From assembly GCF_003726035.1 (NCBI RefSeq), contig NZ_QICD01000007.1, forward strand, positions 68,127 to 100,126: a stretch of DNA of 32,000 bases. Direction: 5' to 3'. The notes beneath the pieces were generated by a model that had not been told where the DNA came from, did no database searches, and worked only from the letters and a program-made list of their open reading frames with translations. Shown here piece by piece: positions 1-32,000 of the stretch; within the stretch, counting starts at the first letter, position 1, and the number at the start of each line of letters is the position of its first letter. The DNA is from Paraeggerthella hongkongensis. Its GTDB lineage: Bacteria > Actinomycetota > Coriobacteriia > Coriobacteriales > Eggerthellaceae. A program made the translations under genes and the position numbers.

Positions 1-428
1 ACAGCCGTGATGGCGCCCAGGATGATCGACAGCACAACGCCCTGCTCGCACGCATACGCCTTGCTGGCCCCGGCCAGCGCGAACAGCCCCACCGACAGTG
101 CGTCGGCGAAGAACACCGTGGCATCCAAATGCCGGAACAATCCGCGGAAGTAGAATACGAACGCGCAGATGGCAATGCAGATAACGATAAGGTCGGGGTG
201 CGAGGTGAAGTACACGCCGTGATCCTGCATGAGCACGTCGCGGATGATGCCGCCGCCGTAGCCCGTGAGCAAGCCCAAGACCACGGTGCCGATGATGTCG
301 AGCTTGCGGTCGCATGCGAACAGCGCGCCCGTCAGCACGCCGACGACCACGGAAAAGTAATCGATGCTCCACGGCACGGTAAGCACCTGCGAGTCGGAGA
401 GCATCTGATGGAAGAAGGAGGTGTCCAT
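1..428 (-). CDS. UPF0126 / TRIC-family (YadS-like) integral membrane protein, 3' end cut by the window edge
   Basis: Not in the ORF track because it runs off the edge. Reverse-strand translation from ATG (428-426) gives MDTSFFHQMLSDSQVLTVPWSIDYFSVVVGVLTGALFACDRKLDIIGTVVLGLLTGYGGGIIRDVLMQDHGVYF... GGGIIRDVL is the UPF0126 repeat signature. The frame has hydrophobic helices and is GC3-rich. Confidence 0.6.
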   Translation of the reverse strand, partial: MDTSFFHQMLSDSQVLTVPWSIDYFSVVVGVLTGALFACDRKLDIIGTVVLGLLTGYGGGIIRDVLMQDHGVYFTSHPDLIVICIAICAFVFYFRGLFRHLDATVFFADALSVGLFALAGASKAYACEQGVVLSIILGAITA

Positions 429-572
429 AAGCCCCTTATCGGTCGATGCGCCTATGAAACCACAACGAGGGCCGACGCGCTAGAGGGAGATATCGAAAAG
501 CGGCGGCTCATGTGCGATACTGAGGAGCCGAAAGCAGCGAAAAACCAGCCGCCACGCCAGAGGAGAATCTTC

Positions 573-1658
573 ATGCCGAATCGCCCCCTTCCCCACCGCC
601 CCTCTGAAACCATGAAGGCCGTCGTTTGGGACGGCGAGGACATACAGCTGGCCGATCGGGACCGACCGCGCGTAGAAGCGGCCACCGATGCCGTGGTGCG
701 CGTCACGCGGTCGAGCATTTGCACGAGCGACCTGCACATACTCCATCATGCAGTGCCGCGGGCCGTGCCCGGCACCGTGCTGGGGCACGAGTTCGTGGGC
801 CTGGTGGAATCGGTGGGCGCAAGCGTCGCGCGCGTGAAACCCGGCGACCGCGTGGCCGTGAACGTGGAGACGTTTTGCGGAGAGTGCTTCTTCTGCAAGC
901 GCGGCTACGTGAACAATTGCGAACGGGGCGGCTGGGAGCTGGGGTGTCGCATCGACGGCTGTCAGGCCGAATACGTGCGCGTCCCGTTCGCGGACAACGG
1001 CTGCACACCCATTCCCGACAACGTGACCGACGAAGACGCGCTGTTTCTGGGAGACATTTTGGCAACGGGCTATTTCGGAGCCGAGATAGCCGAGATCGAG
1101 CCCGGCGACACCGTAGCCGTTATAGGGGCCGGGCCGGTAGGGCTGTGCGCCATGATGTGCGCGCGATTGTACGGCGCGGCGCAGGTGATCGCGCTGGAAG
1201 TGGATGCCGAGCGCAGGGCGCTGGCCGTGGAGCGCGGGCTGGCGGATGCGGCGATAGACCCCGCCGACGCAACGACGGACCCCGAGCAGGCCGTGCGCTC
1301 GTTGACCGAAGGGCGCGGCGCGGACGCCGTCATCGAGTGCGCCGGCGCATCGGGAACGTTCGAGCTTGCTTGGCGCGTGGCCAGGCCCAACGCCGTGGTT
1401 TCGGTCATGGCGCTGTACGAGGAGGACCAGGTGCTGCCCCTTCCCCGCATGTACGGCAAGAACCTGGTGTTCAAGACCGGCGGCGTGGACGCGCATTGCT
1501 TGGACCGTGTAATGAACCTGATCGCTGCGGGGCGGTTGGACACCGGGATTTTGATCTCGAAGCGCTTCCCGCTGAACGAGGCGCTTGAGGCGTACCGCGC
1601 GTTCGAGGCTCACGAAGACGGCTGTTTGAAGGTGGTGCTGACTCCTTACAAGGAGTAG
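573..1658 (+). CDS. Zinc-dependent alcohol dehydrogenase family (MDR) oxidoreductase
   Basis: This is the C-terminal part of ORF 129..1658. It has GHEFVG, a structural-zinc motif CGECFFCKRGYVNNC and the Rossmann motif AVIGAGPVGL. The ATG at 573 has an AGGAG 7 nt upstream. An alternative start at 612 (MKAVVW) matches typical family N-termini. The portion upstream of 573 looks non-coding or is the shadow of the minus-strand gene. Confidence 0.85.
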   Translation: MPNRPLPHRPSETMKAVVWDGEDIQLADRDRPRVEAATDAVVRVTRSSICTSDLHILHHAVPRAVPGTVLGHEFVGLVESVGASVARVKPGDRVAVNVETFCGECFFCKRGYVNNCERGGWELGCRIDGCQAEYVRVPFADNGCTPIPDNVTDEDALFLGDILATGYFGAEIAEIEPGDTVAVIGAGPVGLCAMMCARLYGAAQVIALEVDAERRALAVERGLADAAIDPADATTDPEQAVRSLTEGRGADAVIECAGASGTFELAWRVARPNAVVSVMALYEEDQVLPLPRMYGKNLVFKTGGVDAHCLDRVMNLIAAGRLDTGILISKRFPLNEALEAYRAFEAHEDGCLKVVLTPYKE

Positions 1659-1686
1659 GGAGCGGTTTGGCGATCATGATGACGAC

Positions 1687-1710
1687 AACCGCGAGCCCGA
1701 CGTCGCGGTT
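1687..1710 (+). terminator. Weak candidate hairpin downstream of the dehydrogenase (AACCGCGA-8nt-TCGCGGTT)
   Basis: An 8-bp perfect stem lies 29 nt after the stop at 1658. There is no U-tract, so it is only a weak terminator candidate. Confidence 0.2.
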
Positions 1711-2019
1711 CGCCACTGGGGCGTTTTCGCTGCGCCTTCACCCGAGCCGTGTCAATGCTGGTCTAGCACGGAGAAGTCGGTGCTTAGGTACAAAATCACC
1801 GGTCTGCGCTCTTGGGCAAGGGCTTTCGACAACTGTCGAATCCGCTGCATCTCGGTGAGCTGGCTCGTTGATGCAAGCGCACAAAACGAATGCAGGCGAT
1901 GAGCAGATCCAGCAGCGCAGACCCGTGATTTTGTACCGCGAATGGGTCGGCCTCCATGGCAAACCAGCTTCCGGTACGCCGAGGGCTTCCACGACCGAAA
2001 GACAGGCGAGCGCGCTTGG

Positions 2020-3087
2020 CTACGACACGGTCCACGTGCCCAGCAAGGCCAGGTGGTCGGTGCCCTTCACGTTGATGGTCTGCAGGGAGCCAACGGACAT
2101 GCCGCTGTTCTTGGAATAGACGATGTGGTCGATCTCGATCATGGGCGGCACCGGCAGCATGGCGTAATCCGGTTCGGACGGATACGTCATATGGAAGCCC
2201 TCCCCCGCTTGCTGCGAGGCGTCTACCAGCGTGTCGCCGAGCATCTTGCGATAGCGCGAATGGTCCCACGTGGAGTTGAAATCGCCCATGATCAGGTATT
2301 CGTCGTCGTACTGGCGAAGCGAGCTCAAGTTGCGCAGGCTCTCGTTCCAGAACCCCCGCGTGCCCGACTTGGGCGACGTGGGATGCGTGCTGACCAGACG
2401 CACCGCATGCGAACCGGCGCTTATGGTGGCGGCGGGGACGGCGGACCCCGTGACGGGAAGGATGCTCGAGGAGACGTCGCTCATGGGAGCAAGCGAGTAG
2501 AGGACGTTCACGCCGCCGTTGTCGTAGGGGCCGGGCTCGCCGAACACGTGAGACGGAAGCAGTTCGTCGATGCCGGCCGCGGCAAGCCGCTCGATCAGCG
2601 AGGCGCTGACTTCCTGGAGCGCAAGGACCTCGACGCGCTGGTCGCGCACGATCGAGACGATCTGATCGGCATCGGCCAAGCCGTTCTTGGTGTTGAGGGT
2701 CATGATGCGCATGACGGTATCGGCAGACGTCTGAACGGGAACGGGCTCCACCGCCTTCGGCGCTATGCGCGAAGCGGGCAGGAAGAACCCTACGTGCCAG
2801 AAAACCTGGCAGACCAGGCAGAGCGCCGTGAATGCAGAAAGCGCTTTTCTCCTGGTCAGAAGCGCAGCAAGAAGCACAAGCGCACTTGGGATGGCAAGCC
2901 ATGGAACGAATGCGGCCACCTCGGGAATGAGCCGCCCGTTGCTGAGGACGGAAGGCGCATAGCGCGAAGCCATGAGCACGACGAGACATGCCGTCAGCGT
3001 CCATAAAAGGACGCTTGCGATCGTGCGCCCGAGGGAGCGCTTGGGTTGCGCGTTGCGGACGGCGTGTTTGCCCTCGTTCGGTTCCAT
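2020..3087 (-). CDS. Endonuclease/exonuclease/phosphatase (EEP) family protein with N-terminal transmembrane segments
   Basis: From ORF 2020..3135. EEP motifs are present: VLALQEV, GDFNSTWDH, IDHIVYS and TDHLALL. There are two or three N-terminal hydrophobic helices. The ATG at 3087 is preferred because GAGGGA lies 3 nt (TCC) upstream; the GTG at 3135 is less likely. Confidence 0.75.
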   Translation of the reverse strand: MEPNEGKHAVRNAQPKRSLGRTIASVLLWTLTACLVVLMASRYAPSVLSNGRLIPEVAAFVPWLAIPSALVLLAALLTRRKALSAFTALCLVCQVFWHVGFFLPASRIAPKAVEPVPVQTSADTVMRIMTLNTKNGLADADQIVSIVRDQRVEVLALQEVSASLIERLAAAGIDELLPSHVFGEPGPYDNGGVNVLYSLAPMSDVSSSILPVTGSAVPAATISAGSHAVRLVSTHPTSPKSGTRGFWNESLRNLSSLRQYDDEYLIMGDFNSTWDHSRYRKMLGDTLVDASQQAGEGFHMTYPSEPDYAMLPVPPMIEIDHIVYSKNSGMSVGSLQTINVKGTDHLALLGTWTVS

Positions 3088-3207
3088 GGATCCCTCGCTT
3101 TCGGCCAAGCATATGCGAAAAGGCCAATCTACCACGTTTTGGCGAACGGCGATAGCGAAGGATCGACGCGACCGGTTGAGCGGCTTGCGGCGGCGCAGTC
3201 ACGACCG

Positions 3208-4056
3208 CTACAAGCGCTCGACCAGCTTCTGCAGCTTGCGAACGAGGCCTTGCTGCAGCGGAATGCCGGCAAGATCCGCCTGATGGGCCTCCTCCACGCT
3301 GCGGATGGCCGCGCGCAGCGCACGAGCCGCGTCCTCGGCGGTTTTCGGGCGCGACGCCTTGAGGTGCGCCTTCAGCTGGCCGAGCGACATATCTTGACGC
3401 TGGTACTCCGCGAACAGGTCGCGCTGCTTTTGGGGCGGAAGCTCCGATATGGCTCGCATGGTGACGGGATCGACGGTGCCGGCTTGCGCCTCCACAACCC
3501 AGTTGTCGTCGAGCTCGCCCGTGAGGAGCTCGGCCTCCTCGCGCGTTTCGCGCAGGCGCTTCTCGGCGGCGATTGCGCGCTTGACCGTGGCGGGCGATAC
3601 CGACTGCCCCGTCTCTTCGGTCACGATGCGCGCGATGATGTCGTTTGTGCGCACTCCTTTGAGCGAGGGGTCGGTTGCGCGCAGCGCGGGCACTTCCCTA
3701 CCGATTGCCGCATAGCGAGCGCCGCGCTCCTCTTGCGATAGCCGACGCGTAACCAAGTTGGTCACGTTCAACAACACGCGGGCGCGCGCGTCGTCCAAGT
3801 CGTCGATGAGGGTCACGGGGATGGACGCGTAGGCTGGATCGTCGGCGGCCAGGCGACGATACGCTTCCAAGCGACGGTGCCCCGCAACCATCTGGTAGGT
3901 TCCGTCCGGCAGCACGCGGACGAGCGGCAACTGGCCAAGGCCTTCGGATCGAATGGATGCTACCAGCTCCTGCATCTCGCGCTCGTCCATGGTGTAGTCG
4001 TTCTCAGGGTGAGCAGCAATGCTGTCGATAGGAAGCGTTTTGGTTTGGTATGGCAT
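3208..4056 (-). CDS. ParB/Srx N-terminal domain protein (orphan ParB-like, no ParA partner in the window)
   Basis: From ORF 3208..4065. It has a GHRRLEA motif in a ParB-N-like context (LPIDSI..HPEN.., LVASIRSEGLGQLPLVRV). The ATG at 4056 follows AAGGAGA. The C-terminal half is helical and charged. Confidence 0.8.
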   Translation of the reverse strand: MPYQTKTLPIDSIAAHPENDYTMDEREMQELVASIRSEGLGQLPLVRVLPDGTYQMVAGHRRLEAYRRLAADDPAYASIPVTLIDDLDDARARVLLNVTNLVTRRLSQEERGARYAAIGREVPALRATDPSLKGVRTNDIIARIVTEETGQSVSPATVKRAIAAEKRLRETREEAELLTGELDDNWVVEAQAGTVDPVTMRAISELPPQKQRDLFAEYQRQDMSLGQLKAHLKASRPKTAEDAARALRAAIRSVEEAHQADLAGIPLQQGLVRKLQKLVERL

Positions 4057-4065
4057 GTTTAGCAC

Positions 4066-4183
4066 ATCTCCTTATTGCATATTTTTATCGTTTTATTCAC
4101 TATTTTTGTATATTAATTCTTTTATTATGAATAAATATAGTTCTCAATATTGGATATTCTTATTGCTTTTCTTTTAGGCTTTC
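4066..4183. promoter_or_regulatory. Extremely AT-rich divergent intergenic spacer, the probable promoter region for the ParB-like gene (-) and the left glycan operon (+)
   Basis: A hand count of 4081-4140 gives 8/60 G+C (13%). Many TATAAT/TTGACA-like hexamers occur, so no single promoter can be picked with confidence. Confidence 0.4.
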
Positions 4184-4208
4184 GTACGGGGTCATCGTGA
4201 CCCCGTAC
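4184..4208. repeat. Perfect inverted repeat GTACGGGGTCA-tcg-TGACCCCGTAC (11-bp arms)
   Basis: Read directly from the sequence. It sits exactly at the transition from the 13-25% GC spacer to a GC-rich segment. No flanking U-tract exists on either strand, so it is not a canonical terminator. Confidence 0.9.
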
Positions 4209-4356
4209 ATCATACCACTCCCCTTTTATCGATAATGGCGGTTATGTAAGGACGAGCGCGGAGGTTGGGGATGAGGTTGACACGGAAGCGGATGCGGCGC
4301 CGGTCGCCCTTTCGAACGAAGAGGCCGCGCGTATCCTGGCGTCGAGCAACTCCGGC

Positions 4357-5130
4357 GTGAAGGTCAGCGAGCGGCAAGCCGACCAAGCGAGGGTCTTAGG
4401 CTGTCATCTTGAGAGTTCGAAGCGAACCGAAGAATCTTCAGTCGGGGAAGCCCTCCTGCCTCGAGAAGGCCGTCTTGTCGTTATCGAGGGCCTGGACGGT
4501 TCCGGCAAAGAAACCCAGGCGAGCCTTCTGCGAAAGCGTTTGCTGAAAGACGGCATCGACCTGCGATCCCTCTCCTTCCCCTGTTACAAAAGCGACTCTT
4601 CAGCCCTCGTGCGAATGTACCTGGAGGGCAGGTTTGGCTCGAAGCCAAACGACGTCAACGCGTACGCTGCTTCGGCTTTCTACGCGGTTGACCGCTACGC
4701 TTCCTACAAGGAGAACTGGGGGGCGTTCTATGAAGCGGGCGGGCTTGTGCTCGCCGATCGATGGACCACCTCCAACGCCGTGCACCAATGCGCGAAGCTG
4801 CCGCGTTCTGATTGGGACACCTATCTGGACTGGCTCTTCGATTTCGAGTACCGCTTGATCGGGGTACCAAAACCAGACCTGGTAGTTTACCTGAGTATGG
4901 GCGCAGACGTGAGCACAAGGCTCGTCGAGGGCCGCTGCGCACGCGAAGGCACCGCCAAAGACGTGCACGAGGCGGACGCCTCTTATATGCAGCGCTGCCG
5001 TGAAGCCGCCGACTACTGCGCGGACCGCTTGGGTTGGAAGAAGGTCGAGTGTGCTCCCGAAGGCGCTCTGCGGACGATGGGAGATATTCATGAAGAGATT
5101 GCGAGGCTAGTGGAGCAAGATGGTAGATAG
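4357..5130 (+). CDS. tmk: Thymidylate (dTMP) kinase family protein with a ~35-aa atypical N-terminal extension
   Basis: It has the P-loop VIEGLDGSGKETQ, a DRWTTSN (DRY/H-like) motif, and LVRMYLEGRFG..NAYAASAFYAVDRYASYK, which is typical of the Firmicutes-type Tmk subgroup. GTG 4357 is the only conventional start upstream of the P-loop, and it has no SD. Confidence 0.75.
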   Translation: MKVSERQADQARVLGCHLESSKRTEESSVGEALLPREGRLVVIEGLDGSGKETQASLLRKRLLKDGIDLRSLSFPCYKSDSSALVRMYLEGRFGSKPNDVNAYAASAFYAVDRYASYKENWGAFYEAGGLVLADRWTTSNAVHQCAKLPRSDWDTYLDWLFDFEYRLIGVPKPDLVVYLSMGADVSTRLVEGRCAREGTAKDVHEADASYMQRCREAADYCADRLGWKKVECAPEGALRTMGDIHEEIARLVEQDGR

Positions 5131-6244
5131 AGAAATTCTTGTAACAAGGTCATCCATGCCCCCATTCGAAGAATACTGCAATGAAATTCGGGGGCTTTGG
5201 AATACTCGTTTCCTTACAAACTGCGGCAAAAAGCACGCTGAACTTGAGCAGGCGATCAAAAACTACCTGGGTGTCCAGCAATTGTCTCTATTCGTGAACG
5301 GGCACTCCGCCCTCGAGTGCATTCTCGAAACCCTGGAGCTTGGCAAAGACGGACGAAACGAGGTGATCACTACACCGTTCACATTCGCATCGACTTCCCA
5401 CGCCATCGTGCGCAAAGGACTTAAACCTGTTTTTTCCGATATTCGAGAAACCGACTACACTCTCGACCCAGAAAAAATCGAATCCCATATTACCGAAAAA
5501 ACCTGTGCGATCTTGCCAGTTCATGTGTATGGCAATGTCTGCAATCACAAGCAAATCCAAGCAGTCGCTGCCAAATACGATCTCAAGGTAATTTACGACG
5601 CCGCGCATGCGTTTGGCGTAAAGAAGGACGGTGCTCCAGTAGGCACTTTTGGAGATGCTTCGATGTTTAGCTTTCACGCAACAAAGGTCTTCAATACAAT
5701 CGAAGGTGGCGCCGTGGCCTACTCCGACGAGACTCTGGCAGAAAAGCTTTCGCAATGGAGAAATTTTGGCATTACCGGTCTGGAGTCCTGTGAATATATC
5801 GGCGGAAACGCCAAAATGAATGAGTTTTCTGCTGCTATGGGTCTGTGCAACCTTCGTTATGTCGACAGGGAGATTCGAAAGCGAAAGATAGCCGCAGAAA
5901 GGTACTTCGACCTTCTTGCATCCGTGCCGGGACTCTCGTTGTGCATCCCTCCCGCCAACATCGAACACAACTATTCGTACATGCCGGTTATTGTCGATCC
6001 GAACTTGTTTGGTGCAAATCGGGATGAAGTGCTCGCCGCTCTTGAAGAGAACCGGATTGGAGCGCGAAAATACTTCTACCCGATCATAAACGATTATGCT
6101 TGCTATCGAGGGACTTACGACAGTAGGGATACACCCGTTGCAAAGCGTATTGCCCAACAAGTGATCACCCTCCCATTATATGCGGACCTATCAACCGATA
6201 AAGTGAATCAGATTTGCGAAATAGTTAGAGGCTTGCATGGCTAA
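5120..6244 (+). CDS. DegT/DnrJ/EryC1/StrS-family PLP-dependent sugar aminotransferase
   Basis: It has the SFHATK PLP-lysine motif, NGHSALEC, TTPFTFAST and YDAAHAFG. A GGAG lies 5 nt upstream of the ATG. The gene overlaps the tmk stop. It is a paralogue of 24898..26013. Confidence 0.9.
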   Translation: MVDREILVTRSSMPPFEEYCNEIRGLWNTRFLTNCGKKHAELEQAIKNYLGVQQLSLFVNGHSALECILETLELGKDGRNEVITTPFTFASTSHAIVRKGLKPVFSDIRETDYTLDPEKIESHITEKTCAILPVHVYGNVCNHKQIQAVAAKYDLKVIYDAAHAFGVKKDGAPVGTFGDASMFSFHATKVFNTIEGGAVAYSDETLAEKLSQWRNFGITGLESCEYIGGNAKMNEFSAAMGLCNLRYVDREIRKRKIAAERYFDLLASVPGLSLCIPPANIEHNYSYMPVIVDPNLFGANRDEVLAALEENRIGARKYFYPIINDYACYRGTYDSRDTPVAKRIAQQVITLPLYADLSTDKVNQICEIVRGLHG

Positions 6245-7463
6245 ATTCGAAAACCACGAATCAAAACCACAGAAGAAGGCTCTGATTCTCAACGCCAGTC
6301 ATAACGACATGCGCATGATTCAAGCCTTAAAAGCGCTGGGCTACTATGTGATTACGATCGGGCAAAACCCCGGCCTCATTGGGGAAAAGTACGCGGATGA
6401 ATACATCTGTCAAGATTATTCCGACGAAGAGGCAACGCTTGCCCTGGCAAAGGGTCTGAATATCGATGCGATTTGCTCTTGCTGCAATGACTTTGGGGTA
6501 TTGACCGCTGCTTATGTTGCCGAGCGGCTGAAGCTTCCTGGACATGATTCTTACGAAGTGGCTCAAGTGCTGCATCATAAGGATAGGTTCAAGTCTTTCG
6601 CGCGCGAGCTCGGCATCAAAACTCCGTTGGCGAGAGTTTTCATTAGCCCACAAGCCGCACTGGAGTGGATAAAATTTCATGGTGAATATCCGCTCATGGT
6701 AAAAGCCCCTGATTTGAGTGCTGGCAATGGCATCACCAAAGTATGCAGATGGCAAGAAGCTCGGCCTGCCGTAGAATTAGCCTTTGAAAAATCCAGAACA
6801 AAAAGCATTGTTGTCGAACCTTACATTGAGGGAACCCAGCACGCCATCTGCACGTTTCTGATTGACCGGAAGGTTGTCGCAGCATGCTCCAATAACGAAT
6901 ACTCATTTATTAACCCTTATCGCGTAGAGATCGACACCTTTCCTGCTGACGGTATTGAAGCACTGCAAGACAGACTTATTGCGGAAATTGAGAAAATGGC
7001 CGAGGCGTTGCACTTGACTGACGGCATTTTTGAAATGCAGTACCATATGACCCCCGATGGTGATTTTTGGATTATGGAATGCATGCGGCGCGTACTCGGA
7101 AACCTATACAGCATCCCTTCTTCAAGCCTTATGGGATTTAATTGGGACTACTGGGAGGTGCGCGCGCGATGCGGACTTGGATGCAGAGACTTTCCCTTGC
7201 ATGCCCAACCCTCTGGGTTCTTCGCCTATAGAGCCCTCATTGCTGAGAAGAACGGTATCTACAAGTCTTTAAACGTTGCTGATAGTGTTCGGCAGTACAT
7301 TGTTGAAACCTGTATGCTTCAAGATTTTGGCTATGAAATAAGGAACCATAAATCAGACCCCATGGGTTTCCTTTTCTTTTCCTTTCCCGATAGAGAAACG
7401 ATGGACTCAGTAATGGTTGATCAATACCGCAACGTAAAAGTCGAAGTAGAGGAGTTGCTGTGA
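6237..7463 (+). CDS. ATP-grasp domain protein (putative amide/peptide ligase acting on a sugar intermediate)
   Basis: It has the ATP-grasp core YPLMVKAPDLSAGNGI...VVEPYIEG and a pre-ATP-grasp Rossmann-like N-terminus. The start overlaps the aminotransferase stop (6237/6244). Confidence 0.8.
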   Translation: MAKFENHESKPQKKALILNASHNDMRMIQALKALGYYVITIGQNPGLIGEKYADEYICQDYSDEEATLALAKGLNIDAICSCCNDFGVLTAAYVAERLKLPGHDSYEVAQVLHHKDRFKSFARELGIKTPLARVFISPQAALEWIKFHGEYPLMVKAPDLSAGNGITKVCRWQEARPAVELAFEKSRTKSIVVEPYIEGTQHAICTFLIDRKVVAACSNNEYSFINPYRVEIDTFPADGIEALQDRLIAEIEKMAEALHLTDGIFEMQYHMTPDGDFWIMECMRRVLGNLYSIPSSSLMGFNWDYWEVRARCGLGCRDFPLHAQPSGFFAYRALIAEKNGIYKSLNVADSVRQYIVETCMLQDFGYEIRNHKSDPMGFLFFSFPDRETMDSVMVDQYRNVKVEVEELL

Positions 7464-8635
7464 CGAAGTCTGTAACGCTAGGCATGGCGGGGGCAGGACG
7501 TGCTTGCGAATTGCACATGGAAGGACTTCGTCGATTCAGCGGTGTTCCCGTTCGACTGAAGACAGTTATGGCTCGTAGGCAAGATCAGCTTGATGAAGCC
7601 GTGAATCGCTGGTCGTTCGAGCAATCGACCAAGAGCTTCGAAGATATGCTCAACGATCCGGAGATCGACGTAATCGATATTTGCACGCCACCTTACCTGC
7701 ATCTTGAAATGGCGGAAAAGGCTCTTTTGGCCGGGAAACACGTCATTTGCGAGAAACCACTCGCTGGGTACTTCGGGCAAGAGGGCGATGAGGAGCCTAT
7801 TGGAGACAAGGTTTCAAAGCGCATAATGTACGAACGGCTTCTGGAAAGTATGGAAAAGCTTCGTGAGATTGTAGAAAGCTCAGAATGTAAATTCATGTAT
7901 GCAGAGAATTTCGTCTACGCTCCGGCCGTCATGAAGGCGGCAGAAATCATACGCGCGAAAGGAAGCAGGATCCTGTACGCAAAAGGCGAGGAGAGCCTCA
8001 AAGGATCAAGCTCGCACGTTGCGGGCGAATGGAGCAAAACCGGCGGTGGCACATTCATAAGGACCGGGACTCATCCGCTGTCTGCGATTCTTTGGTTGAA
8101 GCAGCAAGAGGCGCTTGCGCGCGAGGAAGACATTCGCGTGGAAAGCGTATTGGCTGACATGGGTCGCGTAACTCCCAGCTTAAGCGATTACGAGCACCGA
8201 CATATTTCAGCACATCCTCGTGACGTGGAAGATCTGGGAACCGCCATACTTTCCTTTTCTGACGGATCAAAAGCCAATATCGTTGCTTGCGATACTTTGC
8301 TCGGCGGCTCGAAGAACGTTCTCGAGCTGTACTGCAACGATGCGGCAATCAATTGCACCCTCACCATGTCAAACATCATGAGCACTTATTTCCTTGATGA
8401 GGATTGCCTTGACGGGGTCAGCATATCTGAGATGCTCCCAGCAAAGACGGGCTGGAATAACCCGTTTCTTGCAGACGAAATACTCCGTGGCTACACCGAC
8501 GAAATGCAGGACTTTATGGCATGCATTTATTACGACGCAGAACCCAAGTCAGGTTTTGATTTGGCCTACCAAACCATCAAAGTTCTTTACGCTGCCTATC
8601 TTTCCGCTGAAGAAGATAAGCGAATCTTTCTTTAA
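7460..8635 (+). CDS. Gfo/Idh/MocA-family NAD(P)-dependent oxidoreductase (sugar dehydrogenase-like)
   Basis: It has the N-terminal GMAGAGRA Rossmann motif and CEKPLA (the EKP motif). The GTG start overlaps the previous TGA (7460/7463) and has GAGGAG upstream. Confidence 0.85.
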   Translation: MTKSVTLGMAGAGRACELHMEGLRRFSGVPVRLKTVMARRQDQLDEAVNRWSFEQSTKSFEDMLNDPEIDVIDICTPPYLHLEMAEKALLAGKHVICEKPLAGYFGQEGDEEPIGDKVSKRIMYERLLESMEKLREIVESSECKFMYAENFVYAPAVMKAAEIIRAKGSRILYAKGEESLKGSSSHVAGEWSKTGGGTFIRTGTHPLSAILWLKQQEALAREEDIRVESVLADMGRVTPSLSDYEHRHISAHPRDVEDLGTAILSFSDGSKANIVACDTLLGGSKNVLELYCNDAAINCTLTMSNIMSTYFLDEDCLDGVSISEMLPAKTGWNNPFLADEILRGYTDEMQDFMACIYYDAEPKSGFDLAYQTIKVLYAAYLSAEEDKRIFL

Positions 8636-8650
8636 GGAGCACAGCCGATA

Positions 8651-9682
8651 ATGACTATGGAATTTCGTCGCCGTCTTCCGATTCCCGCAGAGGTAAAGGA
8701 AGATCTGCCGCTTCCTTCGAGATACGAGAAGAAAAAGGCGGAGAGAGATTGGGAGATCGGGCAAATTCTCCAAGGAGTGGATGCTACGAGAAAGCTGCTC
8801 GTTATCGGGCCTTGCTCAGCCGACAGGAGCGATGCCGTTCTCGAATACTGCGCAAAGCTTGCAGAGCTTCAGGAGAAAGTGAAGGACAAGCTGCTGATCA
8901 TTCCCCGCATTTATACCAGCAAGCCTCGAACGACAGGAGCTGGCTATAAAGGTATGTTGCATCAGCCAAACCCCAGCAGCGGATCCGACATGTTAGAAGG
9001 CCTAAAAACCATCCGAAGCCTACATCTCAAAGTGATTCAAGAAACCAACTTGTTCGGTGCGGATGAGATGCTTTATCCATCAAGCTACAGGTTCGTATCG
9101 GACCTACTATCTTATGCCGCAGTGGGTGCGCGCTCTGTGGAAAACCAAGAGCACAGATTGACCGCATCCGGTTTGGATATACCAGTGGGAATGAAAAACC
9201 CTACGGGAGGGGATATTTCCGTCATGATTAATGCAGTGTATGCGGCGCAGCAAGGACATATGTTCATCTATCGAAACTGGGAAGTTGTGACTTCGGGGAA
9301 CCCTCTTGCGCATGCAATTTTGCGTGGCTACAAAAGATCTGACGGCAGAAATCGACCAAACTACCACTATGAAGACCTTCTCCTCCTATGTGAGGAATAT
9401 TCAAAGATGGGATTGAAGAACCCGTCGGTGGTCATCGACTGCAACCACGCAAATTCGAATAAGAAGCACGTGGAACAGCCGCGCATCGTTCGCGATGTTC
9501 TTCGCAGCTGCTCCGAGTCGAAAGAAGTCTCAACCATGATAAAGGGCTTCATGGTTGAGAGCTATTTAGAGGAAGGAAGCCAGAAGGTCGGTGGGAGTGT
9601 ATATGGGAAGTCAATAACAGACCCCTGTCTTGGCTGGAGCGGAACCGAACGTCTGATCCTAGAGTTGGCAGATGAGCTCTGA
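8651..9682 (+). CDS. 3-deoxy-7-phosphoheptulonate (DAHP) synthase, type I-alpha (AroF/G/H-like) homologue
   Basis: It is collinear with AroG-type enzymes: VIGPCS, SKPRTT..YKG, VGARSVENQEHR..ASG, VGMKNPTGG, ILRG, DCNHANS, MVESYLEEGSQ and YGKSITDPCLGW. AAGGAG lies upstream. Confidence 0.85.
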   Translation: MTMEFRRRLPIPAEVKEDLPLPSRYEKKKAERDWEIGQILQGVDATRKLLVIGPCSADRSDAVLEYCAKLAELQEKVKDKLLIIPRIYTSKPRTTGAGYKGMLHQPNPSSGSDMLEGLKTIRSLHLKVIQETNLFGADEMLYPSSYRFVSDLLSYAAVGARSVENQEHRLTASGLDIPVGMKNPTGGDISVMINAVYAAQQGHMFIYRNWEVVTSGNPLAHAILRGYKRSDGRNRPNYHYEDLLLLCEEYSKMGLKNPSVVIDCNHANSNKKHVEQPRIVRDVLRSCSESKEVSTMIKGFMVESYLEEGSQKVGGSVYGKSITDPCLGWSGTERLILELADEL

Positions 9683-10445
9683 TTCCATGTCTGAAAACTC
9701 CTTTCCAGGCTCCAGTAACTCCCTGCGAAATCGGCGCTGGAGAAAAAGATCCTTGTATGAAAGATTCGGGAAAAGGGCAATCGACGTAGCGGTTTCAGCT
9801 TTTGTCCTGGTGGTTACGCTTCCGGTCAATGCGTGCATTGCGATTCGCACATATTTTGATGTGGGGAGTCCCATCCTGTTTAAACAAGAGAGGGTCGGCA
9901 TACATGGAGAGGTATTCACGTTAGTCAAGTTCCGCAATATGACCAACGAGACGGATGAGAACGGTCAGCTGTTGCTACCCGAGGACCGCGTAACTGATTT
10001 CGGGCGTTTCGTTAGATCGACGTCGCTCGATGAGCTTTTGAATTTCTGGTCGATTTTCAAAGGGGATATGTCGCTCATCGGCCCGAGGCCGCTGTTGGTT
10101 GAATATCGAGACTTATGGACGGAAGAGCACCTGGAGCGCTTGGGTGTTTTGCCAGGCCTCGAGTGTCCTACGCCTAAGAGAATCGATCATGCTATTACCT
10201 GGCAAGAGCAATTTGACAACGACGTATGGTATGCAGCCAATATCAGCCTGAAAACCGATATCAAATTGCTGGTCCGCCTCTTTTCACTGGTCCTGGATAA
10301 AGAACAGAGAAAAGCTCGGGAGGACGGCACGAAAGGCTATTTCATTGGTTACAGAGATGGCGAAGCGATCACCGAAGCCGAAGTGGATAACTGGCGAAGC
10401 AGCAGAGTGTTCTTTCCTGGCCGAAATTTGAGCGAAGATAAATGA
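9672..10445 (+). CDS. Initiating phosphoglycosyl transferase (bacterial sugar transferase, small PglC/WbaP-C-like)
   Basis: It has a single N-terminal re-entrant helix (AIDVAVSAFVLVVTLPV), then PILFKQERVG, KFRNM and LDELLNFWSIFKGDMSLIGPRP. It overlaps the DAHPS stop. Confidence 0.85.
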   Translation: MSSDSMSENSFPGSSNSLRNRRWRKRSLYERFGKRAIDVAVSAFVLVVTLPVNACIAIRTYFDVGSPILFKQERVGIHGEVFTLVKFRNMTNETDENGQLLLPEDRVTDFGRFVRSTSLDELLNFWSIFKGDMSLIGPRPLLVEYRDLWTEEHLERLGVLPGLECPTPKRIDHAITWQEQFDNDVWYAANISLKTDIKLLVRLFSLVLDKEQRKAREDGTKGYFIGYRDGEAITEAEVDNWRSSRVFFPGRNLSEDK

Positions 10446-11554
10446 AAGAGACTTCGATGAGGGTTCTAGTATACGGAATGGTCGGCACGAACAGAGGCGG
10501 TATCGAAACCTTCCTGCTGAATATGAACGAGCACATGTCAGATGGCTGTGTTTTCGATTACGTTATAGAAGAAGAGACATGCATACATGAAGACAGGGTT
10601 TTCCAAAAAGGCGGAAAGCTATTCCGAATAGCACCGAGAAAGACGCATCCGATGAAGAACGCCATCGATTCGTGGAGGTTAATGAAGAGCGCGGCGGCAA
10701 GCAATATGCCCGTGTATTTCAATTTGTCTTCATTGAGCTGGATTGTGCCCGTCGTCGAGGCGCGGTTGCTCAAGTTGGACGTATTCGTGCATGCGCACAA
10801 CTCGGAGCTCATTGACTGCAACAGCGGCTTTTTCTACAAATTGGCTAACTCAATAAGTCGATGCATTATCAAAAAAATGAGAATCCATCGATTGACTTGC
10901 TCGGATCTCGCAGCATCGTTTATGTTTGGCGACGAGAAAAACGTCTTGATGATCCACAATGCCATAGATCTGCAGAAGTTCCGCTTCAACGAAGAAGCCC
11001 GAAACAACATAAGGAAAAAACTAAATATTTATAACGACATCGTTGTTGGTTTCGTAGGAAGGATCGCCTATGAAAAAAACCCGAGCTTTTTGCTCGATAT
11101 AGCAGACAGTCTGTCGAAGCAAACCGAGAAGAATTGGACTGTCGTGCTGCTTGGAGACGGCCCCCTGCGTGAGTCGTTCGAACGTCAAGTACGAGAATCC
11201 AATTTCAAGTCTCATTTTCTATTGCTTGGCAATGTTCCTAATCCAAATGACTACATGCAAGCATTCGATGTGCTATGCCTGCCTTCGAGGCACGAAGGTT
11301 TGCCTTATGTATTGGTGGAAGCCCAAGCATCAGGACTCCGGTGCCTGGTATCCGACCGCATAACTCGCGTGGCGGCAGTCACGGATTTGGTTTCGTATTT
11401 GCCCGTAGGCCAAGACTCCGAGCTTTGGGCTGATGCGATTCTCAAACTGGAAGACAGAAACCGTTCCGTTTTCCTCGATACAATGTCTGAAACACGTTTT
11501 AACATTGATATCGAGGCGCCGCGCTTGGAGGGGATACTGCGTTCGTCATGGTGA
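10442..11554 (+). CDS. Glycosyltransferase family 4 (GT-B, retaining type)
   Basis: It has the EX7E motif HEGLPYVLVEAQASG and GRIAYEKN. An ATGA start/stop overlap links it to the previous gene. Confidence 0.85.
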   Translation: MKETSMRVLVYGMVGTNRGGIETFLLNMNEHMSDGCVFDYVIEEETCIHEDRVFQKGGKLFRIAPRKTHPMKNAIDSWRLMKSAAASNMPVYFNLSSLSWIVPVVEARLLKLDVFVHAHNSELIDCNSGFFYKLANSISRCIIKKMRIHRLTCSDLAASFMFGDEKNVLMIHNAIDLQKFRFNEEARNNIRKKLNIYNDIVVGFVGRIAYEKNPSFLLDIADSLSKQTEKNWTVVLLGDGPLRESFERQVRESNFKSHFLLLGNVPNPNDYMQAFDVLCLPSRHEGLPYVLVEAQASGLRCLVSDRITRVAAVTDLVSYLPVGQDSELWADAILKLEDRNRSVFLDTMSETRFNIDIEAPRLEGILRSSW

Positions 11555-12765
11555 AGAGCCGCATACAGAATTCTATCTCCAGTATAAGAGTGGCGGATCT
11601 CCTTGTTTTTCTGATCGCGCTCTTTTTCTTCAGACCTTCTTTGTTTGAAAAGTATGAATCGCTTAACATGGGTTTCAATCTTGGATTGATCGCCCTGCTC
11701 GCGCTTTACCTCGTCATTGCTTCTTTGAAAAACAAGACCGGAGTTACGGTTTATTCCTGCATGGCTGTAGGTTACTTTCTACTCTTGCTCACCTCGACGT
11801 ATATCAATGATGGGTCTTTAACTAGATCGATGATGTATGTAGGCGTGGGAATCCTGAGCGTTCTCGTATTCGCAAGCATCTTCAAGTACGAGATGGCGGC
11901 ATTTTTGAACTCCATGCAGGTACTAGGCCTTATCTTCATTCCTTTAAACCTGCTGACAATGCTTGTGATCCCCGGTGGCTTCACGAACAACGGCGTGCAC
12001 CCAGTTTTTCTACTGGGTCAGGCTACCAGATTCATCTATTTCTTTTTGCCTATCTTTGTTTCCCTGTTGGTTCGCGATTATCGAAAAGGGACGCATCCGA
12101 GCAAATGCACGATAGCTCTATGGATTTGCGCGGAAACATCCCTTGTTATTGGGCAGACAGCTGCAGGGATAGTCGTGGTCTCGGCGCTTCCGTTGTTTAT
12201 CTTGCTTTTGGGCAATCGCTTTGCAAAAACACTATGTTCTCCGCCAGTCTACCTCGCGGTTCAGCTCACCCTGTTTTTTATCTTAGTGTTTTCTACATTG
12301 CCAGAACAGACCTTAGGTCTGCTGCAATCATTGTTCCAGAAGGATGCAACACTCAGCTCAAGAACGTATATATGGGATAAAGTTATCCTGCAGACTGAGT
12401 CAAACCCTCAGCAGTTCCTGTTCGGTTTTGGAGTACTTCAGAACAATGAGATGATCGCGCTCTTTAATTTTGTTCATTGTCATAATCATCTGCTTCAAGT
12501 GCTGTTTAATGGAGGTGTCGTAAGCCTGACGATCTTTATCACGCTGATCGGCCTTTCATACTGGGAGTTGATGAAGACCAATTCGGAAGCCACCTCTCGA
12601 ATTATATCGTTTGGGATATTCCTCTTCTCTATAGCACTATTGTTCGACACCGTTGATGGCGTTCGAAACTACTACCTTGTCCTATTGATCCTAGGTAGCT
12701 GTTCGAAATACATAAGTCAGTGCGATGACTATTCTCTTCCAAAGCTAGAACGAGGTGATAGATGA
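11548..12765 (+). CDS. wzy: O-antigen ligase/polymerase-domain (Wzy_C-type) polytopic membrane protein, the likely repeat-unit polymerase
   Basis: It has about 10 or more hydrophobic helices. SSRTYIW and HCHNHLLQVLFNGGVVS resemble the Wzy_C/O-antigen ligase domain. The gene overlaps its neighbours on both sides. Confidence 0.7.
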   Translation: MVKSRIQNSISSIRVADLLVFLIALFFFRPSLFEKYESLNMGFNLGLIALLALYLVIASLKNKTGVTVYSCMAVGYFLLLLTSTYINDGSLTRSMMYVGVGILSVLVFASIFKYEMAAFLNSMQVLGLIFIPLNLLTMLVIPGGFTNNGVHPVFLLGQATRFIYFFLPIFVSLLVRDYRKGTHPSKCTIALWICAETSLVIGQTAAGIVVVSALPLFILLLGNRFAKTLCSPPVYLAVQLTLFFILVFSTLPEQTLGLLQSLFQKDATLSSRTYIWDKVILQTESNPQQFLFGFGVLQNNEMIALFNFVHCHNHLLQVLFNGGVVSLTIFITLIGLSYWELMKTNSEATSRIISFGIFLFSIALLFDTVDGVRNYYLVLLILGSCSKYISQCDDYSLPKLERGDR

Positions 12766-13883
12766 AAAAAGTAGGAATCGTGACGCTGCATCGTTCTTAT
12801 AGCTATGGCGCCTGCTTGCAGGCATATGCCACGAAACTGGCAATAGAACAGATGGGGTGTAATGCAAGCTTCGTAAACTATGTAAACGAGAACGAGCAGT
12901 ACCAAAAACGCTTCGTATCACGACGACGAGATCATTCCTTTAACCAGAACGCGGTGGCTTCGCTAAAAAATATTATGTTAGGTCGCATACCTAACGAACG
13001 CAAAGCTTTCGATCAATTTCATGAAGAGTTCCTCCCGTCTTTAGATGAGACTTCCAACATGGCTTCAATAAGTTACTCCAATTTCGATATTTTATTATCT
13101 GGAAGCGATCAATTATGGAATCCAGAACTGTTTGGTGGACTGGATCGAGCTTATTTTCTCCAATTTGGGAATTGTAGGAAGATTGCGTATGCAGCTAGTG
13201 CGGGAAGCTACAGGTATTCGAAAGGCGAACTGGCTACTTTGGAAAACTATCTGGCAACATATAACCAGATTAGCGTACGAGAAGCCAATCTGAAGAGCCA
13301 AATCTCCAAAATAGTAGACACTCCAGTTGAAGAGGTCTTGGATCCAACCTTCTTGATAACTGGTGAAGAGTGGCTCGACCTCGCAAAGAAGCACGGTTCC
13401 TTTTCGCATGGCAAGCCCTATGTATTAGTTTATTTGGTTGGTGTATCGAAAGCTCATTATGAGATCGCTTATGCGAAAGTGATCGAAGAAGTCAAGAGAC
13501 GCTACGGCTGCGAAGCTCTTTTGATTAGGTCGGATGGAATCAGCTTCTCCGGATGCGACAAGAAGCTTAAGAGGATTACCCCATGGGATCTGATTCTAGC
13601 TATCTCAAACGCAGAGTTAAACATTGCAAGTTCTTTTCATGGGGTGGCATTCGCAGTTAACCTTGGCGCCAACTTCATAGCATTGGATAATCCAAGCAAC
13701 CCTTTACGAGTGCAAAATCTTCTTGCCGATACCGGTCTGGAGTGGAAGCGATATGCTGATACAGGTAGTGTTTCCTCCTGCCTCGATAAGCCAAGCTATG
13801 CAGAGGTTGGTAGGAGAGTTGATGAAGCAAGAGCGAAATCACTCGGATGGCTTTCGCAGGCTTTAGATTGTCAGAGTTTCTAG
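12762..13883 (+). CDS. Polysaccharide pyruvyl transferase family protein (CsaB/WcaK-like)
   Basis: It has the N-terminus KVGIVTLHRSYSYGACLQAYA, the GSDQLWNP motif and SSFHGVAFAVNLG. GAGGTGA lies upstream. Confidence 0.8.
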   Translation: MKKVGIVTLHRSYSYGACLQAYATKLAIEQMGCNASFVNYVNENEQYQKRFVSRRRDHSFNQNAVASLKNIMLGRIPNERKAFDQFHEEFLPSLDETSNMASISYSNFDILLSGSDQLWNPELFGGLDRAYFLQFGNCRKIAYAASAGSYRYSKGELATLENYLATYNQISVREANLKSQISKIVDTPVEEVLDPTFLITGEEWLDLAKKHGSFSHGKPYVLVYLVGVSKAHYEIAYAKVIEEVKRRYGCEALLIRSDGISFSGCDKKLKRITPWDLILAISNAELNIASSFHGVAFAVNLGANFIALDNPSNPLRVQNLLADTGLEWKRYADTGSVSSCLDKPSYAEVGRRVDEARAKSLGWLSQALDCQSF

Positions 13884-13924
13884 ATTGCTTATGTTTGCCA
13901 AACGTGTCGACAAGGAAGCGATAG

Positions 13925-15712
13925 GTGCTTGATATGTATACGACAATGAAAAATGTTCAAATATTGTTAAGTCTGCTCAAGCAACGCGGAATTTGCAGAG
14001 TAGTTCATTCTCCCGGTGGTAGCAACGTGGCCTTATCCCGCTCCATACAAAACGACCCCTTCTTTATCGAATACTCGGTAGTGGACGAGCGAAGCTCGGT
14101 GTTTTTCGCAATGGGTCTTGCGATGGAGCTTGACGAGCCCGTCGTTGTTTTATGTACTTCAGGAACCGCAGTAACAAACTTCTCTTCCGGTATGGCGGAA
14201 GCATATTACAAGGGAGTCCCGGTTGTCGCAGTGACTGCAGACAGAAGCACGTATCTTCTAGATCAGCTTGAGACCCAGAAGCTCAATCAGACCGACATAT
14301 TCAAATCGATAACTAAGTGCGAGGTGACACTGCCTGTTGTTCAGACGGATGACGACGCTTGGTATTGCAATAGACTGGTGAATGAGGCTCTGCTGGAGCT
14401 CTATCATCATGGAGCAGGTCCTGTTCACATTAATGTTCCCACCGTGGGCAGTAATGGTGGCTTCTCAGCGATGGAGTTGCCTTCTCAGAGGATGATCACA
14501 AGGTTGACCATTGAAGATTCTGCGGAGGAATGGCTCACGAAGAGAGACGAGTTGCTTTCTGCGGAGAAAGTCCTTGTTGTCATGGGAGAAAACGGACGGT
14601 ACTCTCAGGATGACCTGAAGGCCATTGAAAAGTTTGCGATCGCTTACGATTGCGTCGTTTCGGTAGAGCACATGTCGCCCTACAAGAAAGAGCGCTCTCT
14701 GATCACCTATCGCGCAACTGAGGCGATGACTTCGAGCGCGTTTGAGCCTCTCGTTCCAGATCTAGTGATCAATGTCGATGGCAACATCGCTTCGGTCAAT
14801 CTAAAAGACTACTTGAGGCTTAAACGGGGTAAATTCCGGCATTGGTCCATTATGCCAAATGGAAAAGTGCGCGATGTGTTCAAAGGGTTGACGGATATAT
14901 TCGAATGCTCCCCGAGGTATTTTTTCAATCGTCTCGCCGATCTCGCTGATAGTGTAGAGAAAAATAGAAGCGACTATTACGTACTGTGGCAGGAAGCTGT
15001 CGAGGCGGTTGAGATGCCCGAACTTCCTTTATCGCATTTGGCCGTAGCAAAAAGCCTAGCTTGCAGAATACCCGAGAATTCTCTTCTAGAGCTTGGAATC
15101 CTCAATTCCACCCGCACCATGCAGTTTTTTGACCTCGATCCAAGCGTAAAAGTTTCGAGCAATATCGGTGCATTAGGCATTGACGGCTCCTTATCGACTT
15201 TGATAGGTCGCTCTGTTGCAACTGATGCGTTGTCGTTTATCATTCAAGGTGACCTGAGTTTCTTTTACGATATGAATGCCTTAAACATTCGCCACGTTCC
15301 CTCTAATTTGCGAGTACTCGTTGTCAACAACGGAGGAGGTGGCGAATTCCACATCGGCATGAATCCTGATGAAGTTGACGACATGGATACCTACTTGACT
15401 GCCGCTCATAGCACGCGTGCTGAAGGGTGGGCTAGATCTCGAGGGTTCAAATATCTATCTGTCAATCGTGAGGGCGAGCTGGATGCTGCAGTAGATGAGT
15501 TTGTTTCGCCCGATTCAGAAGCTCCGGTTTTCCTCGAAGTATTCACGAGTAAATTTGATGATGCAGAACTACTAAAACGCTTCTACAAGAATAACAGTGG
15601 AGCGTCGCTAAAGGAGCGGGCTCTTGACGAGGCGAAGCAATTCGCGAAGTCGAATTTCTCTGGAAAATTGTTCTCTGCAGCTTCCCGCCTCGGCAAACAT
15701 AATAGAGCCTGA
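13925..15712 (+). CDS. Thiamine-diphosphate enzyme of the MenD (SEPHCHC synthase) family
   Basis: It has a three-domain ThDP layout: DERSS (cofactor Glu), LCTSGTAVTN, VTADR, SNIGALGIDGSLST and the ThDP motif GDLSFFYDMNAL...VLVVNNGGGGEF. The GTG 13925 start follows AAGGAAG; alternative ATG starts are at 13934 and 13946. Confidence 0.8.
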   Translation: MLDMYTTMKNVQILLSLLKQRGICRVVHSPGGSNVALSRSIQNDPFFIEYSVVDERSSVFFAMGLAMELDEPVVVLCTSGTAVTNFSSGMAEAYYKGVPVVAVTADRSTYLLDQLETQKLNQTDIFKSITKCEVTLPVVQTDDDAWYCNRLVNEALLELYHHGAGPVHINVPTVGSNGGFSAMELPSQRMITRLTIEDSAEEWLTKRDELLSAEKVLVVMGENGRYSQDDLKAIEKFAIAYDCVVSVEHMSPYKKERSLITYRATEAMTSSAFEPLVPDLVINVDGNIASVNLKDYLRLKRGKFRHWSIMPNGKVRDVFKGLTDIFECSPRYFFNRLADLADSVEKNRSDYYVLWQEAVEAVEMPELPLSHLAVAKSLACRIPENSLLELGILNSTRTMQFFDLDPSVKVSSNIGALGIDGSLSTLIGRSVATDALSFIIQGDLSFFYDMNALNIRHVPSNLRVLVVNNGGGGEFHIGMNPDEVDDMDTYLTAAHSTRAEGWARSRGFKYLSVNREGELDAAVDEFVSPDSEAPVFLEVFTSKFDDAELLKRFYKNNSGASLKERALDEAKQFAKSNFSGKLFSAASRLGKHNRA

Positions 15713-15717
15713 ACCCA

Positions 15718-17115
15718 ATGAGCAGGGAGCTTTCTCTAATAAAAAACACCGCGATATTCGCAGTGGGCAACGTCGGCTCGAAACTTCTCGTCCTGCTCCT
15801 TCTTCCTATCTGCACATACTTCATCGACCCATCAGGAGTTGGCGTATATGATCTATTGTACTCACTGCTGGAGGTTCTTAAACCTGTGGCGGTGCTTGCA
15901 ATACCAGAATCGTTGTTTCGTTGGCTTCTGGATAAAGACGCTAATCGTCGTGGTGTGTTTGCTAGTTGGACTCCGCTTTTTGTTGTACTGCTATTAGCAT
16001 TTACGTTTCTGTATGTAGCTGTTTGGTCTCTACTAAGATTTAATGATGCAGCGCTCGTGTACGCCCTGATAGTATCCGGGGTTGTGTACATGAGCCTTCA
16101 GTTTGCAACACGCGGTTTACACAATAACAAGTTATTCGCAATCCAAGGAATTGTGTACTCAATTGCACTTTGTTCGGCAAGTCTACTGTTCGTAATCCCG
16201 CTGGGCCTTGATTACAGAGGGATGCTGCTTGGAATCCTGGTTGGTAATCTCGTGTCAAGCGTGTTAATGATTGTGATTCAGCGTAAAGATTTCAAGTTCT
16301 CTTTCAAGGATAGAAACCTCGCACAAAGCAAGGAGATGTTAAGGTACTCTGCCTTACTACTCCCTAACAGTCTTTGCTGGTGGCTTATTAACGGATTTTC
16401 GCGAGTTCTTGTAGTAGGGGTATTAGGCTTAGCTGCAAATGGAGTCTTCGCAATTGCAGCAAGGTTTCCAACTGCATTAACTATGCTTTCGAATATATTT
16501 CAGCAAGCGTGGACAGAACAGGCTGTTGGAGAATTTGATGCGACGGATAGAAACGAGTACTTCACAAAGATCTTCCGCCTGTATAGCAGGATAGTGCTTT
16601 CGATTGCCATAGTCCTTATACCGTTCACTAAGTTATTTATAGACCTCTTTCTTGATTCCGGCTATACCGAGGCCTGTAACTATATAGGATTACTTTATTT
16701 GAGCGGCGTATTCAACGCCTTTTCAAGTTTTTTTGGAACAGGCTATTTTTGCGGGAAAGACACCAAGGGAGCAGCCTCTACCACTATTGTAGGCGCATTA
16801 GTTAGCTGTGGACTTAGCGTAGCATTGATCTTTCCCTTTGGGTTATTAGGGGTTGTAGTCGGAATGCTTGCTGGCCAGATGACGATGTGGATGGTGAGAA
16901 TCCGACAGAGCTCCTCTTATTTCATGATACACATTGACTGGGTTCAGATAGTAATTGGTGTCGTAATTTGTCTACTCTTTTCGGGTGCTGTTATTTTTGT
17001 AAGTGACCAAACGGCAGTTGCTCTACTATTCCTTGGTGCGGTTGTTGCAGTTTTGCTCAGTTGGGATATTTTGAAGTCTGCTTTTCGGAAGTGCGCAAGG
17101 TTTAGCAGAGAATAA
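15718..17115 (+). CDS. wzx: Oligosaccharide flippase (Wzx, MOP superfamily polysaccharide biosynthesis protein)
   Basis: It has about 12-14 TM helices and a typical N-terminus LIKNTAIFAVGNVGSKLL. Its position in the glycan operon supports the call. Confidence 0.8.
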   Translation: MSRELSLIKNTAIFAVGNVGSKLLVLLLLPICTYFIDPSGVGVYDLLYSLLEVLKPVAVLAIPESLFRWLLDKDANRRGVFASWTPLFVVLLLAFTFLYVAVWSLLRFNDAALVYALIVSGVVYMSLQFATRGLHNNKLFAIQGIVYSIALCSASLLFVIPLGLDYRGMLLGILVGNLVSSVLMIVIQRKDFKFSFKDRNLAQSKEMLRYSALLLPNSLCWWLINGFSRVLVVGVLGLAANGVFAIAARFPTALTMLSNIFQQAWTEQAVGEFDATDRNEYFTKIFRLYSRIVLSIAIVLIPFTKLFIDLFLDSGYTEACNYIGLLYLSGVFNAFSSFFGTGYFCGKDTKGAASTTIVGALVSCGLSVALIFPFGLLGVVVGMLAGQMTMWMVRIRQSSSYFMIHIDWVQIVIGVVICLLFSGAVIFVSDQTAVALLFLGAVVAVLLSWDILKSAFRKCARFSRE

Positions 17116-17142
17116 TGGGGCCGATATAGACATGGAGGCAAA

Positions 17143-18213
17143 ATGCGAGTTCTTCTATTGGGCGGAACAGGCGCGATCGGAAGAAACCTTGCAAAGATCT
17201 TGTCGTCGATGGGTTGCGAAACGGTTGTAACATCACGACAAAAACGCATTTCAAACAACGATGACATTGCCTATGTTCAAGGTAATGCCAAGGACATTGG
17301 ATTCTTAAACGATATTCTTGGTCAAAATTGGGATGCTATCGTTGATTTTATGGTGTGGTCGACAGACGAGTTCTCTGGCATAGCTGACCGTTTTCTAGGT
17401 TCAACAGACCAGTACGTCTTTATTTCAACTTATCGAGTATATGATCATTCTCCCCTTATCACAGAAGATTGCCCGCGATTACTTGATTCAACAAATGATC
17501 GGGAGTTTCTTGCGACAGATGATTATGCGCTAGCAAAAGCTCGTTGTGAGAACATTCTTTTTTCGAGCCCGAAGAGGGGATGGACGATAATTAGACCGTC
17601 GATTGTTTATGATGGATCTGGGCGGTTTGATCTTGGAGTTTTGGCTTCAGGTGTTTGGCTGTGGCGAGCTCAACATCATATCACGATACCTTTTCCTGAA
17701 GAGATGCTCCACAAAGAAACAACGATGACGTGGGGTGGAGATGTCGCGCGGATGATAGCAAGGATTCTCGGTAAGAGTGAGTCGCTTGGTGAGGTTTATA
17801 CCGCTGCGACTTCTTCCTGCATTAGTTGGAAAGAGGTGGCGGCGGCGTATCAGGAAGTGATTCCTTTTCTGTTGAAGCTATATCCACTAGATATCTTTGA
17901 AAGAGCCAAAGGAGATTTGTATCAGATTAGATACGACAGGATGTTTGATCGTGTCGTTGATAATTCTAAAATCATGAGAGCCACGGGTCTAGTGCAGGAC
18001 GATTTAGTTAATCCCAAAGAAGGTCTTCGCCATGCCGTGCGCGAATACCTTGAGTCGGGCGTAGAGCTACGCCCACGCGTTGGCGAAAATGCAAGAATGG
18101 ATCGTCTTGTCGGTGGGATGCCGTCACTCTCCCCCCTAATTGACTCAAAAGCTGGGGCAAGTCAGGTAGTGCGCTATCTAGCAAGAAGGTCATCTCTGTT
18201 AGATAGTCTCTGA
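17143..18213 (+). CDS. NAD-dependent epimerase/dehydratase family (extended/atypical SDR)
   Basis: It has GGTGAIG (GxxGxxG) and YALAK (YxxxK). A GGAGG lies 4 nt (CAAA) upstream. It is the last gene of the left operon. Confidence 0.75.
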   Translation: MRVLLLGGTGAIGRNLAKILSSMGCETVVTSRQKRISNNDDIAYVQGNAKDIGFLNDILGQNWDAIVDFMVWSTDEFSGIADRFLGSTDQYVFISTYRVYDHSPLITEDCPRLLDSTNDREFLATDDYALAKARCENILFSSPKRGWTIIRPSIVYDGSGRFDLGVLASGVWLWRAQHHITIPFPEEMLHKETTMTWGGDVARMIARILGKSESLGEVYTAATSSCISWKEVAAAYQEVIPFLLKLYPLDIFERAKGDLYQIRYDRMFDRVVDNSKIMRATGLVQDDLVNPKEGLRHAVREYLESGVELRPRVGENARMDRLVGGMPSLSPLIDSKAGASQVVRYLARRSSLLDSL

Positions 18214-18287
18214 AGGTAGCTTTTCTGAGTAGTAAGGCCAAACGGTGCCGTCGTTCAGATGAAAATGGTACCGCTGCTAAGAGGTAA

Positions 18288-18524
18288 TTGCTCTCGTTCG
18301 GTGGCGTGCCGCCTGTTTCAGTGCGCCCCGGCAAGAAGGGCGTCCCTGTCGCGTCTGCACAGCGCCTCGCCGGCAACCCCGGCACCGACCCGCTCGCCGC
18401 GGTCAGCAACCTGCCCACATTCGTCTTCGGTATGTTCCGTGCCATCGACCCCATCATCCTCGGGTTCGGGGTGGTCCAAGTGGGCCTCTCTCTCAAAAGC
18501 CACGATCCCTCCTGCGTTGCTTGA
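18288..18524 (+). other. GC-rich orphan fragment with one coding-like frame (78-codon ORF, small hydrophobic C-terminal segment), a probable gene remnant
   Basis: GC jumps abruptly compared with the flanks. The + frame from 18288 has strongly GC-biased third positions (..GKKGVPVASAQRLAGNPGTDPLAAVSNLPTFVFGMFRAIDPIILGFGVVQVGLSL..). It has a TTG start only and no SD, and I did not recognise a family. Confidence 0.2.
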
Positions 18525-18708
18525 CCAATTTGGCGATTTTCAGGACATGGATCTATTTCTTAACCTTACAACGTTAATGAAAAGGTTGCTGTCTTTGTTG
18601 ACTAAAGGATCAAAGACGCCGAGCGATTCAAGCTCATCATCAAGTTCGAGATAGTCCGAAGCAAAAATGCCATCGCTATGCTTGATAATTTCGCAATTCT
18701 CAAAGTAT

Positions 18709-19257
18709 CTACTCGTTGGTTTCGCCCGGCTTTGCGCTCTGCAAATACTGCTGAAATAATTCTATGGTGAAGAAGTGCGCCATAGGGGTAAGCCTCTGAG
18801 GAGCGATGTTTCGCTCGATGATGTCGAAGAGCTGTTCTTCGGTTTTGACGTCAAGGTATTTTATAAAGAACAGAGCATCGTCGCGGTCCTTACCCACAAG
18901 TCGAGCTGACGTCAGCTTCATTGCTAGCATCGCTTCCGCATCGGGCATTCGAACGGTAAGGTTCCCGTATTCTCGAATCGTAACCAACTCCATTCGCGAC
19001 GTGTCGATGAAGCCTTTTGCGGCATCATTGAGCCAATCCATTTCAAGCCCTTCGCAGGCTGCTATGGTCCGGGCTATTTCGCTTATTGGCCCAGTCGGGG
19101 CGAAGAGGCCATCGACGCCTTTCGTCGACGGCCTCGCCTCGTAAACCATCGTCATAACGGCCCCTCCGCAAATGACAATCTCTTCTGCGATGTCGCGCTT
19201 CTCCATTTCATCGTTTATTTCCCGAAAGAAACGCTCAATGTCGTTTTTCGTAATCAT
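18709..19257 (-). CDS. DUF6036-like nucleotidyltransferase-fold protein (candidate toxin/effector of a two-gene module)
   Basis: The N-terminus (DIERFFREINDEMEKRDIAEEIVICGGAVMTMVYEARPSTKGVDGLF) matches, from memory, the helix-GG-strand-acidic pattern of minimal NTases of the DUF6036 / AbiEii-MNT type, followed by DWLNDAAKGF. It starts 11 nt after the upstream gene's stop. Confidence 0.6.
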   Translation of the reverse strand: MITKNDIERFFREINDEMEKRDIAEEIVICGGAVMTMVYEARPSTKGVDGLFAPTGPISEIARTIAACEGLEMDWLNDAAKGFIDTSRMELVTIREYGNLTVRMPDAEAMLAMKLTSARLVGKDRDDALFFIKYLDVKTEEQLFDIIERNIAPQRLTPMAHFFTIELFQQYLQSAKPGETNE

Positions 19258-19268
19258 AAGAAGTCTTT

Positions 19269-19784
19269 CTAGGCTCGTGATAACGCATTGTCACCAAGGA
19301 ATATGTTGTGGCAGCGGAATTCCATCGGCGTCGTTTCTTTAAGGAATGCCTGGAAATCGGGGTTTTCGGTATTCATGCCATAAATTGGAGTTGGTGACAC
19401 GTATTGCTCGTCGAGCGCCCATTTGGGAACAGGGCGGGAATTATCGTGAGCAAGTTTATGGGCAGTTGCCGCTAAGAGGCAAAGCCAGTAGGTAGCGTCC
19501 GATCCCTTCCAATCAGGTTCTTTGCTTATTAAGCCGGCTTTATCATCTGAATGGGAGAAGTCATCCAAGAACTGGCCGTAGAGAAGATCCGGGTCTTCTT
19601 CGATGGCTCGTTCAGCTAATTTATTCAGTGAAAGACGCTCTCTTCCATTCATCGAAAGAAATGTCTCCGTGGATTTCCGCACGACGTCTGAAAACGTCAT
19701 GCCATGGCGATGAGCGTATTGCTCAATCGCATGTTCTTCGATTTCAGAAAAACGTATCGCGCGCGGTTTTGTTTTCATATCCAT
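19269..19784 (-). CDS. Ribbon-helix-helix (CopG/MetJ-like) N-terminal domain protein with an uncharacterised ~120-aa C-terminal domain (candidate antitoxin/regulator)
   Basis: The N-terminus RAIRFSEIEEHAIEQYAHRHGMTFSDVVRKS fits a strand-helix-helix pattern. Alternative ATG starts are at 19784 and 19778 (MDMKTK), with GAAGGG upstream. The palindrome at 19797-19819 lies immediately upstream. Confidence 0.6.
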   Translation of the reverse strand: MDMKTKPRAIRFSEIEEHAIEQYAHRHGMTFSDVVRKSTETFLSMNGRERLSLNKLAERAIEEDPDLLYGQFLDDFSHSDDKAGLISKEPDWKGSDATYWLCLLAATAHKLAHDNSRPVPKWALDEQYVSPTPIYGMNTENPDFQAFLKETTPMEFRCHNIFLGDNALSRA

Positions 19785-19796
19785 ATCCCTTCAAGC

Positions 19797-19819
19797 ATGT
19801 AATACACAGCGTATTACAT
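19797..19819. promoter_or_regulatory. Palindrome ATGTAATAC-acagc-GTATTACAT, a candidate operator for the RHH protein
   Basis: A perfect 9-bp-arm inverted repeat lies 13 nt upstream of the RHH gene start codon. RHH repressors classically autoregulate through such sites. Confidence 0.5.
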
Positions 19820-19956
19820 CTGGTGCAAATCTGCTTGCTTTGTCTGTCGATCGCCCAGCATGAATCTTGTTTTAGGTGATATGGAGCGCACGAAACCAGT
19901 GATACGCAACGAATGAAACGGCTAGGCAGCATGGCGATACGGAAAGCGCGAAACAG

Positions 19957-20454
19957 GTGTTACGCGAAACGCGAAATAATCACTTGACGGCGGAGCAGCT
20001 TTCGATCTACGCCGGCGTGCCTCCGTATCGGTTCGACGGAGGATTGATCGCGCTATGGCATTTCACAACTGAAACGCCTTGCGAGATGCTCTCGAACGGG
20101 GCCATTGTCTATGCCTCGGGCGCTGAGGTTTCTCTGCGGGAGAACACGGTGCGCGATCCCGAGCCGCCGGCTCCTGCGTTTGCCATGCCCGATGCCGAAA
20201 CAGGCATGAGCAAGGCGGCAGAGTGGGAGAGCAGGACGGCGGCCGCAGTCCTGCTTGAATCGCTGAAGGCGCTGAGCGGGCAAGACGCGACATCCGGGTT
20301 CCGCGGGCAGAGCAACGACGATCTTAACGGTTCGGTCGCGCTGCTGATGGACGCAACGTTGGCGAAGTCGAGCGACGTGCGCCAGATCGAGCAATCGGGC
20401 GATCCTGCGAAGGAATCACTCGTATCGCTTTTCTCCTCCCTGTCGACAGTATGA
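19957..20454 (+). CDS. Hypothetical protein (GC-rich), ending at a TGA that is followed in-frame by a further 151 open codons
   Basis: ORF track entry of 165 aa with a GTG start. Third positions are strongly GC-biased, consistent with real coding in a high-GC genome. I did not recognise a family. Confidence 0.45.
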   Translation: MLRETRNNHLTAEQLSIYAGVPPYRFDGGLIALWHFTTETPCEMLSNGAIVYASGAEVSLRENTVRDPEPPAPAFAMPDAETGMSKAAEWESRTAAAVLLESLKALSGQDATSGFRGQSNDDLNGSVALLMDATLAKSSDVRQIEQSGDPAKESLVSLFSSLSTV

Positions 20455-20910
20455 GCTCTCGCACCCGTTTTCGAGGCGTTCTTCCTGCTTGGGCAGCGCT
20501 GGTGTTTCGCGTACCGTCTGCAACGGTTCGTACGTTACCTGCGCATTTCAGCGTTCTCGAAAAGCGGTCTGGCGTTTCTTTTTGTTTCTGCGGCTTGCGC
20601 TGCACTTGCGATATACCTTGCAGCGAAGCCGTCACCCGAGCCTGAGGATGACGAGGAAGACAAAGGCGAAACGGTCATCGCGTTCAAGTCGATCGGATTC
20701 TACACCGACACTTCGAAAAACGATGGGGCCGTGTGCGTACGCCCTGATTTCGACGCCTCCCCCATCTTGCCCGAATGGACGGTGGGATGCGATAGGTCGT
20801 TGTCGGCCTACTGGCGCGTTCCCGCCGAGCGGCATCCGCTTCTGCGGGTGACGATCGAGGTCAAGAAGCTGAAAGCCCCACCTCCATCACTCTCAAGGCC
20901 TCGGCGATAG
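20455..20910 (+). pseudogene. Start-less in-frame continuation encoding a TM helix plus ~95-aa extracytoplasmic-looking domain
   Basis: My own translation in the same frame as 19957 gives ..RYLRISAFSKSGLAFLFVSAACAALAIYLAAKPSPEPEDDEEDKGETVIAFKSIGFYTDTSKNDGAVCVRPDFDASPILPEWTVGCDRSLSAYWRVPAERHPLLRVTIEVKKLK.. with stop TAG at 20908-20910. The first ATG/GTG/TTG is the GTG near 20731, which explains why the frame is absent from the ORF track. Confidence 0.35.
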
Positions 20911-21329
20911 GTGAGGATAAGCTGCTTGGATCGCTTGCCGCCAAGAGCGTTTCGCTTTCCTGTTTAGGATCGGTCGTTGTAGACTTTCCGCTCGCAGAGC
21001 ATCGCATGGCGTCGAGCGCATTGGGGTCGCATGCTGTCCGTTTCCAATGGGTGCTCGGAGATCGGATCTGGGGTTCCACCAATCATGAGGTGCACCTGCT
21101 TGCCGCACGGCCCGCACCTCCCTGGTCGAGCGTGTCGGAAGCTGGCGATGTGCCGACGGCAGGAGCTCTTCGACTTGCCGCGGGCGTGGTGAGCGTCGCA
21201 AGCTCCGAGAGCGAAGCGAACCGTCGGTTCTGCTCGCAGATCGTCACGTGGATCCAGACATCTAAAAAGCTGGTTTGACGAGCCTGGATAGATGGGTCTG
21301 TTTTCTCGCGATGGAGCGGAAGCCACTGA

Positions 21330-21952
21330 TCCCTCACGTTCGATGCGAAGGCATTCCTCAAAGCTCTCGATTCGTCTCCCGTGCGTGCGGGTGCTCTTGA
21401 TTGCTCGTGCTTGGCGTTGGTTCTGGCTCGTGCGGAAGGCCTGACGGGCGCGCGTATTGCGGAGTTGTCGGGCGTGGCAGGCATGGGCTCGGTAGAGGTG
21501 CGATACGCCTGTCGTCTAGGTGCCGAGAGCGCGGAACCGGGTTTTTCGCAAATCGCTATCCTGTTATCTGTACAGATGACGGGGGCCGCACCCTTGTATA
21601 CGACCCGTACTTATGCCCTGTCGATCCGAGCGGAAAACATACGAGTGTGGCAGGGCTTCCGTTTTCCACGGGCTCCGAGTCGACGGACGTTGTGGTGAAG
21701 GCGGATGCCTCCACGTACCGGGAGCTGGTTTGCGAACCGGGTTCAACTTGCTGCATCGGGCTGAAGGTGGAGAACCTTGCCATCGGCAGTCTGCCTCTGC
21801 AAGGAATCGCTCCAGGAAATCCTATTGCGAAAAGGAACGACTACCGACCGCCGTTCGATGATTTCATTGTCAAGGCGCTGCAGGTGAATCCCTGCCCGGT
21901 GCGCTGCCATTCGGTGAGCCTCATTAATGGCATCAAAGTGGATCTACCCTAG
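21330..21952 (+). pseudogene. Frameshifted remnant: a sigma70-region-4/LuxR-like HTH segment (frame 3) joined to a Cys-rich C-terminal segment (frame 2) across a T5 run
   Basis: Frame 3 from 21330 reads ..AFLKALDSSPVRAGALDCSCLALVLARAEGLTGARIAELSGVAGMGSVEVRYACRLGAESAEPGF. Frame 2 from 21542 reads FFANRYPVICTDDGGRTLVYDPYLCPVD...INGIKVDLP*. Adding one T at 21542-21546 fuses the two. No convincing start codon is present and a stop lies at 21327-21329. Confidence 0.3.
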
Positions 21953-22070
21953 AAAAGAACCAAACTTGGAAGGGGCGTGATACCCGTGAGCACTAACACG
22001 CTGCTGCGCAAGAAGGTGGTGTCGTGTCTGCCATAAACCGGTTGCAAAACCTCTAAAACTGAACCCCGCG

Positions 22071-22090
22071 AAAAATCCCTGTAGTCAGGG
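22071..22090 (-). terminator. Weak candidate rho-independent terminator for the right operon (CCCTG-acta-CAGGG followed by ATTTTT on the minus strand)
   Basis: The stem is only 5 bp with a T5 tail, about 175 nt downstream of the last minus-strand ORF. Confidence 0.25.
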
Positions 22091-22266
22091 AGTAAAGAGA
22101 TCTTGTCTAAATTGGGCTTGATCAGGTGTTTTCGTTGCCAGTGATTGGTTCATTTAGGAAAGGTTGCGCTGATGGTGAGATGATTTTTAGTGTCTGTCAC
22201 CTACTTTATTGTTTAGAGCCTACAATCCGCGTTGTAATTTAGAATCGCCGAACCGAATCGAACCGA

Positions 22267-22623
22267 TTATTTGGAGGCACCCCCAAGGCGCAGTTCGGCG
22301 AAACGATCAATTGCCATTTCGGTTTTATATGCTTCAAACAACTCACGACAACCAAATTTAGGTATGTAGCCCAGCTCGTCCTTTGCGTTTTGCACATTCA
22401 TCAAGAACCCGCCGCCACTAGGAAGTTCAGGACGGTAGATAACTTCAGAACGACCAGATGCTGGAGCGAACACATCCGGCAACGCAATACAACTGATGCC
22501 GCGTAGCTCAATAAGATATGCTAGACAGCTTCTAGCGCTATCTAATGCGATCGCACCCTCATGGTATGGTCGTCCACCAAAATCCTCGAGCTCTAGGTAG
22601 CCTCCAATCTCATACTTAAACAC
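22267..22623 (-). CDS. Chimeric remnant ORF (likely pseudogene): an aminotransferase-like N-terminal ~50 aa fused to the C-terminal ~68 aa of an SDR epimerase paralogue
   Basis: The C-terminal part VFAPASGRSEVIYRPELPSGGGFLMNVQNAKDELGYIPKFGCRELFEAYKTEMAIDRFAELR aligns with the C-terminus of the adjacent SDR (VFNPEGRDSSIVYRPDKPSGPSYIMDISNCRELLGYKPEYDFITFLEDFKYEMSANRFAGLR). The N-terminal part MFKYEIGGYLELEDFGGRPYHEGAIALDSARSCLAYL resembles, from memory, the N-termini of one sugar aminotransferase subgroup. Confidence 0.6.
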   Translation of the reverse strand: MFKYEIGGYLELEDFGGRPYHEGAIALDSARSCLAYLIELRGISCIALPDVFAPASGRSEVIYRPELPSGGGFLMNVQNAKDELGYIPKFGCRELFEAYKTEMAIDRFAELRLGGASK

Positions 22624-22676
22624 TTTATGCCGCCCTCAAACCCGAGCGGCACAGCCAGGTATCTAGAGGACCGCAC

Positions 22677-23681
22677 TCAAGAAGCCCCCCTCAATCCTGC
22701 AAATCGATTGGCAGACATTTCATACTTGAAATCCTCCAAGAAGGTAATGAAGTCATATTCAGGTTTGTAACCGAGTAATTCACGACAATTAGAAATATCC
22801 ATAATGTAAGAAGGTCCACTTGGCTTATCAGGCCGATACACAATCGACGAATCTCGGCCTTCTGGATTAAATACCGCAGCAATACCGCGAATCCACTCCT
22901 CGGTCGTAGTACCAATCCCGGTACCCACATTAAAGCAACCGCCATCAACATCCTTTGCAAGAACAGCCTTACGCAGAAGTTGACAAAAGTCCTTCACGCT
23001 AACAACATCCTTGGCTCTGGTCGGATCGCCCCATATTTCCAATTCCTCTCCATCCATCGCTTTGTCCATAAGCAGCCGGTAGCCAAGTGTACGGCGTATG
23101 CCGTTAACATTGTAGGTCTTATCTGGCGTGTAGGCATAAACAGTAGGCAGCCGAAACACGAAGTCCTTGATTCCATACTCGGCAGCGTAATGCCTAATTA
23201 AATCCACAGCAAAACACTTTGATAAAGCGTAAACAGTATGATCACCTGCCATAATAATATTACGATTATCATAGGGGCGTATAATCGGAGAATCAGGCGT
23301 GACGGAACCGAGTACATCAGAAATCGTTTGTGCATATAGAATTCTATCCGCACCGACCTTACGGCAGTACTCAAGTACATTAAGTGCGCCTCGACTATTA
23401 ACATCAATATAAAGAGATGGTTTATAACCGTTCATATACGCAGGTAAAACACCTGCCAAAAGAATGACAGCAAAAACATCTTCTTGCGGAAGTGTCGAAA
23501 GAGTGGCTGCGTCAGCCATATCTACACATGCATAACCAATTCCATATTGCTGGAAAAAGTCAGTATCTCGACGCCCAGCCGCAAATACCTCATACTCATG
23601 CCCAGGAAGGTTCCTGACTAAATCCTCAGTGAGGTAAGCACCCGTGTTTCCCGTGGCTCCAATGATGACAACTTTCTTCAT
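22677..23681 (-). CDS. NAD-dependent epimerase/dehydratase family (extended SDR)
   Basis: It has GATGNTG (GxxGxxG) and YALSK (YxxxK). AAGGTGA lies upstream. Only 2 nt separate it from the upstream ATP-grasp gene. Confidence 0.85.
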   Translation of the reverse strand: MKKVVIIGATGNTGAYLTEDLVRNLPGHEYEVFAAGRRDTDFFQQYGIGYACVDMADAATLSTLPQEDVFAVILLAGVLPAYMNGYKPSLYIDVNSRGALNVLEYCRKVGADRILYAQTISDVLGSVTPDSPIIRPYDNRNIIMAGDHTVYALSKCFAVDLIRHYAAEYGIKDFVFRLPTVYAYTPDKTYNVNGIRRTLGYRLLMDKAMDGEELEIWGDPTRAKDVVSVKDFCQLLRKAVLAKDVDGGCFNVGTGIGTTTEEWIRGIAAVFNPEGRDSSIVYRPDKPSGPSYIMDISNCRELLGYKPEYDFITFLEDFKYEMSANRFAGLRGAS

Positions 23682-23683
23682 AT

Positions 23684-24895
23684 CTAGCTCACCTTAACTC
23701 TCATAAAATCACCTGGGGCATTACGGAAATTGTCGAGCTCTAATCGAGTGTCGAAGCGCAGCATTACTGAACCAAATGCGTGATTAGCAGCTGTAAAAGC
23801 CTCCACTTTCGCGCCTGGCTCCACCCATAATTGCTCTTCAACCACGCACGCATCGGCAAAGCCGGAAGCATACTCCAAACCAACAAAAATGCCGCCATGA
23901 TCACTATGTAACATTTGCTGAAACCAAAAGCCATCATATGCAGGCATTGATAACGTATCAATAGGTTCACCCAAGGCCGACTGCACAGAGCAACGAATTA
24001 GATCAACTTTGCCACCAGTAGCATGACGCAACATCTCGCACAAGCGATTTCCGCCTCCACGCGGCGAGCTTTCCATAATATATGCTTTGTCGTTAGTAGC
24101 AACACGGGTCTCAATGTTAAAGACGCCGTCACGCAAGCCCAACAGATTGGCCAAACGTTGTAACTCTCCTACCAGTTCATCTTGAGCCCATGTAGGCATC
24201 GTGGCTGGCATAGTATATGCAGCAGGCGTATAGGGATTTGGTACCTTAGGGTCAAACAGTTGCGAGGTAAAACTCACGCATTTAAACTCACCATCAACGA
24301 TAAAGCCATCAGCGTCAGAAGAGTCGCCCTGCTTTTCTAGAAACTGTTCCACAATACAACGGCCATCACGTGAGAACTTAAGCGCGTATTCCACCGCAGT
24401 TCGCAACTCGCAAGGATTAGTTGCACAAGAGCAACCTTTTGATCCCGCGGAATCCACAGGCTTAGCCATCACGGGATAGGCAATAGAATCAGCTTCCGCC
24501 ATTGCCTCGTCGACAGTACGAAAAAAATGTAACTCTGGGCAGTTGAAGCCATTATCACGTAAAAAAGTGCGGTAGCGCTCTTTATCTTGCAGAATCGACA
24601 CCGCCCTGTAGCTCCCCTGGAATGGCAACTCCAACTTCTCTGCAGCATAAGACGCTGCAACCACACCCGGATCGGCAGCAAACGACATAATACCATCTGC
24701 ACCACATTGACGTGCGGCCGCAAGTACCGCCTCACCATCAACAATACTTGCGTTTATGTAAGCATCCGAATAATTATGTGCGTAATTGTGCGGTAAAAAA
24801 TCACAAGTCACTACTCGGGCGCCTAATTCATGGGCTGCGTCAATAACGGGTAACGCGTAACGCGCACCACCCAGCAAGAGAAGAGTTTTTGACAT
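23684..24895 (-). CDS. ATP-grasp domain protein (second copy, divergent from 6237..7463)
   Basis: From ORF 23684..25048, with the start set at ATG 24895 (MSKTLLLLGGARY..), 2 nt after the aminotransferase stop and preceded by GGAAAGGTGGG. It has the ATP-grasp core YPVMAKPVDSAGSKGC...IVEQFLE. Confidence 0.8.
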   Translation of the reverse strand: MSKTLLLLGGARYALPVIDAAHELGARVVTCDFLPHNYAHNYSDAYINASIVDGEAVLAAARQCGADGIMSFAADPGVVAASYAAEKLELPFQGSYRAVSILQDKERYRTFLRDNGFNCPELHFFRTVDEAMAEADSIAYPVMAKPVDSAGSKGCSCATNPCELRTAVEYALKFSRDGRCIVEQFLEKQGDSSDADGFIVDGEFKCVSFTSQLFDPKVPNPYTPAAYTMPATMPTWAQDELVGELQRLANLLGLRDGVFNIETRVATNDKAYIMESSPRGGGNRLCEMLRHATGGKVDLIRCSVQSALGEPIDTLSMPAYDGFWFQQMLHSDHGGIFVGLEYASGFADACVVEEQLWVEPGAKVEAFTAANHAFGSVMLRFDTRLELDNFRNAPGDFMRVKVS

Positions 24896-24897
24896 TT

Positions 24898-26013
24898 CTA
24901 ACCCACCTTTCCGCAAGAAAGAACGGTGCCACAGATCCGATCCACATCCGCAAGTGCTAAATCTGCATACATCGGCAGTGTTAAAACACGCTCTGCTATG
25001 TTCGCCGCTACAGGGGTTCTTTCGCTGGCATAAACACTGCGGTAGCACTCATAATCGCTGATGAGAGGGTAGAAATATTTCCTGGCGCCAATCCCCCGCT
25101 CAGCCAAGGCTTTGAATACATCGTCGCGCGTTGCACCAAATTCATCAGTGAAGACAACTGGTAGGTACGCATAATTATGCTTAACGTTGTTCGGCGGTAG
25201 ACACAGTCGAATTCCCGAAGCATCCGAGAAGTTCTCCCAGTAGCGCTCAGCTACGGCTCTGCGTTTTGCGATCCCCTCATCAAGATGTCGGAGGTTGCAT
25301 ATACCCATTGCGGCGCAAAACTCATTCATTTTTGCATTACCGCCAACATATTCAACGGCCTCAGGGCCGGTAATGCCGAAGTTTTTCCACTGATTAAGCG
25401 TGTTGTACAGTTTAGAATCCCTAAGGCAAACCGCACCGCCTTCAATAGTGTTAAAAACCTTGGTTGCGTGGAAACTAAACATACTTGCATCGCCAAAAGA
25501 TGCCGCTGACGCCCCATCACGCTCAATACCGAATGCGTGGGCCGCGTCGTAAATCACTTTGAGTCCATGTTCGTCTGCAATCTGCTGGATTGCATCTACA
25601 TCGCAAAGGTTTCCATACACATGCACCGGGACAATAGCACAGGTACGCGGGGTAATGAGCTTTCGTATTGAGCTTGGATCTAAGGTGTAATCAACGGGCT
25701 TGATATCCGCAAAAACAGGAGTGAGCCCCTTGCGCTTGATAGCATGCGTTGTCGAAGCAAAAGTGAAAGGGGTGGTTATAACCTCACCCTGCAGTTGCAT
25801 TGCCTCCAAAACACATTCCAAAGCAGAATGCCCATTGGTAAAAAGAGCAATATTATTCACCTGAAGTCGGCTTCTCAATTCCGATTCGAGTTGCTTATGC
25901 TTTACCCCCATATTGGTAAGCCAGTGACTCTCCCATAGCGGCGTTATTTCATCCACATACTCCTGTAGCGGAGGCATGGACGAGCGTGTGACCAGTATGC
26001 GATCTTGCTCCAT
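24898..26013 (-). CDS. DegT/DnrJ/EryC1/StrS-family PLP-dependent sugar aminotransferase (second copy)
   Basis: From ORF 24898..26073, with the start set at ATG 26013 (MEQDRILVTRSSMPP..), which has GAGAGG upstream and aligns with the paralogue's N-terminus. The SFHATK motif is present. Long stretches match 5120..6244 verbatim. Confidence 0.9.
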   Translation of the reverse strand: MEQDRILVTRSSMPPLQEYVDEITPLWESHWLTNMGVKHKQLESELRSRLQVNNIALFTNGHSALECVLEAMQLQGEVITTPFTFASTTHAIKRKGLTPVFADIKPVDYTLDPSSIRKLITPRTCAIVPVHVYGNLCDVDAIQQIADEHGLKVIYDAAHAFGIERDGASAASFGDASMFSFHATKVFNTIEGGAVCLRDSKLYNTLNQWKNFGITGPEAVEYVGGNAKMNEFCAAMGICNLRHLDEGIAKRRAVAERYWENFSDASGIRLCLPPNNVKHNYAYLPVVFTDEFGATRDDVFKALAERGIGARKYFYPLISDYECYRSVYASERTPVAANIAERVLTLPMYADLALADVDRICGTVLSCGKVG

Positions 26014-26043
26014 GCGTTTCCTCTCTTCAGTTTTCAAGTTGCG

Positions 26044-26055
26044 ATTTTGCAAAAT
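26044..26055. repeat. 12-bp perfect palindrome ATTTTGCAAAAT in the wzx-aminotransferase intergenic gap
   Basis: Read directly from the sequence. It lies about 30 nt upstream of the aminotransferase start on the minus strand. Its function is unknown; it could be an internal promoter or operator. Confidence 0.5.
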
Positions 26056-26097
26056 TTGAATTCTACCTATCACTTAAAACATAACGCCCAAGCATGA

Positions 26098-27591
26098 CTA
26101 CCCTCTAGACCTCATGAAACCCTTGACAGTTGCGAGTAAATATTCAAATGCTTCAACATGAAAAAGCTTCGATAAAGCTAGATAGACAACAGTCATCACA
26201 AGAGCCTGAATTGCTATGGTCACCAACGGCGGCATACTTAATAATGAAAAAGGCCAAGCACATGCAGCTGCAACGATCGTCAAAATGAATGCCGGGAAAA
26301 TATCTTTGAGCTGTTCTGAATACGAATAACCGATAACTTTTTTATTAGGGTAGGCATTAACAAAAGTACCTATAACCCCCGTTAGTAAATACGATGCAAC
26401 CATTGCATAGATATCTTGCAGAACAAGTGCTGTGAGCAGAATAAAGACTATTCCGTAGCTTTTCTTTATGAGTTCAAGCTTGAGGAACAAATCACTTCGT
26501 CCCATGCCATTTAGCGCCTGTAAGTTAGAGGTATGAATCGGAAGCATTGCGTATACGAAACAATACACCTGCATAAACCATACACAGGGAAGCCATTGCT
26601 CACCAAGAAGGACCAACACTAGAGATTGCGCAGTTGACGCAAACATAACCATTGCTGGCATAATTAAGTATGTGCTTGTTTTAAGCGCACGCCTTACCAA
26701 TCGCTTTACCTGCTCAACGTCGCTTTGCACATGACTTACAGCCGACAACATAACCGACTGAATAGCACCATCAAGAATACCGCCGACCGCAGCTGGATAT
26801 TTCTTACCCTGAGAAACAAGCCCCAGACTAGCTGTTGAGAACTGTTTACCAATAATGAGATCCGACAAGCTCTGATAACCAACATCCAACAATCCCGAAA
26901 CAAGGAGTTTCCACCCAAAACCGAATAGTTCACGAGTTCTTTTTAAATCAAAAACTAAAGAAGGCTTCCAGGAAACTTGAAAAGCAAGAACTAAGCAACT
27001 AATGAGTTGATAGAAAATCTGCTGCGCAACCAGCGCCCACAACCCTGCGCCCAGAACGGCCAGGACAATACCAATTGTCCCGGAAACCACTACAGATGAA
27101 ATACTGGAATAGAAAACTTTTTTGAACTCTAAACGTCGCTGAACAATAGCGACCTGCACCGAATTGTAAGCATTGATAATTAAGACCAAGCCCAAAACCC
27201 TAAGAGGCCAAACAAGGTCGGCGGATCCATAAAATTGCGAGATTGCCGGCGCCGCAAAGAACACAGCAATATACAAAACCAACGAGATTGATGAAGAAAG
27301 CCAAAACACTGTAGAGCAATCTTTATTACTAGCAGTTTCGCTCTGAACAAGCGCCGTATTAAGGCCTGATACGACAATAGTATTACCAACATTGATAAAG
27401 ACTAGCATGATGGCAAGCAGACCAAATTGTTCAGGCGCAAGCAGTCGCGCAAGCACTATTTGAACTATAAGCTGGACAGCCATACCGCCACCTCGTTCAA
27501 ATAGCTTCCAGAATAGGGCTATTACTGTTCTCTGTTTTAGGCTGTTTATATTTTCGCTATTTATTTTGAGGATTTGATCTTCTTGAGGCAT
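26098..27591 (-). CDS. wzx: Oligosaccharide flippase (Wzx, MOP superfamily)
   Basis: From ORF 26098..27627, with ATG 27591 preferred because it avoids overlap with the upstream gene (27627 is TTG). It has about 14 TM helices and a typical N-terminus LKQRTVIALFWKLFERGGGMAVQLIVQIVLARLL. Confidence 0.8.
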   Translation of the reverse strand: MPQEDQILKINSENINSLKQRTVIALFWKLFERGGGMAVQLIVQIVLARLLAPEQFGLLAIMLVFINVGNTIVVSGLNTALVQSETASNKDCSTVFWLSSSISLVLYIAVFFAAPAISQFYGSADLVWPLRVLGLVLIINAYNSVQVAIVQRRLEFKKVFYSSISSVVVSGTIGIVLAVLGAGLWALVAQQIFYQLISCLVLAFQVSWKPSLVFDLKRTRELFGFGWKLLVSGLLDVGYQSLSDLIIGKQFSTASLGLVSQGKKYPAAVGGILDGAIQSVMLSAVSHVQSDVEQVKRLVRRALKTSTYLIMPAMVMFASTAQSLVLVLLGEQWLPCVWFMQVYCFVYAMLPIHTSNLQALNGMGRSDLFLKLELIKKSYGIVFILLTALVLQDIYAMVASYLLTGVIGTFVNAYPNKKVIGYSYSEQLKDIFPAFILTIVAAACAWPFSLLSMPPLVTIAIQALVMTVVYLALSKLFHVEAFEYLLATVKGFMRSRG

Positions 27592-27602
27592 TTCACCACA
27601 GT

Positions 27603-28640
27603 TCAAGCCTTGAACCGCCCTTCCCAAATCAACTTAACGATTGCAGGGGAACAATAAAAAAGCAGCAGAAGGAAAAGCCATTTTACTCCGCGTGCCTTGG
27701 CTGCCTGAACAGCATCTTTTCTAGAAAGGATCCCCCGTTCGCCTGTTGCAAACATAAGACTAAGTCGCTTATCGTCATCAAATGATTTGGTCGAGGTTCG
27801 ATAACGCCCGTTTGTATATTCGTCGAAATACTCGTAAAGCGATACGTACGATTGAATGGCTCTCAGTCGGGCAGCTCTGCTCTTTCCCCACGACTCCATC
27901 ATGGAGCCTTCACTTGCAATGCGATAAACCGTAGTACTCCTGTCGATATAATAGGAATTCCCTCTGATTGCCATGAATAATTGATGCGCTCTATCTCCCC
28001 CGAAAGCCTCTTTCGGCAATTTTGGCTCTTGAAGCCAAATGTCGATTCTGGCAAAAAACGACGCTGTGGGAATAAAATTAAGTCGGATAACAGCATCGGC
28101 AGACAGCTTTCCTCCACACGACAAGATGGAAGAATCCTCTCGAGAGCTTGGTAGCATTGCACCAAGCTCTCTCCCATCTGTTGCGCTGATTTTCATGGCG
28201 TTCGTAAAACAGAAAACGCCGTTCTCATCCGATTCTAGAGTATCGAACTGCGCTTGTAGCTTCTCTTCGTCAATCCAGTAATCATCGCCCTCGCACAATG
28301 CGAGATACTTTGCGTTGGTTTGGATTAGATATTCTTTATACCAATAATAATTGCCCTTTCGGTATTGGTTTTCCACTTCATATATCCCTTTGATGATATC
28401 CGGGTATTTCCTTTCGTACTCCCTGATAATACGTGAGGTTCCGTCTAATGAGGCATCGTCGTGAACAAGAACAATATATGAAAATTCGGTCTTCTGACTC
28501 ACGAATCCATCCAGAGCGTCAGAGATATAACGCTCCTGGTTATATGCAGAACATATAACCACAACCTCAACATCTAGGTTTCTGACTTCTTCCGGCAATA
28601 ACCCGATTTTTGTTGAATCATGCATGGTAAGACAGCCCAT
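27603..28640 (-). CDS. Glycosyltransferase family 2
   Basis: It has VVVICSAYNQERYISDALDGFVSQ, VHDDASLDGT and CEGDDYW (DxD-like). The alternative start is ATG 28625. A C-terminal TM helix is present. Confidence 0.8.
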   Translation of the reverse strand: MGCLTMHDSTKIGLLPEEVRNLDVEVVVICSAYNQERYISDALDGFVSQKTEFSYIVLVHDDASLDGTSRIIREYERKYPDIIKGIYEVENQYRKGNYYWYKEYLIQTNAKYLALCEGDDYWIDEEKLQAQFDTLESDENGVFCFTNAMKISATDGRELGAMLPSSREDSSILSCGGKLSADAVIRLNFIPTASFFARIDIWLQEPKLPKEAFGGDRAHQLFMAIRGNSYYIDRSTTVYRIASEGSMMESWGKSRAARLRAIQSYVSLYEYFDEYTNGRYRTSTKSFDDDKRLSLMFATGERGILSRKDAVQAAKARGVKWLFLLLLFYCSPAIVKLIWEGRFKA

Positions 28641-28660
28641 TCTTTAAACTATGGTTTTCA

Positions 28661-30151
28661 CTATTTGGGATTAATGCTCCGCTTGCTTAAAATGTTCGAA
28701 ATACAGTACAGGATAGTCATGGTAGCGAGATCACCAAATACAAAAGTAAATGTGGTCATCATTGACCCTCGGAGTAAATAAAAAGTTAGGCACAGCAAAA
28801 ACGGATAATACAGGGCAAGTATAGTCACCTTGTCTTGATTGATACTCAAGCGCTGCCTCCAATACTTTGCGTCAACCTTTCGAACTACCAATCCATAGAC
28901 AATGGCAAAAGAGACCAATCCCATTATGCCGAAATTGATAAAACCCTCGAATGGAAGAGCAAACGACATATCAGTGAATGGATAATTCATCGATGAAAAA
29001 ACCAATTCACCCGATGGAATAGGTTTTCCAGGCCATAGTGTTCGTGGGATAAAAAATAGTAGTGCGCCTATCAACTGACGTCCAAGCGCCACGCCGTACA
29101 TCTGCACATAGTCAAAGCACCAGAACATAATAGAAAAGGCATCATAGTTTCCGGTTGAATACCCTGACGTCAGGGAATTAATGATTATTTCCCAAGATTC
29201 ATTCAAGCTTGCAGATTCCTGGATATATTTAAAAGCGTCAAATAGTGGATACGCCAGGAGAAAACCGACAATGAGAAAGAAGGAGAACAGACCTCTTTTC
29301 CGAGAGAAAGCGGGGAAGAGAAAGATTGCAAGACCTAGATAAATGGACGCAATGTTAAACCTAGCGAGTGCCGCAGGAAAACAGGTCAATATCAAACAGA
29401 CTCCAGCAACAACGGCAGCACCGTAATGGCGACGTTTCAAGCGAGCATTCAGCGTCAATAGGGCAAAACTACCGAACACGAACGCGCGCGGACAAACGGT
29501 GGCAATCAATGCCAAGCTACTTGAATCAAGATCGACACCGGCAGAGGTCCTTATAAAAAGACTACCGATACCAATTGTGGCAATAAGAAGCGTAGTACAT
29601 ACAATGCTTCCTAAGGAAAGAAACACCACCGCTGCCGGGCTTAACCGAAACACCATCTTCTGGGACATATGCTTTTCATTAAGATCGGCCTTATCCTGCG
29701 AAACGCGCTTATCGCGTCCGCTTGCAAACGAAAACACAACGCCCCATAGCAATGTGAGCAGACATGTGCTCAAGATTTGAGGTTCTGAAGGGCTGTATCC
29801 CCATGGCCAAAAGCTAGCAAAGTACTGATTCAATGGAGCAATCGAAAAGAAAGTCACGTAGAAGATCCAGTGAACCTGCCTCAACGAATAAGGGCAATCT
29901 GCCATTGAGATCCAGAGCATGACCATGCCGAATAATCCATTTATCGCAAAGGCTAAAGAGACACTTGTGAAGAGCGCGTTCTCTTTTGTAAATGGGATGA
30001 TCAGAAGAATTGCCAGCACGATGATGCACATCCATGCAAAGCCGTTCTGGACGGAGTTCTTTCGGCGCTGAGGAGAACCCGCCGCACTGGCGGTTAATGC
30101 CTTGATCTTGCCATCAAGTCCAACATTGCTGCGGTTGCTTAGCGCGTCCAT
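28661..30151 (-). CDS. wzy: Oligosaccharide repeat-unit polymerase (Wzy; a different family from 11548..12765)
   Basis: From ORF 28661..30190, with the start set at ATG 30151 (GGGGAGA 7 nt upstream, no overlap with the GT2 gene). It is a polytopic membrane protein. The segment NYDAFSIMF..GVALGRQLIGALLFFIPRTLWPGKPIPSG resembles the TIGR04370-type Wzy signature, recognised from memory. Confidence 0.7.
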   Translation of the reverse strand: MDALSNRSNVGLDGKIKALTASAAGSPQRRKNSVQNGFAWMCIIVLAILLIIPFTKENALFTSVSLAFAINGLFGMVMLWISMADCPYSLRQVHWIFYVTFFSIAPLNQYFASFWPWGYSPSEPQILSTCLLTLLWGVVFSFASGRDKRVSQDKADLNEKHMSQKMVFRLSPAAVVFLSLGSIVCTTLLIATIGIGSLFIRTSAGVDLDSSSLALIATVCPRAFVFGSFALLTLNARLKRRHYGAAVVAGVCLILTCFPAALARFNIASIYLGLAIFLFPAFSRKRGLFSFFLIVGFLLAYPLFDAFKYIQESASLNESWEIIINSLTSGYSTGNYDAFSIMFWCFDYVQMYGVALGRQLIGALLFFIPRTLWPGKPIPSGELVFSSMNYPFTDMSFALPFEGFINFGIMGLVSFAIVYGLVVRKVDAKYWRQRLSINQDKVTILALYYPFLLCLTFYLLRGSMMTTFTFVFGDLATMTILYCISNILSKRSINPK

Positions 30152-30156
30152 TTCGA

Positions 30157-31140
30157 TTATCTCCCCGTTACTTTCGCGTAAAATGCCCAAGATAATCTAT
30201 AAAAAGGAAGCCCTAGCAATAATGCGCAAAGAGCAGCCTTGTCGCGTTTTGGGGTCCGTTTGTTTTCTAGGACGTTTGCGCAATGGCATAGGGTGTCTTT
30301 TCGAACTGCTTTCGCATTTCGTCGTTGCTCGGGAATCTTCAGATTGCATGCACGCAAAACGCTTAAAGAATGAAAAACGTAGTAGCGCTCCGCTGCTGAC
30401 TCTACTTCTTGATCAGGACCCGAAAGATCAATGTAAGCTTGTCGCGCAAGCGCCCACCTGTCAAAAACCCCGATACCGCCGGAGTGAGTGATAGAGCTCT
30501 CGCGCATGACGTAGTTATATAGAGGCGCTCCACCGACGGCTACAGAGTCCGCTAACTGAATAAGTTTATAGGTGGTTCCCACATCTTCATATTTTTTCCC
30601 TAATGGAAAACGGATGTCGGCAAATAGCGAACTACGAAGCAGTTTGCCGTTCGCGGAAACGTTAATCATGTCATCAAAAAGCAAGGACAGGAGAGCTTCT
30701 CTGCTGGAGAGCACGATAGGCTGTTCCGCAATTCTTTTCCACGGCTTCTTGCCATTTTCGCGACAGAGCATAAAGACGCATGTCGCGATGTCAGAATCTT
30801 TCAGTTTGATGGAATCATGCAAGTACTCTAGGTAATTCCTCTCCACCCAATCATCGGAGTCAATGAATGAGACGTATGCTCCTCGAATACGCTCTAAGCC
30901 GAAGTTACGGGCATCGGAGAGACCGCCATTTTGCTTATAGAAATACTTGATTCGAGGGTCTCGTTCGCATGCTTTTTTGCATATTGCTGCTGATCCGTCA
31001 GTCGAGCCATCATCAATGAGAAGGAGTTCGAAGGACTTGTATGATTGGTTGAGGATCGATTCGATGCACTTTCCTACATACTTTTCCACATTGTAGACCG
31101 GAACAACGACACTAATTGTTGGGTTAGATTGCAATATCAT
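30157..31140 (-). CDS. Glycosyltransferase family 2
   Basis: It has ISVVVPVYNVEKYVGKCIESILNQSY, LLLIDDGSTDGS and FIDSDDW. It is the first low-GC gene of the right operon. Confidence 0.9.
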   Translation of the reverse strand: MILQSNPTISVVVPVYNVEKYVGKCIESILNQSYKSFELLLIDDGSTDGSAAICKKACERDPRIKYFYKQNGGLSDARNFGLERIRGAYVSFIDSDDWVERNYLEYLHDSIKLKDSDIATCVFMLCRENGKKPWKRIAEQPIVLSSREALLSLLFDDMINVSANGKLLRSSLFADIRFPLGKKYEDVGTTYKLIQLADSVAVGGAPLYNYVMRESSITHSGGIGVFDRWALARQAYIDLSGPDQEVESAAERYYVFHSLSVLRACNLKIPEQRRNAKAVRKDTLCHCANVLENKRTPKRDKAALCALLLGLPFYRLSWAFYAKVTGR

Positions 31141-31142
31141 AG

Positions 31143-31170
31143 ATTATCCCGTTGATAGCTAAAATATCAA
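31143..31170 (-). promoter_or_regulatory. Candidate sigma70-type promoter TTGATA-16 nt-GATAAT ending 2 nt before the GT2 ATG (would give a leaderless or near-leaderless mRNA)
   Basis: Minus-strand reading gives TTGATAttttagctatcaacggGATAATctATG. There is no clear SD before the ATG. The region is AT-rich, so a chance match is possible. Confidence 0.3.
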
Positions 31171-31349
31171 GTTGACCACTAGGGTTTCTTGCATCTTCAT
31201 AGATTGAAATCGCATGTGGAGATCTTCTTATTGTTCACAATCCTCTTTGAGTGATCAGCAGAAACGCTAGCGAACAAGGCAAACATCCTGATCTTCAAGG
31301 AATTGGCAGCGTCAATCCCGAACTGTCCCTCAAATGCCATGCCGTCCCC

Positions 31350-32000
<651 letters not shown>

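Follow-up and report, generated by a model that had tools for sequence, protein, structure and literature searches.

A DAHP synthase (DAHPS) gene located in a glycan operon of Paraeggerthella hongkongensis has, as sequence comparisons across many genomes strongly indicate, been captured by a horizontally mobile glycan-decoration cassette and is not a passenger housekeeping gene. The enzyme is ordinary, and its interest lies in its wiring to glycan decoration. The core of the cassette would be a specific Gfo/Idh/MocA ring dehydrogenase (Gfo) and a carboxylate-activating ligase, usually accompanied by a DesI-like DegT aminotransferase. On balance, we lean towards a role for this DAHPS as a dedicated supply of DAHP for an acid that is processed by Gfo and amide-linked to an amino sugar. 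The stretch of DNA that was analysed, referred to here as the window, is 32,000 nucleotides long and contains the following features.

4001-20000, no strand: low-GC island with the glycan operon (GC computed along the window)
4357-5130, plus strand: thymidylate-kinase-like (TMK-like) P-loop protein, first gene of the operon (Pfam Thymidylate_kin, 56.7 bits)
5120-6244, plus strand: DegT-family PLP aminotransferase, DesI-like, cassette member (Pfam DegT, 317.6 bits)
6237-7463, plus strand: ATP-grasp ligase, PurD/GARS-like, cassette member (Pfam GARS_A, 33.7 bits)
7460-8635, plus strand: Gfo/Idh/MocA oxidoreductase, signature gene of the cassette (Pfam GFO_IDH_MocA)
8651-9682, plus strand: type Iα DAHP synthase (profile matches, alignment to solved structures, complete catalytic site)
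9672-10445, plus strand: initiating phosphoglycosyltransferase (PGT), Bac_transf (Pfam, 156.2 bits)
10442-11554, plus strand: GT4 glycosyltransferase (Pfam Glycos_transf_1, 89.3 bits)
11548-12765, plus strand: Wzy-like polymerase (Pfam Wzy_C, 36.7 bits)
12762-13883, plus strand: polysaccharide pyruvyl transferase, a separate module with the MenD-family gene (Pfam PS_pyruv_trans, 86.9 bits)
13925-15712, plus strand: MenD-family ThDP enzyme, outside the DAHPS cassette (TIGR00173, 228 bits, cut-off 244)
15718-17115, plus strand: Wzx flippase (Pfam Polysacc_synt, 60.5 bits)
17143-18213, plus strand: SDR/epimerase-like protein, last recognisable gene of the operon (weak N-terminal Rossmann matches only)

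The DAHPS reading frame starts with ATG, has no internal stops and encodes 343 amino acids, of which residues 6-343 are covered by matches to family profiles, namely Pfam DAHP_synth_1 (PF00793; 160.6 bits, cut-off 25.5), NCBIfam NF009395 (356.7 bits, cut-off 343) and TIGR00034 aroFGH (267.2 bits, cut-off 173). Together with an end-to-end alignment to the solved structures of AroG, AroF and other type Iα enzymes, these matches agree with the AroG-type collinearity proposed in the initial annotation, and the motifs listed there were all found and could be mapped onto the catalytic residues of E. coli AroG. The metal ligands C55, H266, E303 and D324 correspond to C61, H268, E302 and D326 of E. 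coli AroG and are invariant in the type Iα copies from the cassette (29 of 29) as well as in the other related copies (81 of 81). The PEP site (R86, K91, G159-A160-R161, K182 and R225) and the phosphate site for erythrose-4-phosphate (E4P; P92-R93-T94 in the motif KPRT) are also those of AroG, and all 14 catalytic positions compared are identical to E. coli AroG, as is the case for 28 of the 29 cassette copies. Altered substrate specificity was rejected because every active-site position is the same as in AroG, and profile searches found no KDO8P synthase or NeuB match for this protein. Judged by these residues, it is a catalytically ordinary type Iα enzyme that would condense PEP and E4P to DAHP. 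Most of the positions that form the Phe site in AroG are changed (examples are P150 to Y, Q151 to R, S180 to D and S211 to Y); since most of them also differ from AroG in aroC-linked relatives, E. coli is no guide to the regulation of this clade.

The operon, which comprises 12 genes including that for DAHPS, lies in an island whose GC content (0.43-0.54 at positions 4001-20000) is lower than that of the surrounding backbone (63-65%); values are 0.63-0.65 at 1-4000 and 0.59 at 20001-22000. The genes from that for the TMK-like protein to that for Gfo overlap by 4-11 nt (11 nt at the DegT start), the gap between the Gfo and DAHPS genes is 15 nt, and the DAHPS stop (9682) overlaps the ATG of the PGT gene (9672). 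This arrangement is as initially described, including the DegT, ATP-grasp and Gfo/Idh/MocA genes upstream, and profile searches of the window's open reading frames likewise agreed that no further shikimate-pathway gene is present, the sole related item being the MenD-family enzyme. This protein matched MenD (136 bits) and acetolactate synthase (52 bits) among PDB entries. Its pairing with the pyruvyl transferase is also kept in three other loci (L150, L173 and L175), and its homologues, including a second copy in P. hongkongensis, are found in glycan loci that lack Gfo and DAHPS, in the gene order Wzy, pyruvyl transferase, MenD-like, SDR, Wzx. The MenD-family gene therefore represents an independent module, and its interpretation as a sign of chorismate-like ring elaboration or of a host men/shikimate pathway was rejected. 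The TMK-like protein scored 107.8 against the NCBIfam dTMP kinase models, below their cut-off of 193; a homologue with 53% identity follows aroC-DAHPS in a Ruminococcus locus (L081). Because no such gene was found in any other cassette locus compared, it was rejected as a member of the cassette.

The linkage between Gfo and DAHPS is conserved across phyla. Adjacent genes on the same strand were found in 35 pairs, in either order and separated by a median of 18 nt, although many B. fragilis loci are near-identical, and therefore the raw number of pairs overstates their independence; the distinct DAHPS copies among them number 19 of type Iα and five of a non-orthologous type Iβ. These pairs occur in Eggerthellaceae, in Bacteroides and on many unassigned metagenome contigs, in capsule, O-antigen or flagellin-glycan loci. 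The linkage follows the similarity of Gfo: DAHPS is directly adjacent for 29 of the 41 homologues with at least 65% identity, all 14 homologues with 60-65% identity have an ATP-grasp or AMP-ligase gene within three genes, and DAHPS accompanies none of the 26 homologues below 60%. Gfo orthologues are nearly always found with a carboxylate-activating enzyme of either type, and usually with a DesI-like DegT. The closest relative of the window DAHPS (69% identity; L001-L004) is encoded in another glycan locus, where the DegT/ATP-grasp/Gfo/DAHPS block is also present. The B. fragilis capsule loci have the order DegT-Gfo-DAHPS-ATP-grasp, with two copies in one genome; a B. fragilis strain that carries the cassette is represented by CP117955.1, with the locus at approximately 1.79 Mb. 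A full-text literature search found no published account of a Gfo-DAHPS-ligase cassette.

It appears that DAHPS activity, not a particular lineage of the enzyme, has been selected in the cassette, for three reasons: type Iβ DAHPS (427 bits against NF006421, cut-off 335) replaces type Iα in six loci, five of them directly beside Gfo; at least three supported lineages can be distinguished among the Iα copies of the cassette (bootstrap 82, 74 and 88); and one locus (L093) has a degenerate and an intact DAHPS, one on each side of Gfo. The window DAHPS groups with other cassette copies with 82% bootstrap in trees that were made by neighbour-joining only and whose deep nodes are poorly supported (63%). 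On the other hand, several cassettes are without DAHPS (L140, with the order ATP-grasp-Gfo-DegT; L118; L089; and L125/126), which suggests that the Gfo substrate must also come from primary metabolism and that DAHPS is accessory, not essential. In L123, FkbM, AMP-ligase, Gfo and a type Iβ DAHPS occur in this order with no aminotransferase match in the 8-kb flanks, and thus DegT is not needed for Gfo and DAHPS to work.

A different context was found for related enzymes outside the cassette. Among 81 such DAHPS loci from Clostridia and Bacteroidales, aroC and/or aroB was within 10 kb in 57, and Gfo, DegT or ATP-grasp was nearby in none, whereas aroC was present in none of the cassette loci. The initial annotation had listed a passenger housekeeping aroG among its hypotheses, with which a fully canonical enzyme is compatible. 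However, the low-GC island, the lack of aro genes in the window, the adjacency to Gfo across phyla, the replacement by type Iβ, the grouping with cassette copies and the aroC- or aroB-linked context of the true housekeeping relatives effectively refute this hypothesis. The window DAHPS instead has the attributes of a dedicated isozyme, being co-inherited across lineages with one specific pathway other than that for aromatic amino acids, and the island, the adjacency, the type Iβ replacement and the contrast set argue strongly for the annotation's broader proposal that DAHPS is functional and serves the glycan locus. It has been reported that E. lenta requires Trp, while Phe and Tyr are not required (PMC10234575).

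The partners of DAHPS point to the chemistry in which its product may be used. Orthologues of the window Gfo with 60-81% identity are found across phyla, for instance in L001 (81%), B. fragilis (approximately 71%) and Lysinibacillus (71%), and the index of the assembly collection lists the B. fragilis protein in over 8000 blocks. In the AF2 model (pTM 0.81), the nearest folds are KanD2/GenD2 (top), inositol dehydrogenases, levoglucosan dehydrogenase and WlbA, with sequence similarity to all solved members restricted to the Rossmann domain. The substrates of these fold neighbours are pyranoses and cyclitols, on which they act at secondary alcohols of the ring. DegT, whose homologues in the cassette loci have 42-57% identity, is most similar to DesI, both in NCBIfam (TIGR04427, 284 bits, below its cut-off of 650) and in the PDB (2po3, 190 bits); DesI is a C4 aminotransferase of dTDP-sugars whose substrate is supplied by RmlA/RmlB, and RmlA/RmlB genes are often found beside DegT in cassette loci. 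The ATP-grasp protein, with 4dim as its best PDB match (66.7 bits), shares 56% identity with its counterpart in the B. fragilis cassette, and the values for most other cassette loci are 36-53%. PurD-like enzymes of this type join a carboxylate to a sugar amine, and the cassette ATP-grasp is predicted to form an amide. The alternative ligase of the cassette is an AMP-ligase, accompanied by ACP in L089 and by KASIII-like genes in other loci; its nearest relatives (FadD13, oxalyl-CoA synthetase and MenE) are generic and thus uninformative as to the class of substrate.

The presence of a carboxylate-activating ligase indicates an amide- or ester-linked acyl substituent, and the favoured pathway would be as follows. 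DAHP would be produced by the operon DAHPS, and Gfo would then oxidise or reduce a ring position of DAHP, or of 3-dehydroquinate formed by the host AroB, to give a tailored polyhydroxy carboxylic acid. DegT would produce a dTDP-4-amino-4,6-dideoxyhexose, to which the acid would be coupled through an amide bond by ATP-grasp, and the decorated sugar would enter the repeat unit made by the downstream PGT, GT4, Wzy and Wzx. We infer every chemical step beyond DAHP, including the substrate of Gfo and the partners of the ligase. The acid could be derived from DAHP itself or from 3-dehydroquinate, which is weakly indicated as the Gfo substrate: AroB is found near Gfo in two lineages only, and it is short or fragmented at the C-terminus in one (L094/L103/L156) and intact in convergent orientation in the other (L143), so that its value as strong evidence for 3-dehydroquinate was downgraded. 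In its most far-reaching form, to which we give slightly less than even credence, the proposal is that the first committed intermediate of the shikimate pathway is diverted to the cell surface in gut bacteria, among them B. fragilis, in capsules that are phase-variable. A four-gene mobile cassette would turn DAHP into a new building block and couple it through an amide bond to an amino sugar; the building block would be either an amino-deoxy-heptulosonate or a quinate-like carbocyclic acid formed by way of 3-dehydroquinate. An amino-deoxy-heptulosonate is a seven-carbon analogue of sialic acid.

Alternatively, Gfo and DegT might act on the same molecule, with DAHP being oxidised and then transaminated to a 4- or 5-amino-deoxy-heptulosonate that ATP-grasp links as an amide. 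The oxidise-then-transaminate sequence is used on glucose-6-phosphate by NtdC/NtdA and on a kanamycin sugar by KanD2/KanS2, and since the members of each pair share one substrate, DegT might aminate a DAHP-derived ring in place of a dTDP-sugar. The top folds for Gfo, KanD2 and GenD2, are indeed dehydrogenases partnered with an aminotransferase; DegT is adjacent or near in most cassettes of the ATP-grasp type; NtdA and scyllo-inosose aminotransferases are significant relatives of DegT (113-153 bits); and the four genes would be self-contained, needing PEP and E4P only, which fits mobility across phyla. However, the closest relative of DegT is DesI, the suppliers of the DesI substrate repeatedly adjoin it, and L123 pairs Gfo with DAHPS in the absence of an aminotransferase match, and we therefore regard this route as rather unlikely. 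The amide could in this case be made through either the amine or the carboxylate; the route is a refined version of one of the initial hypotheses, in which a 3-deoxy-heptulosonic acid or its amino derivative becomes a glycan residue.

It is less likely still that the ligase attaches an aromatic end product, such as an aromatic amino acid or an aryl acid, with DAHPS lifting the shikimate flux of the host and Gfo having a separate role in sugar modification. DAHPS isozymes situated in antibiotic and phenazine clusters are an established pattern, and the unaltered active site, the cassettes that do without DAHPS and the match of an Iβ cassette copy to the NCBIfam BagF/FevY model (336 bits, below the cut-off of 700) would all be consistent with such a role. 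Nevertheless, it is Gfo itself to which DAHPS is tied, by direct adjacency and not just by being encoded in the same locus, no other aromatic-pathway gene (aroC or genes for chorismate-using enzymes) travels with the cassette, and the recruitment of only the first of at least seven steps would be odd for gut bacteria living in amino-acid-rich habitats.

The literal form of the initial hypothesis, a CMP-activated 3-deoxy-heptulosonate serving as a Kdo-like glycosyl residue, is very improbable. DAHPS and KDO8P synthase are homologous and share the same chemistry, and DAHPS is translationally coupled to the PGT. Yet when E. coli KdsB and a NeuA were used as tblastn queries against 36 cassette loci (490 kb), with a working positive control, a cytidylyltransferase of the KdsB/NeuA type was found in only one locus, one that produces a nonulosonic acid as well. 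The window had no such match, nor was a phosphatase of the KdsC type recognised, and the nearly constant partner is a carboxylate-activating ligase. The glycosyl heptulosonate of that hypothesis is thus not supported, and an amino derivative is retained in the route set out above. Least probable of all are the passenger aroG dealt with earlier and an aminoshikimate/AHBA-like pathway, for which the pairing of a Gfo-type oxidoreductase with an aminotransferase beside DAHPS does resemble RifL/RifK/RifH in outline, as initially suggested, but the DAHPS belongs to type Iα and not to type II, its E4P site is unaltered, the DegT is DesI-like, and aminoDHQ synthase, aminoDHQ dehydratase and AHBA synthase are absent from the window and do not recur in the cassette loci.

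The cassette of Gfo, DAHPS, ATP-grasp or AMP-ligase and DegT ties surface-glycan decoration to the start of the shikimate pathway across phyla, and it is found in very common B. fragilis capsule loci, in Eggerthellaceae and in many other gut anaerobes. The capsule polysaccharides of B. fragilis are immunomodulatory and have been studied intensively. If the favoured pathway is correct, it would represent a class of glycan substituent without described precedent, which might act as a new antigenic determinant, and a new way for metabolites to leave the shikimate pathway. It would also mean that the 'Gfo/Idh/MocA family proteins' of a large orthogroup acquire a function, and it would correct the annotations that assign these DAHPS genes to aromatic amino-acid biosynthesis in metabolic reconstructions and in the prediction of auxotrophies of gut microbes.

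In comparison with known systems, the window DAHPS shares its fold family, collinear alignment and metal, PEP and E4P-phosphate residues with E. coli AroG, AroF and AroH, to which it is approximately 37-39% identical, but it belongs to a separate type Iα clade of gut anaerobes and is encoded in a low-GC glycan operon, not in an aromatic-pathway context. KdsA, NeuB, PseI and LegI carry out a PEP-aldol condensation for a surface glycan, as is proposed here, and KdsA is in the same DAHP_synth_1 fold family; in contrast to these systems, no CMP-transferase accompanies the DAHPS, and the cassette product is apparently handled by a carboxylate ligase instead of a glycosyltransferase. Gfo and DegT families are found side by side, as in the window, in NtdC/NtdA (kanosamine), RifL/RifK, KanD2/KanS2 and WbpB/WbpE, whereas the cassette Gfo orthogroup is tied to DAHPS and acid-activating ligases and can be found without DegT, as in L123. 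PhzC in phenazine clusters, BagF/FevY and RifH are likewise DAHPS copies co-inherited with a specialised set of genes, presumably for precursor supply. However, those clusters make aromatic small molecules and contain further shikimate or chorismate-branch enzymes, while the cassette is without aromatising enzymes and combines DAHPS with a Gfo ring dehydrogenase, an ATP-grasp or AMP-ligase and a sugar aminotransferase. The favoured pathway can also be compared with N-acylated 4-amino-4,6-dideoxyhexoses, such as the perosamine acylated with tetronate in Vibrio cholerae O1, and an ATP-grasp amidoligase is known from the Campylobacter jejuni HS:2 capsule. The acid of the cassette would differ in stemming from the first committed step or steps of the shikimate pathway, of which the literature search found no report, but the logic would be shared: an amino sugar made by an aminotransferase and a dedicated, unusual hydroxy acid, joined by an amide bond.

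The DAHP synthase (DAHPS) gene is an intact 343-codon ORF (8651-9682, + strand; ORF check), and in profile searches its product scored 356.7 bits against NF009395 (cut-off 343), 267.2 bits against TIGR00034 (cut-off 173), and 160.6 bits against Pfam DAHP_synth_1. It aligned end to end with the solved structures of AroG, AroF, and related enzymes. When its residues were mapped onto E. coli AroG, all four metal ligands (C55, H266, E303, and D324), the PEP-binding residues (R86, K91, G159-A160-R161, K182, and R225), and the E4P-phosphate motif (P92-R93-T94) were found to be kept, and the motifs listed in the initial annotation are therefore real. Judged by its sequence, in which every testable defining feature is present, this enzyme belongs to the type Iα DAHPS family. 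The gene lies in the following operon (position in the window, strand, gene):

4357, +, TMK-like
5120, +, DegT
6237, +, ATP-grasp
7460, +, Gfo (Gfo/Idh/MocA)
8651, +, DAHPS
9672, +, phosphoglycosyltransferase (PGT, Bac_transf)
10442, +, GT4
11548, +, Wzy
12762, +, pyruvyl transferase
13925, +, MenD-like
15718, +, Wzx
17143, +, SDR-like

Successive genes between TMK-like and Gfo overlap by 4-11 nt, a gap of 15 nt separates Gfo from the DAHPS start, and the DAHPS stop overlaps the ATG of the PGT gene, which confirms the operon context first described. The window is from Paraeggerthella hongkongensis, and its DAHPS, Gfo, and MenD-like proteins each match a protein assigned to this species at 100% identity.

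The GC content of the operon is 43-54%, versus 63-65% for the genome backbone in the window; a second, minus-strand glycan locus in the window has 42-49%. The next-best relatives of the DAHPS were merely 55-69% identical to it, and a scan of the genome-contig collection gave no match above 63% identity. In a contrast set of 81 loci from Clostridia and Bacteroidales with a related DAHPS (55-66% identical), a gene for chorismate synthase (aroC) and/or 3-dehydroquinate synthase (AroB) was found near DAHPS in 57, for instance in the order aroC-DAHPS in the Ruminococcus locus L081, and such copies are true shikimate-operon genes. A homolog of the window Gfo, DegT, or ATP-grasp was found within 10 kb in none of the 81. 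A resident housekeeping gene, or the passenger aroG that had been considered, was rejected, given the low GC content of the operon, the absence of these neighbors from all 81 related loci, and the Gfo-DAHPS linkage described below. On a shikimate pathway in the host, the data that bear indirectly are those for Eggerthella lenta, which requires tryptophan, whereas its growth depends on neither phenylalanine nor tyrosine (PMC10234575).

When metagenomes were scanned with an alignment of Gfo sequences, 80 loci at 52-77% identity were retrieved, and their ORFs were then called and clustered. DAHPS was directly adjacent to Gfo in 29 of the 41 loci with Gfo identity of at least 65% (several of the non-adjacent cases being contig ends), in 4 of 14 at 60-65%, and in 0 of 26 below 60%; an ATP-grasp or AMP-ligase gene was located within three genes in 29, 14, and 1 of these loci, respectively. 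The same-strand adjacent pairs (n=35) had a median gap of 18 nt and were mostly in the order Gfo-DAHPS, with three reversed. Many Bacteroides fragilis contigs are near-identical, and the non-redundant set (<95% identity) comprised 19 distinct Iα DAHPS. Gfo homologs below about 60% (L142-L172) lay in unrelated surroundings, which included a LysR regulator, solute-binding proteins, a ThDP enzyme, and a sugar-phosphate isomerase/epimerase-like gene but never DAHPS; they probably form a separate, catabolic orthogroup, and about 60% Gfo identity is a functional boundary.

The closest DAHPS (P0002, 69% identical) belongs to another glycan locus, carried by the metagenome contigs L001-L004, in which the window's block recurs as DegT, ATP-grasp, a gene of unknown function, ATP-grasp, Gfo, DAHPS, RmlA, and a dehydratase-like gene. 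The Gfo of these contigs is 81% identical to that of the window, and Gfo is thus more conserved than DAHPS. A Wadjet (JetABCD-like) defence operon (L001 13161-19931) directly adjoins this locus. Gfo proteins of about 71% identity were found in B. fragilis and Lysinibacillus. In the index of the assembly collection, the B. fragilis protein appears in more than 8000 blocks, and its gene lies in the order DegT-Gfo-DAHPS-ATP-grasp inside capsule loci headed by UpxY/UpxZ; one genome (JANUMD010000007.1; L087 and L088) has two distinct capsule loci with the cassette, and in L087 an IS66-family insertion truncates DAHPS to 236 aa. In Lysinibacillus, an AMP-binding ligase and a carrier protein adjoin Gfo in an island for flagellin glycosylation, from which DAHPS is absent. 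In a comparison of the window proteins with L001, L086, L119, and L140, Gfo and DAHPS are nearest to L001, ATP-grasp is nearest to B. fragilis (56%), and DegT is nearest to the cassette loci L119 and L140 and to L001 (57%). This mosaic pattern implies that recombination has taken place inside the cassette.

The DAHPS of the cassette is not of a single lineage. Six cassette loci contain a type Iβ DAHPS (NF006421, 427 bits, cut-off 335; TIGR01361, 392 bits, cut-off 268), directly beside Gfo in five; the five distinct copies are 67-83% identical to each other and are not homologous in subtype to the window enzyme. The Iα copies form at least three supported groups, namely the window with L001, L093, and L011 (bootstrap 82%), eleven cassette-only copies (74%), and the B. 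fragilis pair with L094 (88%), with the split from the aroC-linked crown at merely 63% and the deep branching unresolved. Furthermore, in L093 (6907-10222) Gfo lies between two DAHPS genes, of which the upstream one is intact, whereas the downstream one, in the usual position, has RASK in place of KPRT and has lost other catalytic residues. Every other cassette copy retains the full catalytic set. Such independent recruitment or replacement beside the same oxidoreductase would be difficult to account for if DAHP synthesis itself were of no importance to the cassette; it is the activity, rather than one gene lineage, that is selected. The general idea of a functional DAHPS serving a glycan thus appears well founded, given the conserved linkage and the intact catalytic site, and the window DAHPS is very probably a dedicated, functionally linked component of the cassette.

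The partner enzymes suggest what DAHP is used for. The window DegT is closest to DesI (PDB 2po3, 190 bits; TIGR04427, 284 bits, below the equivalog cut-off), the C4 aminotransferase of dTDP-4-keto-6-deoxyglucose, and RmlA/RmlB-type genes repeatedly adjoin DegT in cassette loci. The ATP-grasp is PurD/GARS-like, a class whose members activate a carboxylate and join it to a sugar amine. Other loci contain an AMP-ligase instead, accompanied by a carrier protein in L089 or by KASIII-like and FemAB/GNAT-like proteins in further loci; AMP-ligase plus carrier is a second means of activating and transferring a carboxylic acid. The sequence match of Gfo to solved structures was confined to the Rossmann domain, and the nearest folds to its AlphaFold model (pLDDT 76.5, pTM 0.81) were KanD2/GenD2, myo-/scyllo-inositol dehydrogenases, levoglucosan dehydrogenase, and WlbA, which perform redox chemistry on a secondary alcohol in the six-membered ring of a pyranose or cyclitol. 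FkbM-family methyltransferases (cluster c4, often in tandem) lie beside Gfo in L089, L104, L107, L108, L121-L126, L136, L141, and L143, which suggests that either the Gfo-derived moiety or the sugar is O-methylated.

Taken together with the scarcity of cytidylyltransferases described below, these features point to an acyl-linked, DAHP-derived acid. DAHPS would make DAHP as the source of a polyhydroxy acid, Gfo would tailor this acid, and the ligase would activate its carboxylate for attachment as an acyl group, most likely to a 4-amino-4,6-dideoxyhexose made by DegT. We regard the full flow, from DAHP through the Gfo-tailored acid to an ATP-grasp-formed amide with the DegT-made amino sugar, as somewhat favoured. 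Cassettes lacking any DAHPS exist (ATP-grasp-Gfo-DegT in L140 versus ATP-grasp-Gfo-DAHPS-DegT in L119), and therefore the Gfo substrate must also be obtainable from primary metabolism, DAHPS being an accessory supply gene. AroB was found near Gfo in two lineages: a C-terminally short 289-aa ORF in the L094 group (294 bits, cut-off 305; fragmented in L103 and L156) and a bona fide but convergently oriented gene in L143 (361 bits). These neighbors are a weak pointer to 3-dehydroquinate instead of DAHP as the Gfo substrate. The AroB copies of the L094 group look truncated or frameshifted, with IS66 ORFs just downstream, and an HMGL-like (4-hydroxy-2-oxovalerate aldolase-like) gene immediately precedes either AroB-Gfo-DAHPS or a lone Gfo (L094 5984-10216, L103, L156, and L134 6998-7945).

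Alternatively, by analogy with KanD2/KanS2 or NtdC/NtdA, DegT might act on a DAHP-derived ring and not on a dTDP-sugar; however, in L123 no aminotransferase occurs within 8 kb of the set formed by Gfo, an Iβ DAHPS, and an AMP-ligase. A CMP-activated, ketosidically linked ulosonic residue is unlikely, since a KdsB/NeuA-type cytidylyltransferase was detected in just 1 of 36 cassette loci by a search whose positive control worked, and the ulosonic glycan residue first proposed is not supported as written.

Other genes of the window bear on its glycans. The TMK-like gene (4357-5130) scores below dTMP-kinase cut-offs and is found in no other cassette locus; a homolog (53% identical) directly follows chorismate synthase and DAHPS in L081 (11060-11719). 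Candidate roles are dTDP-sugar supply or an unrecognised kinase tied to the shikimate pathway. A conserved module (12762-18213) of Wzy, PS_pyruv_trans, and a MenD-family ThDP enzyme, followed by SDR and Wzx, has PS_pyruv_trans/MenD-like counterparts at L173 8882-12637, L175 8879-14017, and L150 13961-16920, in glycan loci both with and without the DAHPS cassette. The ThDP enzyme, named SEPHCHC synthase (MenD) by NCBI, is probably mis-annotated, because it scores 228 against a MenD cut-off of 244 and lies in a glycan operon. The minus-strand locus (22677-31979) encodes an epimerase, ATP-grasp (454 aa), DegT (391 aa), Wzx, two GT2s, a 509-aa protein without a family match, and a dehydratase fragment; this ATP-grasp and the additional one in L001 share 34% identity. 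Since this locus has its own ATP-grasp and DegT, the two appear to be a general module for acylated amino sugars, with Gfo and DAHPS supplying the specific acid.

A published description of the cassette was not found in a full-text literature search. In prominent gut bacteria its DAHPS may be the starting point of a new class of glycan substituents. The window DAHPS is not an analog of KdsA or NeuB, because profile searches gave no KdsA/NeuB-type match and a CMP-transferase partner is lacking. Nor is it part of an AHBA-type system, because it is of type I and no aminoDHQ or AHBA enzymes accompany it; the RifL/RifK/RifH-like route is likewise not supported as written. Dedication of a DAHPS to one pathway has precedents, and the window enzyme is functionally like the cluster-encoded isozymes of specialised metabolism in this respect. 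In contrast to those isozymes, its surrounding pathway is surface-glycan decoration and not an aromatic natural product.

Follow-up and report, generated by a model that had tools for sequence, protein, structure and literature searches.

In MenD, the Arg of the PGSRS segment (Arg32 in BsMenD, Arg33 in EcMenD) takes part in isochorismate binding (PMC2914249). Isochorismate is bound by R33 together with K292, and 2-oxoglutarate by R413; R107 binds the carboxylate that is in conjugation with the alkene under attack, and the water molecule with a proposed role in protonation is located at Q118 (PMC2914249, PMC6618250). In the megapolipeptins, a hydroxyl bears a 1,5-dicarboxy-3-oxopentyl (4-oxoheptanedioic) group made up of a C3 unit from PEP and a C4 unit from 2-oxoglutarate, and their gene cluster encodes a pyruvyl transferase, MgpK, and a "SEPHCHC synthase," MgpL, for both of which roles have been proposed (PMC11411415, PMC13291983). 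DxpH, a related pyruvyl transferase that has no ThDP partner, uses PEP to place a plain pyruvate ketal on hydroxyls in vitro (PMC12964715). A literature search for MenD-like enzymes encoded in polysaccharide loci found nothing specific.

The stretch of Paraeggerthella hongkongensis DNA analyzed here (32,000 nucleotides; the window) contains a glycan operon whose genes encode dTMP-kinase-like, DegT, ATP-grasp, GFO/IDH/MocA, DAHPS, Bac_transf, GT1, Wzy, polysaccharide pyruvyl transferase (PVT), MenD-like, Wzx, and reductase proteins. The GC content of the operon is 44 to 50%, versus 63 to 65% in its flanks. All three members of the trio considered below (PVT, MenD-like enzyme, and reductase) are present, and no men genes were found within the window. 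The coordinates are given in Table 1.

TABLE 1 Features of the glycan operon in the window
Feature	Coordinates	Strand	Evidence
Putatively MenD-derived ThDP-dependent enzyme, glycan-locus clade, subtype A, 595 aa	13925..15712	+	Profile, tree, residue, and model evidence
PF04230 polysaccharide pyruvyl transferase (PVT) family protein, 373 aa	12762..13883	+	Pfam PS_pyruv_trans, 86.9 bits
Wzx-type flippase	15718..17115	+	Pfam Polysacc_synt
NAD(P)-binding extended-SDR-like reductase, 356 aa	17143..18213	+	N-terminal Rossmann matches
Tightly packed Wzx/Wzy glycan operon carrying the trio, in a low-GC island	4357..18213	+	Gene families, GC

The MenD-like open reading frame is uninterrupted when read from its GTG, which has an AAGGAAG Shine-Dalgarno sequence 6 nt upstream. 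Homologues start at the position of a downstream ATG, and the true start could be either GTG 13925 or ATG 13934. The protein contains the motifs VDER (E55), LCTSGTAV, TADR (R107), SNIGALGIDGSLST, and GDLSFFYDMNAL...VVNNGGGGEF, with PGGSN where MenD has PGSRS. It matches the Pfam domains TPP_enzyme_N and TPP_enzyme_C, and both the activating Glu (E55) and the Mg/diphosphate motif (G442-D443, N468-N469-G471) are present. Among NCBIfam models, menD (TIGR00173) matches it best, but the score of 228.3 bits falls short of the 244.2-bit cutoff; acetolactate synthase models reach at most 56 bits and cover the N-terminal domain alone. When the AlphaFold model (pLDDT, 85; pTM, 0.84) was compared with the PDB, the 50 best fold matches were all crystal structures of MenD. 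A preliminary description of this DNA had reported a 595-aa MenD-family protein between a pyruvyl transferase and the flippase, with no men gene nearby; the reading frame and every motif that it quoted are real, and Pfam searches of the window confirmed the position.

The PVT gene ends 41 nt before the MenD-like gene starts, and its product had no NCBIfam match and no PDB sequence match. The flippase gene begins 5 nt past the MenD-like stop codon and separates the ThDP enzyme from the reductase. Searches with the reductase gave only weak Rossmann-fold matches; it is 40% identical (E = 1e-81) to the product of the gene directly 3′ of the MenD-like gene of R. albus 7, which is annotated "NAD-dependent epimerase/dehydratase family protein." R. 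albus 7 has the same genes as the window trio and flippase in a slightly different order (on pRUMAL01; RUMAL_RS18370, RUMAL_RS18380, and RUMAL_RS18385 for the PVT, ThDP enzyme, and reductase), and its locus also contains LicD and cytidylyltransferase genes. Homologues of the window reductase directly adjoin the MenD-like gene in two of the loci collected (L034 and L042), and other loci have a FabG-like adh_short SDR in place of the window-type reductase. One lineage (L006) has lost its SDR by a natural deletion, and its glycan is predicted to bear an oxo group where that of L009 would bear a hydroxy group.

These loci were collected by a family-alignment search of genome contigs; a single-protein query had returned none. 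In a context-labeled tree, the window protein falls within a 21-row clade (SH-aLRT, 99) that is confined to glycan loci and spans at least 6 phyla, and inside it the protein pairs with L004 (SH-aLRT, 100). The clade joins Bacteroidales and Akkermansia men-operon MenDs at an SH-aLRT of 99. This placement suggests a Bacteroidota-type MenD as the ancestor of the window gene, with the direction of descent depending on the root of a tree built from a quick search. Bit score or identity alone was rejected as a means of separating glycan-type proteins from Bacteroidales MenDs, to which the window protein is 37 to 40% identical; the ranges overlap, so that the tree and context labels are needed. No menF or menH was found near any of the 21 clade loci. 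The recruitment of a MenD-family ThDP enzyme to a Wzx/Wzy operon, as first suggested, is thus supported by the location of the closest homologues in glycan loci.

A PVT (PF04230) is fused to the MenD-like protein or encoded within 3.5 kb in 19 of the 21 clade members. The PVT gene lies no more than 200 bp away in 10 loci and up to 3.5 kb away in 6 others, and in 3 (L035, L036, and L041) the ThDP protein itself carries PF04230 as a fused N-terminal domain. Sixteen of the 21 also have a reductase. The divergence of the MenD-like protein did not correlate with that of the nearest PVT in a Mantel test (r = 0.07, P = 0.28, 18 loci), and we therefore base the coupling on adjacency and fusion and make no claim of co-evolution. 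Sugar-nucleotide genes are assorted across the clade loci, with no single keto-sugar pathway in common. The pairing of DAHPS with the MenD-like gene, which had been thought hard to dismiss as coincidence, is not conserved: a DAHPS homologue was found within about 6 kb in none of the 20 other clade loci.

MenD residues are given in EcMenD numbering, and the corresponding window residues were placed by aligning the protein with EcMenD and BsMenD. Ten positions (S32, R33, R107, P108, K292, S391, R395, R413, I474, and L478) are conserved at about 100% in 61 men-operon MenDs and are diversified within the glycan clade. In the window protein, R33 is replaced by S33, K292 by V291, S391 by L393, R413 by I414, I474 by E474, and L478 by G478. 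E55, D443, N469, R107, Q118, R397 (equivalent to position 395), and F475 are kept. The MenD isochorismate set (R33/R107/K292/I474-F475-L478) is thereby reduced to R107 and F475, and the 2-oxoglutarate set (R395/R413/S391) is reduced to the R395 equivalent. The preliminary description had correctly suggested that the PGSRS segment helps bind isochorismate (Arg33 of EcMenD, a Ser in the window protein; PMC2914249), and mutagenesis shows that the replaced residues matter in MenD (PMC2914249). It had also allowed for acceptor-binding residues that prove fully MenD-like on proper alignment; neither the isochorismate binders nor the 2-oxoglutarate binders are.

The alternative active site is itself conserved. 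Among 119 close homologues, G32 is found in 118, a residue other than Arg at position 33 in 117, L391 in 117, and a hydrophobic residue (I/V/L/A) at position 413 in 117, and K/R107, Q118, R395, E474, and F475 are each found in all 119. The conservation of the replacement residues is indicative of purifying selection acting on a new site. N117 and L478, which line the enolpyruvyl channel in MenD, are not conserved in the glycan clade, and E474 is absent from the clade's subtype B, although the partner genes of that subtype are the same as those of subtype A. Subtype B has S/R/I at positions 391, 413, and 474, a pattern also predicted for MgpL and its homologue in Tistlia. In pyruvate decarboxylases, an active-site Glu protonates the enamine. 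Equating Glu474 with that catalytic Glu was rejected, as in the alignment it lies one residue out of register with the pyruvate decarboxylase motif.

With a separate clade, PVT adjacency or fusion, a reductase partner, and a conserved alternative active site in evidence, we propose with moderate confidence that the window gene encodes a catalytically competent, MenD-derived ThDP enzyme rebuilt for glycan tailoring, which would act as a unit with the PVT and the reductase in conjugate addition and ketoreduction. Specifically, the enzyme would decarboxylate a 2-oxo acid on ThDP and add the resulting acyl-anion equivalent, MenD style (Stetter 1,4-addition), to the CH2= of a PEP-derived enolpyruvyl unit. 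The acceptor could be an enolpyruvyl ether set on a sugar hydroxyl by the PVT or PEP itself prior to transfer. The expected product would be a 2-O-linked 4-oxo acid, which the reductase would convert to a 4-hydroxy acid borne by the repeat unit as a side group; the decorated unit would then be flipped by Wzx and polymerized by Wzy. We infer both the order of these steps and the identity of the donor. The subtype A donor is probably pyruvate or some other small 2-oxo acid rather than 2-oxoglutarate, given that hydrophobic residues take the place of R413 and S391 and that Ile474 has become an invariant Glu. Through the cassette, the polysaccharide probably acquires an unusual acidic substituent of a kind not described to date. 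More tentatively, at somewhat less than an even chance, the reaction may be a Stetter reaction on a glycan enolpyruvyl unit that gives new chain-extended 1-carboxy-3-oxo- or 3-hydroxy-alkyl ethers, their length and charge set by active-site subtype. On that reading, subtype B would use 2-oxoglutarate and form a C7 diacid like that of megapolipeptin, and the Glu474 subtype would use another donor.

Could the protein simply be a genuine MenD (SEPHCHC synthase), redundant or housekeeping, that by chance lies in a glycan island? MenD is its best family match and accounts for all top structural matches, homologues are named SEPHCHC synthase in several NCBI and JGI records, and subtype-B members of the clade exceed the TIGR00173 cutoff. 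We nevertheless regard this explanation as very improbable. A true menF-menD-menH operon sits on another contig (C4) of the same genome, and the window gene is therefore a paralogue and is not the housekeeping menD. The preliminary description had left room for its being the genome's only menD, with close kin in men operons; neither is the case, as 0 of 21 clade members lie near men genes. The genome's own MenD scores about 385 to 386 bits on TIGR00173 versus 228 to 229 for the window protein, and Bacteroidota and Akkermansia MenDs score 318 to 378. The window protein thus falls under a curated cutoff that is itself leaky, with glycan-clade subtype-B members at 255 to 291 bits. Furthermore, it lacks R33, K292, S391, R413, I474, and L478, which are invariant in the 61 men-operon MenDs, and the gene is present in only 1 of 40 relatives.

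Two other explanations make use of the reductase. In Yersinia pseudotuberculosis, the ThDP carboligase YerE acts in the formation of the branched sugar yersiniose A, and the reductase YerF then reduces the branch carbonyl; YerE belongs to an acetolactate-synthase-like group and carries out a 1,2-addition in which a CDP-4-keto sugar is the acceptor. The original branched-sugar proposal for the window followed this logic, with acyl 1,2-addition to a keto-sugar nucleotide and reduction of the branch carbonyl. A ThDP enzyme with a reductase in a glycan operon fits it, MenD enzymes are capable of 1,2-additions in vitro, and the sugar-nucleotide-modifying genes DegT and GFO lie in the same operon. 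We consider C-branching unlikely, however, as it leaves the conserved partner unexplained: the PVT gene neighbors the MenD-like gene in most loci, and in three genomes the PVT is part of the ThDP protein itself. The window protein also appears to descend from a 1,4-adding MenD and keeps R/K107 and Q118, its menD score of 228 bits against at most 56 for acetolactate synthase argues against an AHAS/YerE type, and no single keto-sugar pathway appears to co-occur across the loci. Similarly doubtful is a plain decarboxylase that would turn a 2-oxo acid into an aldehyde, which the reductase would convert to an alcohol serving as a non-sugar substituent, with the PVT acting independently. E474, invariant in subtype A, lies beside the thiazolium site and could protonate the enamine; the LicD and cytidylyltransferase genes of R. 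albus are of kinds that attach small phospho-alcohols; and the Mantel test gave no co-evolution signal with the PVT. On the other hand, the three PVT::ThDP fusions argue for a shared substrate or channelling, subtype B keeps the same partners without Glu474, and the acceptor-side residues R/K107 and Q118, retained in 119 of 119 homologues, would be unnecessary. Conjugate addition with ketoreduction remains our preferred reading.

A single protein cluster of this kind has 1,767 members from human-gut samples. Thousands of gut, rumen, and environmental proteins that are labeled MenD, or that score just under the cutoff, belong to a distinct clade with a putative role in glycan tailoring, and menaquinone-pathway predictions in metagenomes are inflated by these paralogues, subtype B of which passes the NCBI equivalog cutoff. 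To our knowledge, natural Stetter-type enzymes are very rare, and biocatalysis would gain from a large, diversified Stetter-type family that comes in several active-site subtypes. Commensal surface polysaccharides shape phage susceptibility and immune recognition, and a new acidic substituent would be a new determinant of both. If conjugate addition is correct, polysaccharide biosynthesis would have its first "Stetterase" in this enzyme, whose products would form a new class of acidic capsule epitopes in many gut, rumen, and marine bacteria.

The closest known system is MenD (EC 2.2.1.9; TIGR00173; PDB files 2JLC, 3HWX, 2X7J, 5ESO, 7TIN, and 9E9B), especially the Bacteroidota men-operon enzymes, with which the window protein shares a three-domain ThDP fold, the cofactor Glu55, the GD...NN Mg motif, R107, Q118, R395, and F475. 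Unlike MenD, its clade is separate and never found in men operons, its own score is below the curated cutoff, and the glycan-clade loci carry a PVT and usually a reductase. YerE likewise forms C-C bonds with ThDP in a glycan cluster ahead of a reductase, but the window protein appears MenD derived and has a pyruvyl transferase as its conserved partner. The ketal-forming PF04230 transferases DxpH, CsaB, WcaK, and Pvg1 belong to the same family as the window PVT and act alone, whereas the clade PVTs are tied to a ThDP enzyme, in some cases within one polypeptide, and this coupling implies a final substituent other than a plain ketal. For the conjugate addition, the closest precedent is the proposed MgpK/MgpL pair of Paraburkholderia megapolitana. 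It resembles the window by description, in combining a PF04230-type pyruvyl transferase with a ThDP enzyme that bears the annotation SEPHCHC synthase; no Burkholderiales homologue was found among plasmid-collection matches. Were an enolpyruvyl unit to accept decarboxylated 2-oxoglutarate in a MenD-type addition, the C7 4-oxo-diacid skeleton of megapolipeptin would be expected. The two systems differ in that MgpK and MgpL would decorate the fatty-acid tail of a lipopeptide and not a polysaccharide, with no reductase step reported, and the product of the window enzyme should differ from the megapolipeptin group, since its subtype lacks the 2-oxoglutarate-binding residues.

The MenD-like open reading frame opens with GTG, with a Shine-Dalgarno sequence (AAGGAAG) 6 nt upstream; either this codon or the Met at 13934, where homologues begin, is a possible start. 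Every motif quoted in the preliminary description was found in the product, including PGGSN for the MenD segment PGSRS, and both ThDP-binding domains were matched in Pfam. The top NCBIfam model was menD TIGR00173 (228.3 bits, below its curated cutoff of 244.2), and acetolactate synthase models reached at most 56 bits. MenD enzymes account for all 50 top structural matches to the AlphaFold model (pLDDT 85.4, pTM 0.84) and for the closest solved structures by sequence.

The closely packed plus-strand operon bearing the gene encodes, in order, a dTMP-kinase-like protein, a DegT aminotransferase, an ATP-grasp protein, a GFO/IDH/MocA oxidoreductase, a type-I DAHP synthase (DAHPS), Bac_transf, GT1, Wzy, a PF04230 pyruvyl transferase, the MenD-like protein, Wzx, and an NAD-binding protein. 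No other men gene lies in the window. The source genome (2.8 Mb, 99.9% complete) carries on another contig, C4, a gene that scores 385 bits on TIGR00173; its flanking genes encode isochorismate synthase and a hydrolase of the MenH type, making this a normal menF-menD-menH operon. Given this second, true menD, we rejected the window gene as the housekeeping MenD, and the earlier proposal that it was recruited stands. The gene lies in an island of 44 to 50% GC flanked by DNA of 63 to 65% GC, and among 40 related genomes it was found in one, of the same genus (57% identity); the locus is therefore variable and probably horizontally exchanged.

A second glycan operon occupies the minus strand and converges on the first; GC content rises between the two islands, at 20 to 22 kb. 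The thymidylate-kinase-family gene that opens the plus-strand operon, immediately 5' of the DegT, ATP-grasp, GFO, and DAHPS block, is in an odd location for a dTMP kinase homologue. One of two reading frames lacking a Pfam match sits amid the glycosyltransferases of the minus-strand operon and may encode a polymerase or other membrane protein (28661-30190).

Features of the window and of homologue loci (L numbers) from database contigs
Feature	Location	Strand	Detail
MenD-like ThDP enzyme	window 13925-15712	+	ORF, 595 aa
Thymidylate-kinase-family protein	window 4357-5130		257 aa; Pfam, 56.7 bits
ORF	window 1796-3202	-	468 aa; no Pfam match
ORF	window 28661-30190	-	509 aa; no Pfam match
Convergent glycan operons	window 4001-20000 and 22001-31000		islands 42-50% GC, background 59-65% GC
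PVT-ThDP fusion protein	L035:4789-7596
PVT-ThDP fusion protein	L036:1755-4511
PVT-ThDP fusion protein	L041:4837-7614
R. albus 7 locus with the trio (L094)	NC_014824.1 344402-364057		pRUMAL01, 420-kb megaplasmid
Cassette deletion	L006:8700-10100		~675 bp, relative to L009:3800-6100

A database search returned over 6000 homologues; the top 120 share 42 to 70% identity with the window protein, come from many phyla, and are frequently auto-named SEPHCHC synthase. In four sampled contexts, all Wzx/Wzy loci, a PF04230 pyruvyl transferase (PVT) gene lay directly 5' of the MenD-like gene, and a FabG-like SDR gene directly 3' in three. We retrieved 80 loci by family alignment, labeled their neighbors with home-made HMMs, and built a tree with IQ-TREE. 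Three groups emerged: classical MenDs of Bacillales and Actinomycetota, including the genome's own, which adjoin menF and menH (25 to 29% identity to the window protein); MenDs of Bacteroidales and Akkermansia, mostly adjacent to menF (31 to 40%); and a glycan clade of 21 rows (SH-aLRT 99) spanning Bacillota, Bacteroidota, Verrucomicrobiota, Spirochaetota, SAR324, and Actinomycetota. None of these 21 has an HMM-labeled men gene nearby; the closest homologues thus do not reside in men operons. Because the glycan clade joins the Bacteroidales-type MenDs (SH-aLRT 99) with Cytophagales MenDs outside, the tree, subject to its midpoint root and quick search, suggests duplication of a Bacteroidota-type MenD followed by horizontal spread.

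Mutagenesis and structures assign isochorismate recognition to Arg32 and Arg106 of BsMenD (EcMenD R33 and R107), contacts with both substrates to Arg409 (R395), and 2-oxoglutarate binding to Arg428 (R413); the rest of the site is formed by Lys299 (K292) and an Ile489/Phe490/Leu493 patch (I474/F475/L478). According to the E. coli model, the carboxylate in conjugation with the alkene under attack is held by R107, the water that is the proposed proton source for the alpha-carbon sits between Q118 and S32, and the enolpyruvyl channel has N117 and L478 in its walls (PMC2914249, PMC6618250). When all sequences were aligned to E. coli MenD, S32, R33, R107, P108, Q118, K292, S391, R395, R413, I474, F475, and L478 were essentially invariant across all 61 MenDs from men operons, whether classical or of the Bacteroidales/Akkermansia type. 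Within the glycan clade, invariance is limited to E55, Q118, and the cofactor motifs, and three subtypes are apparent. Subtype A, which includes the window protein (G32, S33, R107, Q118, L393, R397, I414, E474, F475, G478), was scored over 119 close homologues in EcMenD numbering: S32 is Gly in 118; R33 is not Arg, S391 is Leu, and R413 is Ile, Val, Leu, or Ala in 117 each; and in all 119, position 107 is Lys or Arg, I474 is Glu, and Q118, R395, and F475 are kept. Since this conserved non-MenD signature replaces the MenD set, the acceptor residues are not fully MenD-like; its conservation points to purifying selection on a different site rather than decay. In subtype B, K292 and L478 are gone but R33, S391, R395, R413, and I/L474 remain. 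The fusion subtype (L035, L036, and L041) bears Asn, Met, or Ile at 395, Met at 413, and Leu or Phe at 474.

The PVT gene lies within 200 bp of the MenD-like gene in 10 of the 21 clade members and within 3.5 kb in 6 more. In three independent genomes the two are fused into one chain of 918 to 935 aa, PF04230 occupying the N-terminal ~400 aa ahead of the MenD-like domain, which is Rosetta-stone evidence that they function jointly. Sixteen of the 21 loci encode a reductase, which is a FabG-like adh_short SDR in some and a homologue of the window 17143-18213 protein in others. Cultured Ruminococcus albus 7 carries pyruvyl transferase, flippase, ThDP protein, and NAD-dependent reductase genes on a megaplasmid; as its reductase is 40% identical to that of the window (E 1e-81), the window holds the full PVT/ThDP/reductase trio, with wzx interposed between two of its genes. 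The DAHPS pairing to which the preliminary description drew attention is not conserved: among the 21 clade loci, only the window has a DAHPS homologue. Beside the R. albus 7 trio, a LicD, class-V aminotransferase, and cytidylyltransferase module forms a second decoration cassette. Relative to the near-identical L009, the L006 lineage, the most abundant of those from the human gut (cluster P0046, 1767 member sequences), has lost most of the adh_short SDR gene between the PVT and MenD-like genes, leaving a 52-aa ORF, and is a natural cassette variant without the reductase. Divergence of the ThDP enzyme did not correlate with that of the nearest PVT (Mantel test, r = 0.07, p = 0.28), an outcome compatible with partner swapping by acceptor sugar or with distance saturation, and we claim no co-evolution; PVT and Wzx divergence correlated weakly (r = 0.37, p = 0.03, n = 8).

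The reading that needs the fewest assumptions is that the enzyme carries out a Stetter-type addition onto an enolpyruvyl unit. It would retain the machinery by which MenD attacks an alpha,beta-unsaturated carboxylate with an acyl-anion equivalent, having lost residues for the rest of isochorismate. Its PVT partner, a predicted PEP user, could proceed via, or stop at, an enolpyruvyl ether, which is such a carboxylate. Addition onto the CH2= carbon of this unit, glycan-borne or PEP itself, would give a 2-O-linked 4-oxo acid, and the action of the reductase could then yield a 4-hydroxy acid. Because hydrophobic residues replace the 2-oxoglutarate binders and Glu is invariant at 474, we infer that the donor of subtype A differs and may be pyruvate or some other small 2-oxo acid, or else a 2-oxo acid whose side chain is polar or cationic.

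TIGR00173 scores are 228 to 240 bits for the window subtype, 163 for the R. albus branch, and 255 to 291 for subtype B, whose members L028, L037, L011, and L014 exceed the 244.2-bit equivalog cutoff. The NCBI cutoff does not split the glycan clade cleanly from MenD, so many members are misnamed; annotation pipelines will call subtype B genuine MenD, and menaquinone pathways may be overcounted in metagenomes as a result. The family is large, and R. albus 7 offers a carrier in culture.

Our literature search found no paper describing a MenD-like family in polysaccharide loci, although the substrate scope of MenD homologues lacking Arg107 has been remarked to be possibly unexplored (PMC6618250). 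The window protein resembles MenD in ThDP dependence and probably in conjugate addition, and differs from it in score, substrate residues, genomic context, and clade. In vitro, the product that DxpH, a related pyruvyl transferase without a ThDP partner, forms from PEP is a plain pyruvate ketal (PMC12964715). Megapolipeptins bear a 1,5-dicarboxy-3-oxopentyl (4-oxoheptanedioic) group on a hydroxyl, and the pyruvyl transferase MgpK and the ThDP "SEPHCHC synthase" MgpL of their cluster are its proposed makers (PMC11411415, PMC13291983). This group has exactly the 2-O-linked 4-oxo acid skeleton expected of a Stetter-type addition to an enolpyruvyl unit, and its seven carbons are accounted for by C3 from PEP and C4 from decarboxylated 2-oxoglutarate. 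With its 2-oxoglutarate binders retained, subtype B could form the same group on sugars.
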